NCBI GenBank assembly: GCA_051599415.1
Contig: AP039692.1
Coordinates: forward strand, 248,001-312,000
Direction of reading: 5' to 3'
DNA: 64,000 nt
Source of the DNA: Savitreella phatthalungensis
Taxonomy: Eukaryota
Shown: positions 1 through 64,000 of the stretch, piece by piece
Layout: every line of letters starts with the position of its first letter
How positions within the stretch are numbered: position 1 is the stretch's first letter
Notes under the pieces: model-generated
Told to the model about the DNA's origin: nothing
Databases searched by the model: none
What the model saw: only the letters and a program-made list of their open reading frames with translations
Translations under genes and position numbers: made by a program

Positions 1-395
1 TGGTAGTCTGGAAAAGAGGAAACAGTGTTTCATCGTGTTTTTAGTTCACGTTCAGTTTGAGCAGTTCTGGATTTCCTGTTTTTCTGCTTCTTCTGCTTGG
101 CTGACAACACAAATATAATGCAAGTTGACTTTTTCCCCCACATAAAATCCAAAGTAGATCAGAATTGTGGGGTGAGAAGACTGAATGGTGATTCCAGGTC
201 CAGATCTGGAATACGTACTCAGCTGCAACAATGGGCCAGCCCGGGCAGTGAGCTCACTATAGCTTACAGTAGTCAGAAACACGGGACTTGTCATGTTCAA
301 TTGATAGCTACGGATTGAGTACTGTAGGTGTAATTGGGCAAAAGGGCGAAAGAATATCGTGCTCACTTGGCTGGTTTTGTCCTTGTCCTGAAAAA

Positions 396-1946
396 TCACA
401 ACCTGGCAGCAATGCGAGGTTGGATGTACTTGTATGCGGCTAGGATCAGAGCCAGGCTTAGTGAGAATCGAATGACCTTCCTGAAGAAGGATCGCTCGGT
501 GTAGTCTGCATTCCAGGAACGCTTTGGTGCGAGCATCTTGAATTGGGAGATCTTGCTTGGGGTGTAGGGAGCGTATCGGATGCCCATGAGACCGTCTAGC
601 CAGCCTGGTTGCTTGACGACGGTGCGGCGGTGAGTGAATGCGTTGAATCCGGCGACACCGTTGTGTGCGCCTGTGCCGGACTCGCCAACGCCACCGAACG
701 GCATCCGCGTCATCGCACACTGGTGCATCACGTCGTTCACCATCGCACCGCCAGAGTCGACGTTCTCAAGCAGCTGCGCCTGCTCGCTCTTGTCGTTCGA
801 GAAGATGTACACCGCGAGAGACTTCTCACGTCGCTGGATCGTCCTGATCGCATCGTCCAGGCTAGATGCCTGGAGCATTGGCAGCACAGGGCCAAAGATC
901 TCCTGCGACATCAGCGAGTCGTCAAATGTGCATCCGGAGACGAGCGTCGGCTCGATCAGACGCTGTGATGCATCGGTGAATCCACCGACGACGACCTTGC
1001 CGGAGGTCTCATCAATCAGCTTCTTGATACGGTTGAAGTGGCCGGTGTTGACGATACGAGTGTATGTGCCAGGGTTGCGCCATGACTGCTCCGGGTAGAA
1101 CTCTGCCACCTGCTTCTTGAACTCCTCCGTGAACCGGTTCTCGAGTCCAGGGTCCGTGAACAGGATGTAGTCGGGAGCAACACAGGTCTGACCAGCGTTC
1201 GTCACCTTGCCCCATGCAATTCGGCGAGCAGCAAGCTTCAGGTCGGCGTTCTTTGTGATGACGACCGCGTTCTTTCCACCGAGCTCCAGTGTCACTGGCG
1301 TCAGGTTCTTGGCTGCAGCAGTAGCGACGATACGGCCGACATTGCCACCGCCTGTGTAGAAAATCGTGTCCCACTTTTGGTTGAGTAGGTGTGTGGTCTC
1401 CTCCACACCGCCCTGCACGACCCGGTAGCTGTTACGGTCGAGGTACTGGTGAAGCACCTTCTCCATAGCGACCGCACAGTTAGGAGCCAGCTCAGATGGC
1501 TTGATGATGGCCGGGCATCCTGCTGCGATCGCACCGATCAGCGGGCCAAGCGTGACGAAGAGCGGGTAGTTCCATGCGCCAATGATGAGTGCAACGCCAA
1601 GAGGACGCTTCTCGATCTTGGGAAATGTGAGGTTGAAGGGGAAAGCTGCATCACCGCTCTCTGGCTTCATCCATGCCTTGATGTGGCCAAGGACTTCGAC
1701 AATCTCGGTCTTGAGGGTCTGAAGCTCAGTGAGGAGGACCTCGTGTGCTGGCTTGCCAAAGTCCTTTGCAAGCGCGACCTGGAAGGTCTCCGTGTTGTTC
1801 TCAAGCGCATCGAACAGCTTCATGAGCTGTTTGCGACGCCATTCGATTGGACGTGTCACGCCGGAGAGGTAGGTCTCCTTGAGTGTGGAGATCTGCTGCT
1901 CGACATCTCCCTTTTGTGAAGGCTTAAAGTCTGCTGGATAGCTCAT
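396..1946 (-). CDS. HFD1: Fatty aldehyde dehydrogenase (ALDH3 family, Hfd1-like)
   Basis: ALDH motifs IGAWNYP, KPSE, YTGGGNVG, LELGGK, NAGQTCVAPDY, EIFGP and PFGGVGESG; C-terminal hydrophobic anchor; first ATG at 1946. Confidence 0.92.
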   Translation of the reverse strand: MSYPADFKPSQKGDVEQQISTLKETYLSGVTRPIEWRRKQLMKLFDALENNTETFQVALAKDFGKPAHEVLLTELQTLKTEIVEVLGHIKAWMKPESGDAAFPFNLTFPKIEKRPLGVALIIGAWNYPLFVTLGPLIGAIAAGCPAIIKPSELAPNCAVAMEKVLHQYLDRNSYRVVQGGVEETTHLLNQKWDTIFYTGGGNVGRIVATAAAKNLTPVTLELGGKNAVVITKNADLKLAARRIAWGKVTNAGQTCVAPDYILFTDPGLENRFTEEFKKQVAEFYPEQSWRNPGTYTRIVNTGHFNRIKKLIDETSGKVVVGGFTDASQRLIEPTLVSGCTFDDSLMSQEIFGPVLPMLQASSLDDAIRTIQRREKSLAVYIFSNDKSEQAQLLENVDSGGAMVNDVMHQCAMTRMPFGGVGESGTGAHNGVAGFNAFTHRRTVVKQPGWLDGLMGIRYAPYTPSKISQFKMLAPKRSWNADYTERSFFRKVIRFSLSLALILAAYKYIQPRIAARL

Positions 1947-2505
1947 CTTTGTTGAGATCAAGAGAAAGCTTATTGCAGCTTAAGAAATTGATTGACTTCT
2001 TCCCCTGTAGACTCGTCTCGGTCAGGAAGCGAGAGGCTGTGATGCAAGTTGTGAGGTGACTGAGTATGCGTCAGGTAGAGCGATGTCGTTGCGAGGACGT
2101 CAGTGTGTATGCGTAGGTGTGGAACGCAGGTCTGTCTGTGGAAGGTGCCGAGTTGGTGGATGTGCAAGACAGGGTTACACGGAACACGGCGCTTACGCAG
2201 GCAGGCCACTACAGCTTTAGGGAGAGTATACCTTGGAAGGATGCTATAGTTGGATGATGGAGTGCGGGGGGAGACCAGTCTCCGGAGTGCCGAACCAATT
2301 AGCCGTCATTGGAGCAATCAAGAGACTGGGAATTTGATCTTTACAATTCGAATAATAGAAGTGGACAAGTAAGCTATCCCAGTAGAAATCCTTCGAGGAT
2401 GAATTAAATCAATTTGCCTCGAGCGGAGCCGAAGTGGAAGCGACCCCTGTGCGCTAGTAAAACTCAGATTGATCAGAAATGTTATCCTGATTCCAGCTGG
2501 AGATA

Positions 2506-2675
<170 letters not shown>

Positions 2676-3107
2676 TGGAGGATTGCAGCTGTGCTTGTGA
2701 AGACTGAATTGAAATCCCGTGGAGCGATCCGTGGAGAGAATGGATGCTGCAGCAGTGCAGAAGCTCAAGGTACAGATCCAATAGGCTTTGTGCATCCGAT
2801 GCTCAAAGGAAAGCTTTTTACGAACATTCATAGGCAACAAGCAGGTAAACAAAATCTGCACCGCTGACAGAACACCGACACGTGATCTCAAGGTCTGATC
2901 ACGATTGATGTGCACGGGAAAACGCAGTCGAGGCACATCATGGACTAGCAGGTCACAGTCCGGTTCACGCTACTGAATCTTGCTCGAATCTTACTCGAGT
3001 CCGATCTCCGCTTTTCCTTCAAGTTCGATCTGGTATATCTATGATTGCAGACAGCACATAGGATACAGTGGTACAACATGCTAAAGATCAGGTAGCTTGC
3101 TGAAAGA

Positions 3108-3992
3108 ATGCAAAGATGCCGCTCAAGCATCCATATTTGCCATGCTGGAATCAGAGCCATCAGCTACCGCGCTAGTAAAGCTGGATTCCGATCACAAGAT
3201 GCTCCTACATTTCAGCGCAAGGGGTCTGCACCGCCTGCATCTGACCTAGAATTCCTTTATGGTCGCAACGCCGTGGTTGCAGCTCTCGGGTCTGACCGGA
3301 GATGTTCAAAGGCACTATATGTGTCCTCCAACATGAACAAGGATTCTGTACTGGATGATCTGGCAGCGAGGCGGCGCGTGTTTGTCCACAGGGATGTGCC
3401 AAAGGATAAGCTGAATCAGCTATCCGACAATAAGCCGCACAATGGCGTGGTCCTGTCATGCAAACCGCTGCTGATCGACCAGATTGATACGCTTCCACTC
3501 CCACGTGATGGAGAGAAGCGAGAGCTGATCGTCCTGCTTGACGAGATTTCGGATCCACAGAACCTGGGATCGATTTTGAGGTCTGCATATTTTCTTGGAG
3601 TCGATGCTGTCATCATGTCGTCGCGCAACTGTAGCACCGTCACGCCGACAGTGGTCAAGGTCAGCAGTGGTGCATCAGAGTTTGTGAATCTCAGAACTAC
3701 GCGCTCGACCGCAGAGTTTGTCAAGAATCTCCGTGCGGCAGGGTGGTCAACAGTTGCCGCAGTTGCTCCTGACACAGCCAAATCAAATGGCTGCCGCAGC
3801 GCAAGCGACTTCTCCGACAAACATACCTGCCTTGTGCTAGGCAGTGAAGGCTATGGACTGCGAGCTGTCGTTGCCTCAGCCTGCGAATTCTCTACGACCA
3901 TCGAAAGCAGGCAAGATCTGGCTGGCGGCGTAGATAGTCTCAATGTCGGTGCAGCAGCTGCAATCCTCTTTGACAGATTTCTGAGAAAGTAG
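3108..3992 (+). CDS. MRM1: SpoU/TrmH-family rRNA 2'-O-methyltransferase, mitochondrial Mrm1-like
   Basis: LYGRNAVVAAL, HNGVVL, LDEISDPQNLGSILRSA, VLGSEGYGL and DSLNVGAAAAIL SPOUT motifs; start uncertain. Confidence 0.88.
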   Translation: MQRCRSSIHICHAGIRAISYRASKAGFRSQDAPTFQRKGSAPPASDLEFLYGRNAVVAALGSDRRCSKALYVSSNMNKDSVLDDLAARRRVFVHRDVPKDKLNQLSDNKPHNGVVLSCKPLLIDQIDTLPLPRDGEKRELIVLLDEISDPQNLGSILRSAYFLGVDAVIMSSRNCSTVTPTVVKVSSGASEFVNLRTTRSTAEFVKNLRAAGWSTVAAVAPDTAKSNGCRSASDFSDKHTCLVLGSEGYGLRAVVASACEFSTTIESRQDLAGGVDSLNVGAAAAILFDRFLRK

Positions 3993-4445
3993 AGTCCTAT
4001 CCTATCTCAGAAGACATCATCCCTGACATTCTCGCCACCCACGCCCATCATTCCCATGGTGTATTTGTGCATTCAACCGTGTAAATTCCGAGGGCAAGCT
4101 AAGTTGCTTAAATCTGGTTTTCTTATTTCCCATCAGCGCGAACTATGGGATTTTAGTCGACCGATATTGATTTGATCTGAGTGAGATTTTAATCACAAAA
4201 CAAGACGCGGTACGCTTCACAAATTGGATTCGTTCCAGGCGCGTCCAACATATAGTGTGTCAGGTCTCGTATAATGTACAGTCTGTAGTCTACTATTCAC
4301 AACGACAGCTTCCGTGTACAAGTCATTGCAGGACTTGTAAACTGTGACCTAGACACGTTGAATCACTAGAGCACGCTGGGATTCTCTGCACTCAAGTCAG
4401 AACGAACAAGATCCTCGGAGAGAAGCTAACGGACGTGATGCTCCG

Positions 4446-5405
4446 ATGATCAGATCAGCCGTCTTCTCCTTGCTGCTGGTATGTCTGACGACGATAGTCT
4501 ACTCGGTATACTATGTAGTCCGACGGCTCCTCGTCAGACCTCGGCCGCCGTTTCCTACGGAACTCACGTATGAAACGCCGACGAAGAAAGACCTCCCGCT
4601 ACCATCGCTCGATGATGCTCCCGAACTCGACCTCACAATCGTCGTCCCAGCATTCAACGAACGCGAACGCCTGCGTCTTATGCTTGACGAAGCCCTGGAA
4701 CACCTCCAATCAGACAAGACGACCGTCAAGGGTTGGGAGATCCTGCTCGTCGACGATGGCAGCACTGACGGGACTGCCGACGTGGCGCTGTGTTGGGGCC
4801 GAGAGCGTGGTCTGCTGGATGGGCGACTGCGCGTTTGTCGACTAGGTGAGAATCGCGGGAAGGGTGGTGCGGTGACGCACGGGATGCAGCGCGGTCGTGG
4901 TCGGTATATTGGGTTTGCGGACGCCGATGGTGCGACGAGGTTTTCCGACATCGACGTCCTCGTGACCGGTCTGCGTGCGATCGAAGTCGATGGTCACGGG
5001 CTCGCCGGCGGCAGCCGAGCACACATGGTCAAGACGGAAGCCGTCGTCCAGCGCAGCCTACTCCGAAACGCCCTCATGTACGGCTTCCACACCTTCATCT
5101 CCATCCTCGGCGTCCGCCACATCAAGGACACCCAGTGTGGCTTTAAACTCCTCACCCGCAAGTCATCCCGTCTCATCTTCCCGCAGATGCACATCGAGCG
5201 CTGGGCCTTCGACGTCGAAATCTGGCTTCTCGCTCACTGGCTCAATGTCCCCTCGATCGAGCTCCCTGTCAACTGGCACGAAGTCGGTGGCAGCAAGATC
5301 AACCTCGTCAACGACAGCATCAACATGGCCAAAGACCTTCTCCTGATGCGCACAGGCTACACCCTGGGACTCTGGCAAATCAAAGGGGCACTTGTTGCTT
5401 TTTGA
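4446..5405 (+). CDS. ALG5: Dolichyl-phosphate beta-glucosyltransferase (GT2)
   Basis: N-terminal TM segment; VVPAFNERERL, VDDGSTD, NRGKGGAV, FADADGAT, DTQCGFKL and WAFDVE motifs. Confidence 0.95.
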   Translation: MIRSAVFSLLLVCLTTIVYSVYYVVRRLLVRPRPPFPTELTYETPTKKDLPLPSLDDAPELDLTIVVPAFNERERLRLMLDEALEHLQSDKTTVKGWEILLVDDGSTDGTADVALCWGRERGLLDGRLRVCRLGENRGKGGAVTHGMQRGRGRYIGFADADGATRFSDIDVLVTGLRAIEVDGHGLAGGSRAHMVKTEAVVQRSLLRNALMYGFHTFISILGVRHIKDTQCGFKLLTRKSSRLIFPQMHIERWAFDVEIWLLAHWLNVPSIELPVNWHEVGGSKINLVNDSINMAKDLLLMRTGYTLGLWQIKGALVAF

Positions 5406-5517
5406 AGTGCCCATCATCATGTCACGTCATGATCAATCATAGCCAAAAGCAAAGCATTATAGAACAGAAACACTATCTGAATTTATACATTGGCATCGCT
5501 CGTAACCTCAGTGCCTC

Positions 5518-6735
5518 CTAATCGGCAGACATACTTTCAGGCGTGGTGGCATGAGCGACCAATAGGTCGAGTGAGGCTGCATCTTGAGATGTGAGCGTGT
5601 CTTTGATTTGCGGGAGGTGCCTGTGCTTGAGGATGCGGGAGGCACGTTTGTCGAGGACGACCTTGTTGGCCTTCATCTCGCGCAGGCAGTTGACGAGACC
5701 GACTGCGTCCCTGAGCTTGCACAGGCACGCGAGCACGACAGCGTAAGCCACACCATCAAGAACGAGCTTCGCGTGCCGAGCACCAAACCGGAGCAGCTCG
5801 ATCGCCGCCAACGGGTGTGCATCTGTGTACAGTCGCCAGGCTGCAGCCGTCACGAAGATCCGGTCGAGGCGCCAGCCTGCCAGGTGGAACGTCCAGACGA
5901 GTTCCGGAATCGCGATCGCGCTCGATTGTCGACTGCAGTATGTTAGCGCGGTCATCTGCGTGGCGCCACGCAGGTTGCTGTCACGGCGCAAGGCCCGGCC
6001 ACCATACGCGCGGTCGACTGCATGTCGGAGAAAATCGATTCCGCCAGTCCTATCGCCGAGTCTGACAAGGGCAGCAACGCATGCGCCAAGTGTGTGCTTT
6101 GTCGCGGGAAGCTCGTGTCGGAGCGATCTGGTGCCAGGCTCGAATCTGATGGCGTCAAGGGCCTGCCTGACGAGCGGCATCAGGTCATTCCTGAGCGCGA
6201 GACCGAGGACGAGCGAATGAGATGTGAGTGTATGTGCGTTCGCCCTGTGGGACAGTTGGTAGCATTTCAGAGCTCCGCGGACTCTGCCCTGCTCGAAGTA
6301 CGCACGGATCAGCGACGTCCACAGCATAGACACCTCCTGCGACGGCGGCATATCCAGCAGCATGTGTCCTGCGCGAACAAGTCCTCCGCACTTGATACGC
6401 TGCAGCACCGACTGACCTGTTTCCGAAGCGGCCATCTTCCGCATATCCACGCGCTCGCTCACCTTCATCGCCTTGATCCCTTTTCGCGGCCTTGCAGAGT
6501 CACCGGCGTTTAAAGCAGCCAACTCGAATGCCGTGTCCGACACAAGTGAGCTGTCTCCGAAATGTACAGGCTGTGGAGGTAAGAAGATGTCTTCAACCTC
6601 GGGGGCGTGCATGGCGAGTGCATGAGATGGTCTCCGTCCATGGATGACCCTGGATCGAGCGGCAGCAGGGGAGTCTAAAGCCAGTCGACGCATCGCTCTC
6701 AGAGCACCGCGTGATGGGCAAACTGTCAGCGTCAT
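5518..6735 (-). CDS. Probable mitochondrial pentatricopeptide-repeat (PPR) protein
   Basis: Arg/Ala-rich presequence-like N-terminus; PPR-like segments WTSLIRAYFEQGRVRGALKCY and VAYAVVLACLCKLRDAVGLVNCLREMKANKVVLD. Confidence 0.6.
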   Translation of the reverse strand: MTLTVCPSRGALRAMRRLALDSPAAARSRVIHGRRPSHALAMHAPEVEDIFLPPQPVHFGDSSLVSDTAFELAALNAGDSARPRKGIKAMKVSERVDMRKMAASETGQSVLQRIKCGGLVRAGHMLLDMPPSQEVSMLWTSLIRAYFEQGRVRGALKCYQLSHRANAHTLTSHSLVLGLALRNDLMPLVRQALDAIRFEPGTRSLRHELPATKHTLGACVAALVRLGDRTGGIDFLRHAVDRAYGGRALRRDSNLRGATQMTALTYCSRQSSAIAIPELVWTFHLAGWRLDRIFVTAAAWRLYTDAHPLAAIELLRFGARHAKLVLDGVAYAVVLACLCKLRDAVGLVNCLREMKANKVVLDKRASRILKHRHLPQIKDTLTSQDAASLDLLVAHATTPESMSAD

Positions 6736-7164
6736 GACTGAGCGACAGACGAGTGAATACTCGTACTGTTATGAGCTCTATATGCGTCGATGGACCCCGT
6801 TGTCTTCGCCGTAGTGTGTGTTGTACTATTCAGTAGGACTGTAGTGTGTGTACTGCTGTAATCACAAATTTACTTGAGGAGAAAATCTGCTTTCCAAACT
6901 TCCAATGCGAATCGTGCATTCACTCGAGATCAGCACATGATCGATTGTGTATGCATACAGACACCTCTGAAGTCAAGCTACTTGCCACCAACCCATACAC
7001 ACGCACGTACATTACACACGTTCTCATCACGCGACGCGTCATCAAGCAGTGCTTCACCTTCTCCTTGTCGCGCGTCAGCTCGTCTATGGTCTAAGATTCA
7101 GGCAGTCTTTTTGTATGTACGGTTCTGTCTGAAGAGCGCGCTGGACGCGCGTTGCACAATAAGC

Positions 7165-9549
7165 ATGCAAAACGCCAATACCAACAACCCCGCCCCCGCT
7201 GCCGCTGACATACATGAGTTCGCATGTCTCTACTCTGCGGACAGGCACAAGAAGCGTAAGGCGTGGCATGATGGCTTTATACGTATTCACACCTTCAACG
7301 AGCGACTCATCCTTTACGATGAAACGCGCAGGCAGATCGAGTCGCGCTTCTGCTTCAAAATTATGCCAGAAGAGGGCGATGACCTCAGTCTTGACAGACA
7401 TCTAGTCAACGTCGTGAGCAAGCTCGAGACGACTCAGGCAAATCTTCAGCACGTCATACGCACGCCAAAGGCCCATGCCATCTCTCCTGAACCTCGAGCA
7501 GCAGCTCACGGCAGACGGCTCGGCTGTACCAATGTGCTAATGGGAAAGGATCCAAATGCCTTGCATCATGTGCCTGCGATGTCCAAAAGACCTGCGTTCT
7601 CGTCTCCTTTGAAAACTAACCCAAACCTTCCGAGTACTCCATGGCGACCTGCGATGAGCTCACCGCTCAGATCGAAGCCTCAGCCATCGAACAAGGCCGT
7701 CGATCTAACGAGCAGGCATTCTCTGGCACAGATCACGGCTGCGTCACAGACACCAACCAGGCAGACTGAGGCCACGGAGCAGGTACAGGAGCTAGCGGTC
7801 GAAGCTCGCCCGACGCTAGCACCGCTCAGCGTGGCTGTTAAACCCGCTCGTCCCCCAGCAAACAGATTGATGAGCCTGGCGCGAAAACCTACAAAGCACA
7901 CACACGACCTAGTTGACCTTGTCACACCAGCAACAGCAGACCTTAGCGAGGTATACGAGCCTCATCTGCCGGAGGTGCGCAATCTCCAGGCGTCTATGGC
8001 AATGGCGACCGATTTTCCAGAACCAGTACAGCAATTGGCAGATCAGCCTGTAGCTTCGCATCGCCCGGAACTCTTACTTCTAAGTCCACCAGATGAGATC
8101 GAAATGCAGGATGCCAATCCAATACTCTATCAGCTGTCTCCGGAACTACCACTCGAGCCGTCCCCAGCTGCAGCACATCGCGTCCACGAGATTGAGGATG
8201 CAGAGCAGAGACTATCAGCGCCGTTGTTCCTGCCAGATGAAGACGACTGCGATCTGCTGGTACTTTCACCGAGGCAGCCTCCTGTTGCTACGAATATCTC
8301 GCTCGCTGCGACCGAGAACGCTACGACGATGAGTCAAGCATTCGAAGAGTTCATTGCGGGATCAGCGATGGAGTCTGCAGATGCACAAGCCATACCGAAG
8401 CCATTGCTTGCAGCCAAGCCGCCGGCAGACTGTGCCATCCCCGAAAGTGTGATGACTGAGGTGCCGAGCATGCCTGTGTTCGAGCCCATTGAGGCCGATA
8501 GTCCTGAAGCAGGATACCGGGAATCGGACAAGATGCATAGCCAGCCTGAGGTCTGCGACATCGAACTGCCAGCCGAAGGGGCTGACAATGAAGAAGCGGC
8601 AGAACATGCGCCTCCTGGTACAGCTCCACCGCCAGTGCGGCGTGAGCTGAATTATCGCGTCGATGTCGAATCAGACGAGGACGGCTTCGTCAGTGCTCCC
8701 AAGTCGAAACAAAAGAAGACTGGCAAGCGCATGACTGGCAAACGCAAAGCTAGAAGCCTCGCGCCAATTGCCGCTGCTGTGGTGCAATCAGACAAGCAGG
8801 AGCGACTTGATCGCATCCTCGGCAAGCATCTCGACGCCCTCTGTACGCCGCCAGAACCTCCGGTGTTGCCCATCGACCCGGCCGAGTGTGGAGCTGGTGG
8901 AACTGAAGTAGTGACGTGCGAGCGCAGTCGTTCCCCATATGTTCAGCTCGACGAGCCCCCGGCCCGCTCATCCGTGTCGAGACTCGGCGCAAGACGCAGT
9001 AATGCTACAGCCGCTGTGCTGCCACCGGCACCTTCAGTGACGGGTGGCGCACTAGCTGGCTCGGCGAGTAGTGATGTAGCCGCACCCGGGCGACGTCTGC
9101 AGCTCGGCATTGCCACCAAGCGCGCCAGAAAAACCTTGCTCGCCCAGGCATTAACACCGCCAAGTGCGCGAGAGCCTCCCGCCGCAGACTCGAGCATGTC
9201 TAGCGCTGAAATTCAGGCAGCCTCTTTCCCGCTACCACTCCCTCGACCAGCTAAAATGATGACCAGCAAGCCGGAGCGCCCCGTCTCTGCGCCGTCAGCT
9301 CCGAGTCACGGCACGAAAGGGACGACGACAACAAAAGATTCCGACCAGTCTGACGAACGCTATATCAGCCTCACTCCAGGCAGAGAGATGGCACCTGACC
9401 TTCACGGACGTGCACCAGACTTTATGACCGCAGGCTCCTTCCACCTAGGCCGAGTCCTACGCCACGATGTCCCACTCAAGAGCGTCGGAATGACTACTAG
9501 ACAACTTGAGAGCTTCGATATCGGCACACAAGCCTCACAGTACGACTAA
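7165..9549 (+). CDS. DUF2439 (ZGRF1 N-terminal-like; Mte1/Dbl2-like) protein with a long disordered tail
   Basis: N-terminal HEFACLYSADRHKKRKAWHDGFIRIHTFNERLILYDE fits the DUF2439 pattern; ATG at 7165 is in frame with the 6874 ORF. Confidence 0.75.
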   Translation: MQNANTNNPAPAAADIHEFACLYSADRHKKRKAWHDGFIRIHTFNERLILYDETRRQIESRFCFKIMPEEGDDLSLDRHLVNVVSKLETTQANLQHVIRTPKAHAISPEPRAAAHGRRLGCTNVLMGKDPNALHHVPAMSKRPAFSSPLKTNPNLPSTPWRPAMSSPLRSKPQPSNKAVDLTSRHSLAQITAASQTPTRQTEATEQVQELAVEARPTLAPLSVAVKPARPPANRLMSLARKPTKHTHDLVDLVTPATADLSEVYEPHLPEVRNLQASMAMATDFPEPVQQLADQPVASHRPELLLLSPPDEIEMQDANPILYQLSPELPLEPSPAAAHRVHEIEDAEQRLSAPLFLPDEDDCDLLVLSPRQPPVATNISLAATENATTMSQAFEEFIAGSAMESADAQAIPKPLLAAKPPADCAIPESVMTEVPSMPVFEPIEADSPEAGYRESDKMHSQPEVCDIELPAEGADNEEAAEHAPPGTAPPPVRRELNYRVDVESDEDGFVSAPKSKQKKTGKRMTGKRKARSLAPIAAAVVQSDKQERLDRILGKHLDALCTPPEPPVLPIDPAECGAGGTEVVTCERSRSPYVQLDEPPARSSVSRLGARRSNATAAVLPPAPSVTGGALAGSASSDVAAPGRRLQLGIATKRARKTLLAQALTPPSAREPPAADSSMSSAEIQAASFPLPLPRPAKMMTSKPERPVSAPSAPSHGTKGTTTTKDSDQSDERYISLTPGREMAPDLHGRAPDFMTAGSFHLGRVLRHDVPLKSVGMTTRQLESFDIGTQASQYD

Positions 9550-9839
9550 CAGATCTAACGAAAGATGACAAGTATGACAATGACAAGTGACAATCGAGCA
9601 ACCCAGCTGCGTGTCTTGATGGTTGTTTGACCTGAGGCTAGCTTCAACTTTCACGTGACAATTAATTAGATCGGCTCCACTGAGGAAACGTCTCCGCGTT
9701 TTACACCGTCAGAATTGCTGCTTAAGCGAGATTGAACTCAGGGTCAGCAGTCTATCAAAAGGCATCTGCCGATCTACCTCTGCACCCCTACATCACAGAA
9801 AACAGTCTCCTACTGCCCATCCAAGTCAACCCGTTCAGC

Positions 9840-10712
9840 ATGTCTACGTGGGAGAACAAGACGTTCAAGGATGGCATCTTTGCAGGGAAAGTACTACTAT
9901 GCACTGGTGGTGCAGGCACGATCTGCAGTCGCCAGGTGGAGGCGTGTGTGATGCTGGGTGCGGATGCCGTCATCACAGGCCGATCACTGGAGAAGACTGA
10001 GAAGCGTGCTGCGGAGATGTCGCGCCTGCGTCCTGGAGCCAAGGTCCTCGGTCTGTCTGCGGACGTGCGCGACATCAAGGCGATGGAGGCCGTCGTCGCC
10101 CGTACCGTGAAGGAGCTCGGCCGTCTTGACTTTGTGATCGCAGGAGCGGCAGGCAACTTCCTAGCACTCATCGACAACCTCTCAGCCAACGCGTTCAAGA
10201 CAGTCATCGACATCGACGTCCTAGGATCCTACAACACACTCAAGGCCACCATCCCACACCTCAAGCAATCAAAGGGACGTATCCTATTCGTCTCTGCAAC
10301 ACTGCACTACCAGGGGACTCCACTCCAGGCACACGTGTCTGCGGCAAAGGCTGCGATCGATGCGCTCTCGAGGTCTGCTGCTGTGGAGTTTGGTCCGTTT
10401 GGAGTGACGTCGAATGTGATTTCGCCCGGTCCGATCGATGGGACTGAAGGGTTGTCTAGGTTGATGCCTCGTGAGTTTGTGGAGGAGCAGACGCGTAAGA
10501 TTCCCCTCGGTAGATTGGGTACCACGAACGATATCGCAGACGGCACTGTCTACCTGTTCTCTCACGCAGGCAGCTGGGTCACAGGACAGATCCTCGTCGT
10601 TGACGGAGGAGAGTGGCATACAAGAGGAGGCATCATGCCGTACCCTGACCTCATCACCGCAGGCATGCAACTCGCAGACGACGTCAAGCAGAAGCCTAGC
10701 ACCAAGTTGTAG
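9840..10712 (+). CDS. SPS19: Peroxisomal 2,4-dienoyl-CoA reductase
   Basis: TGGAGTIC, AGAAGNF, LSANAFKTVIDIDVLGSYNT, HVSAAKAAIDAL and PGPIDGTEG; PTS1-like C-terminus -STKL. Confidence 0.93.
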   Translation: MSTWENKTFKDGIFAGKVLLCTGGAGTICSRQVEACVMLGADAVITGRSLEKTEKRAAEMSRLRPGAKVLGLSADVRDIKAMEAVVARTVKELGRLDFVIAGAAGNFLALIDNLSANAFKTVIDIDVLGSYNTLKATIPHLKQSKGRILFVSATLHYQGTPLQAHVSAAKAAIDALSRSAAVEFGPFGVTSNVISPGPIDGTEGLSRLMPREFVEEQTRKIPLGRLGTTNDIADGTVYLFSHAGSWVTGQILVVDGGEWHTRGGIMPYPDLITAGMQLADDVKQKPSTKL

Positions 10713-10777
10713 TCCCTTTCAGTTTCTTGTTTGAGTTGATTAAAAGGTATGAATATCGTACTAAAATGTCATGCGAG

Positions 10778-12304
10778 CTAGGACTGCTGGAGGTGTTGAA
10801 CTTGCTTGTAATCAGCATGGCGGAGATGATTGCCGGCGAGATCGATCGATTTCAGGGACGGGAGAGTCGTTATACCGGGCGGTAAGAGATCCAGATTGTT
10901 ACGAGCGAGCCGCAACTGGGTCAGATTCGTCATACCGGCAAAGGCTTCCTCCTTGATTGTGTCCTGCTGAGAGCCATCCCGACCATGCAGTCGATTGTCG
11001 CTCAGATCGAGCTCGTCCAGGTGTCGGGGTAATCCGGCAAGTGCATCTGGACCGAGCGCATTTCTGCCAAGATCCAGCCTGACCAAGACCGGCAAGTCGC
11101 TCAGGTGCGCACGCGACAAGCAATTCATATGGGCGTCCAGGTCTCTCAGCGCTGGGAGTCCGTCGATTTCAATTTCTGCAAGCCGGTTTTGAGAGACATT
11201 GAGTCTGACGAGGTTGGGGAGCCGCTGACCGCGGATAGTGACCTGGTCGATCGCGTTGCGGCTGAGGTCGAGAGTGATGAGCGCGGTTGAGGTCAAAGAC
11301 TGCGGGAACTCTCCAGCGAGGTTGTTCTGCGAGAAGTCTGCTTGCCGAAGCGCTGGTAGCTTACAGACTAGCTCGACCATTTCCCATGATAGCTTGTTGC
11401 CAGACAAGTCGACTGTCGAGAGCAGCTCGAGCTCAAGGAGGCCCCCAGGGAGAGATGTCAGGACATTTCGCGGCATAGTCAACGTCGTCAGACCTCCAAA
11501 CGTCTCGACGAGTCTGTTATCAACGATCGTTATTTGGTTGTCACTTGCGACGAATCGCTCCAGATCCACATACGTGTACCATGCTGGAGCTTCGGAGCTG
11601 AAGTCGATCACGGCCTTCGGGTCAGGCCGATACATCCCGTAGACTTCATCTGGAATGCTGTCAAGATCGAGGGAGGAGATATCGAGGTGTCCTGAGGTCC
11701 TTGCTTTCGTGATTGCAGCCTCGATACCGTCCGGCAGACGATGCTCGTGCTTCTTCTGGTTGAACGGATCTGTGACATGTGCAAAGGGGTCCTCCGCGCC
11801 TGCGGTAGACTCAACACCTGCAGAGGTAGATGCTGTTGGCTTCGCGGCGCTCTGCTTCATCTGACGCCGCATCTGAGCAACATGCTCTCGTAATGCAAGC
11901 GATCCCTTCGGTGTCCGGGCTGGCGTACTTGCTGGTCTTCGCTGCGTAGCTGTACTGGGAGGCTCACCTGCATCAGGTTGTTTCTTGATCGAGCTCGGAG
12001 CCTCTTGTGTAGCTGGCCGCGTGCGACTGATGGTTCTAGGCGTCGTAGGGACTCGAGGGGCTGTCACAATACGCTGCGTCGCTGTGGTTGTTGTGCTGGT
12101 AGTAGTTGCGTTTGGTTTAGTGCTGTGACTCGACTTGACTGTCTGAACAGCGCGAGGCGTCGGTGCAGCTCGGAAACTCTTGCTCGCCGGCACCGAAGGC
12201 GTCTGAAAGATAGGCTGTGGCGGACGAGGGGCTGTGGTTGTGGTTGTAGTGCCACTGGCATGGCGATTGCCACTAGGCGTCTTTACCGGGATCCTGCTAC
12301 TCAT
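10778..12304 (-). CDS. Leucine-rich repeat protein with a basic Thr/Ser/Pro-rich N-terminus
   Basis: Many LxxLDLSxNxL repeats in the C-terminal half. Confidence 0.85.
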   Translation of the reverse strand: MSSRIPVKTPSGNRHASGTTTTTTAPRPPQPIFQTPSVPASKSFRAAPTPRAVQTVKSSHSTKPNATTTSTTTTATQRIVTAPRVPTTPRTISRTRPATQEAPSSIKKQPDAGEPPSTATQRRPASTPARTPKGSLALREHVAQMRRQMKQSAAKPTASTSAGVESTAGAEDPFAHVTDPFNQKKHEHRLPDGIEAAITKARTSGHLDISSLDLDSIPDEVYGMYRPDPKAVIDFSSEAPAWYTYVDLERFVASDNQITIVDNRLVETFGGLTTLTMPRNVLTSLPGGLLELELLSTVDLSGNKLSWEMVELVCKLPALRQADFSQNNLAGEFPQSLTSTALITLDLSRNAIDQVTIRGQRLPNLVRLNVSQNRLAEIEIDGLPALRDLDAHMNCLSRAHLSDLPVLVRLDLGRNALGPDALAGLPRHLDELDLSDNRLHGRDGSQQDTIKEEAFAGMTNLTQLRLARNNLDLLPPGITTLPSLKSIDLAGNHLRHADYKQVQHLQQS

Positions 12305-12765
12305 ACAGCTGGTGTCAGGTTATAGTATAACGTGATCATGACTCAAAAGAACAAGAAAGAGGCGCCTCTGGACGCTTTATGACCTCACCTACCCTCTATC
12401 GTTGTCCGTCTGCTGTGTGTTGACGACGGCTTGTATGTGTATGCGTGTGGTGTGGAGTAGTGAAGTGGATATTGATCACTTCTATTTGAACATGTGTTTT
12501 CTTGAGACATGCATGCATGTGCATCCACATGTTCTGATCAAGTCGACTCAAAAAAAGATACGTCTTCAATTAGCCTTTGTCTTCGTCATCGTCCCGTCCC
12601 GCATCTCTGGTGCAACCGACGACATCCTCGAGCGCTTCAACCATCTAGACCCCGTTGTAGAAGGGTGCTGCAGGCGACACTAGGACTTGCTGAGAGAATC
12701 CTTCGCTGGAATAGTCAGTGGTTTCATCGGCACATAACTAAAGCTTCCCCTCAACCACATACGGC

Positions 12766-13350
12766 ATGTCGACTGGTCGTGGTGGTCGAGGTGACGGGCC
12801 CGTTGTTTCTCGGCGGCGGAGTTCGTCGCTTGTTCAGGTGATTGAGCCTTCTACGTTTGATGAGCTCCAGGATCAGGGTGCTGAGAATAACCACAACAGC
12901 GACTGGGTCAGTGGGAAAGGTGCTTGGTCGATCCACGTGGTGCTGATTGCGGCCGCCAAGATCTTCTTCAATACACTTCCTGGTGTATCCCAGGAACTCG
13001 GCTGGACGCTCACAAATCTGAGCTACATGGCAGGCTCCTTTCTTATGTTCCACTATGTGAAAGGTATCCCATTCGAGTTCAATAGCGGCGCCTACGACCA
13101 GCTCAATATGTGGGAGCAGATGGACAATGGCGCTCAGTACACACCTGCCAAGAAGTTCCTTACAGCTGTGCCGATCGTCTTGTTCCTGCTGTCGACGCAC
13201 TACACCCACTATGACTTTACCATGTTTGTCATCAACTTGTGGGCTTTGGTAATGGTCATCATCCCGAAGCTCCCCATCGCTCACCGCTTGCGAATTTTCG
13301 GCGTCAACAAATTTGACCTAAATGTGGCCGAGGAGACAGAGGAGCAGTAG
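12766..13350 (+). CDS. ORM1: ORMDL-family sphingolipid homeostasis protein
   Basis: RRRSSS phospho-site region; WTLTNLSY, FHYVKGIPFE, MWEQMDNGAQYTPAKKFL and HYTHYD. Confidence 0.96.
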   Translation: MSTGRGGRGDGPVVSRRRSSSLVQVIEPSTFDELQDQGAENNHNSDWVSGKGAWSIHVVLIAAAKIFFNTLPGVSQELGWTLTNLSYMAGSFLMFHYVKGIPFEFNSGAYDQLNMWEQMDNGAQYTPAKKFLTAVPIVLFLLSTHYTHYDFTMFVINLWALVMVIIPKLPIAHRLRIFGVNKFDLNVAEETEEQ

Positions 13351-13644
13351 GCTATGCCGCCGCACTATGGAAGGATTGCACATCATACACAGACATGCGC
13401 GCGCACGCTCGAGCAAAAGGTATCAGGCTGGAGTAAATGCTCTTCGAGATTAGATCTCTGTCGTGGGAGGAAATGACCACAGTCGAAACTGCTGCTGCTG
13501 CTGCTGTGGCCACAGCCACTGCCCACCACCTCTTGCTACCTACTTACAATGCTTTGTTTTACCAGATTTGCGTATCAATCATGCTTTTTAAACCCGCAGC
13601 TTGCCCGTATATCTGACCTTGCTGAACGTCACCTTTTCTGCAGA

Positions 13645-15321
13645 TCAGGCGCTCTTACCTTGAAGGAAGCCTAGTAATGCGTCTTTGCCCTTGACCTCCA
13701 AGAGCGCCTTGATGGCCAGTAATTGCGATCTCTCTTGTTTCGTGTCATGGTCGACCTGGAGTCTCGTGCAGGCGACGTCAACGAGGTCTTCGAGTTTGGC
13801 GCCTGGTAGTGCGTCGACGATGGCTGTGGAAGTGGAAGAGGAGGCAGTGTTTGGGACTGCCTGAAGACGACTTTTGCGTGACGCGATCGCGTCATTAGTC
13901 ATCTGACGTTCACGACGGACGGTGTCGAGAAAGTCGAGGACGACGCCACTTTCGCTGATTCGGTACTTGGATGCATCCATGTCGTGCACCGGGTGGCCGG
14001 CTTTCAGCTCAGCGTATGCAGCCTGTTGCTCGAACGTATGTACTGGGGACGGGTGCCATGTTCCACTGCCATCCGACAGCTTGATATCGACGTCGCCACG
14101 ATTAGCAAAGCCGCGAGAAAGCACAGTGTCACGAAGTTTGCCGCCCTTCGGTTTTCGCGTGGTCGGTGTGATATCGCGTGAGTGTAGTGGACAGGTCCAC
14201 TTGCGTAGATTGCTCGGTAAGATTGGGAGAGGTGGCACAAGGCAATCGAGGTGCCAGTGGGAGGTGCAGTGGTCGCACGAGATGATGCCCAGGGAATTGA
14301 CAGCCGACTCACCACATCTGTAGCACATAATCGCGCGGTTGTTGCGATCACGCATCTTGAATGCGTCAATCTCCTCTGCAAAGCCATGGCGATCCTTCCG
14401 CACAGACTTGACGTCCCGCGTTTCCGAGTACACGCCGAGCTCCCCGGTGGAAACGCCCTCGAAGAAATTGCGAATGTCTGCTGGCGGGAGATACACGACA
14501 GGATCTCTAGTCAATTCATTCGTCATCAACTGCTGCCACAGACCCTCCGTTGGTCGTGGGAACCCAAATCTGCGATCGAAGCAAGGCATGCAGAAGAAAG
14601 GTTCGTCTGGGATGTCTGCTTCTTCGATTGGCGGGTCGATGCAGTTAAAGTGAAATGATTTTGGGCAGTCGTCACAGCATAGAAGCTTGCCCGTGCCTTG
14701 ACAGGTGTAGCAATGCTCGTCATTCGAGTTCTGATCGTCATCGCGAGGTCGCATTCGCGAATCGTCTGCAGCCTGAGGCAGCGATTTTGACTTGCTCTCG
14801 GACGGCAGAGTGCCGAGCTCGACACTTGGTTCTCGCCGATGTTTGTGTGGTGAGCTGATCTTGATCCGCTTAACCTCGCGGCCACGCTTGGCTGGAGCGA
14901 GTGATGGCACCTCCATCCGAGCAGCCCTCTTTTTCGGATTTATCGGCGTTGCACCGTCACTTGCCGATACTGGGGCGGACGCGTCATCGACCGCCACCGG
15001 ACTATCCGGACGACGCTGGCTACGACGTGCTGATGGCACAGCGCGCTCGACGATGCTTGGTGGATCGGCGTCCGACTCCTCGCCAGATGCACCTGGAGAA
15101 GAGCGTCCTCGACCATTTGAGGAGGCGTCTTCACCATTGCCTTCTTTGAAAAAAGAGGCGTAAGACGTTCGTTCGCCACGCTGTCTCATCGACCGACCAT
15201 TCTCAGGATCATGATCAGGACTACTCCGTGCTGCTTGATTTGCAGAATTATGAGGATGTGCAGGTGCAGGTGTAGATGCAGGAGCTGCTGCCTGGACTCG
15301 AGGATGGTCCTCGAGAGACAT
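13645..15321 (-). CDS. Double PHD-finger protein, Rco1/Cph1-Cph2-like (Rpd3S/Clr6 complex)
   Basis: Two C4HC3 fingers: CYTC..LLCCDDCPKSFHFNCIDPP and CYRC..ISCDHCTSHWHLDCLVPP. Confidence 0.85.
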   Translation of the reverse strand: MSLEDHPRVQAAAPASTPAPAHPHNSANQAARSSPDHDPENGRSMRQRGERTSYASFFKEGNGEDASSNGRGRSSPGASGEESDADPPSIVERAVPSARRSQRRPDSPVAVDDASAPVSASDGATPINPKKRAARMEVPSLAPAKRGREVKRIKISSPHKHRREPSVELGTLPSESKSKSLPQAADDSRMRPRDDDQNSNDEHCYTCQGTGKLLCCDDCPKSFHFNCIDPPIEEADIPDEPFFCMPCFDRRFGFPRPTEGLWQQLMTNELTRDPVVYLPPADIRNFFEGVSTGELGVYSETRDVKSVRKDRHGFAEEIDAFKMRDRNNRAIMCYRCGESAVNSLGIISCDHCTSHWHLDCLVPPLPILPSNLRKWTCPLHSRDITPTTRKPKGGKLRDTVLSRGFANRGDVDIKLSDGSGTWHPSPVHTFEQQAAYAELKAGHPVHDMDASKYRISESGVVLDFLDTVRRERQMTNDAIASRKSRLQAVPNTASSSTSTAIVDALPGAKLEDLVDVACTRLQVDHDTKQERSQLLAIKALLEVKGKDALLGFLQGKSA

Positions 15322-16571
15322 GAAGGATCTTAATAGTATGCAAGGTCAAACGTGCGTATCTTTGAGCTTATAATTTTTTAATGGTGTGGAGGGGCTGGTG
15401 GCAGGGCACTGCAATTCAGCTGGATGGGATTTGCAGTGCAATGAAGTGCAGCAGAAGTCTCTCCCAAGGCTCACGGATCTTTCAGCTGGGCTGTCCAAGC
15501 AAGTAGAACAGGGACAGACCCTGAAGGCGCTGCTACTTTGCTCTGTAGCTGTGCTGAAGTAATTCAGGGATTGTGTGTGCAGACAGGGTTGGTTGGGAAG
15601 TCTGAGTGGTGCGACAATATTCGCGACACCACTGGAATTGGGGCTTGCTGCGTATGCGACACTGTGGAAGCGGACGATGGAAAGAGGCGTTGCTGGCGCG
15701 TGTCTGAGGTGGATGGAAGTGTGTAGGACGACGTGGATCCGGAGTGTGAGAATAGGATGGAGTGTGTCGCTGTACGGGTGTGTCTGTGTGTGTGGGTGTG
15801 GGAGGTGTGCGGCGTCGAAAGGTTTGATTCCCAGTGAGTGAGTGGAAGAGTGAAGTGTGTGAGAGTAACTGAGTGAACGTGAAGGTGATCGAAATTTAGT
15901 GAAAGCTAGCTAGTACGTACGACTTAGCGGCGTTAAACTTATTGAGGCAATTCCAGTGCGCATATCTCAGGCAACTAAGAAGAAATTCGGTTCTCACCAA
16001 CTGAACTTTTCTTATCTTTCTTCATCCGAGGCAATAGCCTAACTTTAGTAGATTAATACTGTGGGTATATAGTGATTTGCAAAAAGTCTCCTTGTAAAGT
16101 AGATATGCAAATTGAGAAATCCATTAAAAAGCGTACGTACTGCTATACGTAACATAAAATTGATGGGGCAAGTTCTATGGTTGATCAACGCCTCATTCAC
16201 TTCGTCCTCCTTCTTCCACCTTCTTCGCCTGCCTTCTTCAGCATCAAATGCTCCGCGATGAATATAGTGCTTGAGGAATGCTTACCTCCCTCTTCCTCCT
16301 CTGAGAGTCTCATACAACAAGATCATCAATGTCATGCAATGCAGAAATGATCTAGCTCATATTCAATTGCCACTGATTGTCTCGTACGAGCTACAGCCTC
16401 CTGTTATTCCGGATCGTGACCACAATGTTCGAGGATTCAGGAATGTTGCAGTCCGAGAAACTCCACCACGAAAACTCTGATCTGCTTGCACCCATATACT
16501 TTCACTATGTTGCCCTCATCGGACGGATATATCGTGATGCATTGCTTCTCTTCATTTTGGATAAGAAAAAA

Positions 16572-17753
16572 CTACTGTGATGATGATGCTGTTGCCGCCT
16601 GTCCCTCTGCTGCTCCACCTGCCGATTTCTTTGCCTTCTTCTTAGCTGCCTTGAGCGGCTTGGCAATGAGCGCCTTGAGCTCCTCGTCCTCAAGTGAGTG
16701 GCTCGATTTGACCTTGTCTGCGTCAAAGGAGATCGGGCCTGCGAGTCTGACGGTGCCGTTGGGAGCGAGGGCGATGGTGCTGTGGGCGAGGGCGACAAAC
16801 TCTCCGTTCTTTTCCTCAAAGACCTCATAGGCCTGGAGGAGGCCGTGCTTCTGGGGCTCAATCACACCGATCCGAGCGGTCTTTTCATCCGCCAAACTGC
16901 GCAGAGTGAATGGGAAGGCACCAAAGGCCTTGTCAATCTCAGACAGCGTCTTCCGGCTCGTCGGCATCTTCAAGCTGTACTTGAGGTCCGAAGCACGCTT
17001 GAAGACGGTCGTGCGGCAGTCCATGCGCTTCACCTTGCCCTCGCCAGTCGAAATCAGGATGTCAACACCGTAGACTTCTCCCTGCTCGAACGAGTGTGTC
17101 TCGCGCTTGATGTTTTCCGATGGGTTGAGGATGATTTCCTTCTTGCCTGCCACGACGTTGCGCTCCTGGTTGTGCAACAGGATGCCCTCGCACGGCTTGC
17201 ATCCAAAGGACTCTGCAATCTTCTGGACTGCATCTGTAACGTCCCAGTTCTTGCCTCCTGGCTTGATCAAACGAATCGCAGCCTCGGAAGCCAGGTGTGC
17301 AGCTGCAATGACGTCGGCCTTGCGGCCAGAAATCTCTCCGCCACCGACGACGAACGTGTCACCGAGAATGCTGCCGAATCCATCAATCTGTGCACCGAGA
17401 GACAGCTTGACGAGATCTCCCTCCTTGAACTCGTTCTGTGCCTCCGGGTCGCTGGGAAGGGGCGAGAAGTGTGCTGCGACGTGGTTGACGGAGATGCTGG
17501 TGGGAAAGCCGATACCCTTGATGACTGACTTTCCCTTGTAGATCTTAGCACATTCTGCAGTGAGAAGCTTGTCTCCCTCGATGCAGATGTCGAGAATCTT
17601 GACGCCTGCTTTGCATTGTGGGATGAGCTCCTTTAGAACTTTTGTGGAGATGTCACCTGCTGCCTTGTAGGCTGTGAGGACGTTTGGGTTTGCGAGAGAG
17701 TAGTCAGTCTCCTTCTTGTCAGCAGTTGCCGCTGCTGCTGCTGCACCGGACAT
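16572..17753 (-). CDS. cdb4: Curved DNA-binding protein Cdb4 / PA2G4 (Ebp1), M24 fold
   Basis: KGIGFPTSISVN, HFSPL, LGAQIDGF, VYGVDILISTGEGK and FPFTLRSL; Lys-rich C-terminus. Confidence 0.92.
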   Translation of the reverse strand: MSGAAAAAATADKKETDYSLANPNVLTAYKAAGDISTKVLKELIPQCKAGVKILDICIEGDKLLTAECAKIYKGKSVIKGIGFPTSISVNHVAAHFSPLPSDPEAQNEFKEGDLVKLSLGAQIDGFGSILGDTFVVGGGEISGRKADVIAAAHLASEAAIRLIKPGGKNWDVTDAVQKIAESFGCKPCEGILLHNQERNVVAGKKEIILNPSENIKRETHSFEQGEVYGVDILISTGEGKVKRMDCRTTVFKRASDLKYSLKMPTSRKTLSEIDKAFGAFPFTLRSLADEKTARIGVIEPQKHGLLQAYEVFEEKNGEFVALAHSTIALAPNGTVRLAGPISFDADKVKSSHSLEDEELKALIAKPLKAAKKKAKKSAGGAAEGQAATASSSQ

Positions 17754-18763
17754 TTTTGTCAACGTGGTACTTTGAAAGATATGAATGATCTAAGGAGTGA
17801 TGGATGAAATATAAAGTAGGCTTAGCAGGATCGAGAGTATGTGCTGCTAGTGGTAGTGTGACCTGTGGACTTGCGTGGGTGAGTAGGAGCTCTCTCTCTG
17901 TGTGTGCGTAAGGAGAATTGGTGAGCACCGGAGAGCACTATGGGTATGACTGGCAGATCTCAATCTATGGTATGTGCAGAATGCAGCAGAGTTGACATGC
18001 ACAGTAGAAAATTAATTTGCAGGCTGTATAGCGTATAATAGAGTACCGAGTATAGTAGATTATATATGAGAAGATAGCTATAGAGCGTACGTAGAATTCA
18101 ATTCAGGCTGCAATGGACGAACTAGCTGGAAGCTGAATCCAGCAGCTATTAATTAGCTTGATTGAGAGGATATAGAACAAAGTATTTACTATATATGCCA
18201 TATATGATTTGCGGTGAATTGTAGAGAGTGTGTGAATTGGAACAGCCAGCTATTCTGTCCATGTGGCACTGTCAACCAGGGAGAGCGCTCTATATGTGCA
18301 TACTGGAAATCAACTTGGACGAACATTTGATGTCTAGAGCAAGCACTATAGGGAACCAGAATTCAGATGAACATTCTGACTGATTGTAGCGTCACAGTGT
18401 GCCAGCACGTGCAGAAAAATACATACACTGCGACACATCTCTCTTGCACCAGCCCGGTCGTTGATTGAATGCAAAGGGCTGTGACCTGGGGTGTCGTATT
18501 CTGCATATGTATTCACGTCTACGGGCTGTTATGCGCTGCTGAAAGATCGACTAGCTAGCTGTACACGAAATTTATGCATCATGTGAAATCTGTGCCCTGA
18601 TCACATGCATATCAAATGCAGGTGTTGCATCGAAAAGGTCAAATGCACACTCACATGCACAGCTCGATCAATACGAGAAGTATCAGTCTATGCACATTCA
18701 AGTGCCTTCGCCAAGACCGCGCTCACAAAGAGCAACTGCGTTCGCCTTGGGCGTCAGCGCCGC

Positions 18764-20704
18764 ATGAGCGCAAAGCAGGACATCTTTACAGCCTGTCAGT
18801 ATGGCGACAGGGAGAGAGTGCTTGAGATTCTGCAGGAACGTCCAGAAGCCGCGCTCGACACGAACGACTATGGTGCTACGGCTTTGCATTGGGCAGCCAT
18901 CAATGGCCACCACGAGATCTGCAGCGACCTCCTCGCCAGAGGCGCCCAGCCAAACCATCTGGCCGGCGACCTGAAAGCCACGCCGCTCATGTGGGCAGCA
19001 AAAGGTGGTCAGGTTCAAACGACCAGACTGCTACTACTCTCCGGTGCAGACGCATCTCTACGGGATGGCCAGGGTTTCGACATCCTGACCCTCGCCGTTC
19101 ACAGCAACAGCCAATGGCTTGTTCTATACCTGCTTTCGATGGGCTTGCCCATCGACAGTGCAGACCCAGAGCTACACACCGCGCTCATGTGGGCATGCTA
19201 CGGGCGTAATCCGACCATTACGCGGATATTGCTGCATGCAGGAGCAGACATTTCTGCACGTGACAATCACCAGCTACAGGCAATTCACTGGGCAGCAGTA
19301 GGTGGGGACGCTGAGTGTATTGTGGCTGTCGCGAGTGAGGGTGCAGATCTGCATGCTGTTCAAGATGAAGGCTTCACGCCGGCCACACTAGCCCACAGAG
19401 CCAAGGCCGATGCCGGCTGGTCACGTGCGCTCGAGATGCTCAGTCTTGACGAGGACACGCTGAAGAGGCCGACACTGATGGCGTCCAAAGTAATTGCACG
19501 ACGAGCCGTCTTCCTCGCCCCGTTCCTCATGCTGCCGGTGTTCTTGTGGCTCTTACACCGTGCACCTATCGTCCTCTCGCTCGTCATCATTGTTGCAGCC
19601 ACATACGGCGTATCACGCTTACTCGACGCTATCTGCAACCCGGGACCCAACAAGTACGCTGCACTGACAGAAACCTCCTTTTTCGCAGGCGTCTTTTCCG
19701 CATCGGCCTTCTGGACGTCAGTACATTGGTTCTCGACATTGTTGGCGAGCACATGGCCGCTTGCTCCACTGGAGAGCATCGTGTTCACCTTGATCTTTGC
19801 AGGAGCCATGTATAACTACGTCAAGGCGATGCGTGACGATCCGGGATATGTCGCTCGTGGAGCAGGAATGTCTGACATGCGAAGGTCGATCGACAGTCTT
19901 CTCGATCGCAAACAACTCGGCTCATCAACCTTCTGCTTGACGTGTATGGTCGCGAGACCAGATCGCTCTCGCCACTGCCGTCTGTGCGGACGGTGCGTGA
20001 TTAAACAGGATCATCACTGCCCGTGGATTGGCAGGTGTGTCGGCCGGAATAACCACAAGGCTTTCTTCCTCTACATCCTCCTGCTCGGCCTCGGAATCCC
20101 GATGCTCCTCCAGATGCAGCTGAAATCGATGATCGGCAAACCGACGACACCAACAGAACCGTGCTCCTTACTGACTCCAGAGCTGTGCGCAACGATCGAG
20201 TACGGTGGTCCAGCATTCCTGCTCGTCATATGGGACACCTTCCAGCTCTCGTGGGTGTACATGCTTGTCGCCGTCCAAGCCTTCCAGATCGGTCGCGGCA
20301 TCACGACACAGGAAGTCTACGCCGCACGCAACAAGTCCTCTCAACCTGACGACGACCTGCTGCCCGCCGCCACCGCATCCATCCCACCAGCAGCCGGCGA
20401 CCCCGCGCACATCCACGGCCCTGAATGCGCGCACGGCGGACGACACGCTGGGTCTGCGAAGGAACGCGTCTCCTTTTTTGGAAAATGCGCTCGGTTCATT
20501 GGGCTGGAGCAGGCGATGCTGCTAATCCGTGGAGGTAGTTCACGCGCACGACGACGCAAGTTCGTCAACCCTTACGACCTCGGAAGCGTCTCTGCAAACT
20601 GCGCAGCCTTCTGGAACCAGCACCACACCCCGAACCCCACCGACGAAGACCAACTCCCCCTCCACACGACCTCGCATACCGACACTGCCGGCCAGCTTGT
20701 ATAG
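18764..20704 (+). CDS. AKR1: Ankyrin-repeat DHHC palmitoyltransferase
   Basis: Ankyrin repeats (TALHWAA, TPLMWAA, TALMWAC), TM helices and the Cys-rich DHHC domain (RSRHCRLCGRCVIKQDHHCPWIGRCVG); exact start uncertain. Confidence 0.93.
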   Translation: MSAKQDIFTACQYGDRERVLEILQERPEAALDTNDYGATALHWAAINGHHEICSDLLARGAQPNHLAGDLKATPLMWAAKGGQVQTTRLLLLSGADASLRDGQGFDILTLAVHSNSQWLVLYLLSMGLPIDSADPELHTALMWACYGRNPTITRILLHAGADISARDNHQLQAIHWAAVGGDAECIVAVASEGADLHAVQDEGFTPATLAHRAKADAGWSRALEMLSLDEDTLKRPTLMASKVIARRAVFLAPFLMLPVFLWLLHRAPIVLSLVIIVAATYGVSRLLDAICNPGPNKYAALTETSFFAGVFSASAFWTSVHWFSTLLASTWPLAPLESIVFTLIFAGAMYNYVKAMRDDPGYVARGAGMSDMRRSIDSLLDRKQLGSSTFCLTCMVARPDRSRHCRLCGRCVIKQDHHCPWIGRCVGRNNHKAFFLYILLLGLGIPMLLQMQLKSMIGKPTTPTEPCSLLTPELCATIEYGGPAFLLVIWDTFQLSWVYMLVAVQAFQIGRGITTQEVYAARNKSSQPDDDLLPAATASIPPAAGDPAHIHGPECAHGGRHAGSAKERVSFFGKCARFIGLEQAMLLIRGGSSRARRRKFVNPYDLGSVSANCAAFWNQHHTPNPTDEDQLPLHTTSHTDTAGQLV

Positions 20705-20747
20705 ATCAAGCATTCAATTGCATACAGAATCTACGTGAGAAGCGTCG

Positions 20748-21467
20748 TTACAAATGAGCACTAGCTACGAACTGTGCTGCCGGTGCCCCGTTCTCGTAAC
20801 TCGTGTACGCCCAGGTCTGTGAGGCTGTGAGGGTGGTCATGACGGCTGGGGTGGGCGCGACTGCGAGGTAGGGTGCGTAGGTGGAAGTCGGGTACATCGG
20901 CTGTGCTGTGGCTGGGTTAGCAGTGATGGCAGTACCGACCTTCCGCTGAGGAGGCGCAACACGCGTCAACCCGGTCTGGCTCGCGTACATTCCCAACCCA
21001 CTCGTAGCCAATGTCGTCGTCGCACTCGCAGTCGCCCCAGCCGGCGTCGTTCCAGCAGGACCACCATTCGACAACCCAGTATTCGCCACCAGCGTACCGG
21101 TCATCCCAGTCAATGTGAAGCGCGAGGAGAAGGTGGTGACGACGAGACCAGAGGTCGTTGTGGAGATGAATTTGAGGAAGTATTGACCTGTGGTGCCGAT
21201 GGTTGGTGGAATGGTGACAGTGAGGGAGGTTCTGGTGTTGAGGGCGACGGCGCCGGCGACGGTCAGTAGGGTCTGGATGTTTGTGTTTGTGCCCGTGCAC
21301 AGGACGATATCGGCGTTCTTGAGAGATGAGAGGGCAGGTAGAGCGCCAGAGTCTGTCCACTGGAGCGTGATTGAACCACCAGCGAGAGAGCTCCCAGCGG
21401 CCGGCGACGTCAGGAGAACGTCCGCGACAGCGGCGCCGACCAGAGCAAACAATCTCAGCAACTTCAT
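20748..21467 (-). CDS. KRE9: Secreted Kre9/Knh1-family beta-1,6-glucan synthesis protein
   Basis: Signal peptide; LQWTDSG, FSSRFTLTGMTG, YASQTGLTRVAPPQ and SYENGAPAA. Confidence 0.85.
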   Translation of the reverse strand: MKLLRLFALVGAAVADVLLTSPAAGSSLAGGSITLQWTDSGALPALSSLKNADIVLCTGTNTNIQTLLTVAGAVALNTRTSLTVTIPPTIGTTGQYFLKFISTTTSGLVVTTFSSRFTLTGMTGTLVANTGLSNGGPAGTTPAGATASATTTLATSGLGMYASQTGLTRVAPPQRKVGTAITANPATAQPMYPTSTYAPYLAVAPTPAVMTTLTASQTWAYTSYENGAPAAQFVASAHL

Positions 21468-21891
21468 AGCTCGCTCACCGCAATTCTATGTCGTCTCTGT
21501 ACAGTATAGACCTGGAAGAATACTCTCTTGATTGTAGACGGCCGCAATTCACGCTAGATGGGATCGTCCTTGCGGGAAGTTTTTAGTTTGTGCGTCATTT
21601 GTGCTGAAGGAAATTAACTAAAATATGCTTGGCAAAAGGAAATGAATCCACTTTGAATGCCTGATTGCTATTCTTAGCTTCATCTTACGGCCCAGAACGA
21701 CACTCGAGGTAAGGCACGCATTGTATGCATAACAACAGATCGGCCATACGGCTGTGAATCATAGTAATTGTACAAGAAGGCTTCTTTGGGGATAATAACG
21801 ACGAATAAGCCAGTCGTATCCGAGAGAAGTGTGTCATGGCTGTTGAGAGAAGGGCTCCAGTCATTTCCAACCATTCCGTTATGGGCGCATT

Positions 21892-24012
21892 CTATGCGCT
21901 GATGCCCTCGTCCTCGTAGTCCTGTAGTCGCGAGTGATTAATCGACGAATCTGGCCCAGCACCATTTGAAATAGTTGTGTCGCTGCGCTGTTGGCGATCG
22001 GCACTTTGCGGAATACCGTTGACTTTGAGTGTCTTCGGTGAAAGCACTGCAGCGGGTGAGGGGGCTGCCGGTGGTAGCGATTGGGTAATTGTGCTGTCGA
22101 TTGGGGGCGCGACTGCGCCATTAGTCATCGGTTCGACTGGTTGCCGCGTCGCAGAGCTCTCTCGTGACGGCTCTTCCTCTTCTGCAAGACAATCAAGACT
22201 GTTAGCCACACCGGAGTCAGCCTCGAGTGGCTGCGATGGGACCTGTTGAGTAGCACTTGACTCGCTAATAGCAGGGACTATCGTGCCGTCGACGTTGCGA
22301 ACGTTGCCAAGCACGTACTCTCGCGTTGGAGAGGTAGGTGAGCCGTGGTACTCCTCGCGCTCAAGCTCACGCTGAGCAGCTGCAAGATTGAGAGCGCTCG
22401 AGGTGCGGTGTACTCGACCTTGCTGTAACTCTGCTTCACTCTTTGTCATGGCAGAAATGAAGTCGCGGAACCGCTTCGCATAGTTGATAGGAGGGACGGC
22501 CGAGATCTGCTTCCGAAAATCTGTGCCGTGGCCGAGCCCCTTGACAAAGTTCTCGAGACGCTTGCGCGTTCCGTACGTGGTCAGCAGATCGATGATACCG
22601 AGATAATAAATATCGTGGCCAAGCCGGCCATCGTCCTCTGTCGACCGTAAACCACCCTCGAACTGGTAGAAGATGTTATGCCTCATACCTTCCGAGATGG
22701 GTGGCTCGTCTGACGCAGCCGGTGGAGCGGTGTCAGCCAAGCTGGCAAGCGTTACTGTGCCCTGGTGGGGTGTTACCATCCGCCGGAGGTCGCGATGCCG
22801 GTATGCATGTCCAGAGACAGAAGGCGTCCGGACGAGAGCGTTCGAAGCTGGCGGCGGAGCAACCGGCGGCGCAATGCTATGTATGCCTAATAGAAGCGAG
22901 TAGTCCATGATGTTGAGTTTTGCGAGCAGCTCAACATCTGCCGATACCTGTTCAATGAAGCGGTCGCGCATGCTCTGTCCAAGTTTCAGTCTCTCGGCGC
23001 GCTGCAGCCAGTTTAGATCCTTCATCGTGCCCCGGACCTGTTTGCCGTCATCATGGAGCAGGCGACCGACTGTCGAGCCTTTGAGGTCGAAGGTCTTATG
23101 AATATCCATGTGCGGTGGGAAAAGATTGTTCATGACAACAAAGTGAATCCGCTTGCCGAATCGCGTCTTGACTCGGTGGAGTCCGTAGAATTGTGAAATG
23201 ATGGTGTTTGGATTGCGCTTGACATGCTCATAGTAGTGCTTGAGGATGGACCGAAGGAAGCGGTGTTCAGCATGACGCAGGGTCTTGATGATGAATCGAT
23301 AGTCCCGCGAGAAATAGAAGAAGCTACCAGACTTCCCAGGCGATCCGAGCTCGCTCAAGATGTATTTGCCAGTGAGAGAGACGAGGTAGTCTGCTGCATC
23401 GATATGGAAGAGCTGACGAAGGTTGCGAAAGACCCAGGGTGCATAGTCCTTGAATTTGAAGTCATAACGCGCGGACGGTGTCAATTCGTTTCCTGCCAGG
23501 TCAAATGTGAGCTTGTGGCGTGCCCAGAAGTCGGCTGGCGTAAGGGGTCGATCGATTTTGGCATTGCACCTCGACGTCGCCACGCGGATGCCTGTGAGCA
23601 TGTTGTATGCCACCACCCAGTTCTGATGTCCTTCAGAGATACGCGTGCCGACGAGGACCTGATCGTCGTCATCGTTGTTGCGACGCTTGCGCGTTGCTCG
23701 TCTTTGCCGAACCATTTCCGCCCATCGCGCTGCATCAATATCTGATGGGATCTCCTCTGTGTCTGACATTGAGCGCGTCCGTCGGCGAGCAAGACGTGCT
23801 GCAGCATTTGCAGTCTGCGTTACGCCTGTGGCTGCAGCATTGTTTGCTGTGGTCGTGGCGTTCTGTGCGAGAGTGATCGTTGGTGTGGGTGCCGGAGCAG
23901 TAGCAGGAGTAGAGCCAGGCACACTTGTGTCAGCGACTGGCAAGGGACTGACAGGTTGCAGACCTGCAGCAGCAGGTGCGCTTGAGACTGCGACCACTTC
24001 GGGCCCCGTCAT
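21892..24012 (-). CDS. MSS4: 1-phosphatidylinositol-4-phosphate 5-kinase (Mss4/Its3)
   Basis: YNMLTGIR, FKFKDYAPWVF, SPGKSGSFFY, FDLKGS, MDYSLLLG and YYLGIIDLL. Confidence 0.95.
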   Translation of the reverse strand: MTGPEVVAVSSAPAAAGLQPVSPLPVADTSVPGSTPATAPAPTPTITLAQNATTTANNAAATGVTQTANAAARLARRRTRSMSDTEEIPSDIDAARWAEMVRQRRATRKRRNNDDDDQVLVGTRISEGHQNWVVAYNMLTGIRVATSRCNAKIDRPLTPADFWARHKLTFDLAGNELTPSARYDFKFKDYAPWVFRNLRQLFHIDAADYLVSLTGKYILSELGSPGKSGSFFYFSRDYRFIIKTLRHAEHRFLRSILKHYYEHVKRNPNTIISQFYGLHRVKTRFGKRIHFVVMNNLFPPHMDIHKTFDLKGSTVGRLLHDDGKQVRGTMKDLNWLQRAERLKLGQSMRDRFIEQVSADVELLAKLNIMDYSLLLGIHSIAPPVAPPPASNALVRTPSVSGHAYRHRDLRRMVTPHQGTVTLASLADTAPPAASDEPPISEGMRHNIFYQFEGGLRSTEDDGRLGHDIYYLGIIDLLTTYGTRKRLENFVKGLGHGTDFRKQISAVPPINYAKRFRDFISAMTKSEAELQQGRVHRTSSALNLAAAQRELEREEYHGSPTSPTREYVLGNVRNVDGTIVPAISESSATQQVPSQPLEADSGVANSLDCLAEEEEPSRESSATRQPVEPMTNGAVAPPIDSTITQSLPPAAPSPAAVLSPKTLKVNGIPQSADRQQRSDTTISNGAGPDSSINHSRLQDYEDEGISA

Positions 24013-27000
24013 TCCGATCAGTTGCAAGATCTCCTCATCTGCGCATCAATTGCGATGATGAAGCGCCGTCTAGTATTGGCTGGCCGACGTTTTTTAGTGC
24101 GTGCGAGCAGATGTGCGTACGCTGCAACGACTCGATGTGGCGTTCACAACGTTCTGTAATCGAGTACCTTGCAGATGGACAACAGAGCTCCTTCAAGGTT
24201 GTTTTCTGTTGAAAGGAGGTTGGCTAGTATACTGTATTCTGATTTAACGTAGTTGTCTGTGTGCTGTTGTGCGGTGTGCTACGGTCGGTTGACTCGATAG
24301 GGCTGACACCTGTTTGTGGTTTTAAAAGTTATATTGACCGATTTGAATTAATACTCACTCATACACTATAGTGTCGAATACAAGAAATTTTAGTGATGCA
24401 TGCGCAGGGTCAGGAATTAAAATAATTTCCGAAGTATTTTAACATGTGCAATCAATCTCAATAGAGCTTAGAATTCTATGTCAATCAATGCATGTACTGC
24501 ATCCTCCTGCTTTTCTACCTTTTCCTATTAGAACTGCGGCTGTTCTGTCATAATCATCCTTCACGAGTTCATTCTCTCTACCTCGAGTAAAACACCGAGA
24601 AGTCCAAGCCTGTGATTAGGACACCTGGGTGCAGCAGTGCTTGTCACACTCTTTCATCATACGTGACTATCTATGTCTGTGAGTGGTTGACTGTCTGGGA
24701 GACTGGCTGGCTGTTGATTATTCGGCTGCTTGACTGTTGTCACGGACTTGCTTTAATCACATGAACAGCGACTCATCCGAATGCCCAACTCAGTGTACTA
24801 TTATACCTCGATCATGTAGCAGAGAGCTGGACAGACATGCATGTGCAAGAACAATTCCGCTGTCGAAGCTCGCTCAACGTGCATTATCAAGCATGCACGT
24901 GGTACCTAGCTATTTTTGGTCGTCGAGCTGGTGTCACGTGACGCGGCCTCGTTTGCATCAGCGAAGAAAAGCACGTGTAACCTAGCCACAAGGTCCACAC
25001 GTCGAGTGAGGGCAATGATGCGTCCACATTCTCATTCGATAAGCCATTGGCCTATCTCATATGCAAGGCCAATCGCCTGCTGTGCTCAACTCACTCGTTC
25101 GTCGGAGAGCCTCGGTTCAATTACCGACACTTCTTCATAAGAGCTCACGAGCTCAAGCTCAGACATCGCACGCGTTGATTGCAGTTCACGCGTGATCGGA
25201 AGCGTGACAAATTGTCGATGGAATGATCAGAATATATCTGAGCTTTCATGCCGCCCTCAGGCTGGACCGAGCGGGCACATGCCGTGTCGATATGCACAGT
25301 ATACCTCCGTCGTGCAGCTGCAAAACGCGTCTCGGCATCATTGCGCGTGTAGATCATCCAGCGTGTGTGCTTCTACTTGACTCTCGCACCCGCTCCAGTT
25401 CCTGTTCTGGGCACCACGTCAGAAGTTCCCAAAATAGCCATCTATGCCTATACGGCAACGCTTTTCATTCTAGCACGATAGATTACTAGGAGACAAAACC
25501 CAGCTCATAATGGAAATTGCAAAAAGATTCTGTCGAGGCGCCCATGATGATCGTAACTCTAATTGGCAGGATGCCTGTCGCAGGCATTACCGTCTGTCGG
25601 TAGAACCTGGTTCCAGCGAAGCCAGTATCCCGTACTAGAGTCTCAGTACAATTCCAAAATTCATTGCCTGCTAGCTTGCAGACCATTGGCTCATTCACAC
25701 GTATTTTTGTGCGGGGCTGTTGGCATTGCGGCTGGCTTCATTTGGCTTCATGCACGTTAGGCGAGAAACTAGCAATTGGATGCACCCAAGGCTGTAAGAA
25801 TATACGGCTATGCTTCGCTATCCAGCGATCTAGTACGGCCGTTCAACCGTCACAACGATGATCAGCGTCGTCATTCTGCAAAGCGGTGCCGACTTGAGGA
25901 AACCTATCCCCAATGATCAGCGAGCTAAGGATAATTTGTGCGTAGTGCATATCATGTCATCTCTGTATACATTCCTCTTGTCGAGAAACGCGTGAAAAGA
26001 TGCCGCTGCACTGCCCCCGAGGACGGCTAAACCTTCGAGCGGGCAGCAACAACGTGAGCGTGAGACGGCTTTACACTTGGCGGGACATTGCGATATAGCG
26101 TGTGCGTGGGTGGGTAGTGACTAAGATAGTGCGGGGTTAATGGGTACTAGGCCCGGAGCTCAAATTGCTTGAGCCAGTTGGATTCGACGCCCTGCAGGCA
26201 CATAATCGCTCTTCATCTCCGTCATACGCGCGCAAGAAAGTTCTGAACTCGTGTGAGCGTACATGAGAGAGAAAATGAGGAGCAAAAAAAAATATAATAC
26301 CAGAGCCAATGTTTCAACCGTTGCGAGGTGGCAACCAATCGATGAATACTTTCAGCGGATTATATGAAATAGGCTTGCATAAATTATGACCTTGTTCAGG
26401 TTGATAAGCGATCTCCAACAGGCCCAACCAGATCCTAAGCGGGGTAGCGAAGACATAACATTCGATGCACCGTTGGTAAGTTGAGTCGGAGAGCGTTTCA
26501 GCAGCCGTAGTCATCTGTTGAACAACAAAGAGCTCCGCGTACAAAGTCCGTTGGACTGTCAGAGGTCAAACATGCAAGCTGCAGGTCGTAGATCAGCCAG
26601 GGTCTCTCTGCGACCGCCGTCATAATAGAGCGGCCGAAGAAGACTGGTTTTCAAGGCTGGTCTCGGTCAGTAACAGAACAGTGTATTGTTGCAATAGCTC
26701 TAGAAGGTGGAATAGGCACGGAGTCTGCTCTGGAAGCACTGCAAACCACCTCGTGTAAGATTTTAGTAGAGCGTAATGCAATCTCTTCTGCCCAAGAGGC
26801 AGACTTCCTTCCGTCGAGCATGAGAATCGTACAGAGTGGGAAAGCGAACGAGGGCCGCGCTCCTCCGCATCAACGCTCACTCGTCGTCCGCCCCTCCCTC
26901 AAAAGGCCAGAGCGATCCTGATTCTTCACGTCCCTCCACTTTGCGCGACATCCTTGCGACACTCAATCTCTTTATCAGCATCTCTTGTGAAGCATTCACA

Positions 27001-27091
27001 GTGCTTTGCTCTTTGGCGTTCTAGTGCCACGAACCTCGGAGAACCTTGAGAGAGGCCCAACGACACTCGTTTCGAATCACAGACTTGCGCG

Positions 27092-28045
27092 ATGCTTTTC
27101 TCACACTTGCTGACGACGGCGGCGATGGTTGCCGTCGCTTCGGCCGGTCCGGTGCAGAAGCGTCAGACGGCCGCACCGAGCGACGCAGATATCCTCAACT
27201 ACGCACTCACGCTTGAGCACCTCGAAAACAACTTCTACAAGGGTATCCTCAGCCGGTATTCCGAGCAGGACTTCATCAACGCAGGGTTTGCATTCCCGTT
27301 CTACCAGAACCTTCAGGAGATCTCCAAGGACGAGCAGAGCCACGTCACCTTCTTGACAACTGCCCTCTCAGCCGCTGGCGCAACACCCGTCCAGGCATGC
27401 AACTACACCTTCCCATACAACAACCCTGGCCAGGCTATCACACTCGCCAAGGTGCTTGAGGGCGTCGGAGTCTCTGCATACCTCGGCGCAGCCGCCAACA
27501 TCACAACCCCGACCTACCTCACAGCAGCTGCATCTATCCTCTCCGTTGAGGCTCGCCACACATCATACATCCGCGCAGGTCTGAAGCTGTCGCCCTTCCC
27601 AGGTCCATACGACAGCCCGCTCGGCTTCAACTCTGTCTTCTCCCTCGCTGCTCCATTCATCACAGGCTGCTCGTCTGCACCAGGCGCTTCGCCACTGAAT
27701 CTGAAGCTGAACCTGCAGGCGCACCCTCAGCTTACCTTCACGAGCTCGAGCCAGGCAACGTCAGGCCAGCAGGCGACCTTCACCTTGCGCTCTGCCCTGT
27801 CTGGAGACACGTCGAAGCTGTACATGGCTTTCGTGTCCGGCCAGGCAGTCGTCTACCAGCCAGCCCAGGTCTCTGGCACGACCGTGACTGCCACCGTGCC
27901 CGGATCCATGCTCGACGGCCAGGTCTACGCTATTCTCACCCGCCAGACAGCCGGCATGATCATGGACTCCTTCATCGCAGCCGGACCTGCCATCGTCGAG
28001 ATTGCACTCCCAGGCGCAAAGCCTCTGCCATACGGCGCCAAGTAG
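27092..28045 (+). CDS. rds1: Secreted ferritin-like stress protein, Rds1-like
   Basis: Signal peptide plus KR site; DILNYALTLEHLE, DEQSHV, VLEGVGVSAYLG and SVEARH. Confidence 0.88.
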   Translation: MLFSHLLTTAAMVAVASAGPVQKRQTAAPSDADILNYALTLEHLENNFYKGILSRYSEQDFINAGFAFPFYQNLQEISKDEQSHVTFLTTALSAAGATPVQACNYTFPYNNPGQAITLAKVLEGVGVSAYLGAAANITTPTYLTAAASILSVEARHTSYIRAGLKLSPFPGPYDSPLGFNSVFSLAAPFITGCSSAPGASPLNLKLNLQAHPQLTFTSSSQATSGQQATFTLRSALSGDTSKLYMAFVSGQAVVYQPAQVSGTTVTATVPGSMLDGQVYAILTRQTAGMIMDSFIAAGPAIVEIALPGAKPLPYGAK

Positions 28046-30259
28046 GCATCACCGAGTCGAGATAGCGACCATGCCTCAGAATCTCCTGGCGCTTAAACTA
28101 TCACCCACAATGCGTCCTCTCAAGGTCCACGCACACGAGAGACCATAGAAAGTTCTTAATCTGTAGCAGTTTTCTCACAACACTATTCCATACTACCCTC
28201 TATCTGAGTCGTCAGCCAGCTATTCTATGCAAGGTCAACTGGGTGGGTGACACGATACTACCAAGTCGCAGCAAATGTCTTCTCGAGTGAATCGAATCTG
28301 CACGTGCGCGAAGACGTCGACATATACCAACTCCGCCAGTGATCACATGGCTGAATGGATTACTCGTATCGATTTCCGGATATTAGTACTGTTTCAATGC
28401 ACGGTTGCTGGATCTGGCATACGCCCATCTCAGTTAACAGCCTGCCGATGACGTCGTTCACGTCCACCATCTATGGATCTCCATCTTCCTTCGCAAGCGA
28501 GCCTGACCGGGACATCAGTCTGCTAATTCTGGTCGCGTACGCTGACCTCAGGCTGTCTTCAATTGTAGGGATCCGGCATAGATATTTTCCAGGCTGTCAT
28601 ATCATTTGTAGGTGAAGCGAGACAATCCCGTCGGCAAGAAAGCCCTAGAGATCATAGAGATCAGCTCGCTATGTCGTAGCTGTGAGTAATACTTCGTCAC
28701 ATGCCGTCTCGCCCATATCGAGGCTCGGAAAGCAGTGTACTATGCTGGATCTGTTGCAGGTTCGGAGTTTTCCAATTTCCGATGGCCGGCGGTATGTAGA
28801 TATATCTCGTTGACAGCTGCACAGGAGGCTTTCTTCCGCATAGAAGGATACATCGCCATGCACGGCGGACAGATTGGATGCAACTTGATGTATGACACTA
28901 TACAAAACAGAAAAGTTCTTCACTCGTGGATGATTGGGACGGCTACCGAGATCGTACGACTCGATGACATGACGCAGCAACGGGATAAGTCAACGCACAC
29001 TAGGCGTCTCAACTGCTCACCAGAATGCTGCGACATGATACCACACTTCAAGATTGGATTCGCGGGTGGGCAGCTTAATAGAGATGAGTCAGCTTCACGA
29101 GGAAGACGGATACAAGGACGTGCGACGTGAAGATTGTTGAGCAGATTGATTGCGCAGTCGTGCATCAAAACCACTCCCAAAGAGAAGACCTGAGACTCTT
29201 GAAAAAGGACTCAATAGGTGAATCCCTGAATGAGTTGAGTACGTGAGTGGGTGAATGTAGCGAAACGTTCAGAGAAATGGCAACGGATCATGACGAAGAT
29301 TGGGCGATCCTCCGTCATGAGAACCTGAACGAGGTGAAACGCCGATGATGTCAGGATTCCAGCCATTCCATCATTTGAAATCCAGAACGAATTTACCGTT
29401 TCACCTGTTCCAGCTATGTCATAAGGAAATTTGCAAAAACACGCGGTAGTCGAGGTATGTAAATCGATTGATCTTTTCATCTGTCCCTTGTTAGTTACAG
29501 CCTCAACTTCGTGATGGTTACATTCAGAAGCCCACTCAATCGTGACAAATCCAATAGACCCTTTCTGGAACCCAAGGCTACTGACGCCCAATTTCGAAGC
29601 AGACCACATAGCGAAGGTCATTAAGCGTTTGTATGTATACTGGGAGCCTCATCAGACTGTACGGTACAGGTCTTCCATCCTCACCAGAAGCTCCTAAAGC
29701 AGAGTTTGACGTTCATCGTCAAGCTCACTAATCATACACCCTTCCTCTTTTTGGTGCTGAGTGTCTCTAGGTATGTCGGTCGGCCGTTTGTCGTTGCCGG
29801 AATTGCGCGTGCAATTAAGCTATCACCCGTAACAGATATGATGACCATGACGGCTGTAGGGTCGTGTTTCAATCAACCTTCCCTTGCTTCTATCGTGTCC
29901 CAGTCCTCATGCCATCCATACGGTCATAGAGTCACCTCCGAACCGCCGGGAACAAGCAATGTAGATCAGGTCAAACGAGCTCAAGATTCACGTCCTCGTC
30001 TCGATGTCAGATTTGACCTTGCTCACCTTTCTCAACAACCGGACTCCCACTACCTCACCATTCACGAGTCACACAACCGGGTAGGCGCCTCATTTTACTC
30101 GATCGCTACATCACTCCTTGCGAAGCCGCTTCGGCATCGTCATACCTCCAGAGAGTCCTTTATATTAGACCGACCTCCTCCCCATCGCTTCTTGTCATTC
30201 ATCACACACACATACCAGTACAAGGTAGTCTGTGTCAACCTTCCTAAATACACATCATA

Positions 30260-30787
30260 ATGGTCTCCAAGTACGACCGTCCTCTGCTCGCCGGCCACGC
30301 CTTCCACTGGCCTATCTGGGGTGTGCAGTTCATCTGCGGTATCCTCGTCCTCGCCTTCTCATCACGCATTATCTCTAATGCAGTCGGCAACACAGACTCT
30401 GCCGTCAACTACACCGTGTTTGTCGGTATCTACATCCTGGTATGGTGCATCGCTACCGTTGCAGCGCCTTTCTTCCCCTTCCTCGGCCAGGAGATCCTCC
30501 GCGTTCCAATCGACTTCCTTGGCTGGGTCTTCACCCTCGCCAACGGTATCGACCTTGCCGCGCGCCTCAACGTCCACTCCTGCAACAACCAGGACTACCT
30601 GGCCACCCGCTGGTTCCAGGGCAGTGAGCAGACTTGCCGTCTGTCCCAGGCCATGACGTTCTTCGTGTGGTTGTCCTTCGGTGCCTTCACCGTCACAACT
30701 ATTGCCGGCGTCATCTCCTGGTTCTCTGGTCGCCCAGGAACCCAGCGTGGCTCGCGCAAGCCGAGAGCAGCACCTGCCACCGTCTAA
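30260..30787 (+). CDS. NCE102: MARVEL-domain tetraspan protein (Nce102/Fhn1)
   Basis: Four TM helices; LAARLNVHSCNNQDYL and CRLSQAMTFF patterns. Confidence 0.85.
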   Translation: MVSKYDRPLLAGHAFHWPIWGVQFICGILVLAFSSRIISNAVGNTDSAVNYTVFVGIYILVWCIATVAAPFFPFLGQEILRVPIDFLGWVFTLANGIDLAARLNVHSCNNQDYLATRWFQGSEQTCRLSQAMTFFVWLSFGAFTVTTIAGVISWFSGRPGTQRGSRKPRAAPATV

Positions 30788-31267
30788 GGTGTAACGTGAA
30801 CGGATCTTAACGTGACGTTTCCACACCTGCTTTGGCTATCAAACATCTCTACCTTATCATCATATGCCCGATCAAGTATCGATTTCCGGCGACACCCGAG
30901 AAGCACTCAGCAATGTCATCGTCCGCATGTCAAATAAGCTCTAGAGCACAAAAGGACGACGACGACATGTGCTGCAGTTCGATCGAGCCAGACGTTTTAT
31001 TTGTCGGCGACTCATCTCACACACACAGAACTAATCTAATACCGCTTTACTAGTGACAAGAATGTGATCTTCATGTGAGGTGTGTGATGCATGATCGGCA
31101 GAATTGGATCACAAAATACATTTCCGAAATCAGGGAAACAATTCTGGTTTGTGTGCCTGTGTGTTGTGTGCCTGTGTGTGCCTTTGTGCGCCCATCAGAC
31201 TCGTCAACTTGTATTGTTAGAGCTGCGTGCTGCGGTCTGAGAGACGTGGCACTCAATAGCTCTTGTG

Positions 31268-32211
31268 ATGTCGAGCAAGCGGAAGGAGGAAATCGCTGAG
31301 CTTGAGGTGGATGTGACAGCTCCAGCGCCGCCGAGCAAGAAGCAGGCGCGTGCTATCAAGAAGGGTAAAGCAGAAGCACCCAAACCGGACGAGTCGTTGG
31401 TGTCCGCCGATGGCCTGTCCGCAGTCGCAGCTCCGCCAGCCAAAGGCACCAATGGCATCTGGATCGGCAATTTGCCGTATTCCGTCACAGAAGCAAGCCT
31501 GCGAGATTTCTTCGCCAAAGGCACGATCGCCCTGAGAGTGAAGGAGATTGACGGTGAGCAGGATATTGTCCGAGTATCGCTGCCGGTGGACAAGAAGACA
31601 CAGCGCAACAAAGGTTTCGCCTACGTCGACTTTGCCTCAGAAGAACACAGGGACGCAGCTCTTAAACTGACAGAGCGCATCTTTGACGGACGAAACGTCC
31701 TCATCAAGTCAGCACAGTCCTTCGAAGGTCGTCCTACGAAGCCGTCCACCAGCGGCGAGACTGGAGATGACAACGCGGCCGACGCACGGAATCCGTCCAT
31801 CCTATTTGTGGGGAATCTGAGTTTCGAAACGACAGAGGCTTCGCTCTCTGAGTTTTTGGGAGGTGAGGCGAGTGGGATTAAGCGGGTTCGGCTTGCGACG
31901 TTTGAGGATTCTGGCAAGTGCAAGGGGTTCGCGTTTGTCGACTTGGAGGGCCGGATGATGCGCGCAAGATCCTCGCACAGGGCAAGCGGTTCGCATTCAT
32001 GGACGGTCGCAGGCTCAAGCTGGAACTCGGACAGGACAGGTCCAAGCGGACGCCCAACATGCGTAATAGGCGTCCAGAAATCACAGACGGCGCAGGAATT
32101 GGAAGAGTCGAACGCCGACACAGAGAACCTCATCAGAAACGCGACATCGAGCAGAACGACAACGTCAAGGGCACTATCCAGAAATCCACGGGCACGAAGA
32201 TTGCCTTCTAA
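31268..32211 (+). CDS. Nucleolar two-RRM protein (Nop13/Rnp24-like), interrupted by an apparent 1-nt frameshift near 31948
   Basis: RRM1 IWIGNL/KGFAYVDF and RRM2 LFVGNL/CKGFAFVD; RRM2 and the tail (DGRRLKLELG...STGTKIAF*) continue in the -1 frame. Confidence 0.8.
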
Positions 32212-32359
32212 AGGCATCAAGTCCTCGTGCTGTATACCACGGACAAACTCTCTCTCTCTCTCCCACTCTGTAAATATAGAGCTATAATGATAACTTTGGA
32301 CACTATTATTTAAGAAATCAAGCTTGATTTTGTGTAATTCATTTAGAAATTACTTGCTG

Positions 32360-32711
32360 CACATGCTCTACGTCTTCGTCTTGCATTCGACCCGGGCTCA
32401 TGCATGTGGTTGGTCCAACTCCTGAGAGAACGTACAGCACGTACACCCTAGGTGCTGAAAATCGTGCCAGGGCTGACACTTCTTTTGCTCTTTACAACTA
32501 AAAACGCGATGAAGAGTGGGTATAAGAAGTGTGAGTTCCCTAGTAACGCTAGACTAATCATCTAGTGTAAGTCGGCGAGACAGACTTTACCTCGCCTTTC
32601 GTTAGGGGAGACAAAGTCAGGTTCTCTGCTGGCCGCTGACTCAGTGGCAGATCGCCCCACCACCACCTTTTACAGGCTGCCTTCCCTAACGATCACCATC
32701 TGAGTGTTTTT
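32360..32711 (+). ncRNA. Candidate structured intergenic RNA, family not identified
   Basis: Several stems with + strand G-U pairs (32476-84/32524-32, 32574-79/32591-96, 32599-609/32682-92), ending in TTTTT; boundaries approximate. Confidence 0.35.
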
Positions 32712-32718
32712 GTTGTCG

Positions 32719-33503
32719 ATGCTGCGAATCCTCAAGGAGACGAGGCACTGGATGGCGGTCGATAAGCCCGCAGGTGTGATCTGCCAGGCAGAGCGTCTGA
32801 ACGGTCTACCCCACACAGACACCCTCCTCGGCCTCCTCAACCGCCATCGACCAGACCTCTTCGACCCGCGACAACACCAGCCCCCATTCCACCCGCCCAA
32901 GACCGTACACCGTCTCGACAAACACGTCACAGGCGTACTCCTAGGTAACGTGATCCTCTTGAAATGTCAATTCCATTGTCTGCGATTTCTTGGCTGACTT
33001 TATTGTTTCTCGTGGTAGTTGGGTTATCGGTGGTCGGTGTGAGAACGCTGTCGCGGCTGTTTCGGGAGCGGCGGGTGTGGAAGGAGTATGTTGGGTTGGT
33101 GCGCGGGGAGGTGATGGGTGATAGTTTTGGGCTGGTGAGGAATGAGGATGGCGAGACGAGGTGGAGAGTGCTTGAGCGTGCGCGAGACAGAGACGATGGC
33201 AATACTCTCCTCGCCCTCAACCCAGTCACAGGCAGAAAACACCAGCTACGTAAACACTGCGCGCTCGTCCTTGGTCATCCGATCGTCGGCGACCGCAGGT
33301 ACGGCGATAATCCCTCGAATCACGCAAGATTCGCACAGAAGGGGGATTTGGAAAGGTTGATGCTTCATTGCAGAGAACTGAGGTTTAGGTTCGGGTTGGA
33401 GAGCTATGAGGTGACATCTAACGAGTGCGCTGATTTGCGCTTCTTCTGTACGTCGTCTGCGAAATCGCACGGGGTTGAGATCGGGTTATCTCGGCCGATG
33501 TAG
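32719..33503 (+). CDS. RluA-family pseudouridine synthase (Pus5-like); exons 32719-32944 and 33019-33503
   Basis: VDKPAG, HRLDKHVTG (catalytic Asp), PVTGRKHQLRKH, HPIVGDRRYG and LMLHC; the 74-nt intron GTAACG..CTGAC..TAG (32945-33018) restores the frame. Confidence 0.88.
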
Positions 33504-34630
33504 CCGACATCCCAGCAGACGTGCATCTTCTTCGTCCCGACATTCACCCAGGCGACTAGACCGATGGTGTAGCCAGTCTGGGTGCGGATGTGGACGACGT
33601 GATTGCCGGCGTCGTAGTCCGTGGCTGCTGGACACTTGGCGTATGCGGTCTCAGGCAGGGTGACGTTGCCGTCGAGGACGCCGTGCTTATCGATGTCTGC
33701 GGTGGTGATCTGGAAGGAGTTGGTCGGGTCGTCTGCCGGCACGCAAATTGCCGCTCCTGCATTCTCGATCTTGCCGTCAAAGTCCTCATTCGCAGGGTGG
33801 GTCGCCTGGTCACCGGACGCCCACTTACACCTGTCACCCAGCTGATAGCTCCACGGACCGGCGTACCACGAGTCCCAGCACACATGGATGTTTCCGTCCC
33901 CATCAAGCCATCCGACCGTACCCACCCAGGCCTCCATGTACACCATCTCAGCGCCGATCGCGATCCGCACGGCTTTCCACCCGTCAGGTTTCGGACAAGC
34001 AGTCAAGGCCTCGTCTGACAGCTTGATGAATGGGTCGATCAACATCTTCCGCGCCACGATCGGCCGATCAAGATTGACGCCCTTGTAGCAGCTCGCTGCG
34101 CCGTCGTTCCAGGTTGCCGCAGTTTTCGGGTCCGCCGAGTCACTGTCGTTGTCGTCCCCGCGTTTGACGAGCTCTGCAGCAGCGGCGGTGTCCCGCATGT
34201 TGATGGTCACTTGGCGTTTCCCGCGACGATGAGCGGATGATCCCTTACTGTCCGGTTGTGACTTGGTTCCGCAGTGGACGGAGATGTCGTGGCGGGAGGT
34301 TCCTCGGAAGAAGCCATCAAAGTCGACGTGGAGGTTGAATTCGTTGTCGAGCGCGCCGTAGGCTGCGATCGCGAACGTGTTGAGCTCCACCAGGACCGTC
34401 ACGGGCACGGCGGTGACCATGTCCGGGATGTGAGGTCTCCATGCATCCGCCGCTGCAGGCATCTGCAACCCATACACGTTGATCTGCGCCAACCTCACCG
34501 TCTCGTGCTTAATGCTGAAAGTGTTGCCATCCCCGGTTCCACAAAGGACTTCAGGTTGGTCGGGAACGTTGCCATAGAACTCGGCGGCGACCAAGCGCGC
34601 CACACCGAGCAGGAGCGCTAATGCATGCAT
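33404..34630 (-). CDS. Secreted Cys-containing protein with Kex2 sites and two tandem HVCWD domains (effector-like)
   Basis: Signal peptide MHALALLLGVARLVAA; RRGKR and VKR sites; two ~95-aa four-Cys repeats. Confidence 0.75.
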   Translation of the reverse strand: MHALALLLGVARLVAAEFYGNVPDQPEVLCGTGDGNTFSIKHETVRLAQINVYGLQMPAAADAWRPHIPDMVTAVPVTVLVELNTFAIAAYGALDNEFNLHVDFDGFFRGTSRHDISVHCGTKSQPDSKGSSAHRRGKRQVTINMRDTAAAAELVKRGDDNDSDSADPKTAATWNDGAASCYKGVNLDRPIVARKMLIDPFIKLSDEALTACPKPDGWKAVRIAIGAEMVYMEAWVGTVGWLDGDGNIHVCWDSWYAGPWSYQLGDRCKWASGDQATHPANEDFDGKIENAGAAICVPADDPTNSFQITTADIDKHGVLDGNVTLPETAYAKCPAATDYDAGNHVVHIRTQTGYTIGLVAWVNVGTKKMHVCWDVGYIGRDNPISTPCDFADDVQKKRKSAHSLDVTS

Positions 34631-35598
34631 TGAATACAAAATTTTGACTCTGTCGACGTCGTTTTATCGCCCGAGTCTTGCGGTAACAGCGTCAACTTAC
34701 GGGGAGACACGCCGGTCTTATTCGACCGCGACCGAAGGCGGAGCAGCTCGGTCTCATGATGGAATGTTTATGGATCTCGTGACCTTATTGATTCCGAAGG
34801 GCCAACGCGAGAGCTATAGTGTGATCGCGTGCACATATCTCAGACGACGGTCGCGTGGACGATACTGTACCGGTGGTAGCGTGTCGTCTAAGCCGCCAAG
34901 GTCTATTTATCATTCATCAACACATCTCACTCATGACTTGCTGATAGCGCCTTCACGGGTAACGTTAGATGATGCACGAGATGATGAAGACTACATGAAC
35001 AATGGCTGATAAGAGACTCTGAGTGAGAAGATCTGGCTACAATGAATGGTCTCCAATCATTTAGAGTTGCGCGGGTATTCCGTGGCAGATCGACGGCTTC
35101 TCTATTGACTGTACTGACATAGACTCACCTTTCATCCACATCTGACCTGGAGGAGGATGAGAGTATCCTGGTGACTCTAGTCAGCTAGCTCACTCTTGCA
35201 TGCAGGTTTTGTTCCAAGTCTTTTTCATCGTTGTTGAGTTACAGAGGAATTTGGAGATTCCTGTATCTGAGAGTGGTGGAGATGGCAAATTCACCGATTG
35301 TAACAGGTGGCCGCCAATCAGAAATCAATGCGATCTTACGTAGACACGGGAACGAGCAACAGCCAGCACAAGTCTACAGGTGGCTTTGGAGACATGTTCA
35401 AGGAGTGTGTGTCTCTGTTTCATGGAAGCTCGCTTGCTTGCATGCTCGCTCGTGGACTGTGACGATTGGACGAGCTATCCGCAACTCTTTAGTAAATCGG
35501 CGACGGCAGTGTGGTGTCAGGAGAGGACAAAAGGTACAAGAGAGGTCGTCCAGCCGCTCATCTGTCAGTGAAAGTTACAAATCACACCAACAACAATC

Positions 35599-36879
35599 AT
35601 GGGAGTTGACATCCTGATCTCTGGCTGCAGCATTGCTGGCCCAGTCCTTGCATACTGGCTACTTCGTGGTGACCCGACTCATCGAATTACCATCATTGAG
35701 CGTGACACCGAGCTCCGGCTGACCGGTCAATCTGTCGATATCCGTGACGGTGCGGTGGACGTGATGCGAGCGATGGGAGTTGAAGACGAAGTCCGAAAGC
35801 ACATCACTCCAGAGACTGGACTATCATTTGTGGATGAGGACGACAAGGTACTCCTTCAGACGATGGCCACAGGCGATACATCCAACCAGTCCTTCACCTC
35901 TGAGTTCGAGGTCCTGCGCGGGGAGCTTTCGAACGTGTTCGTGTCTCTCGTGCGGGACAAGGTGAAGATTGTACTGGGGGAGACTGTGCGGGAGATTTCT
36001 GAGGAAGGTGAGGGTGTGGATGTGACGTTTGCGTCAGGGAAGAAGGCGACGTATGGACTTGTGGTCGCGTGTGATGGCATTGGCTCGCGAATCCGCAACA
36101 TCACACTCGGCACCCTCCAGGACCGGCGCAGACACTTCTACCCACTCCACCTCTACTGCGCCTACGCCACAGTCGACAAGAACCTCCTCGGCGGCCAGTA
36201 TCTGGCCAAGTGGGCTACACTGACCGAGGGCAGGGTCGCCCTCATCCGACCAGACACCCAGCCTGGACGGTCCAGGGTTGCAATCCTTAAAAGCTTCTCG
36301 AACGAGAAAGCTGAAATCGCCTTCCGGAACAGGTTGACGGGATCGAGTGAGGCGCAAAGGCAGGCATTCAAGGAAGTATTTGCAGGATCTGGACCCCTCG
36401 TGGAGGAGGCTGTGGCGCTTGCTGCGGAGAACGAGGAGTTCTACTCGACTGAGCTTGCACAGGTGCGCGTCCAGACACTCAGCAAGGGTCGCGTTGCGTG
36501 GATCGGCGATGCAGGACACTGTGGGACGCCGCTGACGGGCATGGGGACGTCGATGGCCATCATTGCAGCCTATGTCACCGCTGGAGAAGTGACAAAGGCA
36601 CTCGAGGAAGGCAGAGACGTCGGGTCTGGGTTGAAGCGGATGTCCGATATCATCCTACCCTTCACCCGTGACATCCAATCCTCCAGCCCGACTCAGGCCA
36701 AGCTCATGTTCCCGCAGACGAAATATGGACTGTTGACATTGCGGCTGCTGGTCCGACTGGCTGCCTTTCTCCAGCTGCCAAAGATCGCCGAGTGGCTTGG
36801 ATCGTTCTCCTACTTCCAGTCAAAAATCTGGAGACCGCAGCAGTACGTGTGGCGTGAGATCTCCAGGTCTGAGAAGTAG
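35599..36879 (+). CDS. FAD-dependent monooxygenase (FAD_binding_3 family)
   Basis: ILISGCSIAG, ACDGIGSRIR and IGDAGH..TPLTGMGTS motifs. Confidence 0.9.
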   Translation: MGVDILISGCSIAGPVLAYWLLRGDPTHRITIIERDTELRLTGQSVDIRDGAVDVMRAMGVEDEVRKHITPETGLSFVDEDDKVLLQTMATGDTSNQSFTSEFEVLRGELSNVFVSLVRDKVKIVLGETVREISEEGEGVDVTFASGKKATYGLVVACDGIGSRIRNITLGTLQDRRRHFYPLHLYCAYATVDKNLLGGQYLAKWATLTEGRVALIRPDTQPGRSRVAILKSFSNEKAEIAFRNRLTGSSEAQRQAFKEVFAGSGPLVEEAVALAAENEEFYSTELAQVRVQTLSKGRVAWIGDAGHCGTPLTGMGTSMAIIAAYVTAGEVTKALEEGRDVGSGLKRMSDIILPFTRDIQSSSPTQAKLMFPQTKYGLLTLRLLVRLAAFLQLPKIAEWLGSFSYFQSKIWRPQQYVWREISRSEK

Positions 36880-38009
36880 ACGATTTTGACAGGGGTAAGC
36901 GTACGAAGGATACGTGAGAGACGGAAAGAGACGATATGCAGACGACAGCAGTGAATTGGACGAGACTCGAATGAGATGATTTGCAGCTCTACGACAGCGC
37001 AAGACTTACACTATACTGGTAGACTTAAGTGATGACAATTGAATGATTCGACACGTGATTCTATCACTTCTTGGAAATCACCGGAGGAGTGAGACAAACG
37101 CTGTGTATTGAGCGCTGTGTATTGAGGGGCAAAAGGGAAGCTGACATGGCGACTGCAAGGATGTTATCGCTGAAGAAGTGGAAGATTGATTTGCACAAGT
37201 GGTGATGGCTCGCTTGTGCATCCAGGTGTGAGTCTCTGCGTGCGGTACTTTCCACCTCGCTCTACCTTACGCTACGCTACGCCACTCCACGCTACGCCCT
37301 CCTCCACTCAAGCTCACTCTGAACTCATTTGTGCATAGTCGTTGAGCCTGTGAAGGTGTCTGTGCATGTGGAGGACTTTTGATTGCTCGATTGCTCTTTT
37401 CATGTGATTAATTGCCAAGAACACATTTCATTTCAAGTCATTTCATTTTACTTGAATCTCTTTCGTTATCGGAGTCAGCCGAGATCAAAGATGAGCTCAG
37501 ATGCACAATTAATGCCAACTCCACTTTTCAAACTTGATCGTAGCACTCACTGGCCTATCAGACAAATACAGTTCAGTCAGTGACCGGCCACCTTCTCTTA
37601 CTTGCAGTATCTTCCTTTTCTTAGTTTTCATCCGCGGCATCCATCAATACAAGAATTCATCGGTCTAGAGAGTTTCAAAGTAGAGGGGGGATGGGCGAAT
37701 GACGGATTAGCTGTCGGAGATCTCGGTGCCGACTTGAGAGAAATAAAAAAGGAATTGCAGATTTAATCCAGATCTGATCTGATCTGAATCGAGAAGAGGA
37801 ATTTACAATCTCAAATTCAAATTTAAATCCATTACTCATCGACTAGCTGTTGTACTTTATTCGGAATTTACATGCTAGACTATCCTCTGAAGAGGTAGGG
37901 TATATGTGTGTGTAGGTGATACCCCGCAGAGAACCAGTATTCAATCAAACCAAAGTGAAAAGGTTTACCGAATCGATCAATCAATCCACTCCACCACCAC
38001 CAGTGCATC

Positions 38010-38250
38010 ATTCACTCACTCATCCACTCACTCACTCACTCACTCATCCACTCACCCACTCACACCACACACTCTGAGCAAGTACTGTGGAGGAACTTCC
38101 CTGTCCAGGTCGTCAGACACGCGCTCACTCGCTCACTCGCTCAATCGTCCTCCGGGCGTCCATCGAACGAGGATACAGTCAGACTACGCGCTCTCTCTCA
38201 GTCAGTCAGTCAGTCAGTCACTCACTCGCTCACTCACTCACTCACTCGGT
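38010..38250. repeat. Degenerate (TCAC)n/(TCAG)n tetranucleotide tract upstream of the SDR gene
   Basis: Runs of ctcactcactca and tcagtcagtcag. Confidence 0.8.
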
Positions 38251-38529
38251 GCTCCCACCCACCTGCGCCAGCTAGCGGCTCCGTCATAGACCCGCTCGCG
38301 CCTCCGTCTCAAACCCAATCCTCCTGTCCATCCCTCCTGGTTCTCACTCACTGACACGCCAACGCTTGGCATCCACTCGACAACCTTCAAGCCTGTCTCC
38401 ATCGTCTTCATAAGAACGACATATACAAGAACAACCAGACGTCTCGGATTTCCATCAACCTCTCACCCCTTGCAACAAGACTCTTCATTACACATCTTCT
38501 CCCCCCTTTAGAGTCTTTTCTACACAAAA

Positions 38530-39714
38530 ATGTCTGTGCCGACGCCCCAGCCAAAGTCGCTCTCAGGCGCAGCTGAGCAAGCAGTCAAGCAGTCACCTTC
38601 TCCAACAGAACCCACCAAATCCACCCCGGCCAATGACCCGAATCTCACACGATCGACCGGCAAGTTCACCGGCAACTTCATCTCCCCATACCTCGACGCA
38701 GACAAGTGTAACACCTGGCCAAACATTAACGTCCTCAAGGACAGAGTGGTCGTGATCACGGGCGGGGCCAGTGGCTTTGGACGGGCATTCGCGCTCAAAT
38801 ACCTCGAGGCCGGATGCAGGGTGATTATCGGCGACCTGGACACCGTCAAGGGTGAGGCGCTTGCGAAATCCCACCCACGCGCGTCGTTTGTCAAGTGCAA
38901 CGTGCTGAGCTGGAACGACCAGGTGAAGCTGTTTGAGACTGCGATGTCGTACGGCGCGATCGACATTGTCATCGCCAACGCCGGTGTGACTGAGGGCAAG
39001 TACTGTGAGACGATCTTGGAGTTCAAGGAGCCGCCGCTGAGATGCCTTGATATCAACCTCCGCGCACAGTTCTTCACCGCCAAGCTCGCACACATCTTCT
39101 TTGCCAAGACGCAGAACAAGACGAGGAAGAACCTGATCCTGCTGGGATCGATGGCTTCCGTGGGCGAGATCCCAGGCGGTCCAGAGTATACTGCCGCAAA
39201 GCACGGCATGCTCGGTCTCATGCGCGCACTCCGGAGAACCTCTCCACAGGAAGGTGCTGGCGCATGCCGAGTCAACTCCCTCCACCCATGGTTCGTCGAG
39301 ACTGGTATCATCGACGTCCGCGAGAAGGCTCTCCTCGCCGGCACCGTCTACTCCCGTATCGAGGACGTCGTCAAGGCTGCCCTTGTCATCTCTTGTGACG
39401 ACACGATCAACGGCCGCGCGCTCGCTGTGCTCGAGCCTGCGATTGGCGTGATTGACATCGGTGTTGAAGGTCGGGAGGACTGCAAGCTGGTGTTGTCTGA
39501 GGCTGGCGATTTCGGTATCTTCACTCGCAGAATCGAGTACCTGTACGGCGTACGCTCAAAGGCCATCAGATTCGTCACCTACCTCGAATCCATCATCAAA
39601 GTCACAAAGCCACTCAGAATCCCAGCCATCTTCCTAGCTCTCTTCATCGCCTTCAAGCGATCATCAAGACTACAGATGCTCTGGCTAGTCCTCCAGCAGC
39701 GCATCCGTGGCTAG
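38530..39714 (+). CDS. Short-chain dehydrogenase/reductase with a C-terminal hydrophobic segment
   Basis: TGGASGFG, IANAG and YTAAKHG catalytic motif. Confidence 0.9.
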   Translation: MSVPTPQPKSLSGAAEQAVKQSPSPTEPTKSTPANDPNLTRSTGKFTGNFISPYLDADKCNTWPNINVLKDRVVVITGGASGFGRAFALKYLEAGCRVIIGDLDTVKGEALAKSHPRASFVKCNVLSWNDQVKLFETAMSYGAIDIVIANAGVTEGKYCETILEFKEPPLRCLDINLRAQFFTAKLAHIFFAKTQNKTRKNLILLGSMASVGEIPGGPEYTAAKHGMLGLMRALRRTSPQEGAGACRVNSLHPWFVETGIIDVREKALLAGTVYSRIEDVVKAALVISCDDTINGRALAVLEPAIGVIDIGVEGREDCKLVLSEAGDFGIFTRRIEYLYGVRSKAIRFVTYLESIIKVTKPLRIPAIFLALFIAFKRSSRLQMLWLVLQQRIRG

Positions 39715-39853
39715 AGTTCCTCCCAGGGTTCTACCTTTCAACTCAATTCTCATTCATCCTACACACTGAACAACTCTCGTCCTTGAAGGTCCTCAAACTA
39801 GGGTTTCTTTATTTAAAATTATACATGCCCATAAATCCAATCGGCTGGCTATG

Positions 39854-42800
39854 CTATGCAAAGTACGTGTGTGAGGGTTCAGCGAGATCGTCAAGCTGCT
39901 CCTGGGTGAATGCCTTCTGATCGATGTGCCAGGTATCGTTGTGGGTCTTCTTGAAGGATGCGAGGACGCGCTTGATGGATGCGCCTATCGGGTGTGGATT
40001 GTCTGCTGACCTTGCCAGCCGGGCCAGTACCTCCGGCAGCCACAGCGGAGGGCTGTCGTAGGGGAAAGCGGACACGAGTGCAGAGAGACCGAGGATGGGA
40101 GCGTGCCTTGCCAAAATCGCCTGCTGAGATCTCGAGACAGGTGCGCGATCGAGCTGCGATTGAAACAGCCGGATAAGGCGGTCGATTGTCTCGTCACGCT
40201 GGGTCGAGGAGGCCCGGATCATGCCGGAGAGTGTAGATGCGGCGCCTTCACGAACCTCCAGTTGCGCATCGCTCAGCAGGAGAACGACGGCGTCCAGGAT
40301 CGCCTGCCGATCTGCCACACCGATGTAGAACACGTTGCGGTAGTAGAAGACTTGGAGGATAGCCATGACGCGAAGGCGGTGGTGCCATTGCTTGTGGGTG
40401 GTCATGATCTCGACGAGTGACTGACTCATCGGGTGGACCTGCTCAGGCGGGTATACGGCATTCGATAGCGCTTTGAACAGGTTCACTGCCAGCACAAGCA
40501 GATCGTGGTCTTCCTTGACGTCCAGCATGTGCAGCAGTTCTGGTAGAATCAAGGTCGGCACGAATGGCAGCAGCTGATGCACTTCCGTTGAGTCGATTCC
40601 ACAAGACAGCCAGGCTAATGTCGTCTTGCAGCCGGTGGTGTACGCGGTTGGCTGCTCTGCGCCTGGCGGCCGCTCTGATCGCCAGATCGCTAGCTGAGAG
40701 AATGTCGCCTGCATGCACTCCCGCAGTGCTGGCGATGGTGGATACGCTGCGACGCCAAAGTCCTTGCCTGCGCATGCGTCCAGTAGGTCAGGCACATTCT
40801 TATAGCCTCGCGGCCTGCTTGCCCATAGTAGACTGAGCGTCTTTCCGATCTCGTCTCGAACACGCTTGTAAGGGTGGGCGAGGTGGCGAGCGAGCTGGGA
40901 GGCGAGATCGCCGCCCACGAATCGCCAGCCAATCGCACCGATTGCTTTTCGCAGGACACTCAAGCGGGCTGAAGCAGCGAACGCCGAAGTGTCGTCTAGA
41001 TCCGCCAGTGTCAGCAGCAATGGGACGAGATTCGCGAACCGGCGTGCATCTCTATGCCGCAGCGTCGTCGTCACACACGATTGCCAGTACGAGAGGTTCT
41101 CGGGCGTCAGTCCCGTGTGGAGAACGTCCTTGAGAAGCTCGGTACACCAGCTCATAGTCTCTGCAGCGTACTCTTCGGATTCGTAGCGCAGGGACCCCAT
41201 AGCGCCCGCAAGCATCTCGGCGCCGACGCGCTGATGGAAATGAGGCTGGTCGCGGCCACAGAGCTCAGTGATGAGCGGACGGGCCTGCTCTAGCGTGACT
41301 GCGCCTGTCATCCTTCGCGTGCACACGAAGAAAAGCCTGAGGAAGTGCGCGACATGGGTGCGGAATTTGCCATGTCCTTCCTTTGGCTCTTCGCGCCAGA
41401 AACCAACGAGCCGCACAAACCAATCGAGCGAGACGGTCGGCCCTAGATCAGCGAAGATCTTGGCTGTTTCAGCGTCCACCTCGGGCGATGGACCTGGTTT
41501 GAAGATCTCGACTTCATCAGGCCAGACGAGCCAGCCGACACGGGTATCTCGTAGCTGTCCATCTGCCTCCGACGCTGACACGATCTGTCTGCCTGGAACC
41601 AAAAGCTCTTCGGTGGCCGCGCGGGTGAGGTCGCCGCCGGCCAGGACACGAAGCCAGCAGAGGCCTAGGAAGTGGTTGATCTGTGCACCGGCTATAGTGC
41701 GTAGCGCTGGGTGGTCACTGATCGCCATAGAGAACGTGAGTGTTGCCACCTCTGAGGACAGTGGAAGGCCGAGGGATGAGACTGATGCACCGAGCGACGA
41801 CATGGCCGCTCCGGCAATACGCCAGTCAGCCGAACGAGCCAATTCAACGAGATCTGCGCGGAGCGCTGCTTGCCGCTCGCTATCACGCCCGACGATGTCG
41901 CTCTTGACAGATAACTCGTCCTTCTCGTACACACATACAGGCGGTGGCGGCCTCGACTTGAGCGCGCATTCCAGATACGCCTGCTTCACGGGCAGCATCA
42001 TTGACGGCTTGTCGGCGTTTGACAGAAGGACGAGCTTGCGGAGGAGTCGCGGGAAGTACTCGGACCGACCGATGAAGGACTTGATTCCCTTGCCGGATAG
42101 CGTGTACAGAGCACCCTTGACGATTTCCTGATCGCTTGAGTCGAGCGCGTCGAGGAAGAAGGGGATGACCGATGACCGTACGTCGGCAACGGAGCGGAGC
42201 GCCATATTGAGCGCTGATTGTGCGATGGCGCGGATCTCTGTGTATGCGCCGATCGACGTCTGCTGGAGATCCTCGAGCAAGAGGCGATGAGTTGGGGTAA
42301 CATCGACGGTGAGTGTAGCGTGCTTCGTTCGCTGGACGTGATACAAGAGAGCGCGACGAACGAGGTACGGCCGCGGATAAGCTTTGCGCCGGCCTGGTAC
42401 CTTGAACTGCGCAATATCTTCGACGTAAATGTTGGTCAGCTTTGACTGTGAGCCGTCGGCACGCTGATAGCCGACGTTACCGAACCAAGTCTTGAAGACG
42501 AGCAGCAGGACATCGAAACAGAGCACATCATCGGCGTGGTGAGCCGTCAGGTAGTTGTGCCATTTGTGGAGAGAAAGACCAATAGAGTCGCGGAACGCAT
42601 CAAGTCTCGCACGCTCCGGCACGCGACGCCCGTAAGGATAGACTGAAGTGTACTGAAGATTGTCCAGGGAGACTTCCTCATCAGATCGGAAGGCGCGTGA
42701 GGACTCAAAGAGTTCAGTCGCGCCTGCAAGCAGATTTTCGAGATAGCTCAGTCGGGAAACGATCACGTCAGACCATTCCTGTCGGACTTTGCCTGCAGAC

Positions 42801-45184
42801 GCACGCGATGTCTCGATCGCCTCGTCGATTCCGGCAATGACATCTGAGGCTGTCGAGATGAAGAACTCAGTAGCTTCGGCGAGCTCTTCGTCACTCGCCC
42901 GATGCCAGGTGATGCGCAATGCATTAGCTGGGGTAAGACGACCCCAGGATTCGATGCCAGTCACCGCGCCACCAACTTCCTCGGCCACGAGTCGGCGATG
43001 ATCGGTTGGATATGTCTCGACCAGTCCTTCTAGGTAGCTGGACACAAGAATACCAATGAACTCGGTCGCTTGCGAGACACAGTTGCCCATCAGGAATGAG
43101 ACGAGCTCCCGCAGCTCTTTGCGGTGTGCGATCAACTCTGGTCCTCCAGCGTCAACAAGTCCTTCGAGGCAGCGGATGTACCAAACAAGGCCGCGGTCGC
43201 GCGGCAGGATGTCTGCACCGCCGGAGCGCGTGCTGCCTGCGTGGTTGTCAAGCACTTCGGAGCGGATGCTTGCAGTCAAGGGACCAAAAAATGCATGCCA
43301 GGTTTTGTGTGGTCGGGCCTTGCATAGCGCATTGACGACGCCAGACATAGTGTCCGCGACATTGTAGAGCGTATGGCCCTGACAAAAGTCGACGACCTTG
43401 CGGCAGGCGAGGTCGAATAGCTCGTCCGATAGCGCGACGCAAATCGGCGTCATAGCACAGATAAGCTCATTCTGAGCTTGAGATTCACCAGAAGAGGACG
43501 ATGTGGTGGGTGGCAGGTTCTGCAGTAGAATGAAGATGCGATCAAGCAGCATGGACACAATGTCTCGCCACGCGGCTGTTGATGAGCGCGTGTCTTCCAA
43601 GTCTCCAGGTCCGAAGTCCGTGGCATCTTCTTCGAGAAGCTGCAAGTCGCGTTCGACGACTTGCTGTGCTCGCGAGATGTCTCCATCGGTAGAGACATCC
43701 TCGATGCTGACGGCATGGGCTACTTGCGTGAGGAACATGAGCGTCATGCTGGTCTTTCCGAGATCGTTGGCATCGATACCTGGCAATGCAAGGGTGACGA
43801 GCGTTGTCAGATGTGTCCGCCAGCGCGGGTGCACCACGAGAACGGACGTGAGATTTCCGAGGTCATGCAGCGAGACTGCCGTCCGATGTGCCTCAACTAG
43901 ACCTTGTAAAGATGGGTAGATGCGCTTCAGTGCTCCTGGAATGACCTTATCCGGTGCTAGCATTGCAAGCCCTTGAAGTGCCGCTTGAGCCAGGTTTTGT
44001 ACATCTCCAGAACGGTTGTACGTCGCCATGAAGGTGACTTTCAACAAGATATCTACCAGGCGATCGCCCGGACCGATATTCTCCGGCGACTGATATTCGC
44101 CAGATTCTTCACGATTCTTGCGCAACTGGTAGAATGTTACGAGTTCATATAGGACGCTTGCGAGAGGTGTGATCCATGCGCCGGAGTTACTTGGGTGGAA
44201 AAAATTCTCAGTGGCGTCAATGAAGGTCTGCAGACGAGCATATACGCGGTCGTCAGGCAGCATGTACACCAGCAGCCGTGCGACATCCTTTGCGGTCGTG
44301 TATTTACGGTTGAAGAAGATGCTCTTGGCATAAGCATCGGTCGACTTGTGGGAGCCTCCTGTGGAGTTGCCAACAGGGATTTTCATCAGACGTAGCAGGT
44401 GTGTGAAAAGGTAGTCGAGCTGTGTATCGGTGAGCAGGTTACCGCGCTGACCAGAGAGGAATGCATCTCTTGACCAGCGTGACAGGAACTCGATGATGAC
44501 GGCGTCGGCTACATGTGAGCTCCCCAATAGGTTCCATAAGTGGAAGATGGTGGGCATGACCCGGTCGACGTGTGCATAGCTCTTCGTTGGCAGGAACCCA
44601 CAGACCAGGTAGAGGCAAAGGAAGGCGTCGTCGAGATCCGATGTCTGGAACAAAGGTAGAAACTCTGTGAGCATCTCTTCTGTGGCGCTCAACGGGAAGT
44701 AGCCCTGGGCGTGAATTAGTGTTTTCAAGTGGTATAAGTCTTCTGCATCGACAGCTCGGATGATGAGCTCGCCGGAAGGAACGAGGATTCGCTTGATAAC
44801 GAGCCATAGTCTCCGCCAGTCGAGCTCGATATCGATGTCTCTGCGCTTTGTGAGCGTGAGGAAGGTCGTCATGAAACGTGCATGTGGGCGTGAGTCTATG
44901 CCAAAGGCGGTGATGAGCTCGTAGTAAATACGAATCAGGCGAATACGTAGCTCCTGCGGCATTCGAAACTTGAGCGACAGCCAGTCACGAAGCTCCGTAT
45001 TCCAGTAGAGCGCTCGAGGCCAATCTTCAGAGGCCAGTGCGTGCTCGAGTGCATCGACGACGATAGAGAGGCGGGCCAGCCGCTCTTCTTGCGTCTCTGT
45101 GGTGTATGGCAAACAGCTGAAGTATGGGAACGTCTGACCATCGTGAGACCACACAGCCATATCTCGACGATGACGAGAGACCAT
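39854..45184 (-). CDS. BLM10: Proteasome activator Blm10/PA200
   Basis: 1776 aa; LPYTTE, FFHPSNSGAW, LPGIDANDLGKT, FKKTHNDTW and C-terminal YFA proteasome-docking motif. Confidence 0.95.
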   Translation of the reverse strand: MVSRHRRDMAVWSHDGQTFPYFSCLPYTTETQEERLARLSIVVDALEHALASEDWPRALYWNTELRDWLSLKFRMPQELRIRLIRIYYELITAFGIDSRPHARFMTTFLTLTKRRDIDIELDWRRLWLVIKRILVPSGELIIRAVDAEDLYHLKTLIHAQGYFPLSATEEMLTEFLPLFQTSDLDDAFLCLYLVCGFLPTKSYAHVDRVMPTIFHLWNLLGSSHVADAVIIEFLSRWSRDAFLSGQRGNLLTDTQLDYLFTHLLRLMKIPVGNSTGGSHKSTDAYAKSIFFNRKYTTAKDVARLLVYMLPDDRVYARLQTFIDATENFFHPSNSGAWITPLASVLYELVTFYQLRKNREESGEYQSPENIGPGDRLVDILLKVTFMATYNRSGDVQNLAQAALQGLAMLAPDKVIPGALKRIYPSLQGLVEAHRTAVSLHDLGNLTSVLVVHPRWRTHLTTLVTLALPGIDANDLGKTSMTLMFLTQVAHAVSIEDVSTDGDISRAQQVVERDLQLLEEDATDFGPGDLEDTRSSTAAWRDIVSMLLDRIFILLQNLPPTTSSSSGESQAQNELICAMTPICVALSDELFDLACRKVVDFCQGHTLYNVADTMSGVVNALCKARPHKTWHAFFGPLTASIRSEVLDNHAGSTRSGGADILPRDRGLVWYIRCLEGLVDAGGPELIAHRKELRELVSFLMGNCVSQATEFIGILVSSYLEGLVETYPTDHRRLVAEEVGGAVTGIESWGRLTPANALRITWHRASDEELAEATEFFISTASDVIAGIDEAIETSRASAGKVRQEWSDVIVSRLSYLENLLAGATELFESSRAFRSDEEVSLDNLQYTSVYPYGRRVPERARLDAFRDSIGLSLHKWHNYLTAHHADDVLCFDVLLLVFKTWFGNVGYQRADGSQSKLTNIYVEDIAQFKVPGRRKAYPRPYLVRRALLYHVQRTKHATLTVDVTPTHRLLLEDLQQTSIGAYTEIRAIAQSALNMALRSVADVRSSVIPFFLDALDSSDQEIVKGALYTLSGKGIKSFIGRSEYFPRLLRKLVLLSNADKPSMMLPVKQAYLECALKSRPPPPVCVYEKDELSVKSDIVGRDSERQAALRADLVELARSADWRIAGAAMSSLGASVSSLGLPLSSEVATLTFSMAISDHPALRTIAGAQINHFLGLCWLRVLAGGDLTRAATEELLVPGRQIVSASEADGQLRDTRVGWLVWPDEVEIFKPGPSPEVDAETAKIFADLGPTVSLDWFVRLVGFWREEPKEGHGKFRTHVAHFLRLFFVCTRRMTGAVTLEQARPLITELCGRDQPHFHQRVGAEMLAGAMGSLRYESEEYAAETMSWCTELLKDVLHTGLTPENLSYWQSCVTTTLRHRDARRFANLVPLLLTLADLDDTSAFAASARLSVLRKAIGAIGWRFVGGDLASQLARHLAHPYKRVRDEIGKTLSLLWASRPRGYKNVPDLLDACAGKDFGVAAYPPSPALRECMQATFSQLAIWRSERPPGAEQPTAYTTGCKTTLAWLSCGIDSTEVHQLLPFVPTLILPELLHMLDVKEDHDLLVLAVNLFKALSNAVYPPEQVHPMSQSLVEIMTTHKQWHHRLRVMAILQVFYYRNVFYIGVADRQAILDAVVLLLSDAQLEVREGAASTLSGMIRASSTQRDETIDRLIRLFQSQLDRAPVSRSQQAILARHAPILGLSALVSAFPYDSPPLWLPEVLARLARSADNPHPIGASIKRVLASFKKTHNDTWHIDQKAFTQEQLDDLAEPSHTYFA

Positions 45185-45616
45185 CAGATCTTAACGTAAA
45201 GTGCGTGTCATTCAAAGTCGTCGACGTCTATGGAGTAAAGGATAGGTGTAAGTAGCTAAGGTTACGCGTCGCGTGCATGCGTCATGAGCGCCACGAATTT
45301 CGAAGGTATTGTGGCGGTGTTTTTTGCGTTGGCTTGAGGCCTGGGCTGAATCACATGTTGGGTCACATGTTAAAGTGCCAAATAGAGTGTAGGGGCAGAT
45401 GCCAGACTCGTGAGCCATCTAGACGATATATCATACCGGACTCGCCAGTGCCAGGTGTTCAGACTTCGATTCTGTTCGCCCGTGACCGAGAGAGCGCCAT
45501 GAGCTTTCTGTTCGGTGTCAAGCGCCCGGTCCCAAGGGGTAAGCGATGGACGTAGAAAGAGAAACGTGACTTTCAGTCGTGACTCGTAACAATTTACCTG
45601 ACCTGACTCGAGCTGC

Positions 45617-48069
45617 TCATCGGAGCGCTCTCAGCTCTTGCTGTAATGCCTGTCTCGAGTTGGATCGTTTGATGCTGGCAGGCATGTGAGAGACGCTTGC
45701 GATGCTGCTTCTCCGCGAGTCACTGGCGTGGCGTGTATGCGATTGAGCAGTCGATGTTCCGCGCAGATCGACCTCGCTACGAGATCGCTGTGGTGCGTAT
45801 GAGTAGGTCGTGCTGAGTGAGGATGCATCTCGTGCGGCCCCAGGTGGCGCTTGACCATCTCGCGGCATGCTGATCGGATATCCTTCACGAGTGAAATTCG
45901 CGGGATCGCGGTACTGGCGCGAAAGCGACACAGGCGGACGGGAGCCGGGACTGGGCAGGCTTCGTTTTCGCGGAGTGTCTCCCGCGGGATGCGTCGAGAA
46001 GACACGGCCGTTACGTGTGGTCATCGTGAGGCTCGTCAAGCTCGTCATGCTCGAGGTTCGAGATGAGGAAAACACGCCCGGGACTGGTGGCAAGGAGCTC
46101 GTACTGGAGCTGCGAGGGACTTGGGATCGTGACGGGACGGAGCTCGTGCTCGACGTCCTTAGGGCGCCATTCGAAGAGAGACTCGAAGCACTCGGCATGC
46201 TCGCTGCCAAGGCAGCTTCGGTTTGACTGCGTGAAGGTACAGCGGACGATAAGCTAGTCTTTCCAGAAGCAGTAAGAGAAGTGGACTGGCCTCTGGAGGC
46301 TCCCACACCTGATGTTGTCGTCAAACTGCCGCCAGGCAAAGTGCTCGCGCGAAAGATACTCGGCGCCGACGGTCTTGCACTCGACGTTTGCTGCAACTGA
46401 GAGCTCGTTCGTGGCACAGACGCCGAGGAACTTGTCTGGACGGCAGGATTAGTATTGAAAACCCTTCCTCGAGCAGGCGTCGTGCTGATGCCTGAATTGT
46501 AGGAACTCTGAGTGGACTTTGCCAGGGACGCCGAACGCGAGGACGACGAGAAGACAGAGGCAATCCTTGATAGAAGGCTGCTTGATGCTTGTGTTGCCGG
46601 GCACACGTTCCTTGCGAGTCCGAAAGGTAGAAAGATTCGCGGCTCATCGGAGAGTGTGACGTTGGTAGTCTTGCCTACAATAATGTTTTGGCATGTAACG
46701 ACATCGACTAGCTGTGTGCCTGGAGCAAACGCCGTCGACAGTGAGAGCTTTCGGGTAACATTGGCATTCGAGAGGAGCATTAGAAGTGGTCCCTTCTGCA
46801 CAGCAAGCGTGTTACCATCGCTGTATAGCCCCGAGGTCAGGTTCGTGCCGAATCCAGCATCCCAGGCGGTCGATCTGACCTTGTTCAGAAGTGTAAGCCA
46901 GGGAACATACGCCGTCTGTGTCCAGCCCGCTCCCCACAGGTACTCGCGATTCTGCGGATCTGCTCCTCCACTGAAGCCATATTCCTGACCCTGGTATACC
47001 ACGGGTATGCCATCTGACAAGACCGTGTAGGCCATCGCACTTCGGATAATACTGGGTGTCGATGATACCTCTGCGGGAAAGCGCGGATTGTCGTGATTCT
47101 CCATGAATGTTCCGAGCAACTGTGTATCAACGAATTTTGAGCGGTAAGAAGATGAGAGAAGCGCTGCGAGCTCTGTCATGCTGCCTCCAGCGGTGAAGGC
47201 TCGTCTGAGCGGATAGTATGTAGCGTAGTCTAGCAAGCCACCGACGTATGGTTGGTATGCAGACAGGTAATTCGGATCGCCACTGAATACTTCGCCGATG
47301 CAGAATACACCCGAGGCTGCAATGAATGCTGGCCAGAAGTCCTTGCGGACATGCTTGACGGTGTCGAGTCGGAGCCCATCTATACGATATGTCTGGACGA
47401 GTGAATTGATCCACGAATTGAGCCACTTGACGTTGTCGACGTTCTCCGTATCGATGTCAGGCAGTGGTACATTCGGGTCTCCGAGCCAGCCCTGCTCGAC
47501 GAGCGTCTGATTTGAGTAATCTGTGATGAGCTGCTGTGGGTGATATTGGGAGGCAGAATTGAAAGGTCTATACCGCGAGTAGTCAACATTGGCGGTGCTG
47601 CCCATGTGATTGATGACGATGTCGACCATGAGAGCCATTCCCCGTGCGTGGAGTGCGTCTGACAGGGCGAGCAGATCTGCATTGGTTCCGAAGTGAGGAT
47701 TCAATGATGTCAGATCTTCTGCCCAGTATCCATGCCAGCCGTAGCCATATGTTGTGAAATCCTCTATATTCTTGACGACTGGTGAGATCCAGACCGCGTC
47801 AAAGCCCATAGACTGAATGTGATCGAGTCTGCGGATGACACCCTGCCAGGTACCGCCACAGAAGACGCCCTTGGCATAATCGCAGGAGACTTCGCCTGAT
47901 TGCTGTGTAGGTGCAAATCGGTCAGTAAGAAGCTGGTAGATGCTTCGACGTCGCCATGCACTGTCGTCAGTCATTGCTCGGACAGTCCATTCATGGTCAC
48001 CTACTCTTGTGTCATGCAGTCTGCCAACGCGACCAGAAATAGTATCGCGTGGAGCACCGGTGTATGCAT
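45617..48069 (-). CDS. Secreted GH13 (Taka-type) alpha-amylase with a long Ser/Arg-rich tail; exons 48069-48005 and 47960-45617
   Basis: WRRRSIYQLLTDRF, GWHGYW, DIVINH, DGLRLDTVKHV, GEVF and FMENHDNPRF; a 44-nt intron (GTAGGT..CTGAC..CAG, 48004-47961) adds signal peptide MHTPVLHAILFLVALADC. Confidence 0.9.
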
Positions 48070-49163
48070 GTGGATGCAGCTTGGATAACTTTTTTGGCTG
48101 AATCGTGTATCCGAATATTGTTACGGTGTATTTTGAGATGATCACGGGTTGGATGTGAGAGCCAAGGATTCAGTGTGCGAGGGAAACTGGACAGTATGAA
48201 TCCAGGGCTACAGCTGCAGCCTGTTGATGGCTGTGCAGGCGGGTGCAGCGGGTCGTTGTGGATGCACCTGGAAAGAGAGATAGACGGTATAGTCGATGCT
48301 ACAGGCGTGTGCGTGCACGTGTATCAGTCAATCAGCATGTAACCCTGGATAAGAATGCTCGAGGGGCGAGAAACAAGATGCTCAGCAGGGGCATTCGCCA
48401 GAATACCTTCCTACGACAGGACAGGGGGCTCAATTGACTTATAGGGACATGTACCGGGAGTGTTGTAGGTCATCTATGAAGTGCTTGAAAGGCACGGCTG
48501 TATCACCGAACACGGACGCCAAGCTTGTTGGCTGGACAAACCTTCATGTTTGACCTGTCCGAGAGAGGACAGGTCTTCGGCGGAAGGAAGCTTCACTCAA
48601 ACCCGTGTTCCTTGTGATTGGGTCAATTGCCTTGCAGGACGATAAACCTACACCAGGAAAAGCAGACCTTCATGCTCCAGTGTTTGGATGGCCCCTAGAG
48701 CGGAACTCCTTTCCTTGCTCTTGCACGAGATTGATTGATCTGCGGTCTTGAGCACCGTGAATGCTGGCTGTCCGTGGAGGATGAAATTTGAGTTACCCCC
48801 TTCCCGTTTCCGGTCAACATTCCTACCACATTCACAAAGCAAAGGGATTTCCTCGGCTTTCCAATCTAATCAGTCTGAAGTTTAAATCTCAAATTGGACT
48901 GGAAATCGATGTTTGCCTTTAATAATCCTCTAAATTCATTCTCGATTGGCAGATCCGATGATCCTTGGTTTGGACCAACAATTTTGACCGTGATCAGAAT
49001 ACAGAATACCACACGCTTGCGCTGATCTGTCGACCTCAGCTCGATCTAGGTCGGTCTTCCGCAGTGTTCTGCTTCCTCAGAATCTGATCCTGCCTGCGAC
49101 CGAACTTCGCCGGGTGTAACGGCAAGTAGAACAAGGGATGGACAGGAATGCAGGTTGCCAACG

Positions 49164-49211
49164 CAAGTGCCAGTCGTACAAGTGCTAGTCGTCCAAGTGC
49201 CAGTCGTACAA
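49164..49211. repeat. 15-bp minisatellite, 3 copies (CAAGTGCYAGTCGTM)
   Basis: caagtgccagtcgta caagtgctagtcgtc caagtgccagtcgta caa. Confidence 0.9.
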
Positions 49212-49535
49212 TGAAGCTGAGCGACTGTACTCGAGCGTAGAATCTCTTGCTCTGCCATTTCTGCTATGGCTGACTGCTGCTGCGGCGGTACGTGTGAGCC
49301 AGTGATAGCTTTTCGCTTTGTGATACGGCCGAATGCAGGAAATCGTCGCAGCATGTCGCAAGCAGATCACGTGTGACCTGAATATCCTGCTCCTGCACGT
49401 GCATCATCTGCGCGATGCGGATTCTTTCGGTCGATCATGATCAAATAGATGCACGAGATACACAGGACAATATACACCAGTGCTCCAACGTCCTACATCG
49501 ACCACGATCTTCTGTAACGCAGTGATACGTCCGTC

Positions 49536-49838
49536 ATGAGCTCAGAAGAGTCACCGATCGTCGCCTTGTACCGCAAGCCCACATGGCTTGGGCTAGCGCG
49601 ATCGAGTGTGATCAATTTAGTCCTGCCCTTCCTCAACGGCGTCTTTCTCGGATTTGGCGAAATATTCGCTCACGAAGTAGCTTTTCTGCTCGGCTGGCGA
49701 GGTGCGAATGTCAAGCCAGGGCACAGAATGGTTGGACCAGGTGTCAAGCTGGAATCACAGAGGCTGGGAGGTATGACGCAGGATCTCGAGCAGGTGAACC
49801 GAAAGGATGGCCACTACGTCCTCCCAGGTCTCGAGTGA
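49536..49838 (+). CDS. MIM1: Mitochondrial import protein Mim1/Tom13
   Basis: INLVLPFLNGVFLGFGEIFAHE signature. Confidence 0.92.
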   Translation: MSSEESPIVALYRKPTWLGLARSSVINLVLPFLNGVFLGFGEIFAHEVAFLLGWRGANVKPGHRMVGPGVKLESQRLGGMTQDLEQVNRKDGHYVLPGLE

Positions 49839-50916
49839 TGCATCTGCACTCGATGGACGAGCGGCGGCTGCTGATTGATCGGACTCATATCAATCTGATG
49901 CGATCACGGTGAAGGATGCAGGCTATCCCGCACATAGGTCGCGATCGATAGAACTCAAGGTGCGCTACCCTGTGTCTAAATCTTAAGACTGGAATCAGCG
50001 CGACCTGAATGCCGCGCTTCATTCAGCTTCCGCTTCGTCCTTTTATATTGTACATATATGCATGTCCATTCGACCCCATTCCGCACGGTTCCTGTGGAGT
50101 AACAAATCCGCTCGTGATGAAGTGGTGAGGAATAAGTTTTTCAAGCCAAATCTGGTCGATCTGGCAGGCCTTCCGGGTTGTGCTGCACGGCTCGAGGAGA
50201 CTCGTCTGCGGCTGTAGGAACTTTGCTTTCGACTGCGTCTCGAGAAGAACTCAGTGGCGGACGTCGTTGCCAAGCTCGTGTATAAACTCCGGACTTTCCC
50301 GTAGTTTTCGGTTCTGTCACCATTCAGTCGAGGAGGGCACAATTGTCGAGACGAAGGAGAACCAGACCAGTTGTCAGAAGTGATTCGTTTCTTGTTGCGA
50401 GTGGGTTGTGTCCCTGCAAATGCTTGGTCTCCGCGACCTAGCTCTCGTATCACCCGAACGTCATGTGTACTGCGTCAAACTGTCAACTATATATGCAGAT
50501 TAGCTCCTCAGCTGCAGAATCCACCATTTTAGCAGATAATGCATCGGTAGCGTCACAGTATCACTTACATTACGCTATGAAAGGTCGCACAGCATACCCG
50601 TGTATGCTATGCTGCAGAAGAACGACAACACAACACGCATGTCGACATCGGTGTCCCGGTTTCCTCGATATGAATGACCACCCTGACACACGAGCATCAG
50701 CCCCATTTACACGTGCCACACTTTTATAAATTCTCCGCAATTGCCATTAATAGAATCACTCGCCAAATTGCAACACATTCGTCATACACCTGCCGACGAC
50801 ACTTCACGACACCAGCCATCATCCGTTTGCAAAAGACATGCAAGCTGAACACCGTATACCGTTCTGGCAATCTCAATGCGCTCGAGACTACGAGCACGCG
50901 TCATGACGAAGTCAGC

Positions 50917-52076
50917 TCGGCTGTCATTAAGCACCAGATGCTCGGCTACCACTAAATAACACGTCGTCGCGTCAAATCTTCAACAGGACGTCCAAAATCC
51001 CCTCGGCTATACTCTTCGTCTGACATTCTCGACCAGAGAATTGCGCGTCTTTTCCAACGAAATATCTCGGCTAGCATGTCGGCTGATTTGTCAACCCAAA
51101 CATCTCGGCTGTTGATGGCACCCTCGGCAAGCCGTCGTACCCTTCTACGTCCCCGAATGACGTCTGAGCATCGCTCGTCAGCCCAGAAAGTGCAGTCGGA
51201 GGGCATCGATACCCGTATGCTACTACGTCTTGTGCAAACACCTCCGACATTGCCCTCGCGATCGCCGCGTACAAGTGAGTATACTAACTGATACGCATGG
51301 GAGGTTAGCCGAGCGACGATGTGAATGACAACGGTGGGTTGCCAAGGCGATGACGCACTGTTGTGGGTGCTCGGCAATCTACTCCACGGCCCGCAACGGC
51401 AATTGCGAACACAGACGCGCCGTTGACAACGGCAATTATCGGCTAAGTCGACGGCAACGGCTGCAGCACGACGGTTGTCGAAAGCATTATCGGCTGGCTC
51501 AATAATAACGGCTGGTTGCTATGTGTGAGGGCTTTTACGTCATTGCAAAAGGGCGTAGATTGCTCGAATTGGGGAATCGATCGACAGGGGAATGCCTCAA
51601 TCGTCGGAGAATTGAAATCACAAGATCGTCACATGTCCGTTGCAAAAGGTTTCCCAATTAGGAAATTCCATGTAATTGGGGTTAACATCGGCTCCACAAC
51701 AGGCACGACCACACTCCGATACCATTGACATCAAAGGTTCACAAAGTGTCCGACATGGCCTAGGATATCGAGGAGAAGGCGTACAGGCTCAAGACTAGGC
51801 TCATTCGACTCCGATAGAGCTCTGCTACACGATGAAATGGCATGTGGAAACGACAAATCAATGCGAACAGACCTTGTTCGTTTTGACAATGTGGCATCCC
51901 CGGCGCGATCACAATTCGAGTTCGTCGTTTTCTAAACTACAATCACCAATCGGTTCCCCACTCGTCACGGAAGGCTAACTCACTGAGACACAACAGACTA
52001 GCCATCTTTTACCTCAATGTCAAAACCATTGAAGAATTATCGGCTACCTTCGGCTACAACGATGGCATTTTCGGCT
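50917..52076 (+). promoter_or_regulatory. Clustered TCGGCT and (C/T)AACGGC motif array upstream of the orphan gene
   Basis: 13 TCGGCT/AGCCGA copies and 5 YAACGGC/GCCGTTG copies counted by eye. Confidence 0.55.
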
Positions 52077-52143
52077 AGGTCCTGGACCCCCGTCGAAAGT
52101 GATAAAAGGAAGCTCAATCCCATTCTTGTTCACCATCTTCTTT

Positions 52144-53289
52144 GTAAGAACCCCTTCAACACTCACTGCTCGTCCGGCCTCGCTGGCGATGACAGAGGGA
52201 TCTTCAATGGCGCGCCAGAGTTTTCCTCAACGGATCTCTCTTGGTAGTCCAGGGCAATTCTCTTAACGAGAGTCCTGGCCGCGTCTAGTAAGATTTTCCC
52301 TCATGGTCATCGTCGGCGGGTCGGGTCGATCGGGCTCGCCTGGCCTAGCCAGCGATGCCAGGGTTTCATCACCCAGTGAGGAGCGATCCGAGCGCCGTCG
52401 TGCGCCTACCCTTTACCGGGTTGGCGTGCGGCTGGTCAGCTTGGACTCTGTCTCGTAACGAGACAGAGTCCAGGCGAGCTCGACGCTTCTCACCGTGATG
52501 GAACAATCCTGGTGTCGCTGGTGAACGGCTGGGACGATGTCCCGACCGGCCCCTTGCCGGCGGCGTTTGAGCGCGTGGGCCAAGTCTTCTTGGTCCACGT
52601 ACCGTTGATCCTCCTATGTTCCCTTCTCGAGGGGAACACGGAGGTCGCGGTGCGTGGATTCATTGAGGCTGGTCTGCGACTCAGGCGTCGTCGCGTCAAG
52701 GGGATAAAACCGGTCGGTGTACTCGTCCCAGCCTAGCCGGTGATGCTACGAGGTAGGTGTCGTCGGTCCACCCAGACCTCGCTCATTATTGAGCGTGTGT
52801 CTGGTTCGGACCGGCGTACCGTAAGTCCTCTCAAGCATCACCGGTGAAGAGGTCAGGTCAAGGCTCGTTCGGACCGAGCTGGCGGAGACGCCAGAGGTTG
52901 TCCTATGCCTTCCCATGGCCGCATTAGCGGTTCTTGGGAGGTGTGGGCGCCTCTGGCGTCTCCGTCGGCGAAGCGTCCGTGCGAGCCCGAGGGCCCACGC
53001 GAGCGCCACCGAGGTTGTCCTCGAGAGGTCATGCCAGTCTTTCAAGACTCTGGTATGCTTCTCGTGGACGCCTCGACGGCGCAAGCGTGGCGTCCGCTCG
53101 AGCCCGAGAGACCCTTGCCTGTCGACGCGTGGGGCGTTCGTACCCCTTCGTTCCTTCAACTCTCTGCCCGTTTACCGGGTCGAGAGACGGAGGGACGAAG
53201 GCGGAGCGTGTCGCCCCGACCGCGTCGTCAGCGAGGCTGCGTCTTGCAGAGCGAGTTCCAGGTTCGAGCACGTCAACTAACATGTATAG
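52144..53289 (+). other. Candidate ~1.15-kb 5'-UTR spliceosomal intron filled with a large branched RNA structure
   Basis: GTAAGA donor at 52144 (alternatives at 52288, 52821, 53053); ACTAAC at 53276-81; TAG at 53287-89; many long stems inside. Confidence 0.65.
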
Positions 53290-53393
53290 TGATACTACTT
53301 CGTTCGTCCTACAACCGGCCGAACAATCTAGCTCTCTGACACTCTACAACTCTTTCGGAACTTCTCCAATTTTCAACTTTCCACTTTAACATC

Positions 53394-54464
53394 ATGGCTT
53401 TCTCTGCTATCAAGTCCATCGCCCTCTTCGGCAACAAGAACTCCAAGAACGCCGCCTCAATTAAGGCTTCCAAGCAGTCCAAGAACGCCTTCTCGGCCTC
53501 TTCTGCTCCTGCTCAGCCCAAGGCGACCAAGTGCACCTCTGACAAGATCAAGGCCACTGTGTCAAAGCTCTCATGCGGTTCGCTCAAGTTCAAGACCAAG
53601 GCCGAGAAGGCTGCTAAGAAGGCTGCAAAGGAGGCTGAGGCCAAGCTCGCCCAGAATCTGGCCGACCGCAACATGTACTTGGTGCCTTACTCTGAGCGTC
53701 TCCTTGGTCCTTCCATCTACGACGCCCCGATCGAGGCTGAAGAGGAGTTTTGCCCTTTCCCCGACGTCGAGACGATGGACGACCTGCTGCGTCATGTCCA
53801 GTTCTACGCTGCTGCTCGCAAGCCTGAATACGCTGATGCCGAGTGCATTCAGTCGCAGGCTGGTGACATCAGCTACGTGCACTCCGAGGCTGGCGAGATC
53901 AGCTGCACCTACTCAGCCTCTATCTACTCGGAGATTCCTACCGCTGACCAGGTCGACGAGGACACCTCAATCCTCGCCGAGACCCTGGGTGCACCTGCCT
54001 CGGGCACAGCTACCCCTACTCCTCAGACTGTCGCCACTCCCTTCGTGGCTGACAGTGCGGACAGCTGGTCAATCGAGCGTCCTTCCGAGATGTTCGCTGA
54101 CATGCTGTCCTCAAAGCTCGAGACCGTCGAGGAGGAGTGCGAGGCTCCTGCAGCCGCTGAGCCCGAGACCACGCCTGCCCCAAAGATTTCCAGCATGTGC
54201 TCAAAGCTGTTCGGCGCCACTACCCCGGACGTCGTGAACACGAACGTGGCTGAGGAGACTGAGGCCTTCTCCTACTCGCTCTTCCCCGAGCGCCGCACCT
54301 GGCACGTGGAGGCAGAGGCTCGTCGTCAGGCCCTCACCCTCGGCGGTCAGGAAAAGCCCACCTACCAGGTCTTCAACTACGACTCGTTCGACGGCAAGGT
54401 CACTGACGTCATCTTCACCTGGGGAAACACTTCCCAAAACCGTCAGGTCGTCAACCAGGCTTAA
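53394..54464 (+). CDS. Orphan 356-aa protein with Lys/Ala-rich N-terminus and acidic middle; no recognised domain
   Basis: Long ORF with strong C/T third-position and AAG/GAG codon bias; good start context (acatcATGG). Confidence 0.85.
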   Translation: MAFSAIKSIALFGNKNSKNAASIKASKQSKNAFSASSAPAQPKATKCTSDKIKATVSKLSCGSLKFKTKAEKAAKKAAKEAEAKLAQNLADRNMYLVPYSERLLGPSIYDAPIEAEEEFCPFPDVETMDDLLRHVQFYAAARKPEYADAECIQSQAGDISYVHSEAGEISCTYSASIYSEIPTADQVDEDTSILAETLGAPASGTATPTPQTVATPFVADSADSWSIERPSEMFADMLSSKLETVEEECEAPAAAEPETTPAPKISSMCSKLFGATTPDVVNTNVAEETEAFSYSLFPERRTWHVEAEARRQALTLGGQEKPTYQVFNYDSFDGKVTDVIFTWGNTSQNRQVVNQA

Positions 54465-54549
54465 GCGAAGCCCAATCCTCCAGTCCTCGGGGCCCAGAAA
54501 GCAGCAAAGCGACCACAAGCGCGCCAGCTAACACAACAGACTAACAATT

Positions 54550-55182
54550 CACCGGATCGGGTCAGAGATACTCTGCAACAAAGACGCGAGGCGCGATGGT
54601 CAGGTGGGACGTGAGGTGATCGAGGATACTGCGCGACAGAGCATCTGGAGTGCGCTGGCGAGGTGCGAGGGCTCTATGGAAAGCTTGTGTGATGAAGAGA
54701 GACTTTGTGGAGGTGGAAAGTGAGCGAGACGTGGGGAAGTCCACTCTTCAAAAAAATCCAACCGTGTCTGCTGGAGTGTGCGACTTTCTTTTCTTTCTGT
54801 TTCACTTCCGGAGGGGAGAACGGCGCCTAGGCGGACGAGCACCCCATACCCAGAGGGACTTGAGGGTGAAACTCGTCCGAAGGAGTCCTGACGATTCAGA
54901 GGTCCTGAATTCTGTCATGCCCAAAGGAAGTGAAACATGAAAGAACAAGGAATCACCGCACGTCACACACAGACATCGGAAGGATGGAAGAGTCGGATCA
55001 AACCTTCATCGAACAAGCTTTTCCCCATAAACATTCTCCTCCCTACTCACAATGTCCTAGATCCTCAATTCTCGTCGGTGAGCACTTCGTGCCTGTGTGC
55101 TAGTGTCTCTTGGCGCTTGACCTACCACGTCATCCATCGCTGCGCGACCACACACGACACTATCTCTGACCTGATCCCGGTG
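54550..55182 (+). other. ~630-nt rod-like structured 3' region of the orphan gene
   Basis: Closing stem 54550-70/55161-82; inner stems 54680-88/55013-21 and 54798-809/54926-37. Confidence 0.65.
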
Positions 55183-55557
55183 GCTGGGGCGTATTGCCAC
55201 CTAGTTGCTTTCTGGGATCCGCTTTCGGCAGGAGGAACTCGCATCGATATGACTAACTTTACAGGTTCTTTGACTATAGCGTACCACGACCGACACGTAC
55301 GACATACACATTCTCACACGACAAGCATACGAACGATTCAAGCATCATAGTACTTTCTCATAGCGTTTGGCAGGATTTTATTCCAAATCTTATTTTTGTC
55401 TTCAGCTGATGAGAATCATGTCCGATGATGTGCACGACACGGTGTGAGACGCATGTTCAGGGATTAGGTTAACGTGGAAGATGATTATGTGCGTGCGTAC
55501 GTTTGAGATTCTTTCTCCTTCCTTTGTCAGCTGGCTCGTCTGTCGATTTCCCGAGGT

Positions 55558-58500
55558 CTAGCCTCTGATCCTGACCGCTGCGTCACCAAAGGCTCTCGGT
55601 TTGGTCGATCGATCTAGGTGGTCGATGCCTAGTGCGTCATCGTGCGATCTGACGAGGTCGTAAGGGACGTCGTCGTCGAGGAGGTAGTGTGGCTTGGTGT
55701 AGGAGATTGAGGCTGCTGGCAAGGCGTTGACGACGGCGACTTTGATCCGCTTGACTTCGTCGGCGTTGAATTTCGCCTTCTCCGCAAGCCGCACTTTCAT
55801 GTCGGCAAAGTATTCCCCGGGTTTCAGCCAGAATCTGAAAGGAATTCCGTGAAGGCGAGACATGTCCTTCTGGAAGTGGAGGACATTGACAAGGCGATCC
55901 TCTTCTGATGTCCGCTCGTCAACCTCAGGCCGTACCATCTCGACGTAGAAGTGGGAGAAATCGTGCAGCATGACAACAGGCACGGTCGACTCGAGCTCGC
56001 GGTGGTAGCGATGGTTGTGGACTTCGTACATCCGCAGAGGCGTCGATGTTGACAAGCCTTCAACTTTTGCCCGAACAAGCGATAGCGCGTCGCTCACGAA
56101 ACCAGTCTTGGCCACGAGCAGATCCAGCGGCACCTCCTTCGTCACGCCCTCGGGCAAGAAGCTTACCTTCAGGACCTTTTTCATTTCGAGCTCTTTCAAG
56201 GTCATCTCCAGCACTTCGTACATGAGCGACTCGCTTGGTTGCTCCAGGTATGCCGGTTGGAGAATGCTGGATAGTGTGGTGGTCGGGATCGGCTTCACGT
56301 ACTGCTTCGGCTGCATGTTGACTGAGCTGACGGTCCAGAGACGCAGATGAGAGGCCTCGACACCCAAGTGCTCCGCAATCTTGGCAGCGATCGTATCGTA
56401 TTGCATCTTCTTACTGAGTGTCAGCTGTGTCGGGGGTGCGGCGATCGCATTGCCGTTTGTGCCACCGACTGCCGCCGCGGCTGGGTCAGGAATTGCTGGC
56501 TTCGGCAGAAGCGTGATCGTCACCTTGTTCTGTACAAAGTCGTAGTAATCCTGTGCGGTCGAGAACTTGCCTGCTTGCATCATGGTGAGACGGTCGGTCT
56601 CTGGGATCACCCGCTGTACACAGACAATGTCGCCATCAACAATCTCGGCCTGCTGGAAAGTCTGACGAAGTCGCAGCGGCTCGATCATGCCTGGCTTGAT
56701 TTCCTCAAACAGCTTCAGCTGCGGGCGATCTGGGAAGTGCACGCTCAACTTCTCAACCAGGGCTTCGATCTTGTCCTGTCGGTGCATGTACTCGACGCAG
56801 AGTCCATTCATCGTTTGGCGCTCCACATCGAACAGCTTGACAAAGAGCATGAAATGCGTGTTGTCCGGTGCGCCATCGACGAGTGGAGCCATCTGTAGTT
56901 TCTCCTCGTCGAGAATCTCAAGATACAGCAAGAACTCAGGCCGACGTGGACCAAACTCGTCACGGAGCTCGGCGAGCGTGTGTACGTCGTACTTCGAACC
57001 GATGACGACATCTGGTCGAATAGTTTTGTTCTGACGATTGACCATGACCCAGTGTCGAATTCGTTCGGGCGCAACGTTGTACGTCTTAGCAGCCTGCTCT
57101 TTGAATTCACCATAAGTTAAGGTCTTCAAGACCTTGTGCGACTCAAGTCTCTTTGGGTCGTAGTCAGTCAGATCGAACCCGGTGTGTTCTTGGAAGTCGC
57201 TTTCGCGAATCACACGGATTTGGAGGTAGAGGTGCATCTCTTCCCGCTCTTTGCGCCAGCGCATCTCCTCCGCAAGCTCTCGCTCGATCCGCTCAGAGAC
57301 GTGCTTTGGTATGTCAGCATCTGCAACGTCACCAAGGATCTCGTCCTGCCGTGTCTCTTGCACATAGACCAACATGTACGCATTCATCGAGCGTCGCAGG
57401 GCCGCAAGACGCGCATTTGGCCTCTGTCCTGGGGCTGGGTAGCCACCACCGAAGTTCTCGTCGAGTACCTCCTTGAGCGTGCATGGCGTGACACGATCGT
57501 CGTCGAATTTATACCACTTGCCGTCCTTCTTTGGCTTCAGCAATGCGTAATAATGACCACCGTGAAGATCTCCGGAATGCACAAGCACACCATGAAGTTT
57601 GTAATTGTAGTTCTGGGCAGGATCAACGCTCGTCTCATCGAGGAATTCCTTCAGGTCGATCTCAAGCGGAAATTCGTGTCGGTCATTAATCTTGACCATG
57701 GCATCCCGCTCCATGTCATACTCGAAGCGCTTCAGCTGGAGATGAAGTACTGGTGGGAAGTTCTGGAAGATGACACCCTTCTTGGCGTCTTGCAAGCCAT
57801 AGCCTTCGGCGAAGTACTTGTTGTCGCCGTCGAGTGTTTCCACTTGGACGTAGTCCTTGAAGGATTCACGTAGATCCTTCAGGCCCTTAACGTTCAGCTG
57901 GATATCCCAGAATTCCTCTTCCCGGGCAGATTCATAGTTGACACCGACGCACTTAATATAGCTCTTCATCTTACCGACAAACAACCTGCTGAGCGCATTC
58001 TCGGCTTTCGTCTTCTTCATCTTGCCCTCGAGGTTGTCCTGAAGAACACGATTGAATTCCTGGACGTCATGCTGCATGAATGCATCCAGTGAGTTCCATC
58101 CGAATGATTGAGTCAACTCGAGCGTTGAAGCAGGTTCTTCTGACTTCTCCATCTGGTAGAAGATTCGCTGAAGCGCCAAAGCGATACTGTTCGTTGGATC
58201 GTCGTTCTCCGTTGGGATCTGATATACCGCCTTGCGGAAATAGGTGGTAAAGTACAGGGATTGCAGGAGTGAGTTCATATAACATGTTGCGCCTTGGTTC
58301 TTCAGACCGACCATGCCAGTGACTTTTTTTGAGTCGTAGTTGTTGAAGTTGTGCCAGAGAACGCCAGTGGGATCCTTGACGATCTTGACGTAGCTCGAGA
58401 TCATCAGTTCGCCGTGCTCCAACAGCGGCCGATCATGGCCATCGTGGTTGTAGCCGAGCTTGCGGATGTCATACAAGCGCGAGAAACCCCAGTCCGTTTC

Positions 58501-59031
58501 GTCATTCGTGAATCGATGGGAGGCGACATTGCTCATGTGAACGACTGACTTGTTGCAGTTCCAGAGGGCGATTCCGAACATGGCACAGCATGCCCAGTCG
58601 CGCTGTTGCTCAGGAGGTGTCTCCGGGTCAATGTCTTCAGGTAAACATTCGAGATATGCTGCGGTCGTGTCCGGCGCTGTGTTACCAGAGGGAAATAGTA
58701 GGAGTCGCCACCTGTGGCCGCCTGCTGACCACCAAGGCGAGTGAACTTTGCGGTCGAGTGATGCCCAGTCAGTAATGTGCCAGTCATGATGGCCGGTAGC
58801 AAGTACTTCTAGGTCATTTGGTGCCTGGAGGAGCTTGTCGAGGAAGACCTGGCCGTCTTCTGGTGTGATTGTCTTTTCATCCGTAACACTCATTGAATCG
58901 TTGGAGTTGGGTACGTGGTTGGCGCCATTCGTGCGTGAGTCGACAAGATCATTGTCGCGCGGTGTTGGTGAGGTATCTATCAAGGGCGTGTCGTTGTCAA
59001 GCGACATGAGGTCATGCTCTAACGGATTCAT
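55558..59031 (-). CDS. UBP15: Ubiquitin C-terminal hydrolase USP7/Ubp15 (MATH + USP + UBL domains)
   Basis: MATH DWGF; Cys box GLKNQGATCYMNSLLQ; QHDVQEF; His box HSGDLHGGHYY. Confidence 0.96.
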   Translation of the reverse strand: MNPLEHDLMSLDNDTPLIDTSPTPRDNDLVDSRTNGANHVPNSNDSMSVTDEKTITPEDGQVFLDKLLQAPNDLEVLATGHHDWHITDWASLDRKVHSPWWSAGGHRWRLLLFPSGNTAPDTTAAYLECLPEDIDPETPPEQQRDWACCAMFGIALWNCNKSVVHMSNVASHRFTNDETDWGFSRLYDIRKLGYNHDGHDRPLLEHGELMISSYVKIVKDPTGVLWHNFNNYDSKKVTGMVGLKNQGATCYMNSLLQSLYFTTYFRKAVYQIPTENDDPTNSIALALQRIFYQMEKSEEPASTLELTQSFGWNSLDAFMQHDVQEFNRVLQDNLEGKMKKTKAENALSRLFVGKMKSYIKCVGVNYESAREEEFWDIQLNVKGLKDLRESFKDYVQVETLDGDNKYFAEGYGLQDAKKGVIFQNFPPVLHLQLKRFEYDMERDAMVKINDRHEFPLEIDLKEFLDETSVDPAQNYNYKLHGVLVHSGDLHGGHYYALLKPKKDGKWYKFDDDRVTPCTLKEVLDENFGGGYPAPGQRPNARLAALRRSMNAYMLVYVQETRQDEILGDVADADIPKHVSERIERELAEEMRWRKEREEMHLYLQIRVIRESDFQEHTGFDLTDYDPKRLESHKVLKTLTYGEFKEQAAKTYNVAPERIRHWVMVNRQNKTIRPDVVIGSKYDVHTLAELRDEFGPRRPEFLLYLEILDEEKLQMAPLVDGAPDNTHFMLFVKLFDVERQTMNGLCVEYMHRQDKIEALVEKLSVHFPDRPQLKLFEEIKPGMIEPLRLRQTFQQAEIVDGDIVCVQRVIPETDRLTMMQAGKFSTAQDYYDFVQNKVTITLLPKPAIPDPAAAAVGGTNGNAIAAPPTQLTLSKKMQYDTIAAKIAEHLGVEASHLRLWTVSSVNMQPKQYVKPIPTTTLSSILQPAYLEQPSESLMYEVLEMTLKELEMKKVLKVSFLPEGVTKEVPLDLLVAKTGFVSDALSLVRAKVEGLSTSTPLRMYEVHNHRYHRELESTVPVVMLHDFSHFYVEMVRPEVDERTSEEDRLVNVLHFQKDMSRLHGIPFRFWLKPGEYFADMKVRLAEKAKFNADEVKRIKVAVVNALPAASISYTKPHYLLDDDVPYDLVRSHDDALGIDHLDRSTKPRAFGDAAVRIRG

Positions 59032-61199
59032 GGTAATTAGGCTGAAGCGACCAGTGAAAGAATATAGCCGCCCACGAGGTTGTCAGACACTCAAAGGAAA
59101 GCTCTCTCAAGGCAAGAGCTGATTGCGAATGTGCAAGAACCCGCGCTAAAGGTTTGAGATCAGGCGCTGAGAGAGGGATAGCGGATGAACAGGGAGTGCG
59201 ATGTCAGTCTTTTGTTGGGTTGCCGCTTTCGTCGTTTCAAAGCCTGCCTGGAGAGGGGCTTTCCGGTCGGAATGAGTGCTTCGAAGCGAACAAGACGGTG
59301 CTTTTTCTACTCTCCTTGATTTACTCAGTTCAGCTAGACGTGTTTGACGTGCTGGCTGACGTGAGGAGGCGGATAGTCTGGAAGGTTGTCGGGTTTGAGA
59401 GGTAATGATGAAGATATGTGATGGAGATGAGATGTGATAGGATGCATGAGGTGGAGGTGTAGAGTATTGTGCTACTAGCTATGCATACTTTGTGCGCTGT
59501 ATCATATAAATTTATAGGTGCGGAAAATGATATTCGTCTAATAGATAATAGCTAATGAAGAGATTGATCTATAGATTGGTCTGTAATCATTGTTTAATAG
59601 ATACTATTCTGCACATATGATTGATCTCGTGTGCTGCATTACGTCGTTCGGGCGCATGGGTGTCGGTATTGGTGTGCATACGTGCAGTATCTTGAGACAT
59701 AAGTGCGTGCACATACGGTACATGACAGACATAGACGCGCGTCTGTCAGCGTTGATGCATCATTTGCATTAGGAAGAAAAGAAATATAGGTTGACTTGCA
59801 TCTGGGGATCACTGAAAGTATATCTGCACAGGGCCAGTCATTCCCTGTCCACTGCAAACGTCCAAGAGCAAAGTGAGCAATCGTCATCGCATAAGGTTCA
59901 AGGATTTTCCAAGCTATTCCCTGTCAGAAGTCTGAACTGGGCATCAAATTTGATCATCTTCGCCTTTCAAATTCTGACGAAGTTGATCAAATAAAGAGTA
60001 TCCATAAAGCCTAGATTCGATCGCAGATCCTAGACTAGTAAGTGAAATTGACATCACTTCAGTGAAAATCATTTATTTCGTCGCTCAAGCTTAGTGAACT
60101 TCAGAGCTCATGCATGAGCAGAGCAGACATGCACTTTTCAGCCTGCACTGCACAAGGACTCGTACCCATCACCCAGTCTGTAACAAGGTCAATTTAAACT
60201 TGATTTTTATGCATTCAGCAGGGACTGACGGTTTATAGTTGATGATTTGGAATATCCAAGAAACGTGCATCGAATCTCACACACGGTAATTACTCCATGG
60301 ATGCACAAAGACGCATCACAGTCAGATCCTTCCAACCCGGGTTTCAAATCACGTCTCTTCTGTCTGTACAGGCACCACGGTCAAGCTCTTTACAAGCTTT
60401 TTCAGGGCAGCATCAAAGACTTTCAGTTCCGCTCAAGACAGGGAAGTCCACCTGGAGACAATGTAGCCTGCCCGAGTCTCTCCTGCAGGCGACACTGGCT
60501 CCTTGTGAAATTTCTGATTTTGGACCACGAACACTTTTCCTCTGACTACTTTCTCACATCCGACCATCTCCCTCACTACCTTGATTGAATCCTCCCCCGG
60601 CAGCTTTACCAAAGTCATCGAGCAATACACTGCCTTGGCTGATGACCATGAAAGCTGTGATGACAGAAACATCACTCTCAAGAAGAGCCAAGATTGAGCG
60701 ACGACCAAACGAGGCAGCGCCTGTTTCGGCTCGAAAAGCCAATGGTGATCAAGTATTCCAAACCCAAGGATGACGTTCCTTGGATAGCAAGATACTTTGA
60801 TCACCCGAGGTCATGATTTGAGCCCCCCGCAAAGCCAACACTCCGGACTAGTGATCCCGCCTATCACTTCACAGATGTGCAGATTGCACTTGCCCTTGCA
60901 TTTGCACTTGCTTTGTGAATTCGTCCCTTATTGAAATGACACCTTCTAGAGTCTAGCCTCTCCCCATCAATCGAATGAGTTGGAAACCGCCGTGAAGAGT
61001 ACTGGTAGCTGGTCTACAGGTCTTATGTGATCGAACATTAAACATACATGAAAAGGGGTCTTACAGACAGACGGTGCAGTCTGGTTATGAGTAGTGTAGC
61101 ATCGCTTCTTGATAGGCACTAGCTCAGACGATCACCCCTACACATTCAATGTCAGTGTCCCTTGCCAGCCGACAGATATCAGTCTGCATAGATCATCAC

Positions 61200-61511
61200 T
61201 TACTTGTCTCTTGTGCCCGTAGATCCTCTCGTGACCAGCCTGTATCGATCCTCTGGTCCACGAATGACGCCGCCTGGATCGCTCGGGTGAGCATCCTTCT
61301 GGACTGATGCTGTATCTAATGACCTGTCAGTTTATGTTTGCGATTGAGCATGTTTGTCCTGCATACAGGTGACGCCACCGGTATTGGCTAGCCGCTTCTT
61401 GTGCTCCAGGTCTCGGCGGTTGTTGATGTCCTTCTTCGCAAAGTAGTAAGCAGACCCACCAGCCAACAACAGCGATCCCCAGCCCACCGCCATCGACCAA
61501 GGCGTGTTCAT
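61200..61511 (-). CDS. Small DUF4748-like single-TM protein; exons 61511-61367 and 61315-61200
   Basis: MNTPWSMAVGWGSLLLAGGSAYYFAKKDIN; 51-nt intron GTATGC..CTGAC..TAG (61366-61316) gives an open second exon. Confidence 0.7.
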
Positions 61512-62084
61512 CTCGCGTGTAGGCTGTTCCTTCAAAGTACGACCTGAGACCAGAGCTTCAAGAAGCTTTGATCTTTTCTAAACGGCTGTGCTCCTGTTAG
61601 TAGTATCAAGCATGAATGATTATGATTCCGTTGGAGCTCGCTTGGAGCACTCGACTGAAGGAATGCATTGATCGATTGATCAAGCTCGATCGGAAAAATG
61701 ATCTCATATATATCCATTAGAAACATGATCCAATATTCATTGCAATTGATCAGCTTTGCAAGTAAATTGATCGATCAATTTACATGAAATTAGCAAATGC
61801 TGAATTCCAAATCATGCATATGAACAGTGCAGTATACGTACAGCGTACGCAATAATACTCTCACTGTATACACTCATTGAATCATCTCCATATTTCATAC
61901 ATACATACGTACGTTCCATATCTTTATACGAGGAACTCACACCATGAGCAATAGACCGTGACTCACAGATCCATAGAAGAAGCTGCTGTACAGATCATTT
62001 TTGCTGATAGAAAATCTGCTGGGTGAGAAGGAAAAGGTATCGTTCTTCGAGCCAGCGGTCTCTAAAGACCTGCGCTGAGCACAT

Positions 62085-64000
62085 ATGGTGCTGAAGCGCG
62101 CTCGAGCGCCGGTCGACTTTGGCGAGGATGATGACTTCAGCGATACGCTTGCAGAGCCAGAATTCTTCTCTGATGCCGAGGATAATAATAGCGATGATGG
62201 CGGTCTGATAGGCGGGAGAAAAGCATCCTCAAAGCTGCGCATCGCCAATAATACCGGTGCAAATCTGCCGCGCGATGCAGTCTCTAGCTTCTTCGGCAGG
62301 CACGACTTCTCCAAGCTACTAAATCTGAAGCTAGACCATGCGGCAAGACCACTGTGGATCGATCCGGAAGACGGTCGCATCATCCTCGAGGCATTTTCGC
62401 CACTTGCAGAGCAAGCGCAAGACTTCCTGATCGCTATTGCCGAGCCCACAAGTAGACCGACGCACGTGCACGAGTACAAGCTCACTCCGTCTTCTCTATT
62501 TGCCTCTGTATCTGTCGGTCTAGAACCATCGGATATCATCGCCGTCCTCGATCGGTTGTCGAAGACGCCAGTTCCAGAGGCGATCAAGTCGTTCATTGAG
62601 AATGCAACGATGTCGTATGGTAAAGTCCGGCTGGTCCTCCAGCAGAACAGGTACTTTCTCGAGAGCAATTACGCAGACGTTCTCCAGATGCTTCTGCGGG
62701 ATGAGGTGATTGGACCGCTCAGAGTAATTCCTCAAGATCAGGAGGAAGGTGGTGCAGGCAGCGGCGATCTCATTATCGGCAAAGCTGCAAGGCGCGAGGG
62801 TCTCGTCATTCCAGGCACGTCCGCCGCCAAAAAGGACGCTACATCACTCTCAAAAGGTACAGCTGTCCCCGGGGCGAAAGACGGTAACGCTGACACCGAC
62901 AAGCCCACATCGACGGATGACCTCTTTACTGCCATCGTCGGCATCGACAAGGCCGACGAGGAGGACGAAGATCCTGATGCCGTCCACTCTTTTGAGATCG
63001 CCCCAGAGTCCTACGAGGTTGTGAAGAAGCGATGCCAGGACCTCGAATACCCATGTCTGGAGGAGTACGATTTCCGACGTGACAAGGCGAACCCTGATCT
63101 CGAGATTGATCTAAAACCGTCCACCCAGATCAGACCATACCAGGAGAAATCTCTGAGCAAGATGTTTGGCAACGGGCGCGCGAGATCAGGCATCATCGTG
63201 CTCCCGTGCGGTGCCGGTAAGACGCTTGTCGGTATCACGGCCGCGTGCACGATCAAAAAATCTGTGCTGGTATTGGCGACATCGAGTGTATCGGTGATGC
63301 AGTGGCGACAGCAATTCCTCCAGTGGTCCAACATCAAGGCCGACTCGATCGCCGTCTTCACCAGTGACCACAAGGAGAAGTTCCGTGGAGACGCAGGTAT
63401 CGTGGTCAGCACGTACTCTATGGTCGCCAACACACGCAACAGATCCTACGACTCGCAGAAGATGATGGACTTTCTGCAAGAGCGCGAGTGGGGGTTCCTG
63501 CTCCTGGATGAGGTCCACGTCGTCCCTGCAGCGATGTTCCGTAAAGTGATTATGACTGTGGCGTCACATGCGAAACTGGGCTTGACGGCAACGCTAGTGC
63601 GAGAGGACGACAAGATTGACGACCTCAACTTCTTGATCGGACCGAAGTTGTACGAGGCGAACTGGATGGATCTTGCGCAGAAGGGTCACATCGCAAACGT
63701 GCAGTGCGCCGAGGTGTGGTGTCCGATGACGACAGAGTTCTACCAAGAATACCTGCGCGAGAAGTCGCGGAAGCGGATGCTCCTGTATGTCATGAACCCA
63801 AACAAGTTCCAGGCGTGCCAGTTCCTGATCGACTACCACGAAAAGCGCGGGGACAAGATCATCGTCTTCTCCGACAACGTGTACGCACTCCGGCAGTACG
63901 CGATGAAGCTGAAAAAGTACTATATTTACGGCGGAACGTCCCAGGTCGAGCGGATGCAGATCCTCGAACACTTCCAGTACAACGACAACGTCTCGACCAT
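62085..64000 (+). CDS. SSL2: TFIIH helicase XPB (Ssl2/Rad25/Ptr8), truncated by the window end
   Basis: Manual translation from ATG 62085: [42 protein letters not shown] and [10 protein letters not shown]. Confidence 0.96.

Follow-up and report, generated by a model that had tools for sequence, protein, structure and literature searches.

Which process could accommodate more than a kilobase of nearly fully self-complementary sequence between the presumed promoter of a gene and its start codon? This question is raised by a locus in the window analysed here, the whole 64,000-nucleotide stretch of Savitreella phatthalungensis DNA (contig AP039692.1, positions 248,001 to 312,000). The initial annotation had described the locus as an RNA-structure-governed gene system composed of a motif-dense promoter, a giant folded 5′ intron, an orphan ORF and a rod-like 3′ region. 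The individual sequence features of this proposal stood up to analysis, whereas their joint action as one system is conjectural; the 3′ rod, for its part, resembles an inverted repeat in neutral decay. The reading that we favour, and to which we give about even chances, is that a lineage-specific gene carries the 5′ block in its 5′ leader as a spliceosomal intron of unusual size (Table 1).

Table 1. Features of the locus, with positions numbered from the first nucleotide of the window.
Feature	Position	Strand	Basis or remark
TCGGCT array, 12 same-orientation copies	50917..52076	+	motif counts; regulatory role presumed
TATA-like TGATAAAAG, then pyrimidine-rich run up to the 5′ splice site	52100..52143	+	sequence reading
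Candidate spliceosomal intron, 1,146 nt, in the 5′ leader	52144..53289	+	splice signals, fold, ATG distribution
Self-folding module, 1,068 nt	52174..53241	+	predicted fold, pairing probabilities
Core closing stem, 18 bp	52174-52191 with 53223-53241	+	pairing probability ~1
Second closing stem	52311-52337/53100-53127	+	predicted fold
Third closing stem	52338-52346/52850-52858	+	predicted fold
Hairpin H1	52195-52302	+	predicted fold
Hairpin H2	52348-52522	+	predicted fold
Hairpin H3	52527-52733	+	predicted fold
Hairpin H4	52736-52845	+	predicted fold
Hairpin H5	52862-52987	+	predicted fold
Hairpin H6	52989-53097	+	predicted fold
Hairpin H7	53131-53217	+	predicted fold
CT-rich 5′ leader, second exon part	53290..53393	+	sequence reading
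ORF, 356 aa	53394..54464	+	translation, searches, disorder prediction
Rod, single unbranched imperfect hairpin, 215 pairs	54502..55214	+	predicted fold
AT-rich trough, GC 0.35-0.39	55320..55440	.	between the rod and the stop of a convergent USP7-type gene (55558)

A lineage-specific gene downstream of an oriented motif array

The ORF is a real, lineage-specific gene. Its product is predicted to be mostly disordered; conservation is seen in a Lys-rich helix region at the N terminus and in a segment of about 57 aa at the C terminus. No Pfam family matched the ORF, in agreement with its annotation as an orphan, but it has one paralogue, named from Savitreella phatthalungensis, and is therefore not an orphan in the strict sense. 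A HMMER search returned two proteins, the ORF itself and P0002, and no further relative was found: the query stood alone among 8,000 scored candidates in a word-based protein search, a protein-pattern scan of metagenomes matched the pattern 474 times but turned up 0 relatives, and an Atlas features search with the ORF protein reached a best score of 0.79, under the usable level. The AlphaFold2 model was unusable (mean pLDDT 35.7). A strain about 98-99% identical differs at six positions within the ORF, four of them synonymous and two conservative.

The region upstream is indeed motif-dense, as first noted. Between 50900 and 52100, TCGGCT occurs 12 times on the + strand where 0.34 copies are expected (Poisson p = 4e-15) and once on the - strand (orientation bias 12:1, p = 0.003), while the remaining 62.8 kb of the window carry 18 copies on the + strand. 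The copies in the array fall into the sub-types ATTATCGGCT and ATCTCGGCT, the final three being located at 52040, 52050 and 52071. This array is presumed to be an upstream regulatory region, or a piece of an upstream transcript. The TATA-like box and the pyrimidine-rich run that follow it are presumed, from their sequence, to be the core promoter and a first exon of very small size; use of the box would make that exon roughly 10-40 nt, a shortness that counts against the intron reading.

The 5′ block is the sole structural outlier of the window

The extensive self-complementarity initially described for the 5′ block was borne out. Folded on the + strand, the block (52144-53289) reaches a minimum free energy (MFE) of -732.6 kcal/mol, or -0.64 kcal/mol per nt, against a mean of -482.4 (sd 10.9) for 40 dinucleotide shuffles (z = -22.9). 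When 300-nt segments were slid along the whole window, six fell beyond -3 robust sd, all of them within 52201-53250, and segments of the block stood at -11.4 and -11.9 sd in a 700-nt scan comprising 181 segments. The 5′ block is the sole structural outlier of the 64 kb.

The predicted MFE structure contains 446 pairs, with about 78% of the block paired, a mean pairing probability of 0.78 and 71% of the bases above 0.9. It is hierarchical, with paired ends, bulges and multiway junctions, seven hairpins (H1-H7, 87-207 nt each) being nested within three closing stems. The stems are near-perfect and dsRNA-like, 35-89 bp in length, and are capped by loops of 3-6 nt (TTCT, TCAAC, TTAAC, TTTACC, TAA, CTCG, TTAT, ATTA, TTCA and TTTAC). 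The borders of the block are not an artefact, since contigs from two other studies cross them without a break (X5, 52062-52299; X4, 53159-53385).

A further run, X2, which comes from the sample of the possible source and is tentatively classed as DNA but may be RNA, gave no cover over 52200-52654; its contig depths, to be read with the same uncertainty, were 337.5 (to 50872), 12.9-17.1 (50850-52199), 3.1 (52655-53304) and 297.5 (from 53311).

Strand asymmetry distinguishes the block from the 3′ rod

The MFE structure of the block contains 56 G-U pairs when the + strand is folded and 12 when the - strand is folded, with respective energies of -732.6 and -599.8. A strand-neutral alignment of the arms yielded 380 Watson-Crick, 52 G-U, 7 A-C and 58 transversion-type oppositions, the difference between G-U and A-C being highly significant (p = 1.4e-9; 1.3e-6 against a composition-based expectation). 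At positions adjoining helices common to the folds of both strands the counts were 39 G-U and 9 A-C. The G-U bias spans all hairpins, H3 alone having 15 G-U and one A-C, and the single strain variant within the block, 52280 C>T, converts a G-C pair into G-U. These observations point to pairing kept on the + strand RNA and not to a plain DNA palindrome. RIP was considered as a source of the transitions and rejected: it would yield G-U and A-C equally, and it is reported absent in Taphrinomycotina, including the related Taphrina deformans (PMC3648899). The block is also old, its arms having diverged to 76% Watson-Crick pairing, although an insert that was merely tolerated would have been lost by simple deletion; this persistence counts against the intron reading.

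Downstream of the ORF, and most likely within its 3′ UTR, the rod-like region of the initial annotation was recovered as one unbranched hairpin (z = -6.29, 20 shuffles) with its apex near 54820-54917. Its arms are 67.6% complementary, with 25 G-U and 16 A-C (p = 0.21), 56 transversion-type oppositions and 48 gap columns. The annotation had attributed sense-strand G-U wobbles, bulges and multiway junctions, unlike those of DNA inverted repeats, to both folded blocks; this holds for the 5′ block but not for the rod, which carries no sense-strand signature. RNA-level pairing is therefore supported for the 5′ block only, and the rod looks like an old DNA inverted repeat undergoing what resembles neutral decay. 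A 3′-UTR intron around the rod was also considered and discarded: CTAAC occurs at 54528, 54541 and 55253, and no credible 5′ splice site was found ahead of the rod. The AT-rich trough further downstream is presumed to be a shared termination zone.

Splice-type signals at the borders suggest an oversized intron

The block is bordered by GTAAGA (52144-52149), matching the fungal GT-type 5′ splice site consensus, and by a branch-point sequence ACTAACA (53276-53282) followed by TAG (53287-53289), an arrangement conforming to CTRAY and YAG within about 30 nt. GTAAG occurs 32 times on the + and 29 times on the - strand of the 64 kb (0.00048 per nt per strand), CTAAC 15 times on the + strand of the window, and CTAAC..YAG at 0.00013 per nt per strand, giving a joint chance of about 1.5e-4 for such signals at the block borders. 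Looping out the module would leave an effective intron of 78 nt, 30 nt on the side of the 5′ splice site and 48 nt on that of the 3′ splice site; for the related T. deformans a mean intron length of 78 nt is reported (PMC3648899). The linkers flanking the predicted core stem measure 30 nt from the 5′ splice site and 36-39 nt to the branch point. Their sum, 66-69 nt, lies inside the 42-85-nt window by which zipper stems are defined in S. cerevisiae (PMC12350175). The branch-point A (53280) is predicted to be 96% unpaired and bases 52144-52147 of GTAAGA 60-74% unpaired; weak outer pairs of the MFE structure touch 5′ splice site bases 52148-52152, and this counts against an intron. Thirteen ATGs lie inside the block, and the spliced leader would have none ahead of the start codon.

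The giant folded 5′ intron initially annotated thus finds support in the border signals, the zipper-like stem, the ATG-free leader and the TATA-like box and three motif copies close upstream, and its status is that of a candidate. The 52143-53290 joint was absent from the contigs of four runs, none of them listed as RNA, a result that is neutral on splicing. Window-wide intron scans gave 96 mostly spurious candidates by regular expression and 11 implausible ones by ORF joining, and the 44-74 nt that the initial annotation gave for the other introns of the window found no corroboration in these scans. Ribosome shunting across the fold was also considered and dropped, as no short upstream ORF ends ahead of the stem.

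In the mechanism that we propose, the block would be an ordinary intron, 78 nt in effect, carrying a 1,068-nt self-folding RNA module. Transcription driven by the TCGGCT array would start just 3′ of the TATA-like box at 52100. The local hairpins H1-H7 would fold first, during RNA synthesis, and the three nested closing stems would then zip the module shut, so that at most about 70 nt would separate the branch point (53280) from GTAAGA (52144). A spliceosome adapted to short introns would thereby still be able to excise the block, whose 13 ATGs would be removed before reaching the ribosome. The strand asymmetry would, in this model, result from selection for a compact RNA module in which G-U is tolerated and A-C is not. 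The module itself probably arose from DNA-level inverted duplications or foldback insertions, and the rod would be another inverted repeat, older and situated in the 3′ UTR, free of comparable RNA constraint.

The same fold and promoter elements could instead belong to a separate multi-hairpin non-coding RNA gene, transcribed from the TATA-like box at 52100, with the ORF mRNA starting near 53311. We regard this as unlikely. Dicer or RNase III would then cut the stems into small RNAs, or transcription of the block would interfere with the ORF promoter, and the splice-like signals would be incidental or have a part in 3′ processing. Long dsRNA-like stems with 3-6-nt loops and pairing kept at the RNA level speak for such a gene, and the 12:1 motif orientation might reflect a feature that an upstream transcript bears at the RNA level. 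T. deformans is reported to retain most RNAi genes, including a dcr1 homologue (PMC3648899), and hairpin small-RNA loci are known in fungi, some of them intronic; the well-supported ones are described as short, however, and not as 1.1-kb hierarchical folds (PMC9757828). Block segments matched nothing in the rest of the window at E up to 1e-3, and hence no target-like sequence, and this reading offers no account of why GTAAGA and ACTAAC..TAG fall at the borders. The two readings also overlap, since an intron can itself be a hairpin source.

Possible DNA-level origin, possible RNA function and weaker alternatives

The block and the rod might also be nothing but DNA-level products, whether nested foldback or MITE-like insertions, a mobile element of the introner type or inverted duplications made by template switching, devoid of any RNA function. 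The G-U excess would then stem from strand-biased mutation, through deamination of the non-transcribed strand. We judge this improbable, slightly more so than a separate RNA gene. The - strand also folds well beyond shuffled sequences (-599.8 against about -482), so that plain palindromy accounts for most of the signal; the closing stems resemble terminal inverted repeats, and the rod decays as neutral DNA does. Fungal introner-like elements moreover bear both splice signals and stable folds, but they are reported at about twice the regular intron length and in hundreds of copies, as opposed to 1,146 nt here (PMC3609843). Neither the block nor the rod nor any single hairpin recurs within the 64 kb, and the hairpins are dissimilar to one another. 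A metagenome scan for 23 nt taken from the 3′ border of the block returned no match. As the initial annotation had stated, there is no sign of a transposase or of a target-site duplication: nine of nine small ORFs of the flanks encode no transposase or Pfam domain and have no coding signal, and no direct repeat was found at any of four candidate borders. (A tenth flank ORF that was scanned is the neighbouring TOM13 gene.) Finally, a transcription-linked mutation bias should also have produced a G-U excess in the rod, probably part of the same transcript, where 25 G-U face 16 A-C.

The G-U bias affects all hairpins whereas selection for spliceability would need the closing stems alone; this weighs against the intron reading as it stands and hints at a further function, or another cause. 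The module may be a long-maintained, selected, intron-borne dsRNA device, persisting or diced into functional RNAs after splicing and providing, with the 3′ UTR hairpin, dsRNA-dependent control of the gene and perhaps of its paralogue; we find this version improbable.

It is very improbable that the block is a viroid-like or other RNA replicon that became endogenised, or an element of the retrozyme type. The size of about 1.1 kb and the closed, branched, 78% paired fold would suit it, but Rfam gave 0 matches at gathering score over the whole window (no hammerhead, HDV-like, twister, hairpin or other ribozyme) and only two chance-level matches, a snoRNA and mir-205, over 50500-55700 at E up to 5. 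The match to a known RNA family that would have spoken against the annotation was consequently not found, and its viroid-like option receives no support. The small ORFs lack coding signal, and the block sits exactly between the splice signals of a chromosomal gene.

Least credible of all is one of the large structured RNAs of classical type, for instance telomerase RNA, which in fission yeast is about 1.2 kb and has its 3′ end produced by a splicing step: size, TATA-like promoter and the branch point together with the 3′ splice site at the 3′ end fit, but there is no Rfam match and stems with 35-89 near-continuous pairs do not resemble known telomerase RNAs. Furthermore, no permuted CCCTAA run of at least 8 nt was found on either strand of the whole window, the repeat type being assumed from the TTAGGG telomeres reported for T. 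deformans (PMC3648899).

Should the block be spliced as we favour, it would constitute an extreme natural test of how a short-intron spliceosome handles a kilobase insert through RNA folding, and a test case for the tolerance of new or expanding introns. The strand-specific G-U signature suggests long-term selection on an RNA outside described families, in a little-studied Taphrinales yeast lineage. As a merely tolerated foldback insertion the block would be a curiosity; as part of a dsRNA device it would represent a gene architecture of a kind undescribed in fungi.

Comparison with known systems

The initial statement that no described family matches was too strong, since zipper-stem yeast introns and fungal introner-like elements are close in kind. 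Rnt1 stem loops are of the AGNN type, unlike the loops of the block. The block nevertheless resembles the Rnt1/Pac1 (RNase III) stems of yeast introns and mRNAs in that it would place dsRNA in a pre-mRNA, where it could direct nuclear cleavage of unspliced RNA (PMC13183374, PMC4334505). With hpRNA, milRNA and mirtron-like loci it shares sense-strand hairpins containing G-U pairs, sometimes intronic, but the well-supported fungal ones are short single hairpins (PMC9757828), as compared to seven hairpins within three closing stems.

Introner-like elements are similar in their canonical splice signals, above-regular length, stable predicted folds and apparently selected pairing, compensatory changes having been reported for them; in Dothideomycetes their reported length is about double that of a regular intron, and their near-identical copies number in the hundreds (PMC3609843). 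The block is about 15 times as long as a short intron, and no further copy of it lies in the 64 kb.

A parallel in geometry is provided by the zipper-stem introns of S. cerevisiae RPS17B, RPL7A/B, RPL28 and others (PMC12350175, PMC2536676, PMC12311795), whose linker window accommodates the linker sum of the block and some of which are reported to contain long stems and multiway junctions. These introns are mostly 400-500 nt and partly structured, whereas 1,068 of the 1,146 nt of the block form one closed module, in a lineage whose relative T. deformans averages 78-nt introns. The titles and abstracts of the literature searched yielded no kilobase-scale, nearly fully paired nuclear intron in yeast, and the block is far beyond the size and stability range of both zipper-stem introns and introner-like elements.

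A strand-asymmetric fold with intron-like signals upstream of the ORF

The 5' block, a candidate 1,146-nt intron lying upstream of a 356-aa ORF (see table), is predicted to fold on the + strand with an energy of -732.6 kcal/mol, far below that of 40 dinucleotide-preserving shuffles (z = -22.9; mean -482.4, sd 10.9, best -508.4). When all 64 kb were scanned with a 300-nt sliding window, six windows fell beyond -3 robust sd and all six lay within 52201-53250. A coarser scan with 181 windows of 700 nt put those of the 5' block at -11.4 and -11.9 sd, as compared to -2.4 for the next unrelated window. The folded 5' block described in the initial annotation is largely borne out, and it is the sole structural outlier in these scans. 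The fold is hierarchical, with three closing stems and seven hairpins (H1 to H7), of which H3 spans 207 nt and contains 89 pairs; pairing probability averages 0.78 and exceeds 0.9 for 71% of bases. When the block was compared to itself by blastn, a single inverted match of 15 nt was obtained and no mutual similarity between hairpins was detected, nor was there a second copy elsewhere in the 64-kb window; judged by this comparison of DNA sequences, the arms did not arise by recent duplication. The motif TTTACCGGG is found in the apical loops of both H2a (52412-52420) and H7 (53171-53179), where the adjacent stem bases are also alike. The shared loop could bind a common protein or go back to a shared origin.

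Table. Features of the locus and its surroundings
Feature	Position	Strand	Remarks
PSME4/Blm10-type proteasome activator	39857-45190	-	
alpha-amylase	45620-48169	-	
TOM13	49518-49838	+	
5' block	52144-53289	+	candidate intron
Outer stem	52144-52191 with 53223-53269	+	H1 inside
Second closing stem	52311-52337/53100-53127	+	H5 and H6 inside; H7 outside
Third closing stem	52338-52346/52850-52858	+	encloses H2, H3 and H4
ORF	53394-54464	+	356 aa
3' rod	54502-55214	+	long imperfect hairpin
USP7-type ubiquitin protease	55561-59031	-	convergent with the ORF

The - strand of the block folds at only -599.8 kcal/mol, 133 kcal/mol worse than the + strand. A strand-neutral alignment of 14 helix arms, with helix borders taken from the + strand fold, comprised 497 opposed positions: 380 Watson-Crick, 52 G·U, 7 A·C and 58 transversion-type (for G·U against A·C, p = 1.4e-9 at 1:1 and p = 1.3e-6 when base composition, which predicts a 59% share, is taken into account). 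Among pairs adjoining helices common to the folds of both strands, the counts were 39 G·U and 9 A·C (p 1.5e-5; 1e-3 once the composition prior is applied). The simplest reading of this asymmetry would be selection for pairing in a + strand RNA; strand-biased mutation is a conceivable alternative source of the G·U excess. RIP was rejected as it would yield both mismatch types equally, and Taphrinomycotina are reported to lack it (PMC3648899).

The 5' block begins with GTAAGA at 52144 and ends with ACTAACA (53276-53282) followed by TAG (53287-53289). The joint chance of a GTAAG in the 40 nt ahead of the core stem together with a CTAAC..YAG in the 60 nt that follow it is about 1.5e-4, a post hoc value derived from the signal rates of the window itself. 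This core, where the closing stem is robustly predicted (52174-52191/53223-53241), begins 30 nt past the putative 5' splice site and stops 36-39 nt short of the branch point, and both the 5' splice site bases 52144-52147 and the branch A are predicted to be mostly unpaired. With 52174-53241 looped out, the effective intron would measure 78 nt; the mean intron length given for T. deformans is also 78 nt (PMC3648899). A spliced leader would contain no ATG ahead of the start codon, and the 5' block contains 13. Directly upstream, a TATA-like TGATAAAAG lies at 52100, preceded by three TCGGCT copies at 52040-52071. Splice signals, stem geometry, ATG pattern and promoter-like features would all fit an intron.

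On the + strand, 6 of the 15 CTAAC occurrences in the window lie within 50000-56000 (51284, 51975, 53277, 54528, 54541 and 55253; p 0.0016), a cluster that may hint at more introns in the + strand RNAs of this locus. A small palindrome at 51267-51296 carries GTGAGT followed at once by a perfect TACTAAC branch-point consensus.

The ORF, its upstream region and its neighbours

No Pfam family matched the ORF, and a structure model was unusable (pLDDT 35.7). A search of 1.84 billion representatives gave a single relative, P0002, which NCBI lists as a Savitreella phatthalungensis hypothetical protein, so that the family has exactly two members there. The likeness is confined to a Lys-rich N-terminal helix region (41% identity) and to some 57 aa at the C-terminus (60%). 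The contigs available for a strain of about 98-99% identity show six differences in the ORF, four of them synonymous and the others S22A and D91E. We conclude that the ORF is a real, lineage-restricted gene.

The motif TCGGCT occurs 12 times on the + strand of 50900-52100 and once on the - strand (orientation bias, p 0.003), whereas the 18 + strand copies in the other 62.8 kb predict 0.34 (p 4e-15). None of the small ORFs in this region had a Pfam match. The array may be a regulatory region; with nearly all copies facing one way, it could also belong to an upstream transcript. The initial annotation was largely right about both the motif-dense upstream region and the orphan ORF. An 18-nt direct repeat, 89% identical and possibly due to chance, links 51988-52005, about 140 nt before the 5' block, to 54531-54548 near the start of the rod.

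The surrounding genes are ordinary housekeeping genes. On the - strand, 50046-50568 contains a good intron-like signal (GTAAGT..GCTAAT..TAG, 50487-50568) adjoining a 143-aa ORF (50046-50474) without a Pfam match, and may represent a small gene so far overlooked, oriented away from the motif array. In X2, a sequencing run whose kind is only guessed, one high-depth contig stops at 50872 and the next begins at 53311; the intervening 2.4 kb is covered by low-depth contigs only, with a gap at 52200-52654. This pattern could reflect an RNA library, with an intergenic region or intron here, or an oddity at the DNA level. X2 derives from the sample that is also the possible source of the window, and loose-end sequence of one X2 contig, when translated, equals P0002 residues 386-395 and 427-436. 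The window is therefore most likely from S. phatthalungensis, a leaf-surface yeast of Taphrinales (PMC8877625), or from a very close relative.

The 3' rod

The rod is predicted to fold back on itself through 215 pairs as a single unbranched hairpin, topped by two small apical hairpins. The segment 54465-55300 reached z = -6.29 (20 shuffles), and a 700-nt window clipping the rod only -2.6 sd. The complementarity of its arms is 67.6%; their alignment contains 48 gap columns, and its oppositions comprise 25 G·U, 16 A·C and 56 of transversion type, the G·U excess over A·C being not significant (p 0.21). Of six strain differences, two keep a pair as G·U, one breaks a pair and three, including a 1-nt deletion, fall at unpaired positions. 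No credible 5' splice site was found ahead of the rod, and an AT-rich trough (55320-55440, GC 0.35-0.39) between it and the stop of the convergent gene suggests that it lies inside the 3' UTR of the ORF. We read the rod as a probable old inverted repeat without demonstrated RNA-level constraint. The rod had been overstated in the initial annotation, and the proposal that promoter, intron, ORF and rod form one unified RNA-structure-governed system is unsupported.

Interpretation and comparison with known classes

The best reading, to which we give about even chances, is that the 5' block is an oversized 5'-leader intron, in which a 1,068-nt insert would be kept folded and hence still spliceable. 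An independent or intron-borne hairpin RNA with its own function is less likely, and so, to a similar degree, is a functionless foldback insertion. Fungal hairpin small-RNA loci are described as short (PMC9757828). T. deformans is reported to have kept most RNAi genes (PMC3648899), so that an RNA of this kind might conceivably be diced in Taphrinales.

Rfam gave no match at gathering score over the whole window and two chance-level matches only at E up to 5 in 50500-55700; families of ribozymes, snRNAs, RNase P/MRP RNAs and telomerase RNAs are thus all without a match. No TTAGGG-type telomerase template stretch of at least 8 nt was found in the window. Introner-like elements resemble the 5' block in their splice signals, stable folds and selected pairing; they are described as about twice as long as regular introns and present in hundreds of copies (PMC3609843). 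The linker sum of the putative intron, 66-69 nt, lies inside the 42-85-nt range which defines the zipper stems of S. cerevisiae introns (PMC12350175). The 5' block would belong with the structured spliceosomal introns, a known kind.

Follow-up and report, generated by a model that had tools for sequence, protein, structure and literature searches.

The segment 52144-53289 on the + strand of the window (the entire 64-kb stretch of DNA analysed) is probably a spliceosomal 5′-UTR intron in the leader of an orphan gene, and it appears to host a structured RNA whose fold has been under selection. The host organism is a Taphrinales leaf-surface yeast, whose relatives combine compact genomes (about 13 Mb) with introns about 80 nt long. 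The candidate intron, whose transcription and splicing we infer from the sequence, is 1,146 nt long with a G+C content of 61.8% compared with 44-60% across the window, and its minimum free energy (MFE) fold contains 446 bp in which 78% of the bases are paired.

The folding results are all thermodynamic predictions, evaluated against dinucleotide shuffles (n = 30). On the + strand 52144-53289 gives an MFE of -732.6 kcal/mol compared with -482.8 ± 7.4 kcal/mol for the shuffles (z -33.6), with a mean probability of 0.91 for the pairs of the MFE fold, and the minus strand gives a z of -16.7, so that folding stronger than that of shuffled sequence, on which the initial annotation had staked its claim, is seen on both strands. 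The + strand fold is 134 kcal/mol stronger than the minus-strand fold, the corresponding gap in shuffles being about 38 kcal/mol. The 200-nt flanks are unstructured (z -0.6 and -0.7), and in a 300-nt sliding scan the element is the sole such outlier of the 64-kb window. The character of the imperfect pairs is equally strand-specific: the + strand fold contains 56 G-U pairs and only three A·C juxtapositions (0 of 10 single mismatches and 3 of 31 juxtaposed bases in symmetric internal loops), and the minus-strand fold contains 12 G-U pairs and 15 A·C mismatches. The orientation of the G-U pairs is 29:27, so neither arm is favoured. The ratio of 56 G-U to 3 A·C argues that the fold is maintained in the + strand RNA, and together with the strand gap in folding energy it supports the prediction of a selected RNA fold made from the sequence at the outset. 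The initial observation is confirmed and proves stronger than first described.

Seven sub-domains make up the predicted fold, with + strand z values from -4.0 to -13.8 and each weaker on the minus strand. The first, D0 (52195-52302; z -4.0 on the + and -2.4 on the minus strand), is a branched 5′ hairpin domain that holds a patch conserved in a paralogous locus (patch A, 52213-52235). D1 (52348-52522; -125.3 kcal/mol, z -13.2 and -9.5, 10 G-U pairs) is a branched rod that includes a 17-bp hairpin with a UAA loop (52439-55/52459-75), which had been noted from the sequence and is recovered both in the MFE fold and as an inverted repeat; it is closed by a stem initially described as 14 bp (52349-62/52508-21) that extends to 15 bp in the MFE fold (52348-62/52508-22). 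D2 (52527-52733; -143.2 kcal/mol, z -13.8 and -7.9, 13 G-U pairs) is a 207-nt rod of 89 bp, in which the proposed 11-bp stem 52527-37/52723-33 is present and whose 5′ arm contains a second paralogue-conserved patch (patch B, 52552-52572). D3 (52736-52845; z -9.5 on the + strand) is a rod in which an internal loop leaves GUAAGU (52821-52826) unpaired, the 11-bp stem originally drawn at 52737-47/52834-44 gaining one pair here (52736-47/52834-45, 12 bp). The rod D4 (52862-52987; z -12.2 and -7.6, 9 G-U pairs) carries a 21-bp helix (52878-98/52949-69) that had been reported as 20 bp (52878-97/52950-69) and was also detected as an inverted repeat; this helix and the 17-bp hairpin of D1 are of the lengths (21 and 17 bp) of the longest perfect helices in the fold. 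D5 (52989-53095; z -8.5 and -5.8) is a further rod, and D6 (53131-53217; z -6.5 and -4.9) is a hairpin with a UUUAC loop whose upper stem, given before as 53145-56/53190-201, forms 13 bp in the MFE fold (53145-57/53189-201).

The local rods are joined by long-range helices, and here the fold departs from the initial annotation. Its long-range stem 52215-24/53044-53 is complementary on paper and has an ensemble pair probability of 0.0. Of the rod that it placed at 53096-53269 the upper stem stands, but the lower part is mostly taken up by three long-range helices: 52330-52337/53100-53107, the most certain long-range contact (P 0.97-1.0), and, with P of about 0.2-0.6, 52311-21/53117-27 and a 17-bp closing stem between 52175-52191 and 53223-53239 (0.24-0.59 for this stem). 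Imposing the local rod leaves the whole intron at -721.9 rather than -732.6 kcal/mol, so that the rod and the 17-bp closing stem compete with a difference of 10.7 kcal/mol. U1 binding and branch-point binding would both require the outermost pairs of the prediction (52144-52/53261-69) to melt.

The geometry of the 17-bp stem is that of a zipper stem, which in Saccharomyces cerevisiae is defined by linkers of at least 10 nt and at least 20 nt and a total of 42-85 nt (PMC12350175). Here the stem begins 31 nt from the donor and ends 36 nt 5′ of ACTAAC, a total of 67 nt. The predicted fold thus places the donor near the branch point, which supports the view, already suggested as one function of the structure, that it may act as a scaffold drawing the splice sites together. 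The likeness to the zipper-stem introns of S. cerevisiae (RPS17B, RPL7B; PMC12350175; 10.1101/2025.03.14.643126) lies in the stem distances and in splice signals that are left accessible. However, the long introns of yeast are mostly 400-500 nt and only partly structured, in contrast to 1,146 nt and 78% paired bases here, and the present element has seven separately stabilized rods that a zipper role does not need, with a closing stem that is a prediction.

The signals expected of a U2-type intron, namely a GT donor, a branch-point motif and a YAG acceptor, are present in the right order and spacing. The 5′ splice site GTAAGA (52144-52149), the G and U of which pair weakly with 53268-69 (P 0.82), abuts a putative short first exon ending in ...CTTCTTT; this exon and the only TATA-like motif, GATAAAAG (about 52103-52111), some 35-40 nt 5′ of the donor and a possible promoter, together span 52103-52143. 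At the other end, a single-stranded 20-nt tail (53270-53289) contains ACTAAC (53276-81, branch A at 53280) and the 3′ splice site TAG (53287-89), with 9 nt from the branch A to the last intron base. ACTAAC occurs only eight times in the window, counting both strands. The borders of the fold coincide with these signals: the donor G is the first paired base, and the last paired base is 53269, 6 nt before ACTAAC, as had been claimed, with 53270-89 unpaired up to the end of the TAG. The structured block is therefore bracketed exactly by GTAAGA and ACTAAC-N5-TAG, for which we estimate a joint chance of about 3e-6 from motif frequencies in the window. Downstream, the putative second exon (53290-53393) provides a leader of 104 nt that contains no ATG, and none is found in 52100-52143, compared with 13 in the intron. 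Some features could nevertheless be read differently. GTAAGA is not the best donor, as the perfect and unpaired GUAAGU at 52821-26 lies inside the element and could be a real or an alternative donor. A promoter at the TATA-like motif would imply either a very short first exon or a transcription start within the element, and the core promoter could instead be the CT-rich block at 53290-53390, which would count against an intron.

The putative host gene (P0001, CDS 53394-54464 on the + strand) encodes a lineage-restricted protein of 356 aa without a known family. It has no Pfam family, a word-indexed protein search returned the query alone, none of 238 pattern matches in metagenome contigs was confirmed, and the best score in the ESM Atlas, 0.79, lies under the lead threshold. 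The element itself has seven stop-free frames of 96-163 aa without a Pfam match at E<=0.1, and a tRNA scan of the window found none.

Comparative evidence amounts to about 290 nt from near-identical strains together with two short stretches of a paralogous locus, and within its limits it points to constraint. In a near relative, a 156-nt contig spans 52170-52325 with a single difference, C>T at 52280, which converts a G-C pair to G-U; the run that holds it shows 7 differences in 498 nt of coding sequence, and all five listed differences between the near relative and the P0001 CDS fall at third codon positions. Two leaf-metagenome runs contribute only short near-identical contigs covering small shares of the stretch; in one of these runs a contig spans 53159-53385 without a difference, while 51257-51456 shows 11 differences and a 9-nt deletion. 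Among 1.84 billion protein representatives the only relative of P0001 is P0122 (BFZ55474.1), encoded on another contig of the same organism (635,393 nt) and alignable with P0001 at its ends only (41% and 60% identity). This contig is collinear with the locus at patch A (23 nt, one difference), patch B (21 nt, one difference) and 54332-425, and its loose end after 54425 translates to SASAENQIVH, matching the C-terminal region of P0122; by arithmetic the two short matches lie about 1.34 and 0.45 kb 5′ of the P0122 start codon. Judged from these alignments, the traces of the element beside the paralogue support its age. A 23-nt hairpin core has no match in metagenome contigs or in viral contigs.

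On this basis we propose that the interior of about 1,065 nt is a selected + strand fold of seven imperfect rods carried on long-range helices. During synthesis of the pre-mRNA the rods would fold, and the three closing helices (52330-37/53100-07, 52311-21/53117-27 and 52175-91/53223-39) would loop the interior out, so that about 67 nt of chain would separate the donor from the branch point, a distance close to the usual intron length of related fungi. Both the branch point and TAG would remain in the free 20-nt tail, and the spliceosome would excise the entire block. Its removal would be required for expression, since retention would leave 13 AUGs and a structure of -733 kcal/mol before the start codon. 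The excised RNA would be compact and almost fully paired with a 9-nt tail past the branch; it is likely to be long-lived and to carry a function that keeps the inner rods paired, a function we propose because approximation of the splice sites cannot explain selection on every inner helix. A tentative possibility is that this is an intron-hosted functional RNA of a new kind, a multi-rod RNA of about 1.1 kb that is released by splicing, has long been kept in a two-gene family and acts in trans. It would then serve, for example, as a polycistronic small-RNA precursor, possibly directed against the host plant or competitors, or, resistant to nucleases, as a scaffold or decoy that engages double-strand-RNA-binding proteins, and the orphan 'host' gene would mainly give it a promoter and splice sites.

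That the interior supplies small RNAs in particular, with its rods as Dicer-type hairpin precursors in an intron-borne cluster like mirtron or hairpin-RNA loci, seems unlikely; this reading overlaps with our preferred explanation and differs only by naming the trans function. The architecture would suit it, since the six rods and branched rods D1-D6, 87-207 nt long, hold imperfect duplexes of 35-89 bp and end in small A/U-rich loops, and the longest perfect helices measure 21 and 17 bp. Of the patches shared with the paralogue, which measure 21 and 23 nt, one falls entirely within a rod arm, but this length is near the shortest piece that the mapping reports and may simply mark a detection floor. 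Other genes of the window show no match to any arm, nor, at a likeness of at least 80%, do the 12.7 Mb of contigs, and so no endogenous target is visible. In Taphrina deformans most RNAi genes are reported present, but the dcr1 homologue is without a helicase domain (PMC3648899).

Quite unlikely is an independent structured ncRNA gene of about 1.1 kb without any intron, lying on the same strand 5′ of the orphan gene, with splice-like signals that are used for end formation or not at all. Fission-yeast telomerase RNA, to which the element is similar in size, takes its 3′ end from a first-step splicing cut; the strand-specific fold does imply an RNA, and the TATA-like motif stands just upstream of the first structured base. 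However, the donor is at the extreme 5′ end and the branch point and acceptor at the extreme 3′ end, which is the layout of a whole intron rather than of a 3′-end cut, and the 104-nt gap before the start codon is ATG-free and leader-like. A related element 5′ of the paralogue is also unexpected for a single-copy housekeeping RNA. A telomerase template is absent: the TTAGGG complement was sought in all six permutations and occurs in none of them on the + strand, with the caveat that this motif is that of T. deformans (PMC3648899) and may not be that of the host yeast. Over 51500-54000 no Rfam family was found on either strand at E<=1, including any ribozyme or riboswitch, so the initially suggested sensor and self-cleavage functions found no support; the whole window contains nothing at the gathering score. 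Group I and group II introns and the hammerhead, HDV-like, twister and other ribozymes were thus considered and rejected for want of a covariance-model match in Rfam.

We also consider it quite improbable that the block is an introner-like element (ILE), or a retro- or DNA-transposed structured element, that landed in or created an intron and whose fold serves its own spread or tolerated removal. Fungal ILEs are longer than regular introns and have canonical signals, compensatory mutations and predicted structures that are stable (PMC3609843), and the present block is likewise longer than regular introns, with a lower folding energy. Its G+C content, above that of the window, gives it a compositionally foreign look, and there is a related element near a second gene. 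Yet no second copy of at least 80% likeness exists in 12.7 Mb of the organism's contigs (5,767 records), where only the source-like contig covers the stretch and the sole other record shares nothing beyond the 21-23-nt patches; with one full copy the block is not a multi-copy introner. The assembly passes through the element unbroken, and elsewhere in the window blastn gives only the self match and chance matches of up to 22 nt. The second element lies upstream of a paralogous gene, which fits segmental duplication rather than transposition. No direct repeat flanks the block (flank-to-flank alignment 27 compared with a null of 23 ± 3.3, giving neither a target-site duplication nor flank homology) and its ends lack a terminal inverted repeat, the closing repeats being sub-terminal and imperfect as DNA. 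The length of ILEs is only about double that of ordinary introns (PMC3609843), but the block is some 15 times as long as the average T. deformans intron of 78 nt (PMC3648899). The two systems share extra length, canonical donor, branch point and acceptor, and a stable structure that is apparently selected, but ILEs of Dothideomycetes and other fungi are spread over unrelated genes in tens to hundreds of nearly identical copies (PMC3609843), whereas the only kin of this element sits beside a paralogous gene.

A purely DNA-level feature without an RNA role, be it decayed palindromes, a foldback/MITE transposon or a cruciform spacer, is extremely improbable: inverted repeats are visible in the DNA (five pairs in a repeat search; three inverted and one direct internal matches in a sensitive self-BLAST), but just three arms are recognizable at this level, with 66-92% identity, against 78% pairing in the RNA, neutral palindrome decay predicts equal G·T and A·C on either strand rather than the excess observed, the energy gap between strands far exceeds that of shuffles, and RIP footprints were not found in T. 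deformans (PMC3648899).

As a structured intron the element is best compared with other spliceosomal and rod-like RNAs. [quoted passage not shown] The known cases, stationary-phase linear introns of yeast and the sisRNAs and lariat-derived circles of animals, persist and act beyond the host gene (PMC11585973). The internally symmetrical stwintrons and sister introns of Hypoxylaceae are likewise fungal and spliceosomal, and their symmetry may allow double-stranded intron RNA; they are, as the element is here, without flanking target-site duplications (PMC8469720). In contrast to their 45-55-nt terminal inverted repeats, nested internal intron and many sister copies, the present element has multiple internal rods and sub-terminal closing stems and has not proliferated. 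Viroid-like and retrozyme RNAs and hairpin small-RNA precursors are of similar size, with rod-like or branched, near-fully paired folds rich in G-U, but the present element is a chromosomal DNA segment bounded by splice signals, and it gave no match to hammerhead, hairpin, HDV-like or other ribozyme families. The literature searched describes no comparable intron from Taphrinales.

A selected, spliced-out RNA in the leader of P0001 would bear on several questions. In a lineage of compact genomes a 1.1-kb intron is seemingly tolerated through near-complete self-folding, and would represent an extreme natural test of helices that join splice sites. In every inner rod wobble pairs outnumber A·C mismatches in a strand-specific way, which argues for selection on the excised RNA itself; if this is true, a large structured RNA would join the short list of functional fungal intron products. 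A long, structured intron at a single locus could also be the starting material from which ILEs originate. With a culturable yeast, one locus and one paralogue, the system is a tractable one in which to pursue these possibilities.

The + strand of the element at 52144–53289 (1,146 nt), a candidate 5′-UTR intron upstream of the orphan gene P0001 (356 aa), has a predicted minimum free energy (MFE) of −732.6 kcal/mol, compared with −482.8 ± 7.4 for 30 dinucleotide-preserving shuffles (z −33.6); for the reverse complement the values are −598.6 and −444.4 ± 9.2 (z −16.7), and the element thus folds better than shuffles on both strands, a comparison that the initial annotation had proposed. The + strand fold has 446 pairs, which involve 78% of the bases and have a mean probability of 0.91. 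Each of its seven sub-domains (D0–D6) is significant when excised and folded alone (z −4.0 to −13.8) and all seven are weaker on the minus strand, while the 200-nt flanks are ordinary (z −0.6 and −0.7) and a 300-nt sliding scan of the 64-kb window revealed no comparable fold elsewhere. Six helices of the initial annotation recur in the MFE fold to within one base pair. Its long-range stem 52215–24/53044–53 has an ensemble probability of zero, and its 3′ rod stands only in part: long-range helices engage most of the base of this rod, and the version first drawn is 10.7 kcal/mol costlier. The hairpin tips at 52409–52421 (CCCTTTACCGGGT) and 53167–53180 (CCCGTTTACCGGGT) are nearly identical in sequence, with loops UUUACC and UUUAC, and could represent a shared protein-binding loop or the trace of a module duplication. 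A direct repeat of 29 nt (79% identity) at 52968–52996 and 53085–53113, in the 3′ arms of the neighbouring sub-domains D4 (52862–52987) and D5 (52989–53095), hints that rods were multiplied by local duplication.

The composition of the + strand fold points to constraint at the level of RNA. It contains 288 G-C, 102 A-U and 56 G-U pairs, the last in both orientations (29:27), while A·C accounts for 0 of 10 single-base mismatches and for 3 of the 31 facing bases in symmetric internal loops; in the minus-strand fold the balance is inverted, A·C mismatches (15) outnumbering G-U pairs (12). Unselected decay of a DNA palindrome produces G·T and A·C equally frequently, and a ratio of 56 to 3 where equality is expected disfavours such an origin. 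At the DNA level just three inverted repeats, of 66–92% identity, are recognisable in the element. Repeat-induced point mutation is also an unlikely source, since Taphrina deformans showed no footprints of it and the same paper states that other Taphrinomycotina lack it (PMC3648899). From this single sequence we conclude that selection has probably maintained pairing of the + strand transcript in every rod, which agrees with the selected RNA fold with + strand G-U pairs put forward in the initial annotation.

The Rfam search suggested there gave no family match in the element at E ≤ 1, which leaves group I and II introns, ribozymes, snRNA, RNase P/MRP and telomerase RNA without a match, and the + strand lacks a template for TTAGGG. 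None of the stop-free frames inside the element matches a Pfam family. Introner-like elements are defined by many near-identical copies (PMC3609843) and are far shorter, whereas the present element occupies a single locus among the contigs searched here. It has no target-site duplication. A multi-copy introner would give many records and a broken assembly, but among all 5,767 contigs (12.7 Mb) of a set from the same organism, searched at a likeness of at least 80% and not independent, being possibly the source of the window's DNA, one contig covers the stretch unbroken and just one other record touches it. We infer that this set amounts to about one genome's worth, by comparison with the 13.3 Mb given for T. 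deformans (PMC3648899).

The second record matches collinearly at 52213–35 (23 nt, 1 difference), 52552–72 (21 nt, 1 difference) and 54332–425 (94 nt, 17 differences), and its loose end after 54425 translates as SASAENQIVH, matching the C-terminal region of P0122. This NCBI ‘hypothetical protein’ of Savitreella phatthalungensis (Taphrinales; 438 aa) is the sole relative of P0001 among 1.84 billion representatives and aligns with it in two places only, close to the N-terminus (41% identity) and at the C-terminal end (60%). Relative to the P0122 start codon, the protein alignment places the short matches ~1.34 and 0.45 kb upstream, on the assumption that the P0122 coding sequence has no intron; at P0001 the distances are 1.18 and 0.84 kb. 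Our reading is an old gene duplication in which a long upstream element would have been taken along, with overall length roughly kept in both copies and a few patches unchanged. The two proteins form an apparently species-restricted family, with no Pfam and no Atlas match, whose members have in common a basic segment near the N-terminus and a C-terminal domain of 57 residues with the pattern ...TLGGQxKPxYQVFxYDSFxGKxTDVxFxWG...

The fold is bracketed by intron signals. Pairing starts at the G of GTAAGA (52144) and ends at 53269; the final 20 nt, ACGUCAACUAACAUGUAUAG, are unpaired and contain ACTAAC (53276–81) and TAG (53287–89), which bears out the initial annotation's placing of the fold's end 6 nt before ACTAAC. 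ACTAAC occurs 8 times in the window on the two strands together and donor-like hexamers about once per 1,000 positions, and from these motif frequencies the chance of a structured block so bracketed is estimated at ~3e-6. The element holds 13 ATGs, with none in the 104 nt between 53290 and the start codon at 53394 and none in 52100–52143. The P0001 coding sequence (53394–54464) is real, with 5 of 5 listed differences in near-relative contigs at third codon positions. Counting against an intron beginning at 52144 are the sole TATA-like motif, which is very close to the donor, and a perfect donor-like GUAAGU at 52821–26, a site that is unpaired where almost all of the fold's interior is paired and that with the same branch point would give a 469-nt intron. 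This site, or a second GTAAGA at 52291–52296, could act as an alternative 5′ splice site or as a decoy. The frame of an upstream ATG (52062–52076) starts MAFSA, the first five residues of P0001, with differences at third codon positions only; the flank-to-flank nucleotide alignment of the two regions scores within chance (27 versus 23 ± 3.3). If the transcript starts upstream, this ATG would open a reading frame crossing the intron.

A 17-bp helix (52175–91/53223–39) closes the interior together with 52311–21/53117–27 and 52330–37/53100–07. It begins 31 nt past the donor and stops 36 nt before ACTAAC, a total of 67 nt that fits the distances given for yeast zipper stems (≥10 nt, ≥20 nt, total 42–85 nt; PMC12350175). 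With the interior looped out, the ‘effective’ intron would approach the mean lengths of 78 nt in T. deformans and 81 nt in fission yeast (PMC3648899, Table 1). Only a short exterior path separates donor and branch point in both the best and the alternative fold (21 and 57 elements). Pair probability is 0.97–1.0 for 52330–37/53100–07 but ~0.2–0.6 for the other two helices, owing to a competing local 3′ rod. The scaffold envisaged in the initial annotation thus gains a predicted zipper geometry, while a closing stem at about even odds in the ensemble counts against it.

Near relatives hint that the element changes more slowly than neutral sequence (rough Poisson P ~0.05 and ~0.01 for the two sources below), although these values rest on small counts, and the contigs from metagenomes possibly derive from different strains. 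A contig of a near relative (X3) has 1 difference in 156 nt over 52170–52325, a C>T change at 52280 that turns a G-C pair into G-U, while the coding sequence differs at 7 of 498 nt in the same run. A contig from a leaf metagenome (X4) has 0 differences over 53159–53385, and a second X4 contig differs at 11 positions and lacks 9 nt in the spacer at 51257–51456. Within this variable stretch lies a 34-nt intron-like string (GTGAGT-TACTAAC-...-TAG, 51275–51308), probably without function. The ORF-poor spacer (48170–52060, ~4 kb; longest frame at most 188 aa, stop to stop) follows an alpha-amylase-like gene (minus strand, end 48169) and is unusually long given the compactness of the genome. Upstream of P0001, a cluster of TCGGCTR at 50917–52077 (1.16 kb) holds 12 of the 31 window matches (17.9 ± 4.6 in shuffles), 11 of the 12 on the + strand, and may reflect a promoter site for a transcription factor that occurs repeatedly. 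The window comes from a fungus and contains few introns; a Blm10/PSME4-like protein (1,778 aa) and a USP7-like protein (1,174 aa) each occupy one uninterrupted open frame, the closest named relatives of the latter being from Pneumocystis (51% identity) and Saitoella (50%). The genus Savitreella was described from pineapple leaves (PMC8877625).

In the working model that we somewhat favour, the element would be a spliceosomal intron in the 5′ leader, packed by co-transcriptional folding of ~1,065 nt into rods, with the closing helices keeping donor and branch point at an ordinary distance and leaving branch point and acceptor free. Its removal would be needed before P0001 is translated. Acting as a zipper can account for the closing helices but not for selection on ~400 inner base pairs, so the excised RNA probably has a role of its own; compact, double-stranded and with a 9-nt tail after the branch, it is probably long-lived. 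A source of small RNAs is the leading guess for this role, itself a doubtful one, and a protein scaffold or decoy is another option. Precedents exist for structured introns, zipper stems, introner-like elements and stable intron RNAs alike. In the literature searched, however, we found no account of a 1.1-kb intron at a single locus that is paired over nearly its whole length and constrained in a strand-specific way, in a Taphrinales genome of compact size. If the excised product is stable and active, the element could represent a new class of intron-hosted RNA.

Follow-up and report, generated by a model that had tools for sequence, protein, structure and literature searches.

Two RNA-structure modules, a predicted 3' rod bearing a conserved head and a candidate 5'-UTR intron, around an orphan gene with a paralogue in Savitreella phatthalungensis

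Long, almost fully paired RNAs with a branched end are exemplified by C. elegans rncs-1 and by viroid-like rods, and in HAC1 mRNA a long stem carries the 3' bipartite element (3' BE) at its tip. In budding yeasts this 3' BE is a targeting element carried on a 3'-UTR stem-loop, and HAC1 is subject to translational repression through pairing of its intron with the 5' UTR (PMC4279078, as far as the consulted part of that source describes them). The intron of RPL7B, with its zipper stem, offers a precedent for a zipper-type intron (PMC12311795, consulted part), and the telomerase RNA of Ustilago maydis is a large structured RNA derived from an mRNA 3' UTR and made from an alternatively spliced precursor (PMC9564094, consulted part). 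Fungal surveys have described, in the sections consulted, conserved cis-acting structures in UTRs and introns that were proposed to be autoregulatory (PMC8216456, PMC5640933).

Here, we describe a cassette from the window, the 64,000-nt stretch C4:248001-312000 of the 12.7-Mb, 27-contig assembly, in which a rod downstream of an orphan ORF and a larger structured domain upstream of it form one locus that is repeated in a paralogue. The likeness to the HAC1 3' BE, judged from the consulted part of its source, is one of a similar way of working only, in that a conserved element is carried on a 3'-UTR stem-loop. Unlike HAC1, the locus holds no bZIP ORF or other Pfam hit and no Rfam match (nothing came near the gathering score at either locus, with three and eight weak rows), the candidate intron is of spliceosomal type and in the 5' UTR, the stalk reaches ~190 bp and the head is a three-helix junction. 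Compared with the RPL7B-type zipper introns, again as the consulted part presents them, the whole candidate intron of 1.15-1.34 kb is ~78-79% paired in many arms, the gene is non-ribosomal and a second module is located in the 3' UTR. The survey motifs span 57-170 nt among the table rows given, and the consulted sections describe neither this cassette nor this lineage. Unlike rncs-1 and viroid-like rods, the structures are embedded in a protein-coding locus and carry no conserved ribozyme. The locus differs from the U. maydis telomerase RNA in being present as two divergent loci, and an identity as telomerase RNA was excluded because the template is missing; no template repeat occurs in the window locus, and the single CCCTAA of the paralogue lies in its coding region. 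An array of the telomere repeat TTAGGG was seen at one of the 10 contig ends read (L108-L117), namely that at which C2 begins, and a subtelomeric repeat is common to most of the others. No published description of the cassette was found in the literature searched, a coverage that mostly left aside subscription papers. The parts appear to work like known elements, while the motifs, their scale and their pairing appear undescribed.

The sequence-only reading had claimed that a region of ~630 nt folds back into a long imperfect rod, and the fold is confirmed. The 3' rod (54550..55182, + strand) starts 86 nt past the stop codon of the orphan ORF and has a stalk of ~192 bp, with arms 54550-54810 and 54925-55182 and many bulges and G-U pairs. 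Folding of 54540-55192 yielded -281.2 kcal/mol at a z of -11.2; none of 20 dinucleotide shuffles was equally stable, and 164 of the 227 minimum-energy pairs have a probability above 0.9. When energies were corrected for GC content, none of 261 random 633-nt windows from the same genome matched the rod, and the longest unbranched path of 192 bp lies beyond that background (median 32, maximum 155), the 155-bp path itself belonging to a low-complexity stretch with a z of -1.0. All 227 rod pairs are retained when 52131-55400 is folded as one molecule, and the register of the stalk is constant to within 10 nt across ~260 nt, with a longest uninterrupted helix of 15 bp. The tip is a three-way junction (54813-54922) rather than a simple loop. 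The 21-bp closing stem is present as it had been described, as 6 bp, a bulge and 15 bp. The inner stems that had been named are likewise all found at their coordinates. Of the ten listed stems tested, seven have pair probabilities of at least 0.95, but the other three (GACGTG/CACGTC, AAAGCTTGT/ACAAGCTTT and GATGAAG/CTTCATC) have a probability of 0.0; the latter two are displaced from the rod register by ~30 nt, and a fold forced to include them loses 6.6 kcal/mol. Three things escaped the sequence-only reading: the conserved head, the paralogue and an upstream domain with far more structure than the rod.

The rod behaves as an RNA element rather than a DNA repeat. The sense strand folds to -279 against -242 for the antisense strand, 37 kcal/mol better, and the ratio of G-U pairs to A-C mismatches is 24:1 in the rod, 25:1 in the paralogue rod and 56:1 and 58:2 in the two 5' domains. 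In a DNA inverted duplication on C16 that served as control, these ratios are 8:8 and 9:6 and the strands fold equally (-424 vs -431). This control (C16:105230-105745, or L052:5230-5745) is a near-perfect inverted duplication with arms of ~230-250 nt, partly copied from an adjoining ORF; it is a possible source of hairpin RNA, and a second hairpin is found at L052:4130-4330. Direct repeats of at least 5 nt, as expected of a target-site duplication, were absent from the ends of both the rod and the 5' domain, and the genome holds at least two DNA matches and at least three matches of the head pattern, at two loci. The rod is not a dispersed miniature transposon (MITE), the case that had been named as refuting, nor a DNA palindrome, given the lack of such a duplication, the two loci found and the G-U-rich, strand-asymmetric folding.

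The proposed placement in a structured 3' UTR fits, since the rod travels with a + strand orphan ORF in the paralogue as well and the sense strand folds better. An A+T-rich region that probably contains the 3' end (55311..55410, + strand) has an A+T content of 0.60-0.66, whereas the stretch from stop codon to rod has 0.42-0.46. It had been pointed out that polyadenylation ahead of the rod would speak against a 3' UTR; going downstream from the stop codon, A+T-rich sequence is first reached beyond the rod, and in the paralogue A+T likewise rises only after the last rod, which is consistent at both loci with a rod inside the 3' UTR. The convergent neighbour here, outside the cassette, encodes USP7/Ubp15 by Pfam (55558..59082, - strand), and its nearest named relatives are in Pneumocystis and Saitoella at ~50% identity, which makes a host within the Taphrinomycotina probable. 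Since the convergent neighbour of the paralogue is a different gene, the rod belongs to the orphan gene.

The paralogue gene is found on contig C7; its protein is 35% identical and the architecture is repeated. Its first rod folds to -283.8 kcal/mol with a z of -7.3 and has 183 bp below the head, compared with 192 here. The stalk arms have diverged in sequence, short motifs excepted. In the segment below the head, the purine and pyrimidine sides are swapped, the purine fractions of the two arms being 0.29/0.76 here and 0.89/0.18 in the paralogue. A second, shorter rod in the paralogue carries a third copy of the head and is not significant alone (z -1.5). The head at the rod tip (54812..54925, + strand) has three helices in ~110 nt, with the order GCGCCU..CCCCAU..GACUUGAGGG..GGAG..GGUCCUG, and its pattern matches the genome three times, against none for a reversed control. 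Six of 35 pairs are changed on both sides, a number reached in 2 of 500 shuffles; as the three sequences are related and the structure was derived from them, this covariation is suggestive only. A pseudoknot of GACUU with an AGGUC loop is compatible with all three copies and is geometrically doubtful.

The family appears confined to these two loci in the searches made. A genome search with TAACGAGAGTCCT gave 10 matches and no family member past the two loci, eight one-mismatch places being left unopened, and both RNA models found nothing new over ~0.63 Mb of sampled genome (~5%). A pair of TCGGCTA sites on C12 appeared unrelated when one of the two was read; at C12:275369 and 315610 (L059, L060) an identical 25-nt match occurs twice, 40 kb apart, in a repeat- or transposon-like stretch. 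Among JGI metagenomes, none of 253 pattern stretches was confirmed and all 14 head-pattern loci were attributable to chance; in IMG/VR, 594 stretches were unconfirmed and the pattern loci (3 of 3 and 10 of 10) were again due to chance.

The orphan ORF (53394..54464, + strand) encodes 356 amino acids, mostly disordered, with a mean AlphaFold pLDDT of 41. Pfam gave no hit for either paralogue and a PDB search was blank; two protein searches returned the query only and a third the two paralogues together with P0124, while in Atlas protein searches the best value was 0.79 in one and the other was blank. The only relatives found are the C7 paralogue and a distant ENA cluster of three proteins that shares the N-terminal motif (E 7.7e-4). 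Two members of this cluster, P0125 and P0126, come from contigs of 2858 and 3151 nt with a 292-aa ORF, lengths close to the 3.2 kb that the cassette spans here. The conserved parts of the protein are a basic N-terminal helix, SCG-x-[IL]-[RK]-F-x-T-x-AEK-x-AKK, and a C-terminal block. Codon bias is strong (AAG 25 and AAA 0; GAG 29 and GAA 3), and the C-terminal block differs from the paralogue by 7 synonymous and 22 non-synonymous codon changes, a weak coding signal. By our own reading, S, A, K and F are abundant and acidic residues scarce in the N-termini (P0124 residues 1-25; window 53394-53600), as in a mitochondrial presequence. If this presequence is real, the 3' head could serve in targeting to mitochondria.

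The upstream domain is probably a 5'-UTR intron, judged by its sequence signals. This candidate spliceosomal intron of 1146 nt (52144..53289, + strand) has a GTAAGA donor, ACTAAC at 53276 and a TAG acceptor, from which splicing is predicted; donor, branch point and acceptor are in order and conserved across both genes. The domain adopts a multi-arm fold of -732.6 kcal/mol at a z of -33, and its counterpart of 1342 nt in the paralogue folds to -820 kcal/mol at a z of -31 (15 shuffles each), with ~78% of nucleotides paired here and ~78-79% across both. CTTCTTTGTAAG and CAACTAACAT are conserved in that counterpart, and both domains start with CTTCTTT/GTAAG, with a TATA-like element ~40 nt upstream, and end in CAACTAACAT plus YAG. 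Other candidate introns within the window are mostly shorter than 100 nt, and the genome is compact. Three consecutive 300-nt windows of the domain have scores between -7 and -9.5; of 1980 windows sampled from the genome, the C16 DNA repeat is the only one beyond -5 on this scale. Elsewhere in the genome sample, tandem repeats at L077:8361-8994 (z -4.5, one strand) and a transposon-like stretch at L093:200-833 (z -4.1) are also structured. The longest helix in the 5' domain is 21 bp, and with helices of at most 15-21 bp the two 5' domains are not simple inverted repeats.

A basal 'zipper' helix (52172-52191 with 53223-53243, + strand), partly conserved in sequence on both strands, places donor and branch point ~60-70 nt apart in the predicted fold; its predicted pair probability is 0.24-0.6 here and 0.64-1.0 in the paralogue. 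Near the 5' end of the domain, an alignment defines a conserved three-way junction (52208..52288, + strand), both hairpins of which have a loop ending in YAAC. It has one copy here and two in the paralogue, the second of which, outside the set used to build the model, scored 28 bits (E 9e-6), so that the copy numbers of junction and head agree, 1:1 here and 2:2 in the paralogue. The junction pattern matches the genome exactly at three places, which all fall within these two loci, but a reversed control gave seven. Pairing between junction and head (loop UCCUCAA with head UUGAGGG, 7 bp) was considered and is unsupported, as cofolding gains 0.2-10 kcal/mol and cognates are not favoured. The putative TATA-like element (52100..52109, + strand), ~40 nt before the candidate donor, aligns with GATATAAG of the paralogue, and the region upstream of it (51000..52100) holds clustered TCGGCT(A): 11 TCGGCT, and 10 in the matching 1.1 kb of the paralogue, where the background maximum is 4 among 340 windows of 1.1 kb. 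From this enrichment the cluster probably represents transcription-factor sites.

The explanation we favour, with confidence that is about even, is a cis-regulatory mRNA architecture in which a stalk displays the head and splicing gates translation. The rod would be one of a pair of RNA-structure modules under selection in the pre-mRNA of a small gene family specific to this lineage, a pre-mRNA presumed to be transcribed through both. Selection on the stalk would act on pairing and on a length of ~185-190 bp while leaving the sequence free, and the stalk would insulate and present the ~110-nt three-helix head. The head, by analogy with HAC1, may bind a trans-acting protein that sets mRNA localisation, translation or stability; the earlier idea of a platform for a dsRNA-binding protein fits this. 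The upstream kilobase domain would be the 5'-UTR intron whose basal helix brings the donor to the branch point. All 13 upstream ATGs here and all 16 in the paralogue fall within the candidate intron, and unspliced RNA, with these 13-16 ATGs in a very stable structure, would go untranslated, which would make splicing the gate to expression. The support comes from two loci in one genome, and the zipper probability of 0.24-0.6 here, a donorless acceptor-like motif ahead of the rod and a functionally uninformative protein stand against this cis-regulatory account. Furthermore, a splicing zipper needs far less folding than a z of about -32 across more than 1 kb, and the account leaves the bulk of the 5' domain unexplained.

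An unlikely alternative, which is suggested by the splice-like motifs around the rod, is that the structures are themselves products, the 5' intron persisting as a stable RNA derived from the lariat, with the rod being released as an RNA of its own, and that both would act in trans, e.g. as decoys or scaffolds for dsRNA-binding proteins. The rod could be freed by splicing of the leader donor to an acceptor at 54539, which skips the ORF, or by back-splicing of 55190 to 54540, giving a rod-shaped circle of ~650 nt. A branch-point and acceptor-like motif (54527..54539, + strand) immediately precedes the rod; the 160 nt ahead of this motif contain no GT[AG] donor, and the paralogue has CTGAC..TAG at the equivalent position. 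After the rod, a possible short 3'-UTR intron (55191..55264, + strand) combines a weak GTATTG donor with ACTAAC at 55252 and a CAG acceptor, and the paralogue shows GTGTGT..TACTAAC..TAG after its first rod. In both genes, acceptor-like motifs thus flank rod 1, immediately ahead of it and 64-82 nt past its end, and this flanking, the extreme folding and the enrichment of RCTAAC-N2-12-YAG at both loci (3 per locus, where the background strand has 13 per 400 kb; Poisson ~5e-5, calculated post hoc) favour released RNAs. All three such motifs on the + strand of the window fall in this locus. However, the donors after the rod are weak (GTATTG, GTGTGT) and differ between the paralogues, and the motifs could instead bind a branch-point-type protein. 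As read from its sequence, the motif at 54527-54539 could be the ORF-skipping partner of the leader donor, a back-splice site or a protein site. A combined scheme, which we consider improbable, would have a single Pol II locus use alternative acceptors to make the protein mRNA and two viroid-like RNAs, a kilobase lariat-derived one with the YAAC junction and a ~650-nt rod, linear or circular, with the head. Junction and head would be a matched pair acting e.g. as host-encoded dsRNA decoys or as a sensor of dsRNA processing.

Doubtful as well is the proposal that the hairpins are RNase III substrates, either for Pac1-type attenuation or termination or as sources of small RNAs loaded on Argonaute. 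The genome does encode one Argonaute and one protein with RNase III and dsRBD, and mRNAs of S. pombe are repressed through Pac1 cleavage of stem-loops (PMC8421224, consulted part). The two loci concerned are C4:668669-669571 and C2:871650-871922, respectively. However, the rod has no helix longer than 15 bp and the 5' domain none longer than 21 bp, cleavage has no need of a conserved branched head, and since the arm sequences have diverged the paralogues share no guide. The Dicer/milRNA precursor that had been offered as one option is disfavoured on the same grounds, conservation residing in the short-helix head and not in the arms. Genome searches for Dicer_dimer and RdRP were blank, a weak result as they had no positive control, and this genome may have a reduced RNAi pathway.

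A still less probable origin would make the cassette the domesticated relic of a structured RNA replicon (a viral segment, satellite or viroid-like RNA) or of a mobile element. Replicon RNAs are typically folded to such a degree, the protein is an orphan, and the two loci are dispersed with differing neighbours. Against such a relic, the promoter-like region and the splice signals are shared between the loci, the codon bias is strong and host-like, no relatives were found in IMG/VR, no target-site duplication of at least 5 nt was seen and folding is strand-asymmetric. No Rfam ribozyme was found at either locus up to E 10, and a hammerhead core-like string at 54888 is missing from the sense strand of the paralogue. 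Finally, a MITE, an inverted DNA duplication that has decayed or a fold arising by chance from G/C strand skew can practically be dismissed, for although the 5' arm of the rod is G-rich and the 3' arm C-rich and skew alone yields rod-like folds elsewhere in the genome, the dinucleotide-shuffle z is -11, the G-U/A-C asymmetry differs from the DNA-repeat control, and there are two loci only, with a conserved head and no target-site duplication of at least 5 nt.

Two RNA motifs that have no Rfam entry are hereby defined, in an architecture that places ~1.8 kb of very stable RNA structure around a 1-kb ORF in a compact genome. A fixed stalk length combined with diverged sequence makes the cassette a directly testable case of RNA as a fixed-length spacer. 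If the modules are released as RNAs, they would amount to viroid-like dsRNA mimics produced by the fungus itself, with a bearing on how dsRNA is handled in fungi whose RNAi is reduced.
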